A stretch of DNA of 64,000 nt from a virus (IMGVR_UViG_3300008267_000014:1-64000); one strand, 5' to 3'; positions 1 through 64,000 are shown, numbered from the stretch's first letter. Translations and numbers: made by a program. The notes: generated by a model not told the origin, from the sequence alone.

Positions 1-234
1 TAATTAAATAATATTATAAATAACTGGATTCTAGACTAGAAAATATTGATTTTTTTTTTAAAAGTAAATAGATAAATTTTAACCTTCATGTTATTAATTT
101 CTATTTTACTATCAGTATCAAAAAAAATAATAATTTTATATTTTTTCTATTTACTTGATATTTATTAATAATGTTATTTCACATTAAGATAACAAATATA
201 AAAATATAATAAAAAAAGTAAAAAAAATAATATT

Positions 235-723
235 ATGGCAGACTTACTAATGAAAATGCCGGTCCCTTATGAGCCGAAAAGACAGAATAGATTTATTCTT
301 AGATTTCCATCAGAATTAGGAATAAATGAATGGTATGTTGAATCAGCATCAAGACCAACTGTTACTGTTAACCCTGTTGCAATCCCATTTTTAAATACCG
401 AAACTTACGTTGCGGGTAAATTTACATGGGGTACTATTAGTGTTAAATTTCGTGACCCTATTGGACCTTCAGCTACTCAAGCGTTAATGGAGTGGGTTAG
501 GTTATGTGCCGAATCAGTTACAGGTCGTATGGGTTACGCCGCAGGTTACAAGAAAAACGTCGATTTAGAAATGTTAGACCCGACTGGTGTTGTAATTGAA
601 AAATGGATACTTGAAGGTACATTTTTATCGAGTGTTAACTATGGTAGTTTGGGTTATGGTAATGATGGTTTGGTTACTATTGATGCTGTTTTAAGACCTG
701 ACCGTTGTATATTAGTATACTAA
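235..723 (+). CDS. Tail tube protein (T4 gp19-like)
   Basis: 162 aa with YEPKRQNRF, RPTV..IPFLN..YVAGKFTWGTISVKFRD and LDPTGVVIEKWILEG motifs typical of gp19-type tubes; lies upstream of chaperone and tape measure genes. Confidence 0.85.
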   Translation: MADLLMKMPVPYEPKRQNRFILRFPSELGINEWYVESASRPTVTVNPVAIPFLNTETYVAGKFTWGTISVKFRDPIGPSATQALMEWVRLCAESVTGRMGYAAGYKKNVDLEMLDPTGVVIEKWILEGTFLSSVNYGSLGYGNDGLVTIDAVLRPDRCILVY

Positions 724-743
724 AAGATTGATTTTATTAAATT

Positions 744-796
744 AAATCCATATATTTATCAAATAATCTTGATAGATATATGGATTTTTCTTTTTT
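744..796 (+). terminator. 19-bp hairpin plus U-tract ending the tube transcript; contains the ATG of the next gene
   Basis: AAATCCATATATTTATCAA (744-762) pairs with TTGATAGATATATGGATTT (769-787) with one G-U pair, followed by TTCTTTTTT. Confidence 0.75.
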
Positions 797-2366
797 CACA
801 GTTGATAATAAATCGGGCTATAAAACAAAAGAAAGTTGGTTATCTAAAAACCATCCTCAATTATATACTGATATAATCGAGTATTGTGAAAATTTAAAAA
901 TAAATCTTTCATTTAAGGAAAAGATTTATTTTTTTTTCAACAAATTAACTGAAAGACCTAAATGTTTGACTTGTAATTCTGAAATAAAATTCAGAGATAG
1001 GTTTGATAAACCATACGGTGAATTTTGTTCTGTATTATGTATTAATTCTAATAAAACTGAAATGTTGAAGAGAATTAAAAAAACGATGAATGATAATTAT
1101 GGGGTCGATTATTATCCCCAACATGATGAGTTCTTAACTAAACAAAAGTTAAGTAAATTATTAAAATTTGGTGATGAAAATTATAATAATCATGAAAAGG
1201 GTAAAAATACTAAATTAGAAAAATATGGGGATTTTAACTATAATAACCATGACAAATATAAACAAACTTGTATTGATAAATACGGAAATGATAATTTCAG
1301 TAAATCAACTGAATATAAAAATCAAACAATAACTTCTTTTAAAAAAACTTATGATAATATCAATATAATAGATGTTATTAAAGATAATGTAACAATTTTA
1401 TGTGATAAATGTGATTCCTATTACATTGTTACAAAACAATTAATATATGAAAGGAATAAAAGAAATTATGAAATATGTACAGTCTGTAATCCGATTGGTC
1501 AAAACCAACGAAGTGGATATGAAAACGAGATTTGTGATTTTTTTAATGAAAAAAATATAAAGTATATTCCAAATAAAAGAATTTCTTACGGTAAAAGTGA
1601 AATTGATATTTTCTTACCTGATTATTCATTAGGTATAGAATTTAATGGTTTATATTGGCACAATGAATTGTTTAAAGATAAAAATTATCATTTAAATAAA
1701 ACAAACTTGTGTAACGAAAATAAAATCGAATTGATTCATATCTTTGAAGATGAATGGATTTATAAAAAAGACATTGTTAAGTCGATATTAAATAATCGAA
1801 TTGGTTTTTTTTCTAACAAAATATACGCTAGAAAATGTGATATACGTGAAATAAGTTCAAATGACTCTAAAATGTTTTTAAATAATAATCATATTCAAGG
1901 GAATGTTAATTCTAAAGTTAGGATTGGTTTATTTTATGAAAACAACTTAGTTTCTTTAATGACATTTTCTAGTGGTAGAATTATAATGGGAGGTAAAAAA
2001 ACTGAATGGGAATTAAATAGATTTTGTAATCTAATTAATTTTAATGTAATAGGTGGTGCTTCAAAATTATTAAAATATTTTATAAAAAAATATACCCCAG
2101 AAAAAATCATTTCGTATTCTGATATAAGAATATTTAATGGTGGTATGTATGAAAAATTAGGGTTTGTTAAAATTTCACAATCTAAACCTAATTATTGGTA
2201 TATAATTAACGATATTAGAAAACATAGGTTTAATTATCGTAAATCTATCTTAATTAAAGAAGGTTATGATAAGAATTTAACCGAACAAGAAATTATGTTT
2301 AATAGAAAAATTTATAGAATTTATGATTGTGGGAATATAAGGTGGGAATATAATTTAACTACTTGA
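780..2366 (+). CDS. Hef-like free-standing homing endonuclease (Zn fingers, KYG repeats, PD-(D/E)xK/Vsr-like nuclease, C-terminal GNAT/Mom-like domain)
   Basis: CLTC..CSVLC and CDKC..CTVC Cys motifs, KYGxxN repeats, EIDIFLPDYSLGIEFNGLYWHN nuclease motif, C-terminal KIYARKC..ELNRF..ISYSD..GMYEKLGF; inserted in a conserved structural operon. Confidence 0.75.
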   Translation: MDFSFFTVDNKSGYKTKESWLSKNHPQLYTDIIEYCENLKINLSFKEKIYFFFNKLTERPKCLTCNSEIKFRDRFDKPYGEFCSVLCINSNKTEMLKRIKKTMNDNYGVDYYPQHDEFLTKQKLSKLLKFGDENYNNHEKGKNTKLEKYGDFNYNNHDKYKQTCIDKYGNDNFSKSTEYKNQTITSFKKTYDNINIIDVIKDNVTILCDKCDSYYIVTKQLIYERNKRNYEICTVCNPIGQNQRSGYENEICDFFNEKNIKYIPNKRISYGKSEIDIFLPDYSLGIEFNGLYWHNELFKDKNYHLNKTNLCNENKIELIHIFEDEWIYKKDIVKSILNNRIGFFSNKIYARKCDIREISSNDSKMFLNNNHIQGNVNSKVRIGLFYENNLVSLMTFSSGRIIMGGKKTEWELNRFCNLINFNVIGGASKLLKYFIKKYTPEKIISYSDIRIFNGGMYEKLGFVKISQSKPNYWYIINDIRKHRFNYRKSILIKEGYDKNLTEQEIMFNRKIYRIYDCGNIRWEYNLTT

Positions 2367-2404
2367 TATTTTAAAATTATATATTATTTTATAATAAAAA
2401 AGAA

Positions 2405-3157
2405 ATGGAAGAAACGTTAATACAAGCCGCAACTGAAAATTTTAATTTACCTCATGATGTTATTTATTTACCTAGTGGTGGTTCATTTTATAAATCTAAA
2501 AAGAAAAGTGTAAAGGTTGGTTATTTAACCGCCGCTGATGAAAATTACTTATTAAGTAATGGTTCAAAAGAAAACATAGTGATGACATTACTTCGTAATA
2601 AATTGTACGAACATGATATTAGACCTGAAGAAATGTTAGATGGTGATATTGAGGCAATCTTAATCTTTTTAAGAAATAGTTCTTTTGGTCCTGAATATAC
2701 TGTAACTTTAATTGACCCTAAGACTGATAAAAGTTTTTCACACACTGAAATTTTAGATGAATTAAGAATTAAAGAAACTTTAGTTAAACCTGATGAATTC
2801 GGTACATTTACAACTACTTTACCTAAGACAGGTTCATCTGTTAAATTAAAACCTATTACTTTTTTTGAAGGTTTAGAATTAGATAAGATGGCGGATAATT
2901 ACCCTGCTGGTCGTGTTGCACCGTTAATTACTTGGAGGTTAAATAAATATATCGTAGAAGTAAATGGGAATAGTGATAGAAGTATTATATCTCAATTTAT
3001 TGAACAATTACCGATATCTGATTCAAAATATATTCGTAATTTTATACAGGATAACACACCTTCATTAGATTTAAAAAGACAAGTTTTAGCCCCATCAGGA
3101 GAAAAGGTGACGTTTAACGTATCCTTTGGGGTTGACTTTTTTCGCCCTTTCTTCTAA
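2405..3157 (+). CDS. Tail assembly chaperone / baseplate hub assembly protein (T4 gp26-like)
   Basis: LPSGGSFY, YLTAADENYL, GDIEAILIFLRNSSFGPEY motifs and an FF-ending C-terminus; position between tube and tape measure. Confidence 0.7.
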   Translation: MEETLIQAATENFNLPHDVIYLPSGGSFYKSKKKSVKVGYLTAADENYLLSNGSKENIVMTLLRNKLYEHDIRPEEMLDGDIEAILIFLRNSSFGPEYTVTLIDPKTDKSFSHTEILDELRIKETLVKPDEFGTFTTTLPKTGSSVKLKPITFFEGLELDKMADNYPAGRVAPLITWRLNKYIVEVNGNSDRSIISQFIEQLPISDSKYIRNFIQDNTPSLDLKRQVLAPSGEKVTFNVSFGVDFFRPFF

Positions 3158-3296
3158 TTATAGTAAAACGTTAATTGAGGAATTTTACGTTTTATCAAAA
3201 TTTCTTAGAGTTTCATATAGTGATTATTTAATCATACCTACATATATGAGAAAACATTTAATCAATCGAATTATCGAAGATAATACGCCAAAGTAA
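3138..3296 (+). CDS. Unannotated +1-frame ORF (gp51-like / lambda T-like chaperone extension), probably reached by frameshift
   Basis: Frame open 3111-3296, encoding FFALSSNYSKTLIEEFYVLSKFLRVSYSDYLIIPTYMRKHLINRIIEDNTPK; no ATG until 3246; overlaps a TTTTTTCGC run. Confidence 0.65.
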   Translation, partial: FFALSSNYSKTLIEEFYVLSKFLRVSYSDYLIIPTYMRKHLINRIIEDNTPK

Positions 3297-3318
3297 AATA
3301 ATACTTTGGTGTATTTAT
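3284..3318 (+). terminator. Hairpin after the chaperone extension, overlapping a TATTTAT motif
   Basis: TACGCCAAAGTA pairs with TACTTTGGTGTA (one G-U), followed by TTTAT. Confidence 0.5.
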
Positions 3319-3339
3319 ATTATTAAAACATTATAATTT

Positions 3340-5154
3340 ATGGCTGGTAGTGAAGAAAATAAAGGTTCTCAACCTTTTAAAGAGGTTGCTGACATGCTCG
3401 GTAAAACAATTGCCGATGTATTAAGGAGTAATACTCAATTTGAATCTATAAAAAAAGAAATATATGATTTAGATACTCGGTATTCGACAATATCCAGAAC
3501 TATGGGGGTTGGTCGAGAATCGGCAATTGCTATTAAAACTGCATTGGCTGATTCATATTCATCAATTGCTAAATTAGGTGGTGGTTATGCGGAAATTAGT
3601 GAAATACAAAAGAGTGTTATTAATAACCTAAATCGTAATGTTATTGTTAGTTCTGACTATTTCGAAAAATTATATGCGACCGAATTAGTTACAGGACAAA
3701 AAAGTGATAGTTTAATCAAAAATTTTAAAGAAGTTGGTTTTTCATTATATAGTATTGCCGAACAAATGGAAGGTGTTGTTAGTAGAGCTAGAGAAGTTGG
3801 TGTAAGTGCTCAAGCGGTATCCTCTATGGTTATGACAAATATGAGTAAATTAAACTTATATAATTTTTCTAATGGTGTTGATGGATTATCTAAAATGGCA
3901 GTACAAGCGGCGTCAATGAGAATTGATATGGGTGAAATATTTAAATCGGCTGAAAAAGCGTTTAAACCTGAAGGTGCTATTGAAATGGCGGCCGCGTTCC
4001 AAAGATTAGGGGTTCAACAAAGTAATTTATTAGACCCGTTAAGGTTAATGAATATGGCTGAGAATAATCCTGAAGAATTACAAGAATCTTTAAGTGAATT
4101 ATCTAAATCATTTACGGAATTAGATGCGAAGACAGGAAGAATAAGAATAATGCCGGGTGCTCAACGTAGAATGAGAGAAGTAGCACAGGCGGCGGGTATT
4201 GGTGTCTCAGAATTTGCTAAAATGGCGATAGGTGCTGGTGAATTGGATTTAAAACTAAACAAGATTAAATTCCCTGAATTTGCAACTGAAGAACAAAAAG
4301 AATTCTTAGCGAATATCACTGAAATCGGTAAAGGTGGGGAAATGAAAATTAAAGTTGGTGGTTTAGAACAAGATTTAGAAAAGGTATTAAAAGAAGTTGG
4401 TGGTGATAAAGATAAGTTTGAAAAACTAATAGAAGCTTCAAAGCCTGTTACTATGGAAGATTTGGCGAAGCAACAATTAGATGTACAAACAAAACAATTA
4501 GGTGCTATCAATTCACTTAAAGGTGTTACTGGTAGGGCAATTGGTTCTAGTGAAACCGGTGAAATGCTTATAAAAACATCAAGTGAATTAACCGAAAAAA
4601 CAACAGGATTATTCCAAGGAGAAAAGTTATCACCTAAAACAATTAGAGAAGGTATTGATAGTAATTTGGGGGAATTTCTTAATGTTATTGAAGATATATC
4701 TAAAGGTAAAGGTACAATTGAGGATGTTGGTAAAGTTGTGAGTAAAATGTTCACTAACATGAGTAATTATGCTGAAGAAACATTTACGGAGATGTCAGAG
4801 ATTTTTAAGAAAAATAAACTTGATTTACAAACATCAAGTAGTGCTGGCAGTAGAATAACCGGTAATTTACTAGGTAAAGATGAAACGGTACAAAATAAAT
4901 CATTATTATTTTTACCGAGCGATGAAAGTACTAAAAATCAAAATTTACCGGAAGGTAAAGTTGAGGAAAAAATTGAAAGTAAACGAGAAGTTTCAGTTAA
5001 CGGTGCTTTAGATTTAAATGTTAAAATTGACGCTCCACCAACTATGGATAGTGCCAAATTAAATGAAATTATTAATTCAACTGAATTCCGTGAGAAACTC
5101 ATTAAAATAATTGACAATGCTAAAACATCTGACGGTCAATTAAAACCTAAATAA
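3340..5154 (+). CDS. Tail tape measure protein
   Basis: 604 aa, Ala/Lys/Glu/Met-rich, helical-looking, almost no Trp/Cys; directly follows the chaperone. Confidence 0.7.
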   Translation: MAGSEENKGSQPFKEVADMLGKTIADVLRSNTQFESIKKEIYDLDTRYSTISRTMGVGRESAIAIKTALADSYSSIAKLGGGYAEISEIQKSVINNLNRNVIVSSDYFEKLYATELVTGQKSDSLIKNFKEVGFSLYSIAEQMEGVVSRAREVGVSAQAVSSMVMTNMSKLNLYNFSNGVDGLSKMAVQAASMRIDMGEIFKSAEKAFKPEGAIEMAAAFQRLGVQQSNLLDPLRLMNMAENNPEELQESLSELSKSFTELDAKTGRIRIMPGAQRRMREVAQAAGIGVSEFAKMAIGAGELDLKLNKIKFPEFATEEQKEFLANITEIGKGGEMKIKVGGLEQDLEKVLKEVGGDKDKFEKLIEASKPVTMEDLAKQQLDVQTKQLGAINSLKGVTGRAIGSSETGEMLIKTSSELTEKTTGLFQGEKLSPKTIREGIDSNLGEFLNVIEDISKGKGTIEDVGKVVSKMFTNMSNYAEETFTEMSEIFKKNKLDLQTSSSAGSRITGNLLGKDETVQNKSLLFLPSDESTKNQNLPEGKVEEKIESKREVSVNGALDLNVKIDAPPTMDSAKLNEIINSTEFREKLIKIIDNAKTSDGQLKPK

Positions 5155-5180
5155 GATGATAAAAAAATATATAAACATTC

Positions 5181-5187
5181 TATTTAT
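5181..5187 (+). promoter_or_regulatory. Putative late promoter motif TATTTAT (representative copy)
   Basis: The same motif also lies upstream of starts at 159, 753, 3312, 17124, 21840, 26714, 29079, 37818, 44091, 53454, 57060 and on the minus strand at 63674-63680. Confidence 0.6.
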
Positions 5188-5203
5188 ATAATAAAAAAAT
5201 ACA

Positions 5204-8200
5204 ATGTCGAATAGTTCACTGTCTTTCATATCAACAAACAATTTTAGAAATAGTTTGATGGTAAAGAATTTAAAAAAATATTCTGTTGTTGGTAATTATA
5301 CACCACCTTCAGGTCCATTAAATTATGAAGCACCTATTAATAATTATTCGGTTAAAGATTCAGATGATACTCTAATATCTAATGACCCCTTTGCAAGTAA
5401 ATTATATCCGTTAAATACTTACGGTCCTAATGGTGGTTATAATTTGAATATTAGTTTTAACAGACCACCATTACCTGTTAAACCAAATCAAGGTCCTTAC
5501 AAACCTAACGAAAGTTATTTATTAAGTTTAAGTAATAACTTTTTAAATCGTTTACCTAAATCTCCGGCTATTATTAATACTTACATACCATTAGGTGGGT
5601 ATAAATCTACGTATGATGTTATCGATACTATTAATAAAAGACATATTTTTTTACCATATTTAAATAGTTTTAACGCTTCAACATATACCGCTTATGATAT
5701 TTTAAAATATGATAATCCTACAGGAAGTGATGGTTCTTTATCTCAAGATTCATTTATTGCTAAAATAGGTTCTAAACGATTAAATTTTTCGTTATCTGAA
5801 AGAATTAATGTTGAAACTAAAAAAACATTAACAGGTGGTCAAATTTTTAATATAACTGTCGGTAGTATTGATAGTGGGTTACAAAGTAGATTATCGGGAA
5901 GTTATTTCCCAACATCAACTATTCCTGGTGATTATTTTGACGATTCAAATCAACCTAATACATTAACTAATCAAACGGCTAATGCTTTAAACGTTGTTAA
6001 TAAATTAACAGGGGGATTTTTAGGTCCGATTTTAACAACAAAAACAAAACCATCCCAAGTCTTTATTAATAACTCAGGTGATGGTCAAGTTTCGTTATTA
6101 TTTAATAATCTTAGTTATAATAGATATAGTCCTGGGTACGATAAAAAAGGTCAAACAACATCTAATGTTGGTGTGGGAATCACTTCGTTATTACTTAACG
6201 CTGTCAATATAAACGGTGATATTAATAGTACGTATTATGTTGGTAGTAAAACTAACGAACCTTCATCTATAACATCCCCTATGGGGGCTGTACCTATCAC
6301 TCCATTTGGAGAACAAAGTTCGACACCTGTATACGGACCTTCCGAAATTGGACAATTATTCGAAGGTAATATTGGTCAATTAAATTTTGGATTAGCCGGT
6401 AAATCAACAAGTAATGGTGGTGGTCTTGATGGTGGTTTAGTTTGGGTTTCACCTAAATATAAATCAAATGCTGGATTTCACGCAGTACCTGGCGGAGGTA
6501 GTGGTAGTAAAGACGATGAATTTAATCAAATAAGTAGTTTATATTCTAAAGCAGAATCCACTAACTTAATTTTTAAACGTAGTTCTATTTTAGATTATAC
6601 CCAACGATTAGTTGATTCAGCAGATAACGTATCGGGAATTAATCGTTTAAAACATGTAGGTAATGCTATTAATCAAGTTAGTAAGGTTTTTAATGATGGT
6701 TATAAAGAAATAACTAAAGGGTCTCAAGTTTTATCATATCTTGATAATACAACAGGTAATGAAAAAGGTATCGAATATTGTCGAGTATTTACTAAAGACA
6801 CACCTTATTATACTTACGCTGATTTACAAAAAACAGATGGTATTACAACATCGGGTAGGAGATTTACTAATTCAGTATTAGATAATACGTTTAATTTGAA
6901 TATCGCACCACTTAAAAATCCTGGTTCTACTAATATACAACAAAATTCTAAAGGTGACTTCGTAGCTAAAAAATATATGTTCTCAATTGAGAATTTAGCT
7001 TGGAGAACATCGAGTAGAGATGGGTTTAGATATGATGACTTACCTGTTTGTGAAAAAGGACCTAATGGGGGTCGCGTAATGTGGTTTCCTCCGTATGATA
7101 TTTCGTTTAATGATAGTAGTACTGCTAATTGGCAACCAACCACATTTTTAGGTCGTCCTGAACCAATTTATACCTATAAAGATACTAATAGAACAGGTAG
7201 TTTAAGTTGGAAAATAATTGTTGACCACCCTTCAATTATGAATACGATAGTTGATAAACAATTAAAAGGTAAATCGAAAGAAAGAATTGATTCTATTATT
7301 AATTCATTTTTTGCGGGATGTGTTAAATATGACATTTATGAATTAGCTATTAAATTTAATACAATACCTGTTAATGAGTTATATACTTATCAACAAATTT
7401 TAAATAATCCAAGATTAACCGATGTTGAAACAGTATCTAATATTATTAAGAATATACCTGCCGGTAATTCAAATAATAATAACACACCTACATCAGACAT
7501 AACTAACAATAATAACAATAAAGAAGTTATCGTTGACCCGGCATTAGATGAGTTTAAAAACAATTATATTGATTTTGGATTCTATTTTGATAATGATGTA
7601 CCGGGACCTAGTAAAGGTACGGTTTCTAACGTTAATTTTGAATCGGCATATAATTCTTATGTATCGACATCTAATATAGATGAATATGTTAAAATATCTG
7701 AAAAAACATTTAACGATGGTTCTGAAAAAAATGTTAAATCTTTTTTTGATAATTTTGTGACAGGTAACTATAACAAGTTTTGTGGTGGTGATAAAAATTT
7801 CATAATAGATGCTTATAATATTTTAGAAAAAAAATTAGGTACTATAACTATTATAATGGAAGGTTCGGCGTCCGCAACGGCTAGTAATGATTATAACGCG
7901 TTATTATCACAACGAAGAATTGATTCTGTTAGAAAGTTTTTTGAAACTAAAGAAGTTGGTGGTAAATCACTTGGTAAGTTTTTAGGTAAAACATTTAATA
8001 TTAAATCGGCTACGGGTCGAGGAGAAGATACTGTAATTCCGAAATCTTATACTATCGATAATAAGGAAATTAATGATTCCCCAACAGGTCAAGAAGTTAA
8101 TTGTAATCAGGATATTAAAGATAAAAATGGTGTAGTCACTTCAAATTCACAAAAGTATTCTACAAGTGCTATGGCGTGTAGACGTGTTAAAATTAAAGAA

Positions 8201-10162
8201 ATAAAAATTGACCCTATACCTGAAACTAAAAAAGATAGTACTTTACCTAAAGAAGTTGTTAAACCTGAAACCGCAACGACTCAAGCAATACCATCACCAA
8301 AACCACAACCAACAGTTTCTATTGAAAAGAAACTAAAAGAAGGTTTATCTAAAAAAATATTAAGAAATTTATTGTCAGAATGTGATTATTTTGAGGTTAT
8401 TAAAGAAAGTGACCCAATGATTTATACATCAATTAAGGAAAAAATTAAATATTTTAATCCTGCGTTTCACTCAATGACACCTGAAGGTTTAAATGCTCGT
8501 TTGGTTTTTTTAAATCAGTGTATGAGACCTGGTGAAACAATACCTATTATTGGTACTGATGGTAAACCAAAGAATAGTGATGCTATGAATACGTCTTTTG
8601 GTGCTCCACCTGTGTTAATTTTAAGAATTGGTGATTTTTACAACACTAAAATAATTCCAAATAATTTATCTATAACTTATGACCCACTACTTTTTGATAT
8701 TAATCCTGAAGGGATTGGTGTGCAACCAATGATTGCTAAAGTAACATTAACTTTTAACATGATTGGGGGTATGGGATTAGCGAAACCTGTTGAACAATTA
8801 CAAAATGCGTTATCGTTTAATTATTATGCTAATACTGAAATATATGATGAAAGAGCAACTCCAACGGAAGATACTTCAGCTATTGATAAAAAAGTTTTAG
8901 ATGCTTTATTAGCAAAACAACCACCGGTTACCGTTAATAATGTTGTTGATAATAAACAAAATGATGCTGCGTCGACTATAGGAGAAATTATTTCAACAGT
9001 ACCGTTAAATGCTAATGGTGAAACAGGTGAGATTAGTTATAAAACGATAATGGATAAATTATTAGATAATACAAAAACGTATTTTACTAACATTTATAAT
9101 ACATTAGAAGAAATTGTAAAACAAACCAATTATGGTGTGTTACAGACAATTAATCGTGAACGTAATTTTAAAGAAGGTACTTTAGAAACTAATTCACCGG
9201 CGGTTAAAAATAAAACGTATATCTATGGTAAACCATCTAACGTTAGCGGTAGTTTGGATAATTTATTTAATTTAGCTATTAGTGATATTAGTAGTGGTGT
9301 TAATCCTATCATTAGTAAATTAACTAATGAAAAGTTTACCGATGAAAGTGTTATTACAATTATTAAAAATAATTTAATAACATATATTAGAAATGTTAAA
9401 TCGTCAATGGTTTTAGATGTTAATAATATTGTTAATAACAAATTAAGTACTCCACAACAAGAATATATACAGTATATAAGAAAACTAAATTTTGTTAATA
9501 GTTTAAGTGATGGTAAATTACTTGAAACGGGTGTCCCTAAGATATATAATATATCCAAAACAGATAAAGTTACTAATACAGGTCCTAATGTTGTATACGC
9601 TGATACATATGAAGAATTTTACGGTGATTATTTAACGGTATATATTCAGTTAGAAGAATATTTGATAACTCTTAGTAACAAACAAATAATACCTGTAACA
9701 ACAGTTACTGATGGTAGTTTTACACCGATATCTAAATTTAACGGAAGTCGAGAAGATATGACATTTTTTATGGTTATTTCTAGAATTTTTATGGATAAAA
9801 ATAAAGTAGATGATTTTAAAAAACAAATAATGACGGCGAATGTGAAGAATGTTACTAAACCTAAAAAATTAGAAAAAACATTCAATAAAATTGTTGATGA
9901 TTTAGTAGATACTTATAGTGACGAAGTTAAGTCTGAAGAAAAATTATACAGTAAATTTAAAACAGATTCTGAATTTACGAAATACACTAAAGACATTGAA
10001 ACACTTTTATATAAAAAAGGTAAAACTAGAGTTTTTAATTTTACGACAGTTCCTGACCCCGCTAAAAAGGATACACAAGAAAAAGCGTTAAAAGATTTAT
10101 ACGCACCACTAAACCCTAATACTGATGTTAAAACATTTGATGGTAAAGTTAAATTTAATTAA
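5204..10162 (+). CDS. Large baseplate / tail-tube-initiator protein with inserted OmpA-like domain
   Basis: FPPYDISFND..GRPEPIYTY..RTGSLSWKI and PPVLILRIGD..LSITYD..PMIAKVTLTF tube-fold motifs; EGSAS..YNALLSQRRIDSV..GRGE..CRRVKI OmpA-like motif. Confidence 0.6.
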   Translation: MSNSSLSFISTNNFRNSLMVKNLKKYSVVGNYTPPSGPLNYEAPINNYSVKDSDDTLISNDPFASKLYPLNTYGPNGGYNLNISFNRPPLPVKPNQGPYKPNESYLLSLSNNFLNRLPKSPAIINTYIPLGGYKSTYDVIDTINKRHIFLPYLNSFNASTYTAYDILKYDNPTGSDGSLSQDSFIAKIGSKRLNFSLSERINVETKKTLTGGQIFNITVGSIDSGLQSRLSGSYFPTSTIPGDYFDDSNQPNTLTNQTANALNVVNKLTGGFLGPILTTKTKPSQVFINNSGDGQVSLLFNNLSYNRYSPGYDKKGQTTSNVGVGITSLLLNAVNINGDINSTYYVGSKTNEPSSITSPMGAVPITPFGEQSSTPVYGPSEIGQLFEGNIGQLNFGLAGKSTSNGGGLDGGLVWVSPKYKSNAGFHAVPGGGSGSKDDEFNQISSLYSKAESTNLIFKRSSILDYTQRLVDSADNVSGINRLKHVGNAINQVSKVFNDGYKEITKGSQVLSYLDNTTGNEKGIEYCRVFTKDTPYYTYADLQKTDGITTSGRRFTNSVLDNTFNLNIAPLKNPGSTNIQQNSKGDFVAKKYMFSIENLAWRTSSRDGFRYDDLPVCEKGPNGGRVMWFPPYDISFNDSSTANWQPTTFLGRPEPIYTYKDTNRTGSLSWKIIVDHPSIMNTIVDKQLKGKSKERIDSIINSFFAGCVKYDIYELAIKFNTIPVNELYTYQQILNNPRLTDVETVSNIIKNIPAGNSNNNNTPTSDITNNNNNKEVIVDPALDEFKNNYIDFGFYFDNDVPGPSKGTVSNVNFESAYNSYVSTSNIDEYVKISEKTFNDGSEKNVKSFFDNFVTGNYNKFCGGDKNFIIDAYNILEKKLGTITIIMEGSASATASNDYNALLSQRRIDSVRKFFETKEVGGKSLGKFLGKTFNIKSATGRGEDTVIPKSYTIDNKEINDSPTGQEVNCNQDIKDKNGVVTSNSQKYSTSAMACRRVKIKEIKIDPIPETKKDSTLPKEVVKPETATTQAIPSPKPQPTVSIEKKLKEGLSKKILRNLLSECDYFEVIKESDPMIYTSIKEKIKYFNPAFHSMTPEGLNARLVFLNQCMRPGETIPIIGTDGKPKNSDAMNTSFGAPPVLILRIGDFYNTKIIPNNLSITYDPLLFDINPEGIGVQPMIAKVTLTFNMIGGMGLAKPVEQLQNALSFNYYANTEIYDERATPTEDTSAIDKKVLDALLAKQPPVTVNNVVDNKQNDAASTIGEIISTVPLNANGETGEISYKTIMDKLLDNTKTYFTNIYNTLEEIVKQTNYGVLQTINRERNFKEGTLETNSPAVKNKTYIYGKPSNVSGSLDNLFNLAISDISSGVNPIISKLTNEKFTDESVITIIKNNLITYIRNVKSSMVLDVNNIVNNKLSTPQQEYIQYIRKLNFVNSLSDGKLLETGVPKIYNISKTDKVTNTGPNVVYADTYEEFYGDYLTVYIQLEEYLITLSNKQIIPVTTVTDGSFTPISKFNGSREDMTFFMVISRIFMDKNKVDDFKKQIMTANVKNVTKPKKLEKTFNKIVDDLVDTYSDEVKSEEKLYSKFKTDSEFTKYTKDIETLLYKKGKTRVFNFTTVPDPAKKDTQEKALKDLYAPLNPNTDVKTFDGKVKFN

Positions 10163-10164
10163 TT

Positions 10165-10491
10165 ATGGCTGGTAGACAATATTATAATCGATATGGTAAT
10201 TTTTTAATTAATGGTCAACAAACTGTTGTTCCTTATGTTGAATTAACGAGTAAAAGCACTGATAAACGGTATATTTACAAAATTGGTCAATCGAGACTTG
10301 ATAAAATATCACAACAAAATTATGGGACACCATATTTTGGGTGGTTAATATTATTGGCTAATCCTAAATTTGGGGGACAAGAATGGAATATAACTGATGG
10401 TTCTATATTGACAATTCCATATCCTTTAGTAGCTTCTTTACAAGATTATAACAATCAATTAGAAACACATTTCTTTTATTATGGTAGATAA
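10165..10491 (+). CDS. LysM-like baseplate protein (T4 gp53 / P2 gpX-like)
   Basis: SRLDKISQQNYGTPYFGWLILLANP..GSILTIP motif. Confidence 0.7.
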   Translation: MAGRQYYNRYGNFLINGQQTVVPYVELTSKSTDKRYIYKIGQSRLDKISQQNYGTPYFGWLILLANPKFGGQEWNITDGSILTIPYPLVASLQDYNNQLETHFFYYGR

Positions 10492-13400
10492 CAATGAAAA
10501 CATATTAGTCGATTTTGATTACAACAATATTATAATAGTTGACCCAAATAAAGTACTTGATAATAACGGTAAATCTAAAGAAAGATATGTAAGTCATGAA
10601 AATTTAGTAATGTATGCTAATCTTGAGTGTAAGTTATTACCAAGAACTAAATTAGCGATAGGTGCTGCTTATAATGATTCTATACAAACAGTCTCCGTTG
10701 CAACTATAAATTTTTTAAAACCGGGTGATAAAACTTTTTTAGATAATAGTTGGACTGATGAGTTAACAGGTAAAGATTCATTAAAGGGTGAAGGTATTAA
10801 TCAACCGAATCAAACATCGGTTACTAATCCTAATAAAAGTAATGATTTTTATATACGACAAACCATATATTCTAGTGGTAAAGAAACTGCAACTGATACG
10901 GGATTATTGGGTATTGTTTCTATTAATATAAGACAAGGACTTGATTTTCTACCAACGTTTGAGATTAATTTAATTGATATTAAAGGTAGAGCGTTATTTG
11001 AAGCTGGTAATAGTTCACCATATGCCGCGTTTTTTAACATGCCTTATCCACCATTTACGTTAACGATTAAAGGTTATTATGGTAAAGCAGTTAAGTATAC
11101 CTTATATATGAGAACGTTTGATGCTTCATATGATACAGGTACAGGAAATTTTCATCTAAAATTAAATTTTTACACTTATAAATATTCGTGTATAGCTGAA
11201 GTACAAATGAAATACTTATTGGCGGTATCTAATATGTATAAGTCAACATATTCAATTAAACCACAAAGTGGTGGGGGTGGTAACTTAACTGAAGTTAAAG
11301 ATGTTATTTCATCTAAAGGTTATGAAAAAATTAAAGAAGTTTATAGTGAATTTAAAACTAAAGGTTTAGTACCTGAAAATTTTCCAGAAATGACTTTAAT
11401 GGGTTTACGTTATAGAATTGAAAATTTTGTAACAAACACTCTTGATTCATTTGTTAAAACTAATACTGACCCATTAACTAATGTGGTTTCATATCAAACA
11501 CAATTAAACGAGTTTAAACGTGAAGTGTACTTATACGAATTTTCTAAATCATGGTTCGATAAGTATATGGATAAAGTTAATTATTTAATAATTGATAATC
11601 CAAATGTTGTTGGTTCTATAAATAAAAAAATAAAAGTTTATACATTTAAACCTGAAATTAAAATGCAGGATAGAGCTAATTCATTAGCTTCGTTAAATGA
11701 ATTGATATTAAAATATAAAAATATATTAAATTCTAATGTAACGTTAGGTATTAATGGTTCTTATACCGTTAACGGAAAAAAAACTGTTTCGGAAATACCA
11801 TTTACTATAACTAATACTGATATCTTTAAAATCGAATTCACATCTGACGACATTGATGTAACTGAAACTTATAGACAAGTTACGGGTAAACAAGGTATAC
11901 CGACTGTTGAAGAATTAGATAAATTTAAAGCGGACATTATTGTTAAAAAAATTGGTAATCAAAAACTTGTTAAAAAAGATGGTAATTTAGAAGAAAAAGT
12001 TGAATGGTTTTATTTTGAAGGTGACAATAGTTTTATGGATAGAATTGAGAAAATGAATAAAAGTCTCAACTCATGGAAAGAAAAAATCGAAAATGATTTA
12101 ACAGATTCTTTAAGTAACTTAATTCAAAGTTCTGACAATGGGATAGGATTCCTACCTACAATTAGAAATGTTTTAGGTGTTGTATTTGCGAATGGTGAAG
12201 CGTTTTTACGATTATTAGATGATACTCACAAAACGGCTTGGATTGAGAGAGATAATATTGAAAGAAAAAGAGCTATCTTTAAAAACGATACATCTAATGC
12301 TAATCCCGATAATATAAGTTCGGGGTCTAATGAGAAATTACCGGTTTATCCTTGGCCGACATATATGGTATCGACTAATGGTGATGATGGTTATGAAAGA
12401 TTTGAATTAAGATATCCCGGTGACGACAATGTTGTTGGGGAAACCAATGGTTTTAAATTTGATGTTTGGCCTGAAATTGAGTTTGTCGAAGAATTTTTAA
12501 GAGGTTATACTGATAGAGGTGTTGAACCTAAAATAAGTCAACCTAAATTTAATGAAGTTACTGATACTAAAAGAATAACACTTAATGCGATTGAATTCCC
12601 AATCACAAATACTGTTTATGAAAATAAAGAAGAAGTAAAATTCTTTTACGAGATTTTTGAACGAATATTTTCAATTACTAATTATAGTAGATTAACACGT
12701 TCTAACGGTATTTCAACAAATGAAGATAAAATAGCTGAATTAATTTCAGAATCAGAACTTTTAAATATTAAAGAAAGTTTATCAAACGATAATCCATTCT
12801 TAATTAAGAAACTAAAAGAATATGGATTTAATTCTTCTAATTTTATTAGTTTGTTAAAACATATTTCAAATGAGGGTGTCGGTATTAGCTGGCAAAATTT
12901 TATTAGAGGTATTTTTAATACGCCTTACATTAAATCACAATCAGAAAATAGTTCGTTTTCTTTTATAAATCAGGATGTCATTAATAATGATATAACAAAA
13001 CCATTACTTAGCCTAACTAAAGAAAAAGATTTTGTTGAATATATTTCAAACTCAACAACAAGTAATAATTTTGATATTTTAGATACATACCCTTTTATTG
13101 ATACTAATTGGTGTAAAACTAATTTATCTGATAGTGGTTCATTTAATATTAGTAATGATGCGTTTAATACAACTAAAGTATTAACGTTTAACACTACATT
13201 AAAATCTATAACTAATTTTAATACTGATAAATTATACCCTTTTACTAATTTTATTTATAAAGATGTTATCACACCTACACCTGAAAAATCACCAAATTTA
13301 GCGGATTTTTATAGAAGTAGAACCCCTGATAAACAAATAGTAACTGAAGGTAATTTAAATTATTTTAATTATAGTGGTAACGTTATTTCAAACCAAACGG

Positions 13401-16400
13401 TATCAATGTTAAACACACCTTACTTTATTAATTCGATACAAGAAGGTATAAAAAACTTTAGGAATTTTGATACTAATCCATTTGTCAGTAGTGCTTATTT
13501 ATTTTTAAACAGTTTACCATTATCAACATTAAGGGAGAAATATAAGAAATATGATAATAATACATCTGTTGATTTAGATTATATTTTTGCAACTCTTAAA
13601 AAATTCGGTGCTTTACATGATGTGCCGTATGTGTGGATATTAAAATTAGGTTCTATTTGGCATCGATATAAAAAATATATCGAAAGTGGTGTCGACATAT
13701 TAGATAATGTATGGAAAGATTTTGATTATGTTACTAATTTTGACCCTGTTACTTCAGCTACTACTAAGGATTATATTTTAACTATAAATGGTGGTAACGT
13801 TGATATTATATTAGAAAAAAACACGACGTTAGGTAGTCAAACTAGTTCATTAATTAACACAGGGTTTTATCCTAAATTGATAAATGATTTTAACGTTTTT
13901 TATCAAGGTTTTGAAGTCTTTACAGGTTATACTAGTACTGATTTACAATATGGTATTGATAATTTTGGTGTTAAATTACAATATGTTCCGAGTGCTTTAA
14001 TTCAAAAAAGTAAGGGATTTGACGAAAATAATGTTAATAGAACTTTAACCATAATTCCTTGGAGTACTTATGTTGAGTCTGTTGATGGGGCTAATATGTT
14101 TACATTCCCCTCAATTGGAAGTGTTTTAAATCAAACATATAATGAATGTTTTAAAAATGATATTTTAACTGAAGAAGTTTCGGGTAACACATCAATGTAT
14201 AATGGGTCAGTACGATTATTTTGGTCATTACCTAATTATGGTTATTATGATAATAGTAGAGTTGTTAAACCAACACCATTACAACATTTAAAAAAGATAT
14301 TGTCAGGAAGAACCCAAGAAAATTTCTCAATAAATAGTACACCATATGACTATTCAGATATTAGTGAAATGTTTTCAGTTTTTGAAAAAGATGTTTTAGA
14401 TTTATTCGAATCTAAATTCTTAGATTTTTCTAAATCCAAATATGATTCTGAACCATCAAATGAAAGTAATTTTGGTACTAATTTCCAAAGTCTGATGATT
14501 GACTTAATGAAAATTACTAATCAAACAGGTAAAACAGGTACTGAAATTGTTGAAAACATTCAACAAACACAATTATCTAATTTTAATACGGTGATTAGTA
14601 AGTTTTTTGATAAGAAGTTACTCATTAAATATGGTAACCCATCTTCATTTAATAAAAAATTATTTTATACGTTTTCTAACTATGAAATTGTTGACCCATA
14701 TCAATGGGGGTATTATCAGACTTTAACACCTGATGCGTTACCTTATAATGGTGGGAATATTACCCTACAATCATCTAAAACTAATTATCCTAATGAGTGG
14801 AAAGCGTTAGAAACTTATGTGGGGTTTAGTAATATTACTTTCTTAAAATATACTGATAACGGTTCTTTTATAACTGACTTTTTTATTGATTTTAATATTG
14901 CATTTTCTGTTGAAAATATTAAGAATTTAACACCAATTATTAAAATATATGCTAGTCAAAAATTAACAGAATATATTAATAATACCGGACTACCATCAAC
15001 TACTGATGATAAAAATTCATACGCTATATTGAAAGATGGTAATATTGTTGAGATATTAAGAGGTCCTGATAATAAACAAACTGCGGTCTTATTAAGACCT
15101 GATAGAACTAAAATATTTGTTGGTAAATCTAAAGTACAACCTATTGATTTAATTTTAATTGAAGAAATGATATTGAATTATTACGGACCTTTGGGGTTGA
15201 TACGAAATCCTATAGTTTCTAAAGAAATTAGACCGAAAAAATTGATAACCAATCAAAATCCTAAATCAAACTTTAATAGTGAAAATTTTAAAAGGATGAT
15301 GGATTTATATATTAACAGTACCATTCTTTTCCAAGATAGGATAATTAATAATTTAATGATTAATTTACAATCTAATTTAGCTAATGTTAATTTCACACCA
15401 CAACGTAAGATTAATAGTGCAACTACCGGTAATGTTGCTAAATTAGATTTATGGGAAAGTTTTAAATCAATAAATGATAAATGGATAGCTGGCACTGATT
15501 TTAGTGAAAAAACATTATTTGAGGATATTTTATTCTTAGATAGGGCTAGTAGAAATATCGGTGATGTTTTATTAGTTGATATATATAAATTAAAAAATAG
15601 AATTGAACAATTATATAAAACTTCTGATAATGTAGATATGTACTCATTTGTTGCGTCTATTTTATCTGAAAATAATTTTCAGTATTCCAATATCCCTGGA
15701 TATGTTAATTATTATAATGTCCAAGATGCTGTTAAAAATTCTAATCCAAAATCTGAAGGTACTTCTGAATTTGCAAATACCTTATTTGGTACATTTATGA
15801 ATGTTGATACACGTAATTCATCATCTAAAATGGTATGTACTTACGCTGGTAAACCTAGTAGTGTTATTGCAATAAATAATGTTGATTTTAAATTTAGAGA
15901 TGACGCATTTGATTTAAGAAAAGCTAGTGATAATCCATTAATTGAAAATCAAAAAGATAAAAAAGATTGGGATAAATCTAATAAAGTTGTTGGTTTTAAT
16001 GTTGATATTGGGACACAAAATCAATCCATTTTTAATGGTTTTAAAGTTAGTCAAAATTCAGGTAAACCAACGGCCGAATCTTTGGCGGTTGAAACTATGA
16101 TGGCGAATGTTTCTAATGGTAAACAATTTGCAACACAAACAGTTTCACTATATAATTTATATAAAAATAGAAGTTATACTTGTAACATTACTATGATGGG
16201 TAATGCGTTAATACAACCGTTGATGTATTTTAATTTGAGATATGTCCCTATGTTTCACGGACCTTATATGATTACAAGTGTTAATCATAGTATATCACCG
16301 GGCTCTTTTGTTACTAATATCGAAGGTATTAGACAACCAACTGCGTCACTTCCTAAAATTGATGATTATTTACAGTCGATAAAAACCAATTTATTAACAA

Positions 16401-17104
16401 CTGTTATTGAAAACATCAAAGAAAAATCTAAAAAAGAATTAACTAAAGAACAAAAAGAAGTTAAAGAAACACCTAATGTAATTAATCAAAATAATTCAAC
16501 AACAGCCATGGCATCGAGTGGTAAGATATTGGAAGTGTCTAATACTTGTTCTAATATGTTAAACAGTAAATATAATAGTTATGTTGGTGATAATACGCCT
16601 GGATTATATGAACTTAATATTAGTGATATAACTAATAAGATAGAAACAAGGATGTCGGCCTTAAATATTGATGATGATGGTAAATTAAAATATGTGGTGT
16701 TTTCAGTATTTTACATTTTTTCATCTACTAAGAATGACACTATTGAAGGATATGGTTATAATTTTTCAGGTGTTAAATTAAACAACGCTTGGAATTCGGG
16801 AGCGAAGTTTAAAACTGAATATTTTTGTTATAATGATGGTAAGAATAATTTACCATATGCTATTTTTACTTCTCTTGAGGATAATATTGATTTATTATTA
16901 AATAGATGGAAATTAAGAATGGGTGATGTGCCTGATTTAAAACCTGAAACTATTGCTAAATTTTGGTTTATAAATAAAGATTCAATTAAATTAACAGACA
17001 CCGCTTATGACATTTACAAAGACAAAAATAAAACAGAACTTAGTAATATTGAAAGTAAAATAAAAAAAGGTTTACAGTTATTTAATGCAAATTTAAGAAA
17101 TTGA
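10481..17104 (+). CDS. Large baseplate hub-like structural protein (2207 aa)
   Basis: Follows the LysM protein; GIVSINI..FEINLIDIKG..PFTLTIKGYYG near the N-terminus and CNITMMGNALIQP..GPYMITSVNHSISPGSFVT near the C-terminus resemble gp27/gpD hub motifs. Confidence 0.55.
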   Translation: MVDNNENILVDFDYNNIIIVDPNKVLDNNGKSKERYVSHENLVMYANLECKLLPRTKLAIGAAYNDSIQTVSVATINFLKPGDKTFLDNSWTDELTGKDSLKGEGINQPNQTSVTNPNKSNDFYIRQTIYSSGKETATDTGLLGIVSINIRQGLDFLPTFEINLIDIKGRALFEAGNSSPYAAFFNMPYPPFTLTIKGYYGKAVKYTLYMRTFDASYDTGTGNFHLKLNFYTYKYSCIAEVQMKYLLAVSNMYKSTYSIKPQSGGGGNLTEVKDVISSKGYEKIKEVYSEFKTKGLVPENFPEMTLMGLRYRIENFVTNTLDSFVKTNTDPLTNVVSYQTQLNEFKREVYLYEFSKSWFDKYMDKVNYLIIDNPNVVGSINKKIKVYTFKPEIKMQDRANSLASLNELILKYKNILNSNVTLGINGSYTVNGKKTVSEIPFTITNTDIFKIEFTSDDIDVTETYRQVTGKQGIPTVEELDKFKADIIVKKIGNQKLVKKDGNLEEKVEWFYFEGDNSFMDRIEKMNKSLNSWKEKIENDLTDSLSNLIQSSDNGIGFLPTIRNVLGVVFANGEAFLRLLDDTHKTAWIERDNIERKRAIFKNDTSNANPDNISSGSNEKLPVYPWPTYMVSTNGDDGYERFELRYPGDDNVVGETNGFKFDVWPEIEFVEEFLRGYTDRGVEPKISQPKFNEVTDTKRITLNAIEFPITNTVYENKEEVKFFYEIFERIFSITNYSRLTRSNGISTNEDKIAELISESELLNIKESLSNDNPFLIKKLKEYGFNSSNFISLLKHISNEGVGISWQNFIRGIFNTPYIKSQSENSSFSFINQDVINNDITKPLLSLTKEKDFVEYISNSTTSNNFDILDTYPFIDTNWCKTNLSDSGSFNISNDAFNTTKVLTFNTTLKSITNFNTDKLYPFTNFIYKDVITPTPEKSPNLADFYRSRTPDKQIVTEGNLNYFNYSGNVISNQTVSMLNTPYFINSIQEGIKNFRNFDTNPFVSSAYLFLNSLPLSTLREKYKKYDNNTSVDLDYIFATLKKFGALHDVPYVWILKLGSIWHRYKKYIESGVDILDNVWKDFDYVTNFDPVTSATTKDYILTINGGNVDIILEKNTTLGSQTSSLINTGFYPKLINDFNVFYQGFEVFTGYTSTDLQYGIDNFGVKLQYVPSALIQKSKGFDENNVNRTLTIIPWSTYVESVDGANMFTFPSIGSVLNQTYNECFKNDILTEEVSGNTSMYNGSVRLFWSLPNYGYYDNSRVVKPTPLQHLKKILSGRTQENFSINSTPYDYSDISEMFSVFEKDVLDLFESKFLDFSKSKYDSEPSNESNFGTNFQSLMIDLMKITNQTGKTGTEIVENIQQTQLSNFNTVISKFFDKKLLIKYGNPSSFNKKLFYTFSNYEIVDPYQWGYYQTLTPDALPYNGGNITLQSSKTNYPNEWKALETYVGFSNITFLKYTDNGSFITDFFIDFNIAFSVENIKNLTPIIKIYASQKLTEYINNTGLPSTTDDKNSYAILKDGNIVEILRGPDNKQTAVLLRPDRTKIFVGKSKVQPIDLILIEEMILNYYGPLGLIRNPIVSKEIRPKKLITNQNPKSNFNSENFKRMMDLYINSTILFQDRIINNLMINLQSNLANVNFTPQRKINSATTGNVAKLDLWESFKSINDKWIAGTDFSEKTLFEDILFLDRASRNIGDVLLVDIYKLKNRIEQLYKTSDNVDMYSFVASILSENNFQYSNIPGYVNYYNVQDAVKNSNPKSEGTSEFANTLFGTFMNVDTRNSSSKMVCTYAGKPSSVIAINNVDFKFRDDAFDLRKASDNPLIENQKDKKDWDKSNKVVGFNVDIGTQNQSIFNGFKVSQNSGKPTAESLAVETMMANVSNGKQFATQTVSLYNLYKNRSYTCNITMMGNALIQPLMYFNLRYVPMFHGPYMITSVNHSISPGSFVTNIEGIRQPTASLPKIDDYLQSIKTNLLTTVIENIKEKSKKELTKEQKEVKETPNVINQNNSTTAMASSGKILEVSNTCSNMLNSKYNSYVGDNTPGLYELNISDITNKIETRMSALNIDDDGKLKYVVFSVFYIFSSTKNDTIEGYGYNFSGVKLNNAWNSGAKFKTEYFCYNDGKNNLPYAIFTSLEDNIDLLLNRWKLRMGDVPDLKPETIAKFWFINKDSIKLTDTAYDIYKDKNKTELSNIESKIKKGLQLFNANLRN

Positions 17105-17145
17105 ATTTTTTTATAATTAACGATATTTATATATAAAATAATCTT

Positions 17146-17370
17146 ATGAATACTAAATTAATATTAGATAGTTATTTGGGTAAAAATACTCGATATACTG
17201 AAAAAGATGCCGGAAATGGTTTTAAAGAAGTGTGTGATTTGGACACGGGTGATTGTTATACTATCAGAATGAAAGATGGTTTGATTGAACGTGTTGATAA
17301 CACTATGAAAACACATAAAAAAATACAAGTAGAAACTTTAAACGGGGTAAAACAACTTTTAAATGGATAA
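17146..17370 (+). CDS. Hypothetical protein
   Basis: 74-aa ORF with an upstream TATTTAT motif and typical codon usage. Confidence 0.7.
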   Translation: MNTKLILDSYLGKNTRYTEKDAGNGFKEVCDLDTGDCYTIRMKDGLIERVDNTMKTHKKIQVETLNGVKQLLNG

Positions 17371-18061
17371 GAAAAATATGAAAATAGATATTAAAATATT
17401 AGAAGAGTTATCAAGATTTAACTCTATTAATAAATATATTAATGAGCAAACATTACCACCAGCACCCGGTGCTGAAGGTGAAATACCTCCACCCGCTGAA
17501 GCCGCACCTGTAGCTCCCGGAGCACCCGCTGAACCCGGTTTACCTGCCGACCCTAACGCAGCTGCACCTGGACTACCTGCACCACCTCAAGATAGTACAC
17601 CTATTGATGTAAATGCTGACCCTGATGTGGAAAAAATTGAAAATGGTAAGGGTGAAGGTGAAAAAGAAGAACTTGAAATTACTGATTTAGTAAAATCTCA
17701 GAAAAATGTTGAACAAAAACAAGAAGAGTATTTTAACAATCTATTTAACCAAATCCAAAATCTTGAAAAGAAATTAGGTGAAATGGATAATATTGTAACT
17801 AAATTAAATACTTTAGAAGCTAAAGTTGAAAAATATCGTGAAAAAACACCTCAAGAAAAACTTGAATTAAGAAGTTTAGATTCAGGACCGTTCAACCAAA
17901 AACTAACAGATTTTTTTATTGACAAACAAGAAGATATGGAAAAATCAGGTAAGAACGAATATATCTTAACTAAAGATGATGTTACAAATTTTACACCTAA
18001 TGAATTAAAAAAAACATTTAGGGATTTTGGTGACGAAGAAAACAAATTCAAACAAATATAA
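17363..18061 (+). CDS. Hypothetical protein with Pro/Ala-rich linker and coiled coil
   Basis: 232 aa; PPAPGAE..PAPP segment followed by a heptad-like region. Confidence 0.7.
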   Translation: MDKKNMKIDIKILEELSRFNSINKYINEQTLPPAPGAEGEIPPPAEAAPVAPGAPAEPGLPADPNAAAPGLPAPPQDSTPIDVNADPDVEKIENGKGEGEKEELEITDLVKSQKNVEQKQEEYFNNLFNQIQNLEKKLGEMDNIVTKLNTLEAKVEKYREKTPQEKLELRSLDSGPFNQKLTDFFIDKQEDMEKSGKNEYILTKDDVTNFTPNELKKTFRDFGDEENKFKQI

Positions 18062-18080
18062 TTAATTGAACATAATGTTA

Positions 18081-18123
18081 GAACTTGTCCACTTATAGAG
18101 ATATAATGGACAAGTTTTTTTTT
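18081..18123 (+). terminator. Rho-independent terminator
   Basis: AACTTGTCCA / TGGACAAGTT stem followed by a T run. Confidence 0.8.
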
Positions 18124-18133
18124 ACCCTAAAAT

Positions 18134-18162
18134 TTGACAAATTCATATTACTAACCTATAAT
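18134..18162 (+). promoter_or_regulatory. Consensus sigma70-type promoter upstream of the replication module
   Basis: TTGACA (18134-18139), 17-nt spacer, TATAAT (18157-18162). Confidence 0.75.
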
Positions 18163-18191
18163 TTATATAAACAATTAAACTTAAAATATAT

Positions 18192-19037
18192 ATGGCGACA
18201 ACATTAGATGCGGTATTAGCACAGTACGAAAAATCACAACAAGGAAGTTCAAACAGTACTTCTAAAATGTCTCAAGATGAGAGAATGAAGAAGTATTTCG
18301 CGGCTCTTTTAAAAGACAATGAAAAACAAGGTCAAAAAAGATTAAGAATCTTACCTACTAAAGACGGGTCTTCACCCTTTAAAGAAGTTTTCTTCCATGA
18401 AGTACAAGTGGATGGTAAATGGGTTAAATTATATGACCCCGGAGTTAATTCAAATGAACGTTCACCTTTAAATGAAGTGTATGAAGAATTAATGTTGGCT
18501 GGTGATAAAGAACTAGCTAGAAGTTATAAATCAAGGAAATTTTACATCGTTAAGGTTATTGACCGAGATAACGAACAAGACGGACCTAAATTTTGGCGTT
18601 TTAAACACAATTATAAAAATGAAGGTATTTTAGATAAAATCATCCCTATTTGGAGAGCTAAAGGTGATATTACAGATGCTGAAAAAGGTCGTGATATTAT
18701 CCTTGAAATGACTAAAGCTAAGACACCTAAAGGTTTATCTTATACAGTTATTCAAACTGTTATGTATGATGACCCATCTACATTACATGAAGATAAAGAA
18801 ACTTACGATTCTTGGGTAAATGATGAATTAACTTGGGAAGATGTTTATTCTAAAAAACCTGTTGAATATTTAGAAGCTATTGCTAGAGGAGAAACTCCAA
18901 GATGGAATACTGAGTTAGGTAAATATGTTTACGGTGATTCAACTTCATCTGAAGAAAGTTTTGGTGGGTCAAAAACAACTAATAAAATAACTGACCCTCA
19001 AATTAATAACGAGCCTGATGAAGATTTACCATTTTAA
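18192..19037 (+). CDS. Single-stranded DNA-binding protein (T4 gp32-like)
   Basis: RLRILP..SPFKEVFFH, GRDIILE motifs and acidic C-terminal tail EPDEDLPF. Confidence 0.8.
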   Translation: MATTLDAVLAQYEKSQQGSSNSTSKMSQDERMKKYFAALLKDNEKQGQKRLRILPTKDGSSPFKEVFFHEVQVDGKWVKLYDPGVNSNERSPLNEVYEELMLAGDKELARSYKSRKFYIVKVIDRDNEQDGPKFWRFKHNYKNEGILDKIIPIWRAKGDITDAEKGRDIILEMTKAKTPKGLSYTVIQTVMYDDPSTLHEDKETYDSWVNDELTWEDVYSKKPVEYLEAIARGETPRWNTELGKYVYGDSTSSEESFGGSKTTNKITDPQINNEPDEDLPF

Positions 19038-19053
19038 TAAATAATTTTTTTTT

Positions 19054-19090
19054 TAAAAGGTACTAATTGATTAAGTTAGTACCTTTTATT
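19054..19090 (+). terminator. Rho-independent terminator
   Basis: TAAAAGGTACTAA / TTAGTACCTTTTA inverted repeat after the SSB gene. Confidence 0.75.
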
Positions 19091-19121
19091 ATTATTAATT
19101 AAACTTTAAAACGTAAACAAA

Positions 19122-19346
19122 ATGACAAACGAACATAAAATAAGATTAAAAATGTATGATGCTTTATGTGTAAAATATGAAGCTCAAATCTTAGAATACG
19201 AAGCATCATTAATGGTTTATTTTTCTTCACCTGTTGGTATTGGAGAACATCCTCAACATATTGAAGAAATGGACAAATTAGTTGAAAAAATAGCAAATGC
19301 TAAAGATAAATTAGAAACTATTAAAGAATTTTATAAATACAATTAA
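19122..19346 (+). CDS. Small hypothetical phage protein (VGIGEH motif)
   Basis: 74 aa helical protein with PVGIGEHP; abuts the next gene. Confidence 0.7.
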   Translation: MTNEHKIRLKMYDALCVKYEAQILEYEASLMVYFSSPVGIGEHPQHIEEMDKLVEKIANAKDKLETIKEFYKYN

Positions 19347-19347
19347 T

Positions 19348-20352
19348 ATGGCAATTAAGAAAAAAGACATTAGTTTAGAATCGATTAAGAATAAATTCTC
19401 AACTAAAACTAAATATAAACCTGAAAGTTTTTACAATTGTGGTGAAGCGTTTATGGACGCTTGTGGTTTACCAGGGCCTATTAAAGGACATATTAATATG
19501 TTTCTTGGACATTCGAATTCTTCTAAAACGACCGCTATGATATTAGCGGCTGTTGATGCACAAAGACAAGGTGACTTACCTGTGTTTATTATTACTGAAA
19601 GAAAGTGGAATTGGGAACATGCCGTTGAATTAGGTTTAGATGCTACCCAAAATGAAAATGGTGAATGGGACGGACATTTTATTTTTAACGATAGTTTTGA
19701 TTATATTGAACAAGCAACTGATTTCATTAATCAAATTTTAGATGCTCAAGAAAGTGGTGATATTCCGTATAACGTACAATTTTTATGGGATTCTGTAGGT
19801 TCTATACCATGTAAAATGACTTATGATGGTAAAGGTGGTAAACAACATAATGCTGCGACATTTGCTGATAAAATTGGAATGGGTATTTCAGCTAGAATAT
19901 CTAAGACAAAAAAAGAAGATGTACCATATTATGCAACTATGGTAGTAATTAATCAACCATGGGTTGAATTACCTGATAATCCTTTTGGTCAACCTGAAAT
20001 TAAAGCTAAAGGTGGTGAGGCGTTATGGTTATCATCCGCATTAGTATTCTTATTTGGTAATCAAAAGAAAGCGGGTATTAATCATATTACAGCTACTAAA
20101 AATAATAGAACTGTTGTTTATGCAACAAGAACTAAAATTTCAATATTGAAAAATCACGTTAATGGTTTATCATATAAAGATGGTAAAATATTGGCAGTTC
20201 CCCAAGGATATATTAAAGACGATAAAGGAGCGATTGAAAAATATAAAAAAGAATATTCTGAATATTGGAATAAAAAATTAGGTGGTGAAGGTGACTTTAA
20301 ACTTAGTGAAGTTTTCATTCCTAATACGGATGAAGAAGAAATAGAGAACTGA
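19348..20352 (+). CDS. uvsX: RecA/UvsX-like recombinase
   Basis: Walker A-like GHSNSSKTT, FIITERK, Walker B FLWDSVG, VVINQ, KGGEAL, KNHVNG. Confidence 0.85.
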   Translation: MAIKKKDISLESIKNKFSTKTKYKPESFYNCGEAFMDACGLPGPIKGHINMFLGHSNSSKTTAMILAAVDAQRQGDLPVFIITERKWNWEHAVELGLDATQNENGEWDGHFIFNDSFDYIEQATDFINQILDAQESGDIPYNVQFLWDSVGSIPCKMTYDGKGGKQHNAATFADKIGMGISARISKTKKEDVPYYATMVVINQPWVELPDNPFGQPEIKAKGGEALWLSSALVFLFGNQKKAGINHITATKNNRTVVYATRTKISILKNHVNGLSYKDGKILAVPQGYIKDDKGAIEKYKKEYSEYWNKKLGGEGDFKLSEVFIPNTDEEEIEN

Positions 20353-20377
20353 TTGTGTAACTTTTAAATAAAATTTA

Positions 20378-21379
20378 ATGACTAAAACCTTATTGGTTGA
20401 TGGTAACAACCTAATTAAAATTGGTTTTCACGGAGTGAAGGATTTCTTTCACTCCGGAAAACATGTAGGTGGGGTGTGGCACTTTTTAAACACACTTAGA
20501 CGTTTTATTGACGTTGAAAATTTCGATAAAGTTTTAGTTTTTTGGGATGGTGAAGACAATTCATCTGCTCGCAAAATATTATATCCCCAATACAAAGAAA
20601 ATCGTAAGACTTCTTTCGACGTGACCCAAGAAAGTTCTATTAGAGAACAAAAAGAACGTGTTAAACAATACTTAGAAGAGTTGTTCATAAGACAAATTTT
20701 GGTAGATAAGAATGAAGCTGATGATTTAATTGCTTATTATTGTCAAATATCACCTGATGAAGAAAAAACTATATTTTCAGGTGATAGAGATTTAACACAG
20801 TTAATTTCCGAAAATGTTAGAGTTTATTTACCGGATACTAAAAAATATTACGGTTTTGGTGATAAAATCAAATTAAAAGAAATTGAATTACCTCATTATA
20901 ATATTAAAACGTATAAAATTTTAGTTGGTGATAAATCTGATAATATCAATGGTATATACTTTCTTGGTGAAAAAACATTAATTAAGTTATTTCCTGAGAT
21001 ACTTGACCGTGAAGTTAATATTACCGATATTTTAAATAAGGCTGAGTTACTACATAAAGAAGATAAAGACAATAAATTATTACAAAATCTTTTGTCTGGT
21101 AAAACAAAAAGTGGTATATTTGGTGAAGAATTTTTTGAGATTAATGAAAAAATAGTAAATTTGTCTAACCCTTTAATTAACGAAGATGGAAAAAACGTAG
21201 TACATGAGTATTATTCAGAAACACTCGACCCTGATGGGAGAGGTCATAGGAACGTAATCAAAATGATGATGGAAGATGGATTCTTCAAGTTCCTACCAAA
21301 AGGTGATAACGCTTGGATATATTTCCTAACACCTTTTTTAAAATTAACAAGAAAAGAAAAAAGAAAATTTAAAAAGTAA
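20378..21379 (+). CDS. 5'-3' exonuclease / flap endonuclease (T4 RNase H, PolI N-terminal-like)
   Basis: LLVDGNN, YPQYKENR, EADDLIA, SGDRDLTQL, GDKSDNING. Confidence 0.9.
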   Translation: MTKTLLVDGNNLIKIGFHGVKDFFHSGKHVGGVWHFLNTLRRFIDVENFDKVLVFWDGEDNSSARKILYPQYKENRKTSFDVTQESSIREQKERVKQYLEELFIRQILVDKNEADDLIAYYCQISPDEEKTIFSGDRDLTQLISENVRVYLPDTKKYYGFGDKIKLKEIELPHYNIKTYKILVGDKSDNINGIYFLGEKTLIKLFPEILDREVNITDILNKAELLHKEDKDNKLLQNLLSGKTKSGIFGEEFFEINEKIVNLSNPLINEDGKNVVHEYYSETLDPDGRGHRNVIKMMMEDGFFKFLPKGDNAWIYFLTPFLKLTRKEKRKFKK

Positions 21380-21386
21380 AAAATTT

Positions 21387-21839
21387 ATGAAAGAACATGA
21401 ATCAACAAAATTGGAGTTTTTAATGATGGTAAACGATAACATTATCGTACAAAGATTTTTCAACATCAGAGAGTTTAACCCTAAAGCTAAAAACTCTATG
21501 GATTTATATGACTTACTTAATGATTTTAAGTATGATTTAGAATACCAATTAAAAATGAAAACGGTAACGTATATGTTAGATAATACCTATGAAATTTCTA
21601 GTAACCCTAACATGTTAGAAACGTCATCAACTAACGGTCCTGAATATTTTAACATTTTTATTAAACAAGGTGATGTGACAATTTGTCATAGACAGATAGA
21701 CGCTAAACCGTACCCACCTAAAGTTAGATACACTGTAGATGTACGCCCACACCTAAAAAACCTTCTTATGAACTTAACTGACATTTTTTCATCTGAAAAT
21801 TTATCTTACGAATATCTTAATGTTAGTTTATCTGCGTAA
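21387..21839 (+). CDS. Hypothetical protein
   Basis: 150-aa ORF inside the operon, typical codon usage. Confidence 0.7.
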   Translation: MKEHESTKLEFLMMVNDNIIVQRFFNIREFNPKAKNSMDLYDLLNDFKYDLEYQLKMKTVTYMLDNTYEISSNPNMLETSSTNGPEYFNIFIKQGDVTICHRQIDAKPYPPKVRYTVDVRPHLKNLLMNLTDIFSSENLSYEYLNVSLSA

Positions 21840-21866
21840 TATTTATCTTTAAAACAAGAATTAATT

Positions 21867-23252
21867 ATGAGTTCAAGTAAAAATTTCGAATACTTAGGAA
21901 GTAGTTTTCAACTTCAATTACTAAATCAAATAATAGTTGATAAAGAATTCTCAAGGTCAATTATTGACGTTATTGAAGTAAATTATTTTGAAAATAAATA
22001 TTTTAAAATCATCATACAGATGATTCGTGAATATTATTCGAAATATGAACATACACCAACTTTTGATACTTTAGAGCAAATTACCAAGTCAGAATTACAA
22101 CAAGGTACTGCGTCTAAAATGGTTATAGATACTATCAATAAAATAAAAGAAGCTCCTATTGAAGGGAGCTCTTTTGTTCAAGAAAAGGCTATGAAGTTTT
22201 GTAAACAACAAGAGTTACAAAAAGTAATGAATAAAGCTCAAAAGATTATTGATGGTGGTGAGTTTGAAAATTATGATAAAGTAGAACAGTTGGTAAGAAC
22301 TGCATTACAAGTTGGTGAACGAGAAGATGGATTAACTAATGTTTTTTCTAATTTAGATGATGTTTTAGACGAGGATTATAGACATCCTATACCTATGGGT
22401 ATCCCTGGTATAGATAGACTCTTAAAAGGTGGTTTGGCTAAGGGAGAGATAGGTGTTGTATTAGCACCAACAGGTGTCGGTAAGACAACCCTAATGACTA
22501 AAATTACTAACCACGCGTTTAATTTAGGATATAACGTACTTCAATTATTTTTTGAAGATAATCCTAAGATAATTCAAAGAAAACACTTAACTTTGTGGAC
22601 TAAAATACATCCTGATGAATTGACTCTTAAAAAAGAGGATGTGGTAAAGAAAGTTACAGAAATAAAAGAAACCATGCCAAATCAACTAATATTGAAAAAA
22701 TTACCATCTGATAGTATTACGATGTTACAGATTAAAAATCAGATTCGTAAGTTAATTGCTGATGGTATTAAAATTGATATGGTGTCATTAGATTATATTG
22801 ATTGTGTTGTTCCTGAGAGAAATCTTGGGGATGAATGGAAATCAGAAGGTTCGGTTATGAGAGCATTTGAATCTATGTGTCATGAATTGAATTTAGTTGG
22901 ATGGACGGCGACTCAAGGTAATAGAAGTTCTATTTCATCTGAAGTTGTAACGACAGACCAAATGGGTGGGTCAATTAAAAAAGCACAAGTTGGACATGTT
23001 ATTATTTCAGTGGCTAAAACATTACAACAAAAAGAAATGAAATTAGCAACAATTGCGATTACTAAGTCTCGTATTGGTGATGATGGAGTTGTCTTTGAAA
23101 ATTGTAAATTTGATAACGGTATGTTAGAAATTGACACTGATTCTTCGGTGACGTTCTTAGGTCTTGAAGAACAAAATGAAGAAAAACAAAGAAATAAAGT
23201 AAGAGATTTATTAGATAAACGTAAAGAAAGAGAACAAGCTAAACAAAAATAA
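21867..23252 (+). CDS. Replicative DnaB-like helicase (T4 gp41-like)
   Basis: [12 protein letters not shown], Walker [27 protein letters not shown]. Confidence 0.9.
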
Positions 23253-23254
23253 AT

Positions 23255-24202
23255 ATGGAAAAAATATTAAAATCAAATCCAAATCGATTCGTTATATTCC
23301 CAATTGAACATCATGACATTTGGGAATATTATCAAAAACATCAAGCAGCTTTTTGGACGGCTGAAGAAGTTGATTTAACAGATGACATTAGAGATTGGTC
23401 TAATTTGTCTGACAATGAAAAATATTTTATTAAAAATATTTTATCATTCTTTGCGGCATCTGACGGTATAGTTAATGAGAATTTGGCTGAGAATTTTTAT
23501 CGTGAAGTACAATATCCTGAAGCTAAATTCTTTTATGGGTTTCAGTTAGCGATGGAAAATATACATTCATTGATGTATTCTCTATTAATTGATACTTATA
23601 TAAGTGACGGTAAAGAAAAAGACGAATGTTTTAACGCTATTGAAAGATTACCTGCGGTTCAAAAGAAAGCTAGTTGGGCTTTAAATTGGATTAGTAACGC
23701 ATCTTTCCAAGAAAGATTAATAGCATTTGCGGCAGTTGAAGGAATTTTCTTTTCAGGTTCTTTTTGTTCGATATTTTGGTTAAAATCGAGAGGTATTATG
23801 CAAGGGTTATGTAACGCTAATTCTTTAATTTTTAAAGATGAAAACTTACATTGTGACTTCGCAATACACTTATTAAATAACCATTGTGAAGAAAAACCTA
23901 GTGAAGAAAAAATTAAAGAAATTTTACTTTCGGCTTTAGAAATCGAAAAGGAATTTATTACTGAATCTTTACCGGTATCATTAATAGGTATGAACCAAAA
24001 CTTAATGAAACAATATTTGGAATTTGTTGTTGATGGGTTATTGGTTAAATTAAATTGTAAAAAAGTATTTAATGTTGAACAACCATTTAAATTCATGGAA
24101 CAAATTGCAATCGAAACAAAAGGAAACTTTTTCGAGTCAAGAACCATGGAGTATCAAAAAGCAAAACTTAACGAATCAATTACATTTACAGACGAGTTTT
24201 AA
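23255..24202 (+). CDS. nrdB: Ribonucleotide reductase class Ia beta subunit
   Basis: [43 protein letters not shown]. Confidence 0.95.
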
Positions 24203-24221
24203 TCACTATAATTTAGAAACT

Positions 24222-26639
24222 ATGATGTCATTAAAAATACAAAAACGAAATGGGGAAAGCGTTTCATTTAATCCCCAAAAAATCTATAACCGTATTAAGA
24301 AGGCTGCTAAAGGATTAAATGTTAATTCCGATGAAATATTCATCAAGGTTATTACTTCAATGCCAAACGAAGGTAATATAACAACTAAAGAACTTGATAG
24401 ATTAGTATATGAAATATCTTCTTCATATACGGGAAGTCACCATGATTATTCAAGATTAGCATCATCTATCGCTATTTCTTTATATCATAAAGAAACTATG
24501 GATAGTTTCACTGATACTATGAAATTATTACATAAAGATGGTGTTGTTCATGATAGGTTAATTGAAATTATCACCGCTTACGGTGAAAAAAATATTGATT
24601 CAGTTATTAACCATGATAATGATTATAATTTCGATTATTTTGCATGGGTTGCGTTAAATGAAATGTACTTGTTAAAAACATCAACAGGTAAAGCGATTGA
24701 AAGACCACAACACATGTATATGAGAATAGCCTTGTGGGTGACGGATTCTTTTGAAGAGGCGGTTGATTATTATAAATCATTATCTGAACAACGTATTTCT
24801 AAGGCGACTCCTATTATGATTAATTCAGGAACATTAGTTCCCCAATTAGCGTCTTGTGTTTTACATTATAATGACGGAGATTCAAGACAAGGATTATTAA
24901 ATACTCTTAACGATATTTCAACTTATTCATCAGATGCTGCGGGTATTGGATTATGTATGTCAAATCAAAGAAGTAAGGAAAGTCGTATTAGTACTTCAGG
25001 TGGTTTTGCAGGTGGTTTATTAAAATATTTAAAAATTGTTAACGAATCATTAAGATTTTTTAACCAACAAGGTAGAAGACCTGGTAGTGCTGCGGTTTAT
25101 TTAGAACCTTGGCATAAAGATATTTTCGATTTATTAGATATTAAAAAGAATACGGGTAAAGACGAATTAAGAGCGAGAGATATTTTCACATCACTTTGGC
25201 TTCCTGATAATTTCATGAGAGCGGTTAGAACTAATAATGATTGGTATTTATTCTGTCCTCATGATATTAAAAAAGCGGGTATTAAAGCGTTACAAGAATG
25301 TTTTGGCGATGAATTTGAAGAGAATTATAATAAAGCGGTTAATTTAGGGTTAGGTAAAAAAGTTAAGGCTATGGATATTTGGACTAAAATAATTGAGTCA
25401 CAAATTGAAACAGGTGTACCTTATTTATGTTCTAAAGATAATGCTAATAAAAAGACTAATCATCAGAACATTGGGGTTATCAAACAATCTAATCTTTGTA
25501 ATGAGATTTATCAATACACAGATGAGTCAACAACCGCTATTTGTACCCTATCATCAATCGTTATAAAGAACTTTATTAATGACGGTAAATTCGATTTTAA
25601 TTTATTGTTTAATGAAGTTAGAAAAGTTGTTAGAACTTTAAATAAAGTTATTAATATCAATAGTTATTCTACTGAAAAAGGTAGAAAAGGTGGTTTAGAA
25701 CAAAGAGCGATTGCTATTGGTGTACAAGGATTAGCCGATGTATTCTATATTTTAGATTATATTTTCACATCAGATATGGCTAGAAAATTGAATAAAGATA
25801 TTTTTGAGACAATTTATTTTGCCGCTATTACTGAAAGTTGTTCTTTGTGTAAAGAAGGTAAATATGAACCATATCAATACTTTAATGGTTCACCAATGTC
25901 TAATGGAATATTCCAATTCGATATGTGGGGTTTAAGTAATAATGATTTATCAGGTTTGTGGGATTGGAATTCGTTAAAAGAAGAGGTTAAAAAGTACGGT
26001 GTTTGTAATTCGTTGTTTACGGCTCAAATGCCTGTTGCATCATCAGCTAAAATAACAGGTTCATTTGAAATGACCGAACCCGCACAATCCGCACTATTTA
26101 ATAGACGAGTTGTAGGTGGTGAGATTTTAATCGTAAATAAGTATTTAATTCAAGATTTTGAAAAAATTGGTATTTGGTCTGAAACTTTAAAGAATGATAT
26201 TATATTAAATGATGGCTCAATTCAGAGTATTGATTTTAATAAATATTTGGATATTGAAGACAAAAATTACAATAAAAAAGTCAAAAGAATTGAACATTTA
26301 GTTTCAAAGTATAAAACTATTTGGGAAATCTCTCAAAGAGAGTTGATTGATATGGCATCTGAAAGAGCACCATTTATCGACCAATCACAATCGATGAACA
26401 TTTATATGTCAAATCCGACCTTATCTAAGGTAACATCATCTCATTTCCACGCATGGGAAAAAGGACTAAAAACATTATCTTATTATATTAGAACTAAAGC
26501 TATCTCAACGGGGGCTAAACATTTAGCGGTTGACATTTCTAAAACTGAAATAACAAAACCGACTGAAAAAATAAATAATAATATTATACCACCAAAACCA
26601 TCAACATCCGATTTTGAATGTTTTGGTTGTTCATCATAA
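24222..26639 (+). CDS. nrdA: Ribonucleotide reductase class Ia alpha subunit with ATP cone
   Basis: True start probably ATG 24222 or 24225, not 24072; IQKRNG ATP cone, QLASC, SNLCNEI, AICTL, YYIRT, C-terminal CxxC. Confidence 0.95.
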   Translation: MMSLKIQKRNGESVSFNPQKIYNRIKKAAKGLNVNSDEIFIKVITSMPNEGNITTKELDRLVYEISSSYTGSHHDYSRLASSIAISLYHKETMDSFTDTMKLLHKDGVVHDRLIEIITAYGEKNIDSVINHDNDYNFDYFAWVALNEMYLLKTSTGKAIERPQHMYMRIALWVTDSFEEAVDYYKSLSEQRISKATPIMINSGTLVPQLASCVLHYNDGDSRQGLLNTLNDISTYSSDAAGIGLCMSNQRSKESRISTSGGFAGGLLKYLKIVNESLRFFNQQGRRPGSAAVYLEPWHKDIFDLLDIKKNTGKDELRARDIFTSLWLPDNFMRAVRTNNDWYLFCPHDIKKAGIKALQECFGDEFEENYNKAVNLGLGKKVKAMDIWTKIIESQIETGVPYLCSKDNANKKTNHQNIGVIKQSNLCNEIYQYTDESTTAICTLSSIVIKNFINDGKFDFNLLFNEVRKVVRTLNKVININSYSTEKGRKGGLEQRAIAIGVQGLADVFYILDYIFTSDMARKLNKDIFETIYFAAITESCSLCKEGKYEPYQYFNGSPMSNGIFQFDMWGLSNNDLSGLWDWNSLKEEVKKYGVCNSLFTAQMPVASSAKITGSFEMTEPAQSALFNRRVVGGEILIVNKYLIQDFEKIGIWSETLKNDIILNDGSIQSIDFNKYLDIEDKNYNKKVKRIEHLVSKYKTIWEISQRELIDMASERAPFIDQSQSMNIYMSNPTLSKVTSSHFHAWEKGLKTLSYYIRTKAISTGAKHLAVDISKTEITKPTEKINNNIIPPKPSTSDFECFGCSS

Positions 26640-26648
26640 TCCCGACAA

Positions 26649-26682
26649 TAATCCCGACACACTGTCGGGATTTTTATTTTTA
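26649..26682 (+). terminator. Rho-independent terminator
   Basis: AATCCCGACA-cac-TGTCGGGATT followed by a T-tract. Confidence 0.8.
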
Positions 26683-26725
26683 TTATGATACAAAAAAAAT
26701 ATTATTAATATAATATTTATATCAT

Positions 26726-27184
26726 ATGGCAAATGGTATAACATATGGGATTAATTTTCCGTTTAATGATTCTACGGATGGTAAATTCTTGGATTTATCT
26801 GAAACTAATCAGGAAGAAATTAGAAGTAACTTAATACATCTTTTATTAACAAGAAAAGGTACTAGATATTATCTACCTGATTTTGGAACTCGTTTATACG
26901 AATTTATATTTGAACCGATGGATGGTCCTACTTATTCCGAGATTGAATCTGAAATAAGAGAAACCGTTAAAGAATATATTCCCGGTATTACTATAACTAA
27001 AATGAGTATTTCACCGGCATCTGAAGGTGATGAGGATAAAGGTTCGTTTATCAACGGTAATGATGAACGTGTATTTAGAGTACCTGGTATTGGTACAAAA
27101 GAACATACCGCTAAAATTAGAATCGATTATAGACTAAATGATGATGCTTTTAGTACTAGCGATTTTGTTATTATTAATTTATAA
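26726..27184 (+). CDS. Baseplate wedge protein (gp25/GPW family)
   Basis: IRSNLIHLLLTRKGTRYYLPDFGTRLYEFIFEP. Confidence 0.9.
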   Translation: MANGITYGINFPFNDSTDGKFLDLSETNQEEIRSNLIHLLLTRKGTRYYLPDFGTRLYEFIFEPMDGPTYSEIESEIRETVKEYIPGITITKMSISPASEGDEDKGSFINGNDERVFRVPGIGTKEHTAKIRIDYRLNDDAFSTSDFVIINL

Positions 27185-27189
27185 GAATT

Positions 27190-29028
27190 ATGGCTGAGAA
27201 AAAAATATCGTATACTACAAGAGATTTTGAATCGATTAGAACCGAGTTAGTTAATTTTACAAGGACGTATTATCCTGATTTATTGGATAATGTTAATGAT
27301 GCGTCAATATTTTCAGTAATATTGGATTTAAATGCCGCGGTTACTGATAATTTACAATTTAATATTGATAGAAGTATTCAAGAGACTGTGTTACAATACG
27401 CACAACAAAGGTCATCAATATATAATCTCGCTAGAACGTATGGTTTAAAAATACCGGGATTAAGACCTTCAGTTGCTTTAGTTGACTTTTCAATAACCGT
27501 ACCCGCTTATGGTGATAAAGAAGATATAAGATATTGTGGTATATTAAGGAGAGGTTCACAAATTAATGGTGCGGGACAAGTTTTTGAAACTGTTTATGAT
27601 ATTGATTTTTCTTCACCAATTAATAATGAAGGTTACCCTAATCGAGTTAAAATACCTAATTTTGACGCTAATAATAAGTTAATTAATTATACCATTACTA
27701 AACGAGAAACTGTTGTTAATGGAACTACTAAAGTGTTTAAAAAAGTTGTAACACCAAATGATGTTAAACCTTTTTATGAGTTATTTTTACCTGAGAAAAA
27801 TGTTTTAGGGATAACTAGTGTTTTATTAAAAGATGGTACACAATATGCTAACGTACCAAGTGTACAAGAATTTTTGGGTTTAGATAATAGATGGTATGAA
27901 GTTAAGTCATTAATTGAAGATAGAGTTTTTGTCGAAGACCCTACCAAAGTTTCTGATAGTCCTGGTATTAAAGTTGGTAAATATGTTACAACGAGTGACA
28001 AATTTATAACCGAATATACACCTGAAGGGTTTCTTAAAATGACCTTTGGTGGTGGTAGTCAATCTGCAGATGAGCAATTAAGAGAATTTGCAAGAAATGG
28101 ATATCAACTTAATTTAAATAAATATTCTAATAATTTCGCATTAGGGTCAACTTTAAAGGCTAACTCAACTGTATTCGTACAGTATCGTGTTGGTGGTGGT
28201 GTTTCTAGTAATTTAGGTGTTAATGTTATAAATAAAATAGGTACTGTTTCATTTTTTGTTAATGGTCCGTCTGAAACAATGAATACTACGGTTGTAAATT
28301 CATTAAGATGTAATAACGTTACTGCTGCTATTGGGGGTGCTGATTTTCCTAGTTTAGAGGAAGTTAGAAATTTAGTTTCTTTTAACTTTTCAGCTCAAAA
28401 TAGAGCGGTGACTATTGATGATTATAACTCATTAATTAGAACTATGCCGTCACAGTTTGGAGCACCTGCTAAAGTGGCAATCACTGAAGAAAATAATAAA
28501 ATTATAATTAAGATGTTATCTTATGACGAATCAGGTAAATTAACTGAAATCGTTTCTGACACTCTAAAAAATAATGTTGCGAATTATTTATCTAATTATC
28601 GAATGATGAATGATTATATCTCTATTCAAACTGCAAATGTTATTGATTTAGGTGTAACAATTGATTTAGTTTTAGATTCAAGTCAGAACCAAGGTACTGT
28701 TATTAGTAAAGTAATTAATATTGTATCCGATTTCTTTGAACCGACTAATCGACAAATGGGTCAAAATGTGAACGTTTCTGAATTAAGAAAAGAGATTCAG
28801 TCCGAAAATGGTATTATCACAATATCTAATATTTCATTTTTTAATAAAGTGGGGGGACAATATTCATCATCACAAACATCACAAAGATATGTTGATAATG
28901 AAACAAGAGAAATTGAATTAATTGATGATACGATATTCGCGGAACCTAAACAAATTTATCAAATAAGATATCCTAATAAGGATATAAATATTAGGGTTAA
29001 AAACCAAACAACGACTAATTTTAGTTGA
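27190..29028 (+). CDS. Baseplate wedge protein (T4 gp6 / baseplate J-like)
   Basis: YTTRDFESIR, AQQRSSIYNLA, YRVGGG..N, GGAD, AQNRAVTIDDY. Confidence 0.85.
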   Translation: MAEKKISYTTRDFESIRTELVNFTRTYYPDLLDNVNDASIFSVILDLNAAVTDNLQFNIDRSIQETVLQYAQQRSSIYNLARTYGLKIPGLRPSVALVDFSITVPAYGDKEDIRYCGILRRGSQINGAGQVFETVYDIDFSSPINNEGYPNRVKIPNFDANNKLINYTITKRETVVNGTTKVFKKVVTPNDVKPFYELFLPEKNVLGITSVLLKDGTQYANVPSVQEFLGLDNRWYEVKSLIEDRVFVEDPTKVSDSPGIKVGKYVTTSDKFITEYTPEGFLKMTFGGGSQSADEQLREFARNGYQLNLNKYSNNFALGSTLKANSTVFVQYRVGGGVSSNLGVNVINKIGTVSFFVNGPSETMNTTVVNSLRCNNVTAAIGGADFPSLEEVRNLVSFNFSAQNRAVTIDDYNSLIRTMPSQFGAPAKVAITEENNKIIIKMLSYDESGKLTEIVSDTLKNNVANYLSNYRMMNDYISIQTANVIDLGVTIDLVLDSSQNQGTVISKVINIVSDFFEPTNRQMGQNVNVSELRKEIQSENGIITISNISFFNKVGGQYSSSQTSQRYVDNETREIELIDDTIFAEPKQIYQIRYPNKDINIRVKNQTTTNFS

Positions 29029-29100
29029 TGATTTATTTTAAAATTTTTTGTTTTATCTTTTAAAAATAGTATATAAAGTATTTATTTTTAAATTAATAAA

Positions 29101-32100
29101 ATGTCAAATTCATATAGAATAAGAACAACACCTGGTGTTGATAAATCAGTTAAGGTAACATTAGAACAGGATTTTGAATTTTTAGAAATACTCTCATTAA
29201 AAGTATTACAAAGTCAAGTTTATACGAGAGTTTGTTCCGATTACGGTGTTATTGTAGGTCGTGTAAGTGTTAATAACGGGTTTGGTATTCCAAACGCTAA
29301 AGTATCAGTATTCATCCCTTTAGAAGATTCTGATAGTGGTAACCCTGTAATTACTGAATTATATCCTTATAAAACTTTAAGTACAACTAATGATGATGGT
29401 TATAGGTATAATCTTTTACCAACTGAACCCTCATATAGTAACCATATTCCAACAGGTTCATTTTTCACTAGAGAAGATGTTTTAACTAACCCTAATAAAA
29501 TTGAGGTTTACGATAAGTATTATAAGTATAATGCCGTGACTAATGAAAGTGGTGATTATATGATTTTTGGTGTTCCGGTGGGTTCACAAACAATTGTTGT
29601 TAATGTTGATTTATCTGATATTGGTGAGTTCTCATTATCACCTCAAGATTTAATTAGAATGGGTCGTGCTACCGAATCACAAGTAAGTGGTACTAAGTTT
29701 AAGTCTTCCGCCAATTTAAATGAATTACCTCAAATTATAACTATAAATAGAACTTTAGATGTTGAACCTTTTTGGGGTGATGAAAGTGTTTGTACGTTAG
29801 GTATTACAAGAACAGATTTTGACTTATCAGATGAGGCGAATATTGATATTCGACCTACAGCAATCTTTATGGGTTCTATTTTATCAACTAATGACGATTA
29901 CAGTCTTAAAGCGAATTGTCGACCCGCATTGAAATCGGGTGAATTATGTAGTTTGGTTGTTGGTCCTGGTGAGATATTAGCAATTAGACAAACCATTGAT
30001 ATTGATAATAATGGTAGACCTATATTAGAAGAATTTAAATTAGAATCCGGTGGTAAAGTAATAGATGATAACGGTACTTGGTTAATTGATGTACCAATGA
30101 ATTTAGATTATGTTGTTATAAATGAATTTGGTGAGAGAGTTTTATCTAACGACCCTAAAGTTGGGATTCCAACTAAAGGTAAATATCGATTTAAAGTTAA
30201 ATGGGGACAACCTCCTACATTATCGGAATCAGTTAAAAGAGCATATTTTTTAGTTCCTAATATAAAAGAGTATGGGTGGGTGACATCATCGGATGACCCA
30301 TTATATAAGTCATTCACTACTGACGAATATGAAAGAGTTAAAAAATCATATACGTTTAGTTTAAATTGGGATGATTACGGTAGTATTGATAATACGACAG
30401 GATTACCTGATACTATCGGGTTACAAATGATACAAGAAGCGATTGATTGCGAAGACAGATTTTATGATATGACTTTCAATAAAGTTTATACTGTGTCACA
30501 AATGATAACTCAATATCGAAAAGGTACTGCCAAAAGAAGATTCATTTCAATAAAAGATATTGTTAATGATACTTGTGAGAGTGAAAATTACAAATTTCCA
30601 ACTAACGATGCTTATAAAAAAACCGACATTTTATTTTTAGTATTTACAATATTTAGTTTATTGTTTAGACCTACATTATATGTTTTAGTTTTATTATTAC
30701 ATATATTATCATTTATTGTTGTTTACATTTTAGTACCCTTATTAACTTTATTAGTTAGATTAATACAGGCGGTTGCAAAAATAGTTCAGAAACTGGCTAG
30801 TTTGGTAAGTATTAGCATTTCATTACCTAATTTTAGTGAACTTTTAGATAAACTTAACGATATTAAAAACCGGTTTACTAATTTCAAAATACCTAATTTA
30901 ACATATCCTGATTGTGAATTATGTGACTGTAACGACCCATCAACCCAAAGTCCTGATAATACACAGACAATACCGGGGTCTATTAATCAGACTAATGAAA
31001 TAATAAATACAGATGGGAGTAATTTATTATTACCGATTAGTAATGTTATTATTTATAATCAAATAACAGGGTATGATATAAGTGTTAATGAGTTACTTTC
31101 TGGATATCAGATACCTATGACAGGTAATATACCTAATTATGTTGGTACTCCTTATCCTATACCTAATCCTAATAACGCTAATAGTGGTTTACAAACCGAT
31201 TATTATTTTACAAGCGATTTACCGTTATCGGAAAGACTTAATTTATTTAACACTAAATCTAAATATTTTAATAATGTTGTCGGTGGTGGTGTTAATCAAA
31301 TAAAAGTTAAATTCGATACTGTTTTAAATCCATCACCAAGTAAGTACCATTTAGATAATGTTATGGTGGTTATGGTGTCTGAAAATCAAATTAATAAATT
31401 TAGTAGTGGACAGATATTATCATTTCAGGATGTTAAATTATCGGGTGATATAAATATTAATACTGATGAAATAAATGATTATGGTACTAATAGTATTACA
31501 GGTAGTACGTTATTAAATGATACTATAATTACGCAAAAAACAATAACTTATTCAGACCCTAATGGAGGACCAACGTATTTAAGTGTTGTTTATAATTTAA
31601 CAGGTAAAACATCTGATAATGAATGTAAATACGCTAGATATCCTGTAGATATTGAATATTTCCAAGTAATAACAGGTGTTACATATAATAATTATACGGC
31701 ACATACCGACACATCATTAGTCAATTCTTTAAATACACGTTTTTTAAATAATGATACGTATATTAACACAATTAATTCATTAATGAATGTCCAAGGGCTT
31801 AATAATGGGTGTGCGACAAATCAGAAATTTGTAAAACCTATTAACTTAATTAATGGATATGAAAAAAAATATATTGTTTTTTTAGTGAGAGGTGTAGACC
31901 CTAATTCCACTAGAGTGAAATGTGAGTACGATTTAAGTAAATTATTTGGATATAATAATTGGGGTTATATTAAAGTGAGCGGTTTATTTAAATTAAATAT
32001 TCCTATTCAAGGAACGCCTCTAAATATTAAACATACCGTTAATGATAATAATACTATTGATACATATAGTAATTTGAAACTTTTTTACCCATCTATGTTT

Positions 32101-34068
32101 TTCCAACCTGGTAATCAAATGTCAGGTTTTACAACATCATTACCTAAATACTATTCTAATTTAGATAATACAACTATACCGTCTAATTTAGGGGTAATTA
32201 ATGATGTTAATTATGGTTTAAAAATTAAAAATGATAATGATTATACGTTAGAATGGGTTAAGCATACTATAGATACGGCTTGTAATGTTAGTGGTGATTT
32301 AACATATGCCCCAATCCAAACCCAACCGTTGAATAATTCTAGAACGTACATACCTTTTGAACCTATCGAAGGTGGTTCATTTATGTATTTAAATGTAAGT
32401 TTTAATCATTTACCATTTGTAAAGTGGCCGACCAATCAAATTAACATTAGTTACTATAGTAGAAAATACAATAATAATGTTAATATATTACCTAGTAATA
32501 ATTTAACTAACAATATAGTAATGAGGTCAGATAGATTGCCGACTTCAACCATGGTATATGAACCTAAAAAAGGTAATGATAATAGTTATCTACTTAATTC
32601 TAATCCTATCACGTCTGTTTATTTAGTGAGTGATGATGGATTTATTTCTTCTTCTAATAATGTTACTAACGAAATTGGTGATGATATACCGGTAATAATA
32701 CCAAATCCTTTATTAAATAGTTTTAGTTGTAATGGGTTAGTCCCTTTAAATTGTTATTATAATTCAGGTGGTACTGTCAAAATACAACCATCAGGTAATA
32801 GTTGTTATAAACATAATGATGGTAATTTAAAATTAGAAAATGGGTGTTATATATTAGTTACCACACCTATTAAAACATTATTGAGTGATTTTAGTGTTAT
32901 TACCGAATGGTTGAGTCGATTAACAATTAGTTTTGCGGCATGTAGGAACGTTTTTGGTCATATATTTACAAATAATTGGGTAAATGGAACTTTATATGCG
33001 TTTAGTTTTAAAAATAACAGATATTTTAATTCTAAGAATGTTCCTTATTCTGTATATTGTAAAGATAATCTATTTTTTGATAACACAGAAACTTATAATT
33101 TTTATTATAGGTGTAGTCCATGGGATTTTACAAATAAAAAATTTATAGGTAAAAATAGTCCTGGATATGATGGAAACGAAAAAAATTTACTATATCCTAC
33201 AACAATAATGGATTTGGGACCTAGAGATTTTTACTCACAAGAAATTGCATTGTCAAACAATTTTGATGGTTATGTAATGAAAAATTTAAATAACACTAGT
33301 TTTGGTGATGTATCAGAAATACTTAATTTGTTTATTATTACTAGACTTACAAATAGCTCATTTATACAAAAATTAATCGCTGGTACAACAGTAGATAGTT
33401 TTTTTAGTCGTAAAAATAGAATGATTGACGGAGATTATGCTCAGATGATTTCAATTAATTCGGAAGTCGGTGTAACACCTTTTGAAGCTGAAAATTATCC
33501 TAACCCTAATCAGATTTATTATAACGGTGGTGCATCTACAGATGGTGTGTTTGGAATATTTTTTAGTTCAGATACTCAAGTTAGGGATTATTTAACCCCT
33601 AAAAGAACAATAAACGTTAATAACTTACCTATCACTAATTCTTGTTCGTTTGAATATATACCGGTTAAATCACAAATAGTACCATTTTATCAGTGGGATG
33701 TTAAACAAAATAGTGATGGTGATAGTATATTTGGCTCTCAATTAAACAATTGGTTTACTAATGAAGTTGATACGAATGGGTTTTTTAGTAGTAGATATCA
33801 ATCGATGGATAGAATCCAACCGGTATCTAGATATTTTAGAGGGAATAATATGACTCAAACTAATTATTATAAAGGATATATTTATTCTGTTGATAATAGT
33901 GGTAATTTAAGTGGGTCGGTATCAAATTGGAATCAAAATTCAGGTATTTATAGTAGAGCAATTACTAATGGTGCACCGTTTCACTTCTTTTTTGGTTTAA
34001 AACGAGGGAAATCGGCTTTCGATAGGTTCACTACTAAATGGATTGACACAACAAATGAAAATGATTAA
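29101..34068 (+). CDS. Large structural protein with an internal hydrophobic helical segment
   Basis: 1655 aa; N-terminal GVIVGRV..GIPNAKVSVF beta-sandwich; ~65-aa hydrophobic stretch near 30628-30826. Confidence 0.6.
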   Translation: MSNSYRIRTTPGVDKSVKVTLEQDFEFLEILSLKVLQSQVYTRVCSDYGVIVGRVSVNNGFGIPNAKVSVFIPLEDSDSGNPVITELYPYKTLSTTNDDGYRYNLLPTEPSYSNHIPTGSFFTREDVLTNPNKIEVYDKYYKYNAVTNESGDYMIFGVPVGSQTIVVNVDLSDIGEFSLSPQDLIRMGRATESQVSGTKFKSSANLNELPQIITINRTLDVEPFWGDESVCTLGITRTDFDLSDEANIDIRPTAIFMGSILSTNDDYSLKANCRPALKSGELCSLVVGPGEILAIRQTIDIDNNGRPILEEFKLESGGKVIDDNGTWLIDVPMNLDYVVINEFGERVLSNDPKVGIPTKGKYRFKVKWGQPPTLSESVKRAYFLVPNIKEYGWVTSSDDPLYKSFTTDEYERVKKSYTFSLNWDDYGSIDNTTGLPDTIGLQMIQEAIDCEDRFYDMTFNKVYTVSQMITQYRKGTAKRRFISIKDIVNDTCESENYKFPTNDAYKKTDILFLVFTIFSLLFRPTLYVLVLLLHILSFIVVYILVPLLTLLVRLIQAVAKIVQKLASLVSISISLPNFSELLDKLNDIKNRFTNFKIPNLTYPDCELCDCNDPSTQSPDNTQTIPGSINQTNEIINTDGSNLLLPISNVIIYNQITGYDISVNELLSGYQIPMTGNIPNYVGTPYPIPNPNNANSGLQTDYYFTSDLPLSERLNLFNTKSKYFNNVVGGGVNQIKVKFDTVLNPSPSKYHLDNVMVVMVSENQINKFSSGQILSFQDVKLSGDININTDEINDYGTNSITGSTLLNDTIITQKTITYSDPNGGPTYLSVVYNLTGKTSDNECKYARYPVDIEYFQVITGVTYNNYTAHTDTSLVNSLNTRFLNNDTYINTINSLMNVQGLNNGCATNQKFVKPINLINGYEKKYIVFLVRGVDPNSTRVKCEYDLSKLFGYNNWGYIKVSGLFKLNIPIQGTPLNIKHTVNDNNTIDTYSNLKLFYPSMFFQPGNQMSGFTTSLPKYYSNLDNTTIPSNLGVINDVNYGLKIKNDNDYTLEWVKHTIDTACNVSGDLTYAPIQTQPLNNSRTYIPFEPIEGGSFMYLNVSFNHLPFVKWPTNQINISYYSRKYNNNVNILPSNNLTNNIVMRSDRLPTSTMVYEPKKGNDNSYLLNSNPITSVYLVSDDGFISSSNNVTNEIGDDIPVIIPNPLLNSFSCNGLVPLNCYYNSGGTVKIQPSGNSCYKHNDGNLKLENGCYILVTTPIKTLLSDFSVITEWLSRLTISFAACRNVFGHIFTNNWVNGTLYAFSFKNNRYFNSKNVPYSVYCKDNLFFDNTETYNFYYRCSPWDFTNKKFIGKNSPGYDGNEKNLLYPTTIMDLGPRDFYSQEIALSNNFDGYVMKNLNNTSFGDVSEILNLFIITRLTNSSFIQKLIAGTTVDSFFSRKNRMIDGDYAQMISINSEVGVTPFEAENYPNPNQIYYNGGASTDGVFGIFFSSDTQVRDYLTPKRTINVNNLPITNSCSFEYIPVKSQIVPFYQWDVKQNSDGDSIFGSQLNNWFTNEVDTNGFFSSRYQSMDRIQPVSRYFRGNNMTQTNYYKGYIYSVDNSGNLSGSVSNWNQNSGIYSRAITNGAPFHFFFGLKRGKSAFDRFTTKWIDTTNEND

Positions 34069-35834
34069 TGGGAAATGTAAATGATATTAGAATTGTATTA
34101 GGTAGTTTAAGATATAAATCAGCGTCAGACACTGATTCATCTATCCAACTACCTTTAGTACAAACTGTTAAAGAAAATATTGAATTTGATAGAACAATTA
34201 ATGTTGATTTAGCAGAAGTCTATGATAAAGAAAGACAAGAATCAACAATAGTTAGACCTACTTGTAAGTTTTCAGTTTTATTTAAAAATTCATATACAGG
34301 AACAACAAACTATACACCATTTAAAAATAATTTATATTACGTAAATGCGTCTAATACCGCGGCTTTACAATGTAATAGTAATTCTAATTCTGTCTTATGG
34401 GGTGGGTTTCCACAGTATAATGAATTTGATTTTATAAGAAACGATTATAATGTTTCAGGGTATACTTTACCGCCAAATAATCATATTGATTTTGTGGCTA
34501 AAAGTGCCTCTACCTATAATTGGAATTTTTTTATGAGTTATCCGTATAGTAATAACTTAACAAAAAAAATGAGTGCGTATAATCCTGATTATGGTGTAAC
34601 ATTAAATTGGGTTGCCGGTGACGGATTACCTTTTGTCATCACTAACGCATCTGAAGGTGGTAATAATATCGTTAGTCTAAAATCACCATTAAAACATGGT
34701 TTATCAATTGGTGAATATGTTAAATTAAGTATTAGTTACAATAATAATCAATATTATCAGGTTTATTCTTTGGGTGACTTTGGAGGTAATAATAGTGATT
34801 ATATTTTTAATATATTTAATTACGGTTTTACAGGGTCTACGTTTAGTGACGGTATTAATGGTACGTTTGTTCGAGTTGTTGATATAAACAATACGGGAGA
34901 TACGACTTCAAAGTACTATGTTAAACAAATTAAATTGTTAACTAATGTTGATGATGCGGTTATGACTAAAGCCGGATTTGAACAAAATATTTTTGGTGGT
35001 AGTAAAAAATTTGAAAGTAGTGGATTAACACCTAATCATATTGAAAGAGTTTCTATTAAAGAAGGTGCTCAATCATATACATTATCATTTAATAAGGATT
35101 TTGATATAAGTGAAATACGAGATAATCAAAAAAGACCTATAACTGAATTATTCTTTACTGTTATTTGGAAAGGGTATTTTGGATGGACATTCGGAATACC
35201 TAATGGAATTAATTATTATGGATTGAAACAGGGTTATGAATGTAACTTACAGTTGATAAATAATTTACCAAATACATGGTGGACTAATTCTAATTCTGAT
35301 AATAGAACTAATTTCCCTATGGGTACTTATACAACACCATTAGGGACTAAACCTTTTACTTATATTAAATCACTTAAAGCTGGTGATATTATTGACGGTG
35401 AATATTGTGAATTTAATGATTTTGAGCAAACCGAAAGAGTAATTAGTCCAATATATCACAAATTCACATTTAATCCATTTGTGTTTAATAATAAAGGAAA
35501 TTTACCAAATTCTAATAATTTATTTGGGTATTATTATGAACCACATCATAAAATAACAATTAAAGAATATTCTGAATATGTTGAAGAAGGTGATATAGAT
35601 TCTGTTGATAATGTCCCTGACTATTCATACTTCTCAACCACTAAAAATTCATTTGTATGGAAAGATATTTATCCTTACGGTTATATTGATTCTAATAATG
35701 TTGGTGTTGATTATCCATTTGTTAATGGTAAACATTACCCACATACTAATACAATTTTTAGAATAATCCCTGAAGGTACTAATTTCATAAACAATACGAC
35801 TGTAGCTGAACCGACAATTGATGGATGCGAATAA
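34068..35834 (+). CDS. Putative virion structural protein
   Basis: 588 aa, coupled by a TAATG overlap within the structural operon. Confidence 0.6.
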   Translation: MGNVNDIRIVLGSLRYKSASDTDSSIQLPLVQTVKENIEFDRTINVDLAEVYDKERQESTIVRPTCKFSVLFKNSYTGTTNYTPFKNNLYYVNASNTAALQCNSNSNSVLWGGFPQYNEFDFIRNDYNVSGYTLPPNNHIDFVAKSASTYNWNFFMSYPYSNNLTKKMSAYNPDYGVTLNWVAGDGLPFVITNASEGGNNIVSLKSPLKHGLSIGEYVKLSISYNNNQYYQVYSLGDFGGNNSDYIFNIFNYGFTGSTFSDGINGTFVRVVDINNTGDTTSKYYVKQIKLLTNVDDAVMTKAGFEQNIFGGSKKFESSGLTPNHIERVSIKEGAQSYTLSFNKDFDISEIRDNQKRPITELFFTVIWKGYFGWTFGIPNGINYYGLKQGYECNLQLINNLPNTWWTNSNSDNRTNFPMGTYTTPLGTKPFTYIKSLKAGDIIDGEYCEFNDFEQTERVISPIYHKFTFNPFVFNNKGNLPNSNNLFGYYYEPHHKITIKEYSEYVEEGDIDSVDNVPDYSYFSTTKNSFVWKDIYPYGYIDSNNVGVDYPFVNGKHYPHTNTIFRIIPEGTNFINNTTVAEPTIDGCE

Positions 35835-36627
35835 TAGATATAGAATTAAATTAACTAATGATAATAATCAGTTTATTAACATACCTTTAGAAATTAAATG
35901 GGATTTCACAGGTAGAGATGATAGTATTGAGTTATATGAAGATGAAGTTATTGGTGGAATTTTAGGAAGTCCCAAAGATTATGAAATTATGCGATTCGCA
36001 CATGATTCGCATATTGGTAGTAGTAGAACTGATGTTAATTACGAGTTTAATTTTTTTGGTGGGACTAAAATAGATATTCCTACTTCAACTATAACTGATT
36101 GGTCTTCTAGTTATCTAAAAGAAGGTTTTACCCAAACTCAAGTTTATTATTATGAAAAACCTTTTACTAAATCTTTCTTTAAATTAGATTTTTACGATAC
36201 AACTGATGTTAATACACAAACAATTTATATGACTATTATAATACCTGTTCAACAAGGGTTTACTGAGAATGTGTTAATATCGAGTTATTTGTCATCGGTT
36301 AAAATTAAAAAACCGACATTTAAATTAGATTACGTTGGTGATAAAGAAGGTTTTTTTATTTATTGGTTAAGAAAAGAAGAGATTAATGATTTAACCACTT
36401 TTTATATGAGTGCTAAATTTTTTGATGCTAGATTAGGTGTTTTTGTTAAAATGATGACAGTGCCACAATCTAACTTACCTGATAGATTTAATTTTGACGC
36501 TAATAAGTATTTTTATTATAAACTAAAAATTAATAGAGATAATTATACTTATTCGGTGTTTGATTTAAACAATGTAAGGATTGGTGATACAAACCCCATA
36601 AAATGGTATGAATATGTTAATCCGTAA
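35818..36627 (+). CDS. Putative virion structural protein
   Basis: 269 aa; start may be ATG 35821 rather than TTG 35818. Confidence 0.6.
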   Translation: MMDANNRYRIKLTNDNNQFINIPLEIKWDFTGRDDSIELYEDEVIGGILGSPKDYEIMRFAHDSHIGSSRTDVNYEFNFFGGTKIDIPTSTITDWSSSYLKEGFTQTQVYYYEKPFTKSFFKLDFYDTTDVNTQTIYMTIIIPVQQGFTENVLISSYLSSVKIKKPTFKLDYVGDKEGFFIYWLRKEEINDLTTFYMSAKFFDARLGVFVKMMTVPQSNLPDRFNFDANKYFYYKLKINRDNYTYSVFDLNNVRIGDTNPIKWYEYVNP

Positions 36628-37811
36628 TGCAAGATAGAGTTTATAATTATAAAATTTCACCTGATGTTATTAGTAATAAGATTTTTATTACTGATTATTA
36701 TATTAATACTGAAAATAATGAAGAATTTGTTGTTTGTTGTGATGTAATTACAAGTGCAACAACTGAAACATTAACAGGTCAAACGTATGTTTATTCATCG
36801 ATGACCCAAATATTGTCGGGAGGAACTAACGGGACTTCACTATTAACGGGTATGACTATACCTATCTTTTTAAGTGAGAATACTGTTGATATTGGATACT
36901 ATTCAACATTTGATGGAATGGTGGTTCAGAAAGATGTAATGACCAATTTTATTTTTTCATCGAATACGTTAAATCCATATTTGGTTCAATTGTATAATAC
37001 ATCTGATATTGAATTTAAAAAATATCTTTCATTTAGTGAGTATAAGATAGATTGGGGTGATAGTACACCAATTGAAACTTTAACTGTATTTAGTCCTAAT
37101 TTTTACCCACACACTTATACACAATCTGGTAATTTTAATATTGTTATGTCAGGTATAAGTCCATGGGGTGTTAATCTAATAAAAAAAACTGTTACAGTAC
37201 CTTATAGTGATATTACTATTACAAATCCTAACGGTACTGCTTATTTCTATCCATCAGGAGGGTCTTGGTCAGGAACACCGTTAATGTATGACTATATTTT
37301 TAGCGGCGATAGCGAATGTGAAACTCAGTTACAGATAAATAACCAATTTACTTCAGTCCCTATCGTAATTACAGGATTTACTAATTCAACCATGAACGAT
37401 TTAAGTCAATATGGTAGTAAAAATAATCCTGCTTTATTTGCGGGTAAGTTTAAAATAGGTATAGAAGTAACTGCGAATACTAATACAATAGGTACTTTTT
37501 GGGGGCCTTCAAATGATGGATTGTATACAGGGTATACTATAAATGGTATTGATTACTATGATTATAATGATGGTACAACTATTTTTATTGCGAAATCATC
37601 AGGGTTAACATCTGATATGTTAATTTGTTCAGCAATAACTAAAAACGAAACGTTATTAAATGTAATAGACGAACCTGAAGTACAATCTAATGTCTACATA
37701 GAACGTGGGAAAACTTCGGGATTAGAATCGTTACAAAGACTTGGTGAAGTGGATAACGTGGGTGACTTAGAAAAATATGGATATGGTTTTTTTAATGTCA
37801 CAAAAACATAA
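36627..37811 (+). CDS. Structural protein with PKD-like domain
   Basis: YKIDWGDSTP..HTYTQSGNFNI PKD-like signature. Confidence 0.55.
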   Translation: MQDRVYNYKISPDVISNKIFITDYYINTENNEEFVVCCDVITSATTETLTGQTYVYSSMTQILSGGTNGTSLLTGMTIPIFLSENTVDIGYYSTFDGMVVQKDVMTNFIFSSNTLNPYLVQLYNTSDIEFKKYLSFSEYKIDWGDSTPIETLTVFSPNFYPHTYTQSGNFNIVMSGISPWGVNLIKKTVTVPYSDITITNPNGTAYFYPSGGSWSGTPLMYDYIFSGDSECETQLQINNQFTSVPIVITGFTNSTMNDLSQYGSKNNPALFAGKFKIGIEVTANTNTIGTFWGPSNDGLYTGYTINGIDYYDYNDGTTIFIAKSSGLTSDMLICSAITKNETLLNVIDEPEVQSNVYIERGKTSGLESLQRLGEVDNVGDLEKYGYGFFNVTKT

Positions 37812-37855
37812 TAATGATATTTATATTTAAATAAATTAAGAAAAAAATTAACTGA

Positions 37856-38764
37856 ATGGCAACGGGAGTTTATGGAACTATAAGACCAGCGGATGTATCA
37901 CCGGCAGATGTTGATATAATATTAAATTATACACCATCTAGAGATGAAACTAATAACTTTGTAATGACTAAGTTAGACTCTACATCGGTATTGAAGCCCT
38001 ACTTTAACAATAGTAGTACAGGTGGTAATGCTAATGTTGAGATACTCGGTGGGTTATATAATTTAAAATTACCTTCAGATGTCTTCAATAAAATAGGTAT
38101 CTATACAATCTATATTAGACCTGCTCAAATTAGAACTAAAATTTTGGATTGTGGTGTTTTATCCGCAATACCAAATGTTAAAGGATTAGTTATTGATTTA
38201 AGTGAAGTACCATCACAATTTAGAAATAAATTTGTTACACAAGGATTAGTTGGTTTTAGAATTGAGTATTTAAATACTGATGGGACTAAAATCCCTAATT
38301 TTTTCAGAATAATAACATCTTCATTTTTTTGTGAACCTGTTGTTCAAAATTTAACTAATACGTCTCAAAAGGCTATTAGATATAGATACACCGATAATAA
38401 TACTAATTTAATATTTTGTACGGTATCACCATCATCGTCACCAAGTAATAAACCTAACGCGACTCCTTTTATTGGACAACCAAATCAAAATATCATCATT
38501 AGTAATACGTTCTTCAATCCTATTACTTTAGATATTGAAATGGCTGAACATGATTTCTCAACATTAGCTATTGCGTTGTTTGGTAATCAAACAAAATCAA
38601 TGGATGACGGTATTTACACTATGTACGATAGTAATAACAATATTTATAAACAATACAACTTATACGAAATTAGAGACCAATTTAATCATTTATTATACGA
38701 AGTTAGACAAGATAGAAATAATAACATTGACTTTAGTAAAAACTTTACAAACATCACTCAATAA
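37856..38764 (+). CDS. Putative virion structural protein
   Basis: 302 aa; upstream TATTTAT motif; TAATG coupling to the next gene. Confidence 0.6.
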   Translation: MATGVYGTIRPADVSPADVDIILNYTPSRDETNNFVMTKLDSTSVLKPYFNNSSTGGNANVEILGGLYNLKLPSDVFNKIGIYTIYIRPAQIRTKILDCGVLSAIPNVKGLVIDLSEVPSQFRNKFVTQGLVGFRIEYLNTDGTKIPNFFRIITSSFFCEPVVQNLTNTSQKAIRYRYTDNNTNLIFCTVSPSSSPSNKPNATPFIGQPNQNIIISNTFFNPITLDIEMAEHDFSTLAIALFGNQTKSMDDGIYTMYDSNNNIYKQYNLYEIRDQFNHLLYEVRQDRNNNIDFSKNFTNITQ

Positions 38765-41700
38765 TGGCTGAAAAAAAATATATTTGTCCCCCAACACCAG
38801 CAACTGGTTCAGGTACATTTTCTGACGATTTAGTCGGTTTTCAGTTAGTGCAAGGTGGTGGGTTAACTCAAGGTAATTTTACGTTTAATACGGCTATTAC
38901 TGAAAAAAGTAATAGAACTTTTAATACGGGTACTTTTTCAGACCCGATTAATTTAGATTCGTTAGGTATTGAAAGTGTTCAACAATCTAAACAGATTTTT
39001 GAAAATAATTTTAAAGTCTATCCTAATTTTGATTTAAGTCAAATTACTAATTTTACATTATATGGTTCATTACAAAAACGATTTTCAGTATCTGTTCAGA
39101 AAATAATTAATTATTTTCCAGCATCTATTGAATCTACTTTTTTGGGTATTAATTATAGTACAGGTGCAACGGCTACTAATATTAGTTATAATCCTATAAC
39201 AGATACTACGGTTTTTGATTTAGATTGTTCTAGACTTCGTAATCAATTTGATGTTGATTTTACTGTTAACGCAACTAGAAATTTAGAACTTAGAGAAATT
39301 AGTGTTTCACCATTAAGGAATTTAACTGTTGAATACGCTAAATATTCATTGTTTTTTAAATCTAACGAATATAGTGTATCGTATATAATACCTACAACTT
39401 CATTAGTTGATGGTACTTTAACTATTTCAGTAATAGGTAATCCTTTTTCGGGTAATACAGAATCTTTTGATAACTTGTTAATTAGACCTAACGATTATGA
39501 AGTTAATCGAGTATTCAACGAAGAGTTTGATGAAGTTGAAAAATTTCTATTAAATAGAAATGTTAACCCTAAATATACGGCAACATTTAGTGTACCTAAA
39601 GAAAGTGATGATGGTACTTATTATAGTATTAATCAAAATATTACTTGGCCTTTAAATGGGTCTTGGAATATTGATATTATTTCTTCGCAATTTACAAATT
39701 ATTTAACTGATTTGAATACTATTGCGGAATCTTTAGATTCATATAAAACGAATTTAATTTCAAGATTTTTAACGACAGATGCGATTAAAGATTTTGATAC
39801 TATTGACCAAAAAGTTGAAAAATCATTACAAATTTATGGTAGAAGTTTTGATGAAACTAAAAAGTTCATAGATGCTTTGGCATATATGAATTCGGTTAAT
39901 TATAATGTGGGTAATGACATACCGTCCCAATTATTAAAAAATTTAGCTCAAACATTAGGGTGGAAAACAAATATGTCACCTATTACCAATGAAGATTTTT
40001 TAGCGTCAGTTTTTGGTCAAAAGGTAACTGAAAAGTCACAATTTACCGGTATTTCCACACCATCAACACCTGATGAATTAAATTATCAATATTTTAGAAA
40101 TTTAATTTTAAATTCGGCATATCTCTTTAAATCTAAAGGAACTAGAAAATCTGTAGAAAATCTAATGAGATTAATTGGTGCTCCTGATGCCTTAGTTGAT
40201 TTCAATGAGTATGTGTATTTAGCTGACCAAGCAATTAATCTTAATCAATTTAATAGTCAATTTGGACAAATTTCAGGTGGAACTTATTTAATAGAGTTAC
40301 CTGTTTTAGACCAAAATGACGTATATACCTTCCAAGGAGTTTCTTATACAGGATTCACAACAAGTTCAATTATTAAAGATGTTAATATTGGTAGAGATGA
40401 ATATCCTATGGATGATAACGGTTTTCCTAGAGCACCGTTGGATAGTGAAGAATATTATTTTCAAATAGGTTCAGGGTGGTTTGAACAAACGCCTGAACAT
40501 AGAGCACCTGAAAGTGTTAATTTAACTAATAGTGTGTTCACAGGTTCAAATCCTGATTTCCAAACCGAGTTAATACCATATACCTATGGTCAAGATTATT
40601 TAACTCCGTTTAGAGATTTTCCATTTATGGATTTAGGGTATAACCTAAATAAGAGTGTTGATAACAATAAAAGTTGGGTTGTTAATGAAACAGGATTAAG
40701 AAGTAATCTTGATGGAGGTTATAATGCTAGATATTATACTAGTGATGAAAGATTAGTTTTGAATGTTAAAAATATCGATTTATTTTTAAATCCTTCACAA
40801 GGTTTATTGTATGATGTTTGGTACATGTCGAGAGAATATAACTTCCCGATACCTGATGAAGGGTTAAATTATACCCCCTCAACGTATTGTAATCCAATAC
40901 CTAGTGGTTATATGAAAATGGGTGTTAATCAATTTAGTACTACGTTTCCGAATGTACCATACCCACAAAAAGGGGGTGTTGATTGGACTGAAATCAATCC
41001 TAAACCTAAACAACAAACATTTTTTGAGTTCGCACAGACATTTTGGTCTAATATGATTAATGTTCGTAATAGACAGTATTCTTCAGGTGGTTATCCTACT
41101 TTAGAATCTATTTATTGGAAATATTTAGAATCTGAGAATTTCATTAATCAACCAAATGATAATTTCACATATAAAACAATGATTGATTATGTGAATGGTC
41201 TTGGTGATTATTGGGTTAGATTAGTTGAACAAATGATGCCGGCATCGACATTATTTAATTCAGGTGTAAGATACGAGAATTCAATTTTCCATAGACAAAA
41301 ATTTGCATGGAGAAGACAAAGAGGTTGTGAAATTATTCCTGTTCCTTGTGGTCCTTGTACATTATCGGGTAATTTATATACTGTTGATTGTCCGACTCAA
41401 AGTGTTGAATGTTCATTGTATCCATGGAATGATAATCCGGCAATACAATCATTTTCAGCTATATTAGGTAATGTTATTAATTCATATGTCGGCTCAATTG
41501 GGACTAACATTAATAGTTGTAACTTAAATAGTATAACATCTGAATGGTTTGTTGACATTAGATTAAATGATGTTACAGTTGTTAGTAAATCGTTTTTTAA
41601 CGGAGTTGGTTTATCTGTACCCGCATTAAGTTCACCAAGTAATGTTGATTGGCTAAATGCCGTTATAGAATCCTTAGATGAATTTAAAAATTATGGGTAT

Positions 41701-41820
41701 GATTATGAAATAATTGAAAATGAAACTATTTTAATATATAACACATTATGTTCAGAATCAGATGAAGGTGTTTCATTCAAACTAAATGTTGGAATAAATT
41801 TTAATATAACTTGTAATTAA
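38764..41820 (+). CDS. Baseplate wedge protein (T4 gp7 / P2 gpI-like motif)
   Basis: LLKNLAQTLGW..RNLILNSAYLFKSKGTRKSVENLMRLIG. Confidence 0.55.
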   Translation: MAEKKYICPPTPATGSGTFSDDLVGFQLVQGGGLTQGNFTFNTAITEKSNRTFNTGTFSDPINLDSLGIESVQQSKQIFENNFKVYPNFDLSQITNFTLYGSLQKRFSVSVQKIINYFPASIESTFLGINYSTGATATNISYNPITDTTVFDLDCSRLRNQFDVDFTVNATRNLELREISVSPLRNLTVEYAKYSLFFKSNEYSVSYIIPTTSLVDGTLTISVIGNPFSGNTESFDNLLIRPNDYEVNRVFNEEFDEVEKFLLNRNVNPKYTATFSVPKESDDGTYYSINQNITWPLNGSWNIDIISSQFTNYLTDLNTIAESLDSYKTNLISRFLTTDAIKDFDTIDQKVEKSLQIYGRSFDETKKFIDALAYMNSVNYNVGNDIPSQLLKNLAQTLGWKTNMSPITNEDFLASVFGQKVTEKSQFTGISTPSTPDELNYQYFRNLILNSAYLFKSKGTRKSVENLMRLIGAPDALVDFNEYVYLADQAINLNQFNSQFGQISGGTYLIELPVLDQNDVYTFQGVSYTGFTTSSIIKDVNIGRDEYPMDDNGFPRAPLDSEEYYFQIGSGWFEQTPEHRAPESVNLTNSVFTGSNPDFQTELIPYTYGQDYLTPFRDFPFMDLGYNLNKSVDNNKSWVVNETGLRSNLDGGYNARYYTSDERLVLNVKNIDLFLNPSQGLLYDVWYMSREYNFPIPDEGLNYTPSTYCNPIPSGYMKMGVNQFSTTFPNVPYPQKGGVDWTEINPKPKQQTFFEFAQTFWSNMINVRNRQYSSGGYPTLESIYWKYLESENFINQPNDNFTYKTMIDYVNGLGDYWVRLVEQMMPASTLFNSGVRYENSIFHRQKFAWRRQRGCEIIPVPCGPCTLSGNLYTVDCPTQSVECSLYPWNDNPAIQSFSAILGNVINSYVGSIGTNINSCNLNSITSEWFVDIRLNDVTVVSKSFFNGVGLSVPALSSPSNVDWLNAVIESLDEFKNYGYDYEIIENETILIYNTLCSESDEGVSFKLNVGINFNITCN

Positions 41821-44054
41821 TGTCTTGTTTACTATCATATAACTTAATCGGAATAACCGGTGATTGTACAAATCAAAGTTTAGGTTCGTTTGAAATTGAA
41901 ATTTTCGGTGATGCTCCTGATTTTACGATACAATGGTTATCACCCATCACTAGTACTATACCATTAGGTGAAGGTGCTACCATTTATAACGTCGAAAATC
42001 TAAGCTCAGGAACGTATGTTTTTAATATTATTGACAGTTGTTCTCCAACTAACACAACAGTGCCCGTTTCAATCTATATTTCTAGTGGAACTTGTTGCAC
42101 TATATCTGAAATACAAAATACTTTATGTAATCAAAATAATGGGTCTTTAACTGCCACCACAACATATGATTATGGTGAAAGTTCATTTTACTTATATCAT
42201 AATACTTTAGGTTATATAACATCAGGTGTTACCGATGTTAATTTACCAACGAACTCTACTGTATTCACTAGCTTAAGTGCTGGTACTTATTATGTTATTG
42301 TCGATGATGGGGGTGGATGTACAGGAACAACAGAAAGTGTTGTTATACAACCATCAGATAGTCTTGATTTTGGATTTTTCATAGTTAACGATGCGGGGTG
42401 TGCGGTCAACTCAGGTAAAATATTTGTTACAGGTTTAACAGGTAATCCTCCATATACTTATTTATGGACTAATGGTGAAACTACTGATTCAATAACGGGA
42501 TTAACTGCCGGTGCTTACGGTGTTACAATCACCGATAGTTCAGGTTGTGAGGTTAGTAAAGATACATATGTGGTACAAGTACCACCGATGGGTCAATCGG
42601 GTATATTAGTTACACAACCATCTTGTTTTACAAGTAATGGTTCTGCAACTATCTATATTTCTGGTGGTACATCACCATTTTATTATTCGGGTTCTAATGG
42701 AACTATAATTGTAGATTTCAGTAATATTGTAGTCTTTGATAATTTACCGGCAGGAACATTTAACTATTATGTCCAAGATTCGGGTTTATGTAAATATTAT
42801 GGTAGTGTTAGTTTAATAACCCCATTGAGTTTTAATATTGTTTCTGTAATAAAAACTAATTCAAGTTGTAGTAATGATGCGGGAACTATTAATGTTCAGG
42901 TATCTTCAGGAACACCACCATATACATTCTCATTAACATATCCAAATTCTTCGGTTAATACCACAACAACAACATTTGGTAATTATACCTTTAATAATTT
43001 AGCTTCGGGCGAATATACATTATCAATTACTGATGCTGGTGAATGTGAGTACACTGAAACAGTTATAATTGAAAATGAGGTTTTATTTTATCTTGATATT
43101 CAAACTACGGGAACTACTTGTAACATATCTAATGGTTCGATAAGTGTTGAAGTTTCAGGGGGTACAGGTCCTTATTTATATGAGATTGATGGTGATATTT
43201 TTCAGTCTAATGAAACAACGTTAAGTTCTCAAACATTTAATAATATTTCATCTGGTAATTATTTGGTGTCAGTTACGGACAATAGTGTTCCTTGTAAACA
43301 AACGTTTCCTATTTTTGTTCCATCATCAAATAGTGTTGATTTTATTACAACTAGTTCTAATCCTACAGGTATTAATAATGGTGTTATTACAACTCTAATA
43401 ATTGATGGTGAACCACCATTTACGTTAGAGTGGAGTTCTAATGTTAATGGACAAACAGGTATGACCGTTACTAATTTATCGGCAGGTACTTATACCATTA
43501 AAATAACTGATGATAACGGATGTGTTAAAGAAAAAACAGTTATACTACAAGGTAGTAATACGTCAAGTAATTATTCTATTTATAATGTTTGTGAGAGTAT
43601 TTTTCAAAATACCGTTGTTAATCTTCAGAAAAAGGCTCTTAATATGTTACTTGAAGGTTTTAATGATTTAACCTCAAATGAAGAAAATTGTATTCTAAAT
43701 CAAGCTATTTTTGATGCATCTGTTACTATTAATGGTGTTACAAATAGACAATCTTTTTATACTGGTAGTACATTAAGTGATGTGCCGACAGATACTATGT
43801 GGGGTGACGCTATCATTGAATTAATAACGTCATATGATGGTATTACAGATGTTTTTATCGATTACAATAATAATGACGTTTCGGTTATAGCTGAATGTGA
43901 TTTATCTGAGGCTAAAGTTTCGGTTAATATGGTAATTCGTTATGATATATCATGTTCTACTTGTAATGATTGTCCTGAATGTGGAAGTAAACAATTTCAA
44001 GACTTTGAATGTTTTGATTTCATGGATTATGTTCCTTATGATTTTATGGGTTAA
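41820..44054 (+). CDS. SprB-repeat-containing virion/adhesin protein
   Basis: Repeated GxPPYTYxW..GLxAGxYxVTITDxxGC units. Confidence 0.7.
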   Translation: MSCLLSYNLIGITGDCTNQSLGSFEIEIFGDAPDFTIQWLSPITSTIPLGEGATIYNVENLSSGTYVFNIIDSCSPTNTTVPVSIYISSGTCCTISEIQNTLCNQNNGSLTATTTYDYGESSFYLYHNTLGYITSGVTDVNLPTNSTVFTSLSAGTYYVIVDDGGGCTGTTESVVIQPSDSLDFGFFIVNDAGCAVNSGKIFVTGLTGNPPYTYLWTNGETTDSITGLTAGAYGVTITDSSGCEVSKDTYVVQVPPMGQSGILVTQPSCFTSNGSATIYISGGTSPFYYSGSNGTIIVDFSNIVVFDNLPAGTFNYYVQDSGLCKYYGSVSLITPLSFNIVSVIKTNSSCSNDAGTINVQVSSGTPPYTFSLTYPNSSVNTTTTTFGNYTFNNLASGEYTLSITDAGECEYTETVIIENEVLFYLDIQTTGTTCNISNGSISVEVSGGTGPYLYEIDGDIFQSNETTLSSQTFNNISSGNYLVSVTDNSVPCKQTFPIFVPSSNSVDFITTSSNPTGINNGVITTLIIDGEPPFTLEWSSNVNGQTGMTVTNLSAGTYTIKITDDNGCVKEKTVILQGSNTSSNYSIYNVCESIFQNTVVNLQKKALNMLLEGFNDLTSNEENCILNQAIFDASVTINGVTNRQSFYTGSTLSDVPTDTMWGDAIIELITSYDGITDVFIDYNNNDVSVIAECDLSEAKVSVNMVIRYDISCSTCNDCPECGSKQFQDFECFDFMDYVPYDFMG

Positions 44055-44111
44055 ATATGAATTTTAACTAATCATTTAATAATATAGTGATATTTATTGT
44101 AAAACTTTATT

Positions 44112-46073
44112 ATGTTATTAACAGATAGAATTGAATATTCAGGTGCTAGTGGTGACCATCTAATACATATCGTTGTCACTGGAGATACTTCTCAAAATCC
44201 CGCAGGTAGTTCATTTAAATTACCTCTAAGTAAAGTTGTCGATATTGTGCCTTACGCAACGGGTGGTACTTATAATTCGATAACGGGTGATATAACGTTT
44301 ACAAATAGTACAGGTGGAACATTTGTTGTTTCAGGTATAACTTGTGATACCATTGAAATAACTAATTCTGAATTTTTAAATTTAATAGATACTAATAGTG
44401 TAAAAGTAGGTTGTTTTTATAAAATAACTGACCCTATTAATGCTGATGAAGGAGTTATCGTTCAAGGTGTTATAACTAATTCTAATTCTAGTTTACAAGG
44501 TAGTGGTATTTTTTTAAATGCCGATTATCAGGGAGTTGGTGATTATAGTGGGGTTAGTGGATATACAGGAAATATAGGTATTTGGGGAACAACACCTAGA
44601 AGTGTGTCGGTTGGAAATGTTGTATTATGGAATAACTTACATTATAAAAACTTAACAGGTTCATGGGGTTCAGCACCAACTGGGGATAGTACAAATTGGG
44701 TTCTTTTAACAAAAAGCGTTACTAATGGTTATATTAGAGAAATTGATTTTATAAAATATAATGTTTACACTAATTTGGTTATTTATAGAGCTGATAGGAG
44801 ATTAAACGAAGTTGATTATGCTACTTTTGGAGGAAGTGATAATAATTTTAATGAATTTCAATGGGGTAAAGATAGAGTAACTGGGAATAAGTTAAAGGGT
44901 AAAGGTAGAATGAATTGTGCTAATAGCAATTGTACTTTTACAAATAACTTAATAGAGGGTACTTTAACAGACACTACTCAAGTTAATGGGTTCATTGGTA
45001 GTTATATTTCAAATATAATATCAAATGAAAGTTATATAACTTGTACTAACTATAATTATGGTTTTGTTACTAATAATAGTTTAACAGGAGCATCTTATAT
45101 ATTATTTGGTTTTATTGAATATGGTTCAGAAATAATAAAAAATACTTTAAATACTAGCTCTTATATAGATATTAACATAACAGCAGGTTATAGAGCTTTT
45201 GTAAATAACATTTTACAAAATGAAAGCTATTTTATTTGTCCTAACATACAAGCAAGTTTAAGCAATAATTCAATAAATAATAGGTCTTGGATAATTATTG
45301 ATATTTGTGAGGGGGTGTTGATGGAAAATAGATTAAATTGTGGTAGTCAATTACTTATAGATTATGTTCAAACATTAATTCAATTTAATCAATTAGATAA
45401 TAATAGTGTAATTACTATAAACCAATGTCAAACTGCATTACTTAAAAATACTTTAGATAAATCAACTATAACTATAAGCACAGTATGTAATTATACAATT
45501 CAAAGAAATTATTTAAGTCATTCTGTTATAACTGTACCAACTTTTAATGCTAGTTTTGAGGAAAATAATTTACAAAATAGTGGTATTGTTGGTACAGAAT
45601 TTAATTTTACTAATTATATTTTAAACTGTATTGTATCTAATTATTCAATAGATTTGAGTGTTATTACTAATGGGCAGCAATACAAAACATTAAATTTAGG
45701 ATATAGTAATTTTGATAAAACTTTAGATTTAGACAATCCTACTATTTACGATTTGTCAACTCAAACTTTAATAATCCAAGATTTTGGTATTATTGGCATA
45801 TATAGATTAACAAATACAACATCAAAAACTATTTCAAAAATAACTACTAATTATGGTGGTGATAGGGTAATGAGATATTACACAGATAGTAGTTTAGATT
45901 TTCAACATACTTTAATAGCAAGTGCAACTGATGGGGATTTAGTTTGTGACGCTCCAAGTAGTATAATTACGATTATAGGTAGAACTATCGGTTCAGATTT
46001 TATAGAATATCAGCAAAGTATTGATGGTGGACAATGTTTAAATTTAAGAACAAATTTAGTAAAACTAGCTTAA
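44112..46073 (+). CDS. Tail fibre/spike-like protein with Asn-rich beta-helix
   Basis: N-terminal anchor-like domain (LIHIVVTGDTSQNPAGSS), GGTY..ITFTNSTGGTF motif, periodic NxLxNxSxI repeats. Confidence 0.55.
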   Translation: MLLTDRIEYSGASGDHLIHIVVTGDTSQNPAGSSFKLPLSKVVDIVPYATGGTYNSITGDITFTNSTGGTFVVSGITCDTIEITNSEFLNLIDTNSVKVGCFYKITDPINADEGVIVQGVITNSNSSLQGSGIFLNADYQGVGDYSGVSGYTGNIGIWGTTPRSVSVGNVVLWNNLHYKNLTGSWGSAPTGDSTNWVLLTKSVTNGYIREIDFIKYNVYTNLVIYRADRRLNEVDYATFGGSDNNFNEFQWGKDRVTGNKLKGKGRMNCANSNCTFTNNLIEGTLTDTTQVNGFIGSYISNIISNESYITCTNYNYGFVTNNSLTGASYILFGFIEYGSEIIKNTLNTSSYIDINITAGYRAFVNNILQNESYFICPNIQASLSNNSINNRSWIIIDICEGVLMENRLNCGSQLLIDYVQTLIQFNQLDNNSVITINQCQTALLKNTLDKSTITISTVCNYTIQRNYLSHSVITVPTFNASFEENNLQNSGIVGTEFNFTNYILNCIVSNYSIDLSVITNGQQYKTLNLGYSNFDKTLDLDNPTIYDLSTQTLIIQDFGIIGIYRLTNTTSKTISKITTNYGGDRVMRYYTDSSLDFQHTLIASATDGDLVCDAPSSIITIIGRTIGSDFIEYQQSIDGGQCLNLRTNLVKLA

Positions 46074-46106
46074 ATAATAAAATTAAAAAAAATATAATAA
46101 AAATTT

Positions 46107-49100
46107 ATGATAACATTAAGTGAAGTACCTTCAGGTGGGAGTTTTACAGGTGGAACTGTAAATGGTGCAACTTATTTTACAGGTGGATTAACAGCTAATA
46201 CATTTAGTGCTACTACATATCTTAATTTACCTGAAAACCCATATTGGACTTCAGGGTCAACTTGGAACGGAACAAATTATCCGATTAAAGCGAATAATGA
46301 TAGTGGGTTAGATGCTACAGGTGATTATTCAGTTGCTGAAGGTTATAATACAACTGCGGTTGGATTTGGTAGTCATGTCGAAGGTTCTAGCTCGACATCT
46401 ATAGGTGTTATTTCACACGCTGAAGGTTATTTTACTATATCATGTGGTGGTTATAGTCATGCTGAAGGTTGTTTAACTATTTCTTGTGGTTATACTAGTC
46501 ATTCTGAGGGTAGTGAAACCACCGCAATAGGGTTTGCAAGTCATGCTGAAGGTGAAAAGACTAAATCTTGTGGAATATCTAGTCATGCTGAAGGATATTT
46601 AACCATATCGTGTGGTGATAGAAGTCATACTGAAGGTCTTTGTACAACATCAATTGGTGATAATAGTCATGCTGAAGGTGAATGTACAATAACTAGTGGT
46701 AATAGTAGTCATGCTGAAGGTTTTATTACGACCGCTATTGGGTGTTATAGTCACAGTGAAGGTGAATGTACCATGGCTTGTGGTTGTGCTAGTCACGTTG
46801 AAGGTCAATTTAGTAGTGCGATTGGTGATTTTTCACACGCGGAAGGTTGGGTTAGTAAAGCCTATGGGTGGGCTAGTCACACACAAAATGATAGTACAGT
46901 TGCTTGTGGTGATGCAAGTCACGCCGAAGGTAGTGAAACTACCGCTATCGGTAATCTAAGTCACGCTGAAGGGGGTGATACTACGGCTATTGGTGATAAT
47001 AGTCACGTAGAAGGTCAATTCACAACGGGTTGTGGGTACGCAAGTCATGCTGAAGGATTTGGGTCTTTAGCTTATGGATGTGCAAGTCATGCCGAAGGTC
47101 AATTAACAATAGCTACGGGACAAATGTCACATGCTGAAGGATATTCAACAAAAACTGGAGGTGAAATATTAGAACCGTTTAATAATAACGGAATATTTTA
47201 TTCGGCATCAACTAACCCGTTATTATATGTATTATATGATTTTTCATCGTTGATTAGTGGTACTAGAATTCAAGTAAGTACTATTAATAGTGCATTTGAA
47301 TCTTTCGTAGCTTCAACTTATTATGATAGTATATCAGGTATGACTATCATTACGTTAACTTCTGACGAATACGGGTTAGACATATCTTACACAACTGAAG
47401 GTATATCCATATTTAATTTTCAAAACACAATACAAGGAGATGCTTCACATGCTGAAGGTCAAATGTCGGTCGCATATGGTGATGCTTCACATGCTGAAGG
47501 TAGAAATACAATAGCTTATGGTGATTATTCACATTCTGAAGGTATAACTACAACATCTTGTGGTTGTTACTCACATTCTGAAGGAGTGTTAACTACTTCG
47601 TTAGGAGTTGCTTCACACGCAGAAGGTAGTCGTACAACCGCTTGTAATGTACATACTCATTCGGAAGGTGCTTGTACTATTGCCGATGGTGACGGCTCAC
47701 ACTCTGAGGGTATTTATAGTACCTCCGTGGGTCATTATTCTCACGTTGAAGGTGTTGGTACAACATCGATAGGTTATGGTTCGCATGCTGAAGGTGGTTT
47801 TTATGATAGTATTGAAGATACATTTTATGAGGGTGGAACGTCAATAGGACGTGGTTCACACGCTGAAGGTTATAAAACAACATCATTTAGTACTGTTTCA
47901 CATTCGGAAGGTACTCAAACAAGGTCAGGTATTAACGCTTACGGGATATCCGCAGAAACTGTAACAAACGGATTTTTGATTTTAAATACTATATATGACG
48001 TTAGCACTGAGTTTTCGATAGGGGATACTGTTATTTTAGAAGATGTGCCGTTATTAAACATATTATCAACTGTAAGTAGTGTATTTTTTAATGGAACTTT
48101 AACAACGATACAATTATCCAATTCAGGTTTAACTGGTAATTATAAAAAAATTGCCAATATAGATAATGTTAATCCTAATTACGCTGATTCATCGATAGGT
48201 TATGGTTCGCATGCTGAGGGTGCTGGTACAAAATCAATTGCTGGATATAGTCATGTTGAAGGGGTTAATACTAAAACTTATGGTGGTGGTTCACATGCTG
48301 AAGGTAGAGATACAACAACTATCGGAAGAGCATCACATTCGGAAGGTGATTGTACTGTTGCGACAGGTTACAGTTCTCACGCTGAAGGTGGTTGTAACAA
48401 TTCATATGGGACTTTCTCACACGCTGAAGGTAGATGTACCATGGCTTGTAATTGGATGTCACATTCGGAAGGTGATTGTACAACATCTTTAGGTTATGGT
48501 TCACATTCAGAAGGTTATTCTACTACATCAGGAGCTAAAGGATTTAGTATATATAATAATACGGTTTCAAATGGGTTATTACAATTAGAAAATAATTATG
48601 GTGATGTTACATCGGAATTTAATCCTAATAATACGGTAACATTATTTGATGGGACGTATTTTAATCCTGTTTTCACTATTTCTGCGGTTACATATGATAT
48701 ATTATTATCCGCAACAACAATTCAATTATATCAAAGTTGGGTCACAAGTACATATTTACAAATTGTTAATTTAAATAATTTAGATAGTGTGTATGCGGAC
48801 GCACCTGTTGGTGATTTTTCACATTCTGAAGGGTATTGTACTAAAGCTATTGGCTACCAATCCGAATCGCAAGGTCTTTGTACTATATCATTTGGTAATA
48901 CGTCACATTCTGAAGGTCAGAAAACAACTGCAATTGGTGGTGCTAGTCATTCTGAAGGTAGTGATACAACGGCATTTGGGTGTTCTAGTCATGCTGAAGG
49001 TCTTTGTACTATGGCTTGTGGTAATTATAGTCATTCTGAAGGTAGTGAAACAATTGCTTACTGTGATAATAGTCACGCTGGTGGAGTTTCGTCAATCGCT

Positions 49101-49520
49101 AGTGGTGATACATCATTTATTCATTCAACTTGTTCGGTAGTAACAGGTGACAGAAGTGCTGTTATTGGTGGTCAAAATATTACGGGAACAACAAATGATA
49201 CTGTTTATGTACCTAATTTGAATATTGGTATTATTGGGTCGGGTACAAGTGTTAGTATTTTAGGTGTTGATGGTAGTGGTTATGTTGTTAGTGGTAATAG
49301 TCTAACAAGTAAGTATATTACAAATTTAACATTCACTGGTAGTGAAACTAAAACTATTACCCATAACCTTAATACAAAATTTGTTCATTGTTCAGTTTGG
49401 GACACTAGTACTAATGAATTAATAACGGCACAAGTTGTGAGGGTTACCGGTAGTGAAACTACTTCATTATACATTACTATTGCAACTGCGGGTAATTATG
49501 ATATATTAATAACAGGATAA
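46107..49520 (+). CDS. YadA-like (SHAEG 14-aa repeat) Cys-rich fibre/adhesin 1
   Basis: Dozens of SHAEGxxTxAxGxx repeats, three inserted domains, C-terminal THNL domain. Confidence 0.75.
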   Translation: MITLSEVPSGGSFTGGTVNGATYFTGGLTANTFSATTYLNLPENPYWTSGSTWNGTNYPIKANNDSGLDATGDYSVAEGYNTTAVGFGSHVEGSSSTSIGVISHAEGYFTISCGGYSHAEGCLTISCGYTSHSEGSETTAIGFASHAEGEKTKSCGISSHAEGYLTISCGDRSHTEGLCTTSIGDNSHAEGECTITSGNSSHAEGFITTAIGCYSHSEGECTMACGCASHVEGQFSSAIGDFSHAEGWVSKAYGWASHTQNDSTVACGDASHAEGSETTAIGNLSHAEGGDTTAIGDNSHVEGQFTTGCGYASHAEGFGSLAYGCASHAEGQLTIATGQMSHAEGYSTKTGGEILEPFNNNGIFYSASTNPLLYVLYDFSSLISGTRIQVSTINSAFESFVASTYYDSISGMTIITLTSDEYGLDISYTTEGISIFNFQNTIQGDASHAEGQMSVAYGDASHAEGRNTIAYGDYSHSEGITTTSCGCYSHSEGVLTTSLGVASHAEGSRTTACNVHTHSEGACTIADGDGSHSEGIYSTSVGHYSHVEGVGTTSIGYGSHAEGGFYDSIEDTFYEGGTSIGRGSHAEGYKTTSFSTVSHSEGTQTRSGINAYGISAETVTNGFLILNTIYDVSTEFSIGDTVILEDVPLLNILSTVSSVFFNGTLTTIQLSNSGLTGNYKKIANIDNVNPNYADSSIGYGSHAEGAGTKSIAGYSHVEGVNTKTYGGGSHAEGRDTTTIGRASHSEGDCTVATGYSSHAEGGCNNSYGTFSHAEGRCTMACNWMSHSEGDCTTSLGYGSHSEGYSTTSGAKGFSIYNNTVSNGLLQLENNYGDVTSEFNPNNTVTLFDGTYFNPVFTISAVTYDILLSATTIQLYQSWVTSTYLQIVNLNNLDSVYADAPVGDFSHSEGYCTKAIGYQSESQGLCTISFGNTSHSEGQKTTAIGGASHSEGSDTTAFGCSSHAEGLCTMACGNYSHSEGSETIAYCDNSHAGGVSSIASGDTSFIHSTCSVVTGDRSAVIGGQNITGTTNDTVYVPNLNIGIIGSGTSVSILGVDGSGYVVSGNSLTSKYITNLTFTGSETKTITHNLNTKFVHCSVWDTSTNELITAQVVRVTGSETTSLYITIATAGNYDILITG
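46131..46346 (+). repeat. 216-bp direct repeat, copy 1
   Basis: 20 mismatches in 216 nt versus 55699-55914 by manual codon alignment. Confidence 0.85.
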
Positions 49521-49536
49521 TTTTAAAAATTAAAAT

Positions 49537-51780
49537 ATGGCAAATAGAATAGAAACAGGATTAAATATAAAAGGATTAAGTGGTGATACTAACGCATTAC
49601 ACGTAACAGGTAACTCATTTATAAATGGTGATGTTAACATCACAGGTAATGTTAATGTTATTGGTACAGCAACAACTTTAAATACTGAAACCGTTCAAAC
49701 AAGAGATAATAGAATACTGTTGAATTATAGTGGTACTACATTAAGTGCGATTGGTGGTGGTATTGAAGTTTTAAGTGGTAAAACTAATGGTACTAATATT
49801 AGTTTAACTACGGATAGTAATGGTGATTGGAATTCAAATACTGGTCTAAATATTAGTGGTAGGACTTCTGATAATACAACATATGGTTTAAGAGTACAAA
49901 ATAACGGTGGTACAGATAATTTAGTTATTAGAAATGATGGTAATGTTGGTATTGGGACAAGTAGTCCAACAAGAATTTTGGATAGTAGAGGTACTTTTAA
50001 TCTACAACCAAGTACAAACACTTTTTTAAGATTTGATTCTTACATGATAGAAGCCCAAGTTGGTAGTTCAAGTAACGCCTTAGCCATTAATATAGATAAT
50101 TTTGGTGGTTCTCAATTAAGAGGTAGTGGTTCTTCTGGGTTAGTAAGTGGTTCAAATAGTTTCGGTATAACTAGTGGTGGGTTAGGTTGGTTTAGGATAG
50201 ACGATAAACTTATTTTTTCATATAGTGATAATTACGTTATAGGATGGTGGGATTTACAAAATAGTAGATTTAGAATAGGTGGTGGGGGATATTCACCAAT
50301 TTATTCTTCAACCACAGAAACATTTGAAGTTATTGGTACTTCAAAAATAAGTGGTAATGTCGGTATAGGTATAACTGGTTCAACAGATGTTAATACTAAA
50401 CTTAAAATCGTTGGTACAGATTCATCATCAAATTACGGATTAAAAGTCCAAAATAGTGGTGGTACAGATAATTTAGTAGTTAGAAATGATGGTAACGTTG
50501 GTATCGGAACAAGTAGTCCAATATCTAAATTACATATTAAAACAACACAAAATCTTACTTCTAATATTGATTACTTTTTACTAGGAAGTGATATATCTAA
50601 TTATTTCATTAGAGCTCACACAAATGGTTATGGTAGTTATGAGACAAGTAGTTTAAAGTTCGCAACTTATGGTGGTGATATTAATTTTACACTAGGTTCT
50701 AATGCTCAAAATAATTTTAATGTTAAACATTCAATATTTAATAATGAATTTAATGTTGGTGGTGGTAGTTTTTATAGTAAATTTTATCATGGTGGTTTTG
50801 CACAAAGTGATGGTATTATCGATGAGTCTTATTTTACTGGTTCAATTATTCCGTCAAGAAAAACGACAAAAACCATTATATCTAATAATGAAGGTGGTAC
50901 TCTTGCTGATACGTATGAAGGATTAAGAATTAGGAAAGGTAATTGGGTTAATACATCTGGTACTACATATTACCCATTAATCGCTTTAGATGGTAATGTT
51001 GGTATCGGAACGGCAACACCAAATGCAAAACTAACCATAGAAAGTCAAAGTGGTATTACTTATCCACTTAGTGTTTCTAGTGTAAATGTAGGTTTAACTA
51101 GAAGTAGATTCCTAAATGCTGGTGGTAATCAAACTGACATACAGATAGGTAATAATAATGGTGGTAATTCATTATACTTAGGTTTAACAAATACTTCAAT
51201 ACCTTATTTAGATAATAGAACTAGTAATAATTTCGAATATCAAATAGTTGGTATTCCAAAAGTTACAATAGACACATCTGGTAATGTTGGTATAGGGACA
51301 AGTACCCCTGGATTTAAACTTCAAGTTATTAACGATAATAATACTGTTGGGATAGAAACAACTGTTGATGGTTCTTCTACACCATTACGACTAACATCTA
51401 CAGATGGAGGGTTTTCAGATAATCAAGAAATAAGAATTGATACTTACCAATCATCATCAATAGTTACAAGATTTGCCACTTACTACGATAGTTCAACAAC
51501 ATGGGGATTTAAATTTTATGGGACAAATAGTTTCTTAAATTCTCAACCAATAATGACATTAAATGGTAATGGTAACGTTGGTATTGGAACAACATCACCA
51601 ACGGCTAAATTAGATATATCCGGTAATACCGGTTATAATCAATTAAGGTTAAGGACATCTTATACACCAACAAGTTCTAGTGATACTAGCGGTAATGTCG
51701 GTGATATAGCTTGGGATGACAATTATTTTTATTGGAAAACATCATCACAATGGTTAAGAGTTAGTGGTCAAACGTTTTAA
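49537..51780 (+). CDS. Tail fibre-like protein with GNVGIGT repeats
   Basis: Six GNVGIG motifs; GNVNVIGTATTLNTETVQTRD fibre motif; C-terminal GDIAWDDNYFYWK domain. Confidence 0.7.
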   Translation: MANRIETGLNIKGLSGDTNALHVTGNSFINGDVNITGNVNVIGTATTLNTETVQTRDNRILLNYSGTTLSAIGGGIEVLSGKTNGTNISLTTDSNGDWNSNTGLNISGRTSDNTTYGLRVQNNGGTDNLVIRNDGNVGIGTSSPTRILDSRGTFNLQPSTNTFLRFDSYMIEAQVGSSSNALAINIDNFGGSQLRGSGSSGLVSGSNSFGITSGGLGWFRIDDKLIFSYSDNYVIGWWDLQNSRFRIGGGGYSPIYSSTTETFEVIGTSKISGNVGIGITGSTDVNTKLKIVGTDSSSNYGLKVQNSGGTDNLVVRNDGNVGIGTSSPISKLHIKTTQNLTSNIDYFLLGSDISNYFIRAHTNGYGSYETSSLKFATYGGDINFTLGSNAQNNFNVKHSIFNNEFNVGGGSFYSKFYHGGFAQSDGIIDESYFTGSIIPSRKTTKTIISNNEGGTLADTYEGLRIRKGNWVNTSGTTYYPLIALDGNVGIGTATPNAKLTIESQSGITYPLSVSSVNVGLTRSRFLNAGGNQTDIQIGNNNGGNSLYLGLTNTSIPYLDNRTSNNFEYQIVGIPKVTIDTSGNVGIGTSTPGFKLQVINDNNTVGIETTVDGSSTPLRLTSTDGGFSDNQEIRIDTYQSSSIVTRFATYYDSSTTWGFKFYGTNSFLNSQPIMTLNGNGNVGIGTTSPTAKLDISGNTGYNQLRLRTSYTPTSSSDTSGNVGDIAWDDNYFYWKTSSQWLRVSGQTF

Positions 51781-51795
51781 AAAAAATATTATATA

Positions 51796-51833
51796 TAAAA
51801 AGTCAGATTAAAGAAATCTGACTTTTATTTTTT
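51796..51833. terminator. Bidirectional terminator between convergent genes
   Basis: AAAAGTCAGATT / AATCTGACTTTT stem flanked by A and T tracts. Confidence 0.75.
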
Positions 51834-52488
51834 TAGGGTCTATATATTGTTCACAATATTCTAATAGGTTTTTAGGTGTATTGATTTCATCATTTTTTAA
51901 TGTATGAAATTCCCCTATTAAGTATTCTATTTTATTAAATAATTCAGGATTTATATTTTTAAGAATATCATATTCCGCCCCCTCACAGTCTATTTTTAAT
52001 AGTTTAATTTTATTAACCTTTTCAGTTTTTAAAATGTCATCTATAACTACATTAATGGGTAATGATTTAATAATATTTTTATAGTATAAACCAACGGGTT
52101 CTTCATATACAAAAGATGAACCACCTGTATTACCAACTGGCATATTCATTATAACATCTCTACCATCAGAAGTGATTGCGTTATTAAAAATCCTTACATT
52201 ATTTATATTATTTAATTGAATGTTTTTACTTAAACAATGAAATGTATTATATGTTGGCTCAAATGAAAATATTTTACAATTAGGATTAACTTTAGATAAA
52301 TAAGTTGAAACAACACCTACGTGAGCCCCAATGTCAATAATAACATCATCATCATTTATTTTTAATTCATTTAGATGGTATTCTTCTTTCAGTTCTTCAT
52401 AAATCCAATATACTGAATTTGATTTTTTATGGTCGTAAAATTTAATACGTTCATCTAGTATTCTTATTTCTTTAAGTGAGTTTATCAT
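51808..52488 (-). CDS. FkbM-family SAM-dependent methyltransferase
   Basis: IIDIGAHVG, FSFEP, KLLKIDCEGAEYDIL, GEFH. Confidence 0.9.
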   Translation of the reverse strand: MINSLKEIRILDERIKFYDHKKSNSVYWIYEELKEEYHLNELKINDDDVIIDIGAHVGVVSTYLSKVNPNCKIFSFEPTYNTFHCLSKNIQLNNINNVRIFNNAITSDGRDVIMNMPVGNTGGSSFVYEEPVGLYYKNIIKSLPINVVIDDILKTEKVNKIKLLKIDCEGAEYDILKNINPELFNKIEYLIGEFHTLKNDEINTPKNLLEYCEQYIDPKKIKVRFL

Positions 52489-53393
52489 AATTCAAATTCA
52501 ATATCGTAAGCTTTATCTTTTTCAAGAGATTTTATAATATCATTAACATTAAATAATGTTTTGGTATCAAATGGAAATTCGGTAGGTTTACCTGTAATAT
52601 CGTAAGGTTGTAAATAACTTTTTTGAGTTGTATGATGAACTATTTTAGCATCTGTCACAATATTATCATGTAAATCATAACCAAATACTTTTGGATTATT
52701 CACGACCCAACAAACTGTTGATGGTATATTAAGTGCCGTTGATATATGTTGACAAACTGAGTCAATGAATAAACGTTTATCTGAATACATTATCATAATA
52801 GCGATTTCTCTCATTGGTTTAGTTAAACCTTCAGCACCGTTAATTAAAATTTGTTTTTCACCTTTAATTTGGAAGGTATGATAACCTAAATTATTATAAT
52901 GTCTAACAATTTTCTCACAGTCTATTACAGGTAAATCTCTAGCCCAAGAATAACCTTCTTCATAAGAACCACCGAATGGTTGTATTAAAAAAATTGGTTT
53001 ATTTATTTTTGAAATAATTGTATTTCTAACATATGAAATTTCTCTTTGTGAGAAAAATAATTCAGGTTGTTCACCGTTATATGGTATATTAAATAAATCA
53101 CACCAAATTTTAATTAAATGTGCTCTTTCGTATAAATAATCTTCAGTATCATAAGGATTTAAAATCATTATTTTACTGTTTTTATTTTTAACATAATCAT
53201 CGTAGAAATATTTTAATTCACCGAATTTAAATATTTTATATACGTTAGGATTATTATACCATAAATCATCCCAAGCTGTAACAATGATAATTTTACTTTG
53301 AGGGTATTGTTTTTTTAATGCTTTAATAACGGCGGTTGCCATAACATTTTTACCCGCACCCCCTTTTATTTCGAAAATAATATATTCGTGCAT
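52485..53393 (-). CDS. GT-B glycosyltransferase (GT9 / heptosyltransferase-like)
   Basis: GGAGKNVMATAVIKALKKQYP..NNPNV, IDSVCQHISTALNIPSTVCW; ATGA overlap with the methyltransferase. Confidence 0.75.
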   Translation of the reverse strand: MHEYIIFEIKGGAGKNVMATAVIKALKKQYPQSKIIIVTAWDDLWYNNPNVYKIFKFGELKYFYDDYVKNKNSKIMILNPYDTEDYLYERAHLIKIWCDLFNIPYNGEQPELFFSQREISYVRNTIISKINKPIFLIQPFGGSYEEGYSWARDLPVIDCEKIVRHYNNLGYHTFQIKGEKQILINGAEGLTKPMREIAIMIMYSDKRLFIDSVCQHISTALNIPSTVCWVVNNPKVFGYDLHDNIVTDAKIVHHTTQKSYLQPYDITGKPTEFPFDTKTLFNVNDIIKSLEKDKAYDIEFEL

Positions 53394-53481
53394 ATGAATA
53401 GTTTTAAATAAAAAAATATAATATTAAACGAAAAACTAAACTGTGCGGATTGATATTTATATTATAAAAAAATAATATATT

Positions 53482-56400
53482 ATGACTGATTTTAGTTCTC
53501 TTGGGGGTGTTGGTATCATTGGGTTTATTTCACCTAAAGGTACAAATGATACTTATGCGGTTATTGACCCTACTTATGGTGTCGATGGTTTACGAAATGT
53601 TAACACAACTTCTGATTTAGATTTAATAACAACCGAAAGAAGACGTGCGGGTATGATTGTCGGTGTCTCTGGTGGTACGACATATTATAAATTAAACCCT
53701 GAACCTTGGAACTATAGCTCAACCGATTGGTCAATCTTTTATACAGGGGAAAATGCATTAATTGGTGTTAGTCTTGTTAATGGGGATTTAATTTTTACAA
53801 ACGCAACCGGAGGGACGATTACGATTTCGGGTATTAGTTCTAATGAAATTTATTGGACTTCAGGCTCAACTGGAAATTTCTCAATTAAGGCTAATAATGA
53901 TAGTGGGTTAGACGCTATAGGTGATTATTCATTAGCCGAAGGGTATGATACAAAAGCTATTGGTGATTATTCATTTGCCGGTGGTTCAGGAACTACAGCA
54001 ACGACAATATCGAGTGTTGCATTAGGTGTTAATAGTATTTCAAATGCTACCAATGTTTTAGAATTAGATACACCGATATCAATTTATTATACTAATTTAA
54101 CGACTGAAGATTATTGTAATGATTATGGACTTTATATGATAGTAATACCAAATACTAATCCGTATATTGATTTTTATGATTACATTTTTAATAGACAATC
54201 GACATTTATATTAAGTGGTAGTAGTGGTACTAAAATAGTGAACAATACTACAATTAGTGTTGATGATGTTTATGTGAGTTATGATACATTTTTATTTTTT
54301 TATGATTGTGAAAATGGTACTGATTATACAATAATTAGTGGTAATACTTTCATTGATACAACGGTTAGTGGTAGTTCAGCATTTGCGTTTGGGACTAATT
54401 TAAAATCTTGTGGTTCTAATAGTTTTGCTGAAGGTAGATGTAATAGTGCTATTGGTTCATATAGTCATTCTGAAGGATATAAGACAACTAGCTTAGGTCT
54501 TGGTAGTCATTCTGAAGGTAGTTGTAATATATCTTGTGGACGTTATACTCACTCTGAAGGTGGTTTAACTACTGCTATAGGTAGTTATAGTCATGCTGAA
54601 GGATATAATACTTCTACTATTGGTGATTATACCCATGCTGAAGGATATAATAGTAAAGCGATTGGGTTATATAGTCATGCTGAAGGATATAATACTATCG
54701 CTTGTGGTCAATATAGTCATGCTGAAGGATATAATACTATCGCTTGTGGTCAATATAGTCATGCGGAAGGGTATAATACTATTACTTATGGTCAATATAG
54801 TCATGCTGAAGGGAATTGTTCAAAAGCTTGCGGTTTTGGGTCACATGCTGAAGGTGGTGGTGTTTATTGTAGTGGTAACTATCTATCAGGAGGTGTTGCG
54901 ATTGGTCCTGGTAGTCATGCTGAAGGTATATGTACCCTTGCATGTGGTGATGGTAGCCATGCTGAAGGGTATGGTGCTGGTGGTGTTGGTATTTGTGGTA
55001 TATGTTATAGAACAATTGCATCAGGTTGTGGGTCACATGCCGAAGGGTTAGTAACAACCTCTATTGGTAGTGGGTCACATGCGGAAGGTGGGTTTGCACG
55101 ATGTATTACCAATTGTGTTGGACAAAGTTATACCGTTATTTATCTTGGTGGTACGGCAATTGGTGGTGGTAGTCATGCTGAGGGAGGTAATACTAGAACA
55201 TCAGGAATTACTAGTCATGCAGAAGGATACGGAAGTACATCATTTGGGTTTGGAGGACATTCAGAAGGAATTCATTCGACCTCAATCGGAAATGGGTCAC
55301 ATGCTGAAGGTGGGTTTTATATCCCTACAGCGTTTACAGGTGATATTTGTTATATTAGTGGGGGTGTTGCTATAGGGGATAGTAGTCATGCGGAAGGTAT
55401 TGATACTAAATCTTGTGGTGTTGCAAGTCATGCTGAAGGTAGTGGTACTACCGCTTATGGTTTTGTTAGTCATTCGGGTGGTATTAATACAATTGCTTCT
55501 GGGAATACATCATTCATCCATTCAACCAATTCTGTTGTAATTGGTGATAGAAGTGTTGTGTTAGGAGGTCAAAATATAACAGGTGATACATCAGACACTG
55601 TTTATGTGCCTAAATTAAATATCGGTACATTAGGTACAGGGTCTAGTATTAATAATTTAGGTATCGATGTTAATGGTTTTATTGTGACTGGAACAACTTC
55701 AGGTGGAAGTTTTACAGGTGGAACTGTAAATGGTGATACTAATTTTACAGGTGGATTATCAGCTAATACATTTAGTGCTAGCACATATTTTAATTTACCT
55801 GAAAATCCATATTGGACATCAGGTTCAACTTGGAACGGTGCAAATTATCCGATTAAAGCTAATAATGATAGTGGTTTAGATGCAACTGGTAGTTATTCAG
55901 TTGCAGAAGGTTATGGAACATGTACTATTACGTTAGCGATTAGTAGTCATGCTGAGGGACATCGTACCACAACATTTGCATGTGGTAGTCATTCCGAAGG
56001 TAGTTGTACTACGGCTTACGGTTGTTTTAGTCATAGTGAAGGTTTTTGTACTAAATCTTGTGGATGTAATAGTCATGCTGAAGGTTGTTTTACAACATCA
56101 ATAGGTAATAATAGTCATTCTGAAGGTTCGTGTAACATATCTTGTAATAATTCAAGTCACGCTGAAGGTTTTTGTACCACATCTTTTTGTTCTTATAGTC
56201 ATACTGAAGGAACTGATACTAAAACTTATGGTCAATATAGTCATGCTGAAGGACAATCGACAACAACTAGTGGTCAAAGTAGTCATGCTGAAGGTAATTT
56301 AACGACATCAATTGGTAGATATAGTCATGCTGAAGGATATTCCACTAATTCTTGTGGTTGTTATAGTCATGCTGAAGGTGAATGTTCCGATACTTGTGGT

Positions 56401-57030
56401 AATTATAGTCATGCTGAAGGAACTATAACCGTTTCATCGGGATGTGGTAGTCATGCTGAAGGTATTTGTACCACATCTATAGGTAAACACAGTCATTCTG
56501 AGGGTAATAATACTAAATCATGCGGATGTGGTAGCCATGCTGAAGGTTATTATACAACTTCAATTGGTTTTTATAGTCATGCCGAAGGTTGTGGAACTAC
56601 CTCTTTTACTGATTATAGTCACGCTGAAGGTATTTGTACGGTATCATTATCATTAGGTAGTCACTCAGAAGGGTTTTGTACTACTGCTGGAAATTGTTTT
56701 TCACATTCGGAAGGAATTTGTACTTTGACAATAGGATGTGCTAGTCATTCAGGTGGTATTAATACGATAGCTTCAGGTGACACGTCATTTATCCACTCAA
56801 CAAATTCAGTTATAACCGGTAATAGAAGTGTTATTTTAGGAGGTCAAAATATAACAGGTAGTACTGATGATACAGTATATGTCCCTGATTTAGTAATTAG
56901 AAAATCTCAAATAGTTCCTACAGGTAGTACCCATAATATTGGTGAAAATGGGTCTGTTACTTGGGATAATGATAATTTCTATTGGAAGGCTAATGGTTTA
57001 TGGTTAAAAATTAGTGGAATAACTTTTTAA
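53482..57030 (+). CDS. YadA-like (SHAEG repeat) Cys-rich fibre/adhesin 2
   Basis: N-terminal DTYAVID..GLRNV..ERRRAGMIV domain, two SHAEG blocks, C-terminal GSVTWDNDNFYWK domain. Confidence 0.75.
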   Translation: MTDFSSLGGVGIIGFISPKGTNDTYAVIDPTYGVDGLRNVNTTSDLDLITTERRRAGMIVGVSGGTTYYKLNPEPWNYSSTDWSIFYTGENALIGVSLVNGDLIFTNATGGTITISGISSNEIYWTSGSTGNFSIKANNDSGLDAIGDYSLAEGYDTKAIGDYSFAGGSGTTATTISSVALGVNSISNATNVLELDTPISIYYTNLTTEDYCNDYGLYMIVIPNTNPYIDFYDYIFNRQSTFILSGSSGTKIVNNTTISVDDVYVSYDTFLFFYDCENGTDYTIISGNTFIDTTVSGSSAFAFGTNLKSCGSNSFAEGRCNSAIGSYSHSEGYKTTSLGLGSHSEGSCNISCGRYTHSEGGLTTAIGSYSHAEGYNTSTIGDYTHAEGYNSKAIGLYSHAEGYNTIACGQYSHAEGYNTIACGQYSHAEGYNTITYGQYSHAEGNCSKACGFGSHAEGGGVYCSGNYLSGGVAIGPGSHAEGICTLACGDGSHAEGYGAGGVGICGICYRTIASGCGSHAEGLVTTSIGSGSHAEGGFARCITNCVGQSYTVIYLGGTAIGGGSHAEGGNTRTSGITSHAEGYGSTSFGFGGHSEGIHSTSIGNGSHAEGGFYIPTAFTGDICYISGGVAIGDSSHAEGIDTKSCGVASHAEGSGTTAYGFVSHSGGINTIASGNTSFIHSTNSVVIGDRSVVLGGQNITGDTSDTVYVPKLNIGTLGTGSSINNLGIDVNGFIVTGTTSGGSFTGGTVNGDTNFTGGLSANTFSASTYFNLPENPYWTSGSTWNGANYPIKANNDSGLDATGSYSVAEGYGTCTITLAISSHAEGHRTTTFACGSHSEGSCTTAYGCFSHSEGFCTKSCGCNSHAEGCFTTSIGNNSHSEGSCNISCNNSSHAEGFCTTSFCSYSHTEGTDTKTYGQYSHAEGQSTTTSGQSSHAEGNLTTSIGRYSHAEGYSTNSCGCYSHAEGECSDTCGNYSHAEGTITVSSGCGSHAEGICTTSIGKHSHSEGNNTKSCGCGSHAEGYYTTSIGFYSHAEGCGTTSFTDYSHAEGICTVSLSLGSHSEGFCTTAGNCFSHSEGICTLTIGCASHSGGINTIASGDTSFIHSTNSVITGNRSVILGGQNITGSTDDTVYVPDLVIRKSQIVPTGSTHNIGENGSVTWDNDNFYWKANGLWLKISGITF
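54669..54764 (+). repeat. Exact 42-bp tandem repeat (about 2.3 copies)
   Basis: ATATAGTCATGCTGAAGGATATAATACTATCGCTTGTGGTCA repeated. Confidence 0.9.
55699..55914 (+). repeat. 216-bp direct repeat, copy 2
   Basis: About 91% identical to 46131-46346. Confidence 0.85.
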
Positions 57031-57075
57031 ATAAAATAAAAAAATAATAAATTAAAAAGTATTTATTAAATAATT

Positions 57076-59031
57076 ATGACATCTATCCAAATTACCGAAA
57101 TATCAGGATTAACATATCCTTATGATATCTATGTTTGTGATGTTTTTGGTAATCAATGTTTATTAGTGGCCACTATTAATAGTGATGTACCACCAGTAAA
57201 TACTTTAGTATTACCACCACAATTTAATACCGCTCCTGCAGTTGGTGTTAAAATAGTTTCACATGATTGTGTTAAATTTAACATAGTTTATTGTTATTTG
57301 GTTTATACTAGAACGCCTACGCCAACACCTACAGTTACACCAACGATTACACCAACGAACACTCTAACACCTACTAACACTGAAACACCTACTCAAACTC
57401 CTACAAATACCGTTACACCAACTAATACTGAAACACCTACTGTTACGCCAACTCCAACTAACACTGAAACGCCTACTCAGACCCCAACTAATACGATTAC
57501 ACCGACTAATACTGTCACACCTACTAATACTGAAACGCCGACGCAAACTCCGACTAATACACTAACACCTACAAATACCGTAACTCCCACAAACACTATT
57601 ACACCTACAAATACTGAAACACCAACGGTTACTCCGACACCAACAAATACTATCACGCCAACTAATACAATTACACCAACTGTTACACAAACACCAACAA
57701 ATACTCTTACGCCTACTAACACTGAAACCCCTACAGTTACCCCAACTAATACTCTTACGCCAACAAATACCGAAACTCCTACTCAAACACCTACAAACAC
57801 CATTACGCCAACAAATACTGAAACGCCGACTCAAACTCCTACAAATACTATAACACCTACTAATACTGAAACGCCGACGCAAACTCCGACTAATACGGTC
57901 ACACCGACTAATACTGAAACACCTACACAAACCCCAACTAATACGGTTACTCCGACAAATACTATAACACCAACTAATACTGAAACTCCGACTCAAACAC
58001 CTACTAATACGGCAACACCTACTGTTACACAAACACCTACTAATACTGAAACTCCAACACAAACACCTACCAATACTATTACTCCGACAAATACCGAAAC
58101 TCCAACACAAACTCCGACAAATACGGTAACCCCAACAAATACTGAAACTCCAACACAAACACCTACCAATACTGTTACACCAACTAACACCGAAACGCCT
58201 ACTCAGACCCCTACCAATACTTTAACACCGACTAATACCGAGACACCAACACAAACTCCTACTAATACAATTACACCTACCAACACCGAAACGCCTACAC
58301 AAACACCAACTAATACAGTCACACCAACTAATACGGAGACCCCAACTCAAACCCCTACTAATACGATTACACCTACTAATACTGAAACACCTACTCAAAC
58401 TCCAACCAATACGATAACACCAACTAACACCGAAACGCCTACTCAGACCCCGACCAATACTCAAACACCGACTAATACGATTACACCTACAAATACTGAA
58501 ACCCCTACCGTTACTCCAACTAATACTGTTACGCCGACCAATACAGAAACTCCAACACAGACCCCTACTAATACCCAAACTCCAACTAACACAATCACAC
58601 CAACAAATACTGAAACGCCTACTCAGACCCCAACTAACACAGTTACACCTACTAATACTTTAACCCCAACTAACACTCAAACTCCTACTCAAACGCCTAC
58701 AAATACTATAACACCTACTAACACTGAAACCCCTACACAGACACCTACCAACACGATAACACCTACTAATACTGAAACACCAACGCAAACACCGACTAAT
58801 ACCGAAACACCAACGCAAACGCCAACAAATACGATTACACCTACGAATAGTGAGACACCTACACAAACGCCAACTAATACGGCAACGCCAACATATACCC
58901 CATCAATAACACCATCGTATACACCATCGGCAACACCAACTTTAACACCATCACCAATAGTGGGTGATTTCTTATTACTTGAAACCGGTGATTATTTATT
59001 ATTAGAAACAGGTGATAAGATTATATTATAA
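57076..59031 (+). CDS. Mucin-like Thr/Pro-repeat protein
   Basis: Cys-containing N-terminal domain, ~550 aa of [15 protein letters not shown][IVL] repeats, C-terminal LLLETGD repeat. Confidence 0.8.
57313..58956 (+). repeat. Coding low-complexity repeat (12/18-bp degenerate units)
   Basis: ACN-CCN-ACN-AAY-ACN pattern with synonymous variation. Confidence 0.95.
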
Positions 59032-59067
59032 AAAAAAATATCGGTCATTTCTAACCGATATTTTTTT
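59032..59067. terminator. Bidirectional terminator at the strand switch
   Basis: AAAAAAATATCGGT / ACCGATATTTTTTT. Confidence 0.8.
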
Positions 59068-59086
59068 ATTAAAGCTTAAAGTGTAC

Positions 59087-59686
59087 TTACCAAATACCTT
59101 GTTGTTTCATATAACCTAAAACACAACAATAAGCATCTGATTGGTCAAAATTTTCTTTTTTAAGTGTATTATTTTTAGTGTATAACCATTGTATTTGTGG
59201 TTCTTTTTTTGCGACTTTTTCCCAAATTATCATTTTTTTATCGATGTCTTTAGGTAATCCTCCGAATAACACATGTTTACCTTTATCATTAACTTGGACT
59301 AATTCGGGAAATGCATATTTTCTTGAATTGTAAGTTGAAATGAATTTAGGTACAATTCCTAAAGTATCATAAATTTCTTTACAAAGAAATGAGTTAAATC
59401 TTAATAATGTTTGAACTGTGTTAATGTTATTTGAATTTAACAAAGGTTCTTCAATTATTACGTTAACGATACCCATACCTTGATATTGGATTAATTTTTT
59501 CTTAAAAATTTCAGCCTTTAAAAGTAATTCGGTGATTTTACAATCTTGTTTAGGTTTAGGTTGTGGTGAAATATGACATAATTCTAAAAGTTCTTTATCG
59601 ATAATATCAAATAATGCCCAACCAATTGTTCTGGTTGAGATGTCTAATCCTAATACTTTTGGTTTTTCTTTTAATGGTTTTTTCAT
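59087..59686 (-). CDS. RuvC-like Holliday junction resolvase
   Basis: VLGLDISTRTIGWA, VIIEEP, FDQSDA acidic motifs. Confidence 0.75.
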   Translation of the reverse strand: MKKPLKEKPKVLGLDISTRTIGWALFDIIDKELLELCHISPQPKPKQDCKITELLLKAEIFKKKLIQYQGMGIVNVIIEEPLLNSNNINTVQTLLRFNSFLCKEIYDTLGIVPKFISTYNSRKYAFPELVQVNDKGKHVLFGGLPKDIDKKMIIWEKVAKKEPQIQWLYTKNNTLKKENFDQSDAYCCVLGYMKQQGIW

Positions 59687-59689
59687 AAA

Positions 59690-62080
59690 TTAAAAATCGA
59701 ATTTTACGATAAATTGCTGAATACCTTGTCTAAGAGTTGGAGATTGCAGCTTAGATATAATCATAAGATTTTTATTTGAGTCGTAAAGACTAATTTCTGT
59801 AATATATGATTTTGTACCTTTAGTCCAAGTAGGATTAGATGAAGTTAAAAATTCAGATTTTGATAAGTTTAATTTATATTTCATTTCATAAATTGTTGCT
59901 TGTATATCAGTTTCTAAATTACCATAGAAATAATATTCATCTCCAAAATTAAGAGTTTGACCTGTATCACCAATCGTTGATAATGGTATATAATCATTTA
60001 AATCATAAAAATCGGCGGCATCATAAGCGTCTTTTGTAATAACAAATGTTGTACCTGTTAATGTATTTTGTGTTAGATAACCATTAACTGTTGTCGCACT
60101 TACTTGGTCTGTAACGTCAATAATTCTCCATTCATCAGATAGCGGTCTTGTATCACCTGATACTTTTTGACAGATAAGTTCAATTTTTTCGGCAAAAAAA
60201 CCTTCTTTAAATGTATTATCGTAATCAGTCAAACAAGGGAAATTACCCCCAAAACTAACACCTACATTATCTGAATTCGAAGTACTACAATCATTAGGTC
60301 CAAAAATATTAACATAATAATTACAATGTATTGAATTGGTAAAAGCGCTTGTATTTGTGAATCTGTACGTTACGTACATGTTTTCACTACCGCCTGATAA
60401 TACACCTATATTACTACCATTACTTGAACCACATGTGTTAGGTGATACTAAATTTAGTTTAGGGGCTGGTAATGTCCAATTACGATTAGATTTATATGAC
60501 ATTGCGGCAACGATTTCTTCATCGTCTATAATAATGATATGGTCGTCAGGAAAAACTTTACCAATTCTACTTGGTAATCCATTAGACACTACATGTGTAT
60601 CCCATAGATTAAAATATCTTAAACCAGGTGTGTTCATGTCCTCATTTTTAGTTGATTTTAAATATTCGACTTGAAATAAATCAACATCATCAAAATTAGG
60701 TGGGTCAACCCAAAAAGTTTCACCATAACAACATTCAGGGTTTTTATGCCACATTAACCAAGGAATGTGTAGTTTGAAATTTCTAGCTTCACCTGTTGAA
60801 CTTGTTGGTGATGATGGGTCAAATGGTTCTAATGCGAATTTTTCACCATAGAATGAATCTATAGTTTGATTCGTATAATGTATCACAGCAATTGCTTTTT
60901 GTTTTTCAGGTGTTACTGTAACTTTTTGATTAAATGAGTCATAAAAATAAACAGAATCAGTATCTGTTTGACCACTAGAATTCATGTAACCAAAATATTC
61001 TTTAGCACCAATATAATTTATTGAACCAAAACCTGTGTAATCAACATTAATTGATGATACGATACCTGCAGGACTTTCAGACCAAGGAATATTCATATTC
61101 CAAATCTTAACGTTAAACTCGTCTTGATTACATACCGATTCAAAATTAATAACATCATCACTCCAATGATTAAGAGGTGTGACGCTATCATATAAATCAG
61201 TCATAGTATTAGGATATACAATTACCCTAGCATAACAACTTGTGAATGATATTGATGAATAATCAGGGACTGGTCTATCTAATGTATAACTATCATTACA
61301 TATATCAACAATTCGATATGTTAACATAGGGTAACAAGAACTCATTGTCATTGAACATTCTGTTGAAACAACAGGTGTTGGGTTAGGACAATATGTTGCC
61401 GAAGGGGTTGGTGTTGGTGTTGGTGATGAACAAGGTGTACCACTAACAGGTGTTGCTGATGGTGTGGGTGTCGGTGTTGAATATTGAGAACTTGTTGGTG
61501 TAGGTGTTGGTAAATTAATACAACTACAATTATTATCGCCTAATTTATCATAGTAAATTGTGATAAAATCGCCAATTGATGGTGAACTATAATTGGTTGG
61601 ATTACAATTTAAATTGATTACTTTTATTGTTGTACCACCTGTTAATGTTGACATGTCAATAACGTAATTAGAGTTAACAACATAATCATTTCCGGTTAGA
61701 GTACTCCAATTAGTTGGTAATGATGTAGTATCACCGGTAAAGAAACCTCTCATAGCCGCTGTATTATAAATTGGGCTAACTACTGAATCCATATATGGAA
61801 TACCGTAAGTGTTTCCAACAGTACCATCAACATAATATGGGTATTTTACGTTACCTTTATTAGATTGTGGTACACCACTACTATTTTGAGAATTAAATGA
61901 TGGTGTTAATACCATACTGTTAGATTGTTGGTAGGTTGAGGGTAAATTATTATAATTTATCTCACTATCCCCAATTTGAAAGTAACTAATATTAAAAGTA
62001 CCTTGAGATAATTTTTGTCTTGCGGTATCGGTTAATTTTGTATTTACTAACGCTGATGTATTTTTTAATATAAATGACAT
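59690..62080 (-). CDS. Baseplate / tail-fibre-attachment structural protein
   Basis: N-terminal KLTDTARQKL..FQIGDSE and C-terminal YITEISLYDSNKNLMIISKL resemble tail-collar-fibre motifs; internal PTPT tract. Confidence 0.55.
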   Translation of the reverse strand: MSFILKNTSALVNTKLTDTARQKLSQGTFNISYFQIGDSEINYNNLPSTYQQSNSMVLTPSFNSQNSSGVPQSNKGNVKYPYYVDGTVGNTYGIPYMDSVVSPIYNTAAMRGFFTGDTTSLPTNWSTLTGNDYVVNSNYVIDMSTLTGGTTIKVINLNCNPTNYSSPSIGDFITIYYDKLGDNNCSCINLPTPTPTSSQYSTPTPTPSATPVSGTPCSSPTPTPTPSATYCPNPTPVVSTECSMTMSSCYPMLTYRIVDICNDSYTLDRPVPDYSSISFTSCYARVIVYPNTMTDLYDSVTPLNHWSDDVINFESVCNQDEFNVKIWNMNIPWSESPAGIVSSINVDYTGFGSINYIGAKEYFGYMNSSGQTDTDSVYFYDSFNQKVTVTPEKQKAIAVIHYTNQTIDSFYGEKFALEPFDPSSPTSSTGEARNFKLHIPWLMWHKNPECCYGETFWVDPPNFDDVDLFQVEYLKSTKNEDMNTPGLRYFNLWDTHVVSNGLPSRIGKVFPDDHIIIIDDEEIVAAMSYKSNRNWTLPAPKLNLVSPNTCGSSNGSNIGVLSGGSENMYVTYRFTNTSAFTNSIHCNYYVNIFGPNDCSTSNSDNVGVSFGGNFPCLTDYDNTFKEGFFAEKIELICQKVSGDTRPLSDEWRIIDVTDQVSATTVNGYLTQNTLTGTTFVITKDAYDAADFYDLNDYIPLSTIGDTGQTLNFGDEYYFYGNLETDIQATIYEMKYKLNLSKSEFLTSSNPTWTKGTKSYITEISLYDSNKNLMIISKLQSPTLRQGIQQFIVKFDF

Positions 62081-62123
62081 TTTATTATTTTAAATTTTAT
62101 TTATTCATGTTCTGATTTAGTAT

Positions 62124-63266
62124 TTAACTTCTATTGTAAAATGGGTCAGAAATGACTACTGTACAACAATTACATCCTGTGATACTGGCATTACTTAAAG
62201 ATATATTAGAACTGTCAAATGTTGATGAACAACAATCTAAATATGAACCGGCATAATTTTCTAAATCAAATCCAAATGGTATTGGAGTCCATTCATCAGG
62301 TGGTAACCAAGCACCAGGAGGTGTTGGAGTTGGAGTCGGTGTTTGAGTAGGAGTGAGTGTTGGTGTGTTATTACAAGTTTTATTAAGGGTACTAACAGTT
62401 TGAATTGTGAAAGTATCTGTTGATGTTATTGTTATAGTATTCCTATTGTGTGAAACGTTTCTAGTATATGTTAAATAAGATTGACACCCTATTTGAGCAT
62501 TTGGTTGAGTTGATTCCACCGTATTATCAATATATGAAATTGGATTACCATTTTTCAATACTTGTGTTGTGAATGTGTAGTTAGCTGAATTAGAATAAGG
62601 TGTTCGTATAAATTGACTATATAAACTCATATCAAATGTAATTGTTACACCGTTTGGTAAAGGTGGTGATACTGATAACGAATATGTGTCTTGAACAGTT
62701 GTTGTGGTTGTTGTTGAAACTAACGTTGCTGAACCAAGTAACGACGCTGTTAGAGTATATTGTGTTGGTGAAGTTTGTTGGGCTAAAGTAACTGTTGAAG
62801 ATACTACAGTACCTACATTATCAATAACTTTAACTGAATATTGACCACCACACAAACCATTAGCTATTGCTGATGTACCATATGTTAATCCATTATTAAA
62901 TGAATAACCGTAAGGTGGTACACCGCCTGTTGCTTGAATGGTAATTGTACCGTCACAAGTACAGGTTGGATTACTAAGACTAGTGGTAAATTCTAATAGG
63001 TCTAATGGCGGACAAACACCTTGGTTTGCGTCAACACTATAACTATCGCCAATTACCGTCCAATTATTATTTATTGGTGGATAAGCTGGATTAGTATTAA
63101 TTACTTGAGTTGAACCCAAACTTGACCCTGACATTCTCCAAGCATTTATTGATGTATCCCAAATTATTTTAAGTGTACTATCATCTGACAACCATGATTG
63201 ATAACCATTATAAGTTCCATTTGGGTTGAAATGTGCGTTAGTTTTATATTGACCTTCGAAAAACAT
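62124..63266 (-). CDS. SprB-repeat / PT-repeat structural protein (possibly the C-terminal half of a split gene)
   Basis: DGTITIQATGGVPPYGYS..GLCGGQYSVKVID; PTPTPP tract. Confidence 0.6.
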   Translation of the reverse strand: MFFEGQYKTNAHFNPNGTYNGYQSWLSDDSTLKIIWDTSINAWRMSGSSLGSTQVINTNPAYPPINNNWTVIGDSYSVDANQGVCPPLDLLEFTTSLSNPTCTCDGTITIQATGGVPPYGYSFNNGLTYGTSAIANGLCGGQYSVKVIDNVGTVVSSTVTLAQQTSPTQYTLTASLLGSATLVSTTTTTTVQDTYSLSVSPPLPNGVTITFDMSLYSQFIRTPYSNSANYTFTTQVLKNGNPISYIDNTVESTQPNAQIGCQSYLTYTRNVSHNRNTITITSTDTFTIQTVSTLNKTCNNTPTLTPTQTPTPTPTPPGAWLPPDEWTPIPFGFDLENYAGSYLDCCSSTFDSSNISLSNASITGCNCCTVVISDPFYNRS

Positions 63267-63270
63267 ATTA

Positions 63271-63657
63271 TTAATTAATTATTGTAAAATTTAAGCAAAA
63301 ATCATATAACTCAGGTACAGGTGTTGGTGTTGGTGTAGGTGATGGTGATGGAGTTGTCGTTGCTGATAAAACACAAACTTGAGTTAATTGAAAATCGTTA
63401 TAGTAATCTTTTATTGTTGCGGTATAAGTCCCAATACTTAGATTAGTTATTGTATCACCTATACCACCATTATCCCATTGAATGTCATAAGGATATGTAC
63501 CACCAGTTATGATTAGACTTGCGATACCATCTGTTGACGTAGTACTTGATGGGTTAGTTGAATTACAAATAACTGACATTGGAAATATAGTTATCACACC
63601 ACATTCATTTCTTTCTGTTGGGGTGTTTGTTGAAAATATATTTCGTTTTTTAACCAT
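63271..63657 (-). CDS. SprB-repeat / PT-repeat protein (possibly the N-terminal half of a split gene)
   Basis: DGIASLIITGGTYPYDIQW..NLSIGTYTATIKD; PSPSPTPTP. Confidence 0.6.
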   Translation of the reverse strand: MVKKRNIFSTNTPTERNECGVITIFPMSVICNSTNPSSTTSTDGIASLIITGGTYPYDIQWDNGGIGDTITNLSIGTYTATIKDYYNDFQLTQVCVLSATTTPSPSPTPTPTPVPELYDFCLNFTIIN

Positions 63658-63726
63658 TTTATATTTTTACTATATAAATAATCAATAATTTGGTTTTTTG
63701 TATTAAAAAGTTATAATAATACTATA

Positions 63727-63999
63727 CTATATAATATAATATGGGTTAACATATGTTGCAACACCACCTTCGAAAGTGTATGCTAAATTCCAATAATATA
63801 ATGGCATACCGTTAGAGACCTCTTTTCCGAATATTTTAAAATCATCGTAATTTGATGGTGCGTTATGTAAAACGACATAAAATGAAGAATGATATTGGTT
63901 ATAAGTTGTCCCATCATCATCTCTTGGGTATAATGTTGGTAAATCAGGACAAACAATTGAAACTAAATTAGGTATCGATTCATTATTACCGAAAGAATC
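63727..63999 (-). CDS. 3' end of a hypothetical protein continuing beyond the window
   Basis: Open frame DSFGNNESIP...YVNPYYII ending in TAG at 63727-63729. Confidence 0.65.
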   Translation of the reverse strand, partial: DSFGNNESIPNLVSIVCPDLPTLYPRDDDGTTYNQYHSSFYVVLHNAPSNYDDFKIFGKEVSNGMPLYYWNLAYTFEGGVATYVNPYYII

Positions 64000-64000
64000 T

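Follow-up and report, generated by a model that had tools for sequence, protein, structure and literature searches.

A coupled enzyme pair amid fibre genes

The window analysed here is a 64,000-nucleotide stretch of viral DNA within an 87.8-kb record, which represents ~30% of the ~300-kb genome of a freshwater jumbo phage; the phage is uncultured, and freshwater metagenomes are its only known origin. Between tail-fibre genes, and antisense to them, lies a pair of genes encoding a glycosyltransferase and an FkbM-family methyltransferase, arranged as follows:

46107..49520, plus strand: YadA-head-like β-roll fibre, 1137 aa, with 41 SH[ASTV]EG units (PF05658, YadA_head, 59.6 bits; 42-nt repeat families)
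49537..51780, plus strand: tail-fibre protein, 747 aa, with GNVGIGT repeats (PHROG tail-fibre families 9942, 18345 and 3269)
51798..51826: two-way intrinsic-terminator-like hairpin (12-bp stem, 5-nt loop, A-run before, T-run after)
51808..52488, minus strand: FkbM-family SAM-dependent methyltransferase, 226 aa (TIGR01444, PF05050), overlapping the glycosyltransferase stop
52485..53393, minus strand: glycosyltransferase, 302 aa, GT-B with a GT9 (heptosyltransferase-like) fold, assigned by fold; first gene of the cassette
53394..53481: divergent intergenic region, 88 bp by ORF coordinates, between the glycosyltransferase and the next fibre gene
53482..57030, plus strand: YadA-like fibre, 1182 aa, with 36 SH[ASTV]EG units (phrog_25468, E 1e-80; YadA_head 22.2 bits)

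An ATGA overlap joins the stop of the glycosyltransferase to the start of FkbM (TTATGATAA, minus strand), and the hairpin at 51798-51826, the only terminator-like site in 51500-53700, separates the 3′ end of FkbM from the end (51780) of the convergent fibre gene directly beside the cassette. On its other side the glycosyltransferase is divergent from the fibre gene at 53482-57030, the second half of which duplicates the start of ORF 46107 (a 218-nt repeat at 91% identity). Promoter-like matches around the cassette are no more numerous than expected from shuffles, and for this reason divergent promoters in 53394-53481 can only be presumed. An earlier note on this DNA had described a coupled glycosyltransferase and FkbM pair with an ATGA overlap and its own terminator, on the opposite strand amid fibre genes; that description holds in full, as do all of its ORF boundaries.

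The evidence supports a coupled sugar-transfer and methylation pair. The methyltransferase ORF scores well above the cut-offs of its family models (TIGR01444, 104.6 bits against 37.7; PF05050, 55.7 bits against 22.7) and marginally matches PF05575, RfbT (28.0 bits, cut-off 27.9); its nearest homologues share 60-89% identity. Elsewhere, a homologue of the glycosyltransferase (79% identity) and one of FkbM (70%) have each been reported on a contig of 33,626 bp, and it is this matching figure, together with a short pond-metagenome contig that covers the glycosyltransferase-FkbM junction, that points to their co-residence. FkbM and GT9-type modules occur together in 31 of 79 other viral loci.

Fold and motifs of the glycosyltransferase

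The glycosyltransferase has no Pfam match: PF01075 is absent even at E values up to 10, and a six-frame search of the 87.8-kb record did not find it either. TIGR02201 matches at the N terminus only (19.6 bits), and a profile search of PDB sequences returned no match. Its AlphaFold (AF2) model is nonetheless of high confidence (pLDDT 93.3) and aligns with GT9 chains at Z 18-24, as against 11.3 for the best GT-B chain outside GT9. The highest VIA Z scores fall to 3tov (23.8), WaaF (1psw; 21.4), TibC (20.3) and WaaC (2h1h; 20.1), and superposition on 3tov, 1psw and 2h1h gives an rmsd of 3.3-3.4 over 249-275 residues. The earlier note had called the enzyme GT9-like and had proposed structural classification as a check; GT9 chains prove to be its nearest folds, so that the label is borne out by structure and not by Pfam sequence models.

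Alignment by hhalign with the single WaaC and WaaF sequences is weak (0.9% and 8% probability, respectively) and served for the placement of motifs only. On these weak scores, a C-terminal DSxxQH motif, comprising the family-invariant residues D211, S212, Q215 and H216, aligns with VDTGLSH of WaaC (D261, H266) and NDSGLMH of WaaF. The loop after strand 1 appears from the family's sequences to carry an invariant GGxGK (G11, G12, G14, K15) and no acidic residue. The phage enzyme seems to have GGAGKN at the place of the catalytic Asp13 of WaaC, and its chemistry may thus depart from that of classical GT9 enzymes.

A phage-confined family with varying partners

The glycosyltransferase has at least 377 homologues, and its family, which corresponds to phrog_8954 (listed as unknown in PHROGs and outside Pfam coverage), is found in 383 IMG/VR contigs. 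Members carried by hundreds of phages, sampled in many habitats, share 40-50% identity. When one genome from each of 185,579 species was scanned, the family appeared in only 24 contigs, all from metagenome-assembled genomes (MAGs) and none from an isolate; 17 of these 24 also have a sulfotransferase or fibre-like gene. The family is thus confined to phage-like DNA, namely viral contigs and phage-like MAG contigs.

Fibre-like genes lie within four genes of the family member in 74 of 80 loci, and 213 of 215 such neighbours are on the same strand; among ten sampled, PHROGs assigns seven to tail fibres, tail spikes or virion structural proteins. In the closest relative (82% identity) the gene sits at a contig end, and its one visible side carries a DNA polymerase and no fibre gene. 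We rejected the idea that one kind of fibre goes with the glycosyltransferase throughout: fibres with SHAEG repeats are absent from two glycosyltransferase-positive genomes, G028 and G025, and the C-terminal motif '...INTDYG...W..LAFIN' occurs in only 16 of the 80 loci.

The partner enzyme varies by phage, and in most it is a sulfotransferase accompanied by genes for sulfate activation. Sulfotransferases accompany the family in 44 of the 80 loci, APS-kinase-like genes in 29 and nucleotidyltransferase-like genes in 20; in sister phages, a sulfotransferase with sulfate-activation genes occupies the position that FkbM holds here. Three relatives of the lineage carry Aah/TibC domains (TIGR04414, cut-off 200 bits) a few kilobases or less from the family member—G028 (282.6 bits), G024 (287.9) and G025 (201.4)—each fused to GT4, the G024 domain to FkbM as well; a fourth, G005, has a weaker domain (115 bits). 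TIGR04414 matches neither the glycosyltransferase of the window nor anything else in the 87.8-kb record, and no recognisable sugar-nucleotide genes were found in that ~30% of the genome. No account of such an arrangement came up in a literature search on phage cassettes of fibre, heptosyltransferase and sulfotransferase genes.

Thr/Pro-rich proteins beside the cassette

Downstream of the second YadA-like fibre gene lie several proteins with tracts rich in Thr and Pro, and a resolvase:

57076..59031, plus strand: modular protein, 651 aa, divided by composition into an N-domain of 75 aa that contains Cys, a Thr/Pro/Asn spacer of 548 aa and C-terminal LLLETGD twice
59087..59686, minus strand: RuvC-like resolvase, 199 aa (phrog_159, phrog_827)
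59690..62080, minus strand: lineage-core protein, 796 aa, whose residues ~190-240 form a variable Pro/Thr loop (IMG/VR homologues)
62124..63266, minus strand: protein with a SprB-like repeat (PF13573, 27.7 bits, just below the 28-bit cut-off) and a Pro/Thr linker (residues 305-319), 380 aa
63271..63657, minus strand: protein of 128 aa, weakly SprB-like, whose residues 98-116 form a Pro/Thr/Ser tract

The earlier note had reported a Thr/Pro repeat of ~550 aa in the first of these and PTPT tracts in the proteins at 59690, 62124 and 63271, and all four are present. In the spacer of the first (residues 78-625), Thr makes up 49% of the sequence, Pro 19% and Asn 12%, and the triplet TPT occurs 99 times; the encoding DNA is a degenerate tandem array with matches of 64-79%. 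Most relatives have the N-domain as a separate protein of 72-101 aa, and only a few carry Thr/Pro-rich extensions of it (41-57% Thr plus Pro). Just beyond the window, ORF 65935-69384 contains two more Pro/Thr tracts.

The 59690 protein has homologues in 409 IMG/VR contigs (56-71% identity), of which 76 of 80 have the Pro/Thr tract; an alignment shows those of loci L123 and L141 without the loop. A protein atlas places it in unnamed viral clusters only, and its AF2 model is poor (pLDDT 51.6), with the Pro/Thr loop at low confidence; a structural role is suggested by synteny alone. The RuvC-like resolvase is kept beside the homologue in 79 of 80 related loci; it does not belong to the glycan cassette.

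Tracts and enzymes are distributed independently, an outcome that the earlier note had itself named as one that would refute its proposal. All but one of 80 loci from the phage's own lineage (79 of 80) carry Pro/Thr/Ser tracts, and none of these loci has this glycosyltransferase or FkbM within 10 kb; no tract was found in the 80 glycosyltransferase-family loci or the 79 loci of FkbM relatives. Complete genomes give the same picture: G014 (322 kb) encodes a 1356-aa Thr/Pro-rich protein and has neither a GT9-type glycosyltransferase nor a TibC-like enzyme, whereas G028 has the glycosyltransferase and a homologue of the Thr/Pro protein of only 101 aa, with no tract. The tracts also occupy loops or linkers whose position varies, are of unequal length and are absent from some homologues. 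They are a trait of the lineage and probably serve as flexible linkers independently of the cassette; comparison lends no support to their glycosylation, though this could occur in the source phage itself.

Possible acceptors and function

We propose that the pair forms an accessory, translationally coupled glycan-tailoring cassette, set in a hypervariable fibre region, that glycosylates and methylates fibres, a reading to which we give somewhat less than an even chance. The enzymes would probably decorate the fibres and not the nearby Thr/Pro-rich proteins, an assignment of acceptor drawn from synteny and analogy. In the cytoplasm of the infected cell, the glycosyltransferase would move a sugar, possibly heptose from a nucleotide-heptose, to a neighbouring β-helical fibre or, alternatively, to a glycan already on the fibre; FkbM would next O-methylate the fibre-borne sugar, and the outcome would be a capped fibre glycan that alters adsorption, stability or recognition. 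Because the cassette is antisense to the fibres here and on the same strand in other phages, timing may differ. We entertain only as a doubtful generalization that fibre glycosylation in jumbo phages is modular, with the GT9-like family and Aah/TibC-type enzymes building glycans on β-helical fibres and interchangeable modules finishing them, in most phages a sulfotransferase with sulfate activation encoded by the phage and in this one FkbM; such a system would overlay variation in fibre sequence with a chemical layer of host-range or anti-decoy variation.

The nearest solved relatives of the glycosyltransferase, WaaC and WaaF, are LPS heptosyltransferases, and the pair might instead act on the host envelope: the GT9-like enzyme would add sugar to the LPS core or another surface glycan on the cytoplasmic side of the membrane and FkbM would cap it with methyl, blocking superinfection or keeping progeny off debris, with the fibre region no more than a spot where accessory genes accumulate. 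Its antisense, moron-like placement with a terminator of its own speaks for such a role, as does the marginal match of FkbM to V. cholerae RfbT, of an O-antigen methylase family. So does a distant homologue in P-SSM2/P-SSM5 (24.5% identity in P-SSM5), which adjoins ADP-heptose synthesis genes and is the one hint that ADP-heptose may be the donor; cyanophage clusters of this kind, usually taken for host LPS genes, have been interpreted as altering the host surface (PMC12801897). A family that keeps 40-50% identity across hundreds of phages and is found in no isolate genome is nevertheless easier to reconcile with an acceptor encoded by the phage than with LPS cores specific to a host. Elsewhere among phages, moreover, its members are interleaved with fibre genes on the same strand, and sister cassettes contain protein-directed Aah/TibC-type domains. 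On balance we consider an envelope target unlikely, while still according it real weight.

The earlier note had favoured virion glycosylation with the Thr/Pro tracts as acceptors, those of 57076, 59690, 62124 and 63271 being O-glycosylated and methylated into mucin-like, bottle-brush appendages. The tracts do exist next to the cassette and are extreme, a cytoplasmic GT-B enzyme suits the glycosylation of a phage protein, and enzymes of mycobacteriophages are known to glycosylate virions, according to the account in PMC12619734. Against this stand the independent distributions described above, the opposite cases of G014 and G028, and the inconstant position, length and presence of the tracts, and we regard such appendages as improbable. 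What survives of the proposal is a virion-directed role, made plausible by a phage-confined family, its fibre neighbours and the Aah/TibC domains of sister cassettes; the tracts as acceptors do not. Modification of DNA or of a metabolite, in which the glycosyltransferase would add sugar to modified phage bases or a small molecule and FkbM would methylate the product, seems to us very improbable indeed. Some phage DNA glycosyltransferases do have a GT-B fold, and Foldseek gives, at low rank, a match to a phage glycosyltransferase (9iqz), but a weak one (TM 0.35, E 1.7e-3) beside GT9 chains at Z of at least 20; the gene is placed among the fibres, away from the region of replication and nucleotide metabolism, and the sulfotransferase partners and Aah/TibC domains of sister cassettes are unsuited to DNA chemistry.

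Were fibres indeed the acceptors, large aquatic phages would tune their receptor-binding structures through glycans in addition to sequence, exchanging sulfate or methyl caps from one phage to another. Fibre glycosylation would bear on sequence-based prediction of host range, on the stability of fibres in water and on the build-up of enzyme genes in fibre regions. For phrog_8954, present in at least 383 viral contigs and without Pfam coverage, the analysis supplies a fold and a testable role. As for the Pro/Thr tracts of this lineage, a nearby glycosyltransferase alone is no ground for reading them as glycosylation sites.

Comparison with known systems

Aah and TibC, the protein O-heptosyltransferases of bacterial autotransporters, are cytoplasmic enzymes whose genes lie beside that of a repetitive β-helical adhesin, which is O-glycosylated on Ser. 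The glycosyltransferase of the window resembles them (TIGR04414; PDB 4rap, 4rb4) in its GT9-type GT-B fold, with 263 residues aligned to TibC at Z 20.3, and in being flanked by repetitive β-roll or β-helix fibres (YadA-like and GNVGIGT-repeat); in relatives of the lineage, moreover, Aah/TibC domains scoring above the cut-off adjoin its family. It differs in having no TIGR04414 match, and its record contains no TibC-like gene. The 302-aa model aligns with residues 93-399 of TibC only and has no equivalent of residues 1-92, the N-terminal extension that in TibC includes the iron-binding, dodecamer-forming part.

WaaC, WaaF and a Veillonella GT9 protein (CAZy GT9, PF01075) are the best structural matches (Z 19.5-23.8), at an identity of only 9-17% and without a PF01075 match on the part of the phage enzyme. 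A C-terminal D-S/T-x-x-x-H motif is common to WaaC, WaaF and the window's glycosyltransferase, whereas the loop GGAGKN appears to replace the GD motif that bears Asp13 in WaaC. Unlike WaaC and WaaF, the window's family is confined to phage-like DNA and lies amid fibre genes.

The methyltransferase shares the FkbM family with V. cholerae RfbT (PF05575) and, like those of glycan loci, has a glycosyltransferase as its partner. By contrast with RfbT, it is encoded by a phage and coupled to a GT9-fold enzyme, and in sister phages a sulfotransferase takes its place.

In mycobacteriophages, the C termini of capsid and tail-tube subunits are the acceptors of virion glycosylation (Freeman et al. 2023, as cited by PMC12619734). 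The two systems are alike in that phage glycosyltransferases adjoin structural genes, with virion proteins as their presumed targets. The system described here differs in its enzyme family, in its methyl or sulfate tailoring and in its host group, and its candidate acceptors would be fibres.

The glycosyltransferase-FkbM cassette and its fibre-gene setting

All of the open reading frames (ORFs) on which the earlier note had built its proposal are present in the window at the coordinates it gave, among them a glycosyltransferase gene whose TGA stop overlaps the ATG of a 226-amino-acid (aa) methyltransferase ORF (52488-51808, minus strand); a hairpin is the sole terminator-like site between 51500 and 53700.

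53393-52485, minus strand: glycosyltransferase ORF, 302 aa; its 3' end reads TTATGATAA
51798-51826: 12-bp hairpin, A-run before and T-run after, between the plus-strand fibre gene ending at 51780 and the methyltransferase gene end

The two YadA-like fibres of this region (46107-49520 and 53482-57030) contain 31 and 46 Cys and 41 and 36 SH[ASTV]EG units, respectively, and fibre 49537 contains no Cys; the invariant Ser of every SH[ASTV]EG unit, judging from sequence, could conceivably form an acceptor ladder. Most of the fibre/enzyme island is flanked by a 218-nt direct repeat (46129-46346 and 55697-55914, 91% identity), the second half of fibre 53482 being a duplicate of the start of fibre 46107, with a third partial copy at 53874-53963 (81%). 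Recombination between the 218-nt copies could delete or reshuffle the island.

The methyltransferase is assigned unambiguously by its sequence to the FkbM family (TIGR01444, 104.6 bits; PF05050, 55.7 bits), and it also matches the V. cholerae RfbT family marginally. For the glycosyltransferase, Pfam gives no significant match, and PHROGs lists its family as unknown. In fold searches with its AlphaFold model (40-sequence alignment; pLDDT 93.3), GT9 structures ranked far ahead (Veillonella GT9, Z 23.8; WaaF, 21.4; TibC, 20.3; WaaC, 20.1; best GT-B outside GT9, 11.3). Residues D211, S212, Q215 and H216, invariant in the family, align to the WaaC/WaaF donor-site motif, including WaaC D261; the loop after strand 1 is an invariant GGxGK, lacking an acidic residue at the presumed place of WaaC Asp13. 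Together, these features indicate, on the strength of the model, a divergent GT9-fold enzyme rather than a clean PF01075 member.

Close homologues share 60-89% identity with the FkbM protein and 71-82% with the glycosyltransferase; one homologue of each has a reported longest contig of identical length (33,626 bp), and a pond-metagenome contig spans the glycosyltransferase/FkbM junction with 14 differences. The same or near-identical cassette DNA was found in freshwater, pond and lake metagenomes. At 31 of the 79 viral loci with FkbM relatives, an FkbM-containing fusion shares its cassette with GT2 genes and with a short ORF matching the C-terminal half of PF01075. These 31 loci (L177-L228; for example L191, 7845-12490) belong to T4-like phages (Gp23 capsid protein, 326 bits), with the glycan cassette flanked by the capsid and ribonucleotide reductase genes. 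In L191 it comprises a GT2, a 661-aa GT2-methyltransferase-FkbM fusion, a further GT2-like gene and a methyltransferase, plus a 150-aa ORF whose match is confined to the C-terminal half of PF01075; the cassette may be a capsid-adjacent glycosylation system.

The analysed IMG/VR virus record, whose first 64 kb form the window, is 87.8 kb long and rated ~30% complete by CheckV, which implies a genome of ~300 kb. The window (25-38% GC) carries replication genes and a long baseplate/fibre module. Its fibre 41820 (41820-44054) has four SprB repeats (70.3 bits) and a Por_Secre_tail sorting-domain match (28.1 bits, cut-off 27) that occupies no separate stretch, together a weak hint of a Bacteroidota host.

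Independent distribution of Thr/Pro tracts and cassette

57076-59031: Thr/Pro protein ORF; 75-aa N-terminal domain, 548-residue Thr/Pro/Asn stretch, then 22-residue end

Thr makes up 49% of the 548-residue stretch, Pro 19% and Asn 12%; the stretch contains 99 TPT triplets, and the DNA of the ORF is a degenerate tandem array. Pro/Thr/Ser tracts also occur in ORFs 59690, 62124 and 63271, with two in ORF 65935-69384 just beyond the window, and in none of the remaining ORFs of the record. The earlier note had proposed that the enzymes decorate such tracts in neighbouring structural proteins. Tracts and cassette are instead distributed independently, the outcome that the note itself had set against its proposal: tracts, defined alike for all three locus sets (P, T or S at 9 or more of 10 positions, including 3 or more P), occur at 79 of the 80 lineage loci around ORF 59690, at none of 80 loci with the glycosyltransferase family and at none of 79 with FkbM relatives. 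In the complete 322-kb genome G014, the Thr/Pro protein has a Thr/Pro-rich counterpart of 1356 aa, and both the glycosyltransferase and a TibC-like enzyme are missing, whereas G028, also complete, encodes the glycosyltransferase together with a tract-free counterpart of 101 aa.

Within the lineage, 76 of 80 ORF 59690 homologues and 59 of 62 ORF 65935 homologues carry tracts. In alignment, the ORF 59690 tract is a variable-length loop between conserved Cys-flanked blocks, absent from two homologues; many relatives have a second poly-Thr insertion, which the window protein lacks. The N-terminal domain of the Thr/Pro protein is usually free-standing in relatives (72-101 aa, often in two copies), long Thr/Pro extensions occurring in only some of them (proteins of 719 to 1750 aa). 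This Cys-containing domain (57076-57300) forms a multi-copy small-protein family in the lineage. Many copies end in KQFQ..F.FMD..Y.FQ, as does fibre 41820 (43980-44054), and others in repeated LLL(E/Q)xG(D), like the Thr/Pro protein; these terminal motifs may be docking peptides. The product of ORF 65935-69384 (L275 2936-6385, minus strand; 1149 aa), kept in 61 of 80 related loci, combines two Pro/Thr linkers with four DUF285 stretches (PF03382, 296.8 bits).

Sister cassettes in the phage lineage

The ORF 59690 product counts among the core proteins of a large lineage, seen on 409 IMG/VR contigs (56-71% identity). Relatives (L087-L166) carry homologues of fibre 41820, 63271, 62124, 59690 and RuvC in that order on one strand, the homologue of the Thr/Pro gene being on the opposite strand. 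The window (57076-69384) has ORF 63271 through the Thr/Pro gene in inverted orientation, and ~13 kb of fibre genes and cassette intervene. That stretch (44112-57030, four fibre genes plus cassette) varies in content among relatives, and in none of them does the glycosyltransferase or FkbM lie less than 10 kb from the ORF 59690 homologue. True glycosyltransferase homologues occur in 4 of 30 whole lineage contigs searched, in all four with sulfotransferase and sulfate-activation genes and adjoining very large fibre-like genes. Three of them encode multi-domain GT4 plus Aah/TibC-type glyco-enzymes (767-1447 aa) beside the glycosyltransferase:

L246 2334-6677 (genome G028): TIGR04414 domain, 282.6 bits
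L249 3383-6292 (lineage contig G024): TIGR04414 domain, 287.9 bits
L248 12508-14811 (lineage contig G025): TIGR04414 domain, 201.4 bits

All three exceed the equivalog cut-off of TIGR04414 (Aah/TibC 'autotransporter strand-loop-strand O-heptosyltransferase'; 200 bits), and each domain is fused to GT4, in G024 to FkbM as well (TIGR01444, 59.7 bits). The fourth carrier, G005, has a weaker version (115 bits). In all, 7 of the 30 contigs contain TIGR04414 domains; the window's own record contains none. The 1447-aa G028 protein has ~900 extra N-terminal residues with, by eye, an FkbM-like motif at the start, and its cassette also includes a free-standing FkbM gene. Between the DUF2061 gene and the glycosyltransferase of that cassette lies a group I intron endonuclease-like gene (L246 9313-10011; TIGR01453, E 8e-11).

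A glycosyltransferase family of phage-like DNA

In the protein collection the glycosyltransferase has over 377 homologues; relatives of it are encoded on 383 IMG/VR contigs, many of 100-460 kb. Among 185,579 prokaryotic species (one genome each), the family was found on only 24 contigs, all MAG, and in no isolate genome. The taxon labels of these contigs (L251-L274) are mutually inconsistent (Saccharibacteria, Paceibacteria, Taylorbacteria, Iainarchaeum, Bacteroidia and others), some contigs are 284-549 kb long, and 17 of the 24 have a sulfotransferase or fibre-like gene beside the glycosyltransferase; they are probably misbinned jumbo-phage contigs. Many carry two tandem glycosyltransferase copies.

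One large cluster of fibre-like proteins lies within four genes of the glycosyltransferase in 74 of the 80 best viral loci, with 213 of its 215 members on the same strand as the enzyme; of 10 members sampled, 7 are assigned by PHROGs to tail fibre, tail spike or virion structural protein. The other commonest neighbours in these loci are sulfotransferase PF13469 (44 loci), APS-kinase-like (29), small nucleotidyltransferase-like (20) and DUF2061 proteins. Prochlorococcus phage P-SSM5 (L001 5989-11504) has a distant homologue (24.5% identity, annotated hypothetical) adjoining a carbamoyltransferase gene and ADP-heptose synthesis genes.

Discussion

From the enzyme identities and comparative patterns observed here, we tentatively favour, at a little below an even chance, fibre glycosylation followed by O-methylation: the glycosyltransferase would glycosylate tail fibres, its presumed acceptors, and FkbM would then O-methylate. 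This reading draws on the family's restriction to phage-like DNA and its persistent place within fibre modules, where sulfate and methyl tailoring enzymes replace one another, and on the protein-directed Aah/TibC domains of sister cassettes. Bacterial Aah/TibC enzymes glycosylate a repetitive adhesin encoded adjacent to them. Weak points of the fibre reading are a record that lacks ~70% of the genome and an initiating TibC-like enzyme, and the unusual N-terminal loop of the glycosyltransferase; that we found no single fibre type tracking the enzyme also counts against it.

Modification of the host envelope is a less probable, credible function: the closest solved enzymes to the glycosyltransferase act on LPS, the window cassette runs antisense and has a terminator to itself, and distant homologues in cyanophages have ADP-heptose genes as neighbours. 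With tracts and enzymes distributed independently, glycosylation of the Thr/Pro tracts by the pair is unlikely, and modification of DNA or small molecules is very improbable. Our literature searches found no description of the glycosyltransferase family or of the cassette arrangement. Phage virion glycosylation and protein heptosylation are each already known, and fibre glycosylation by this cassette would be a variant on the two.
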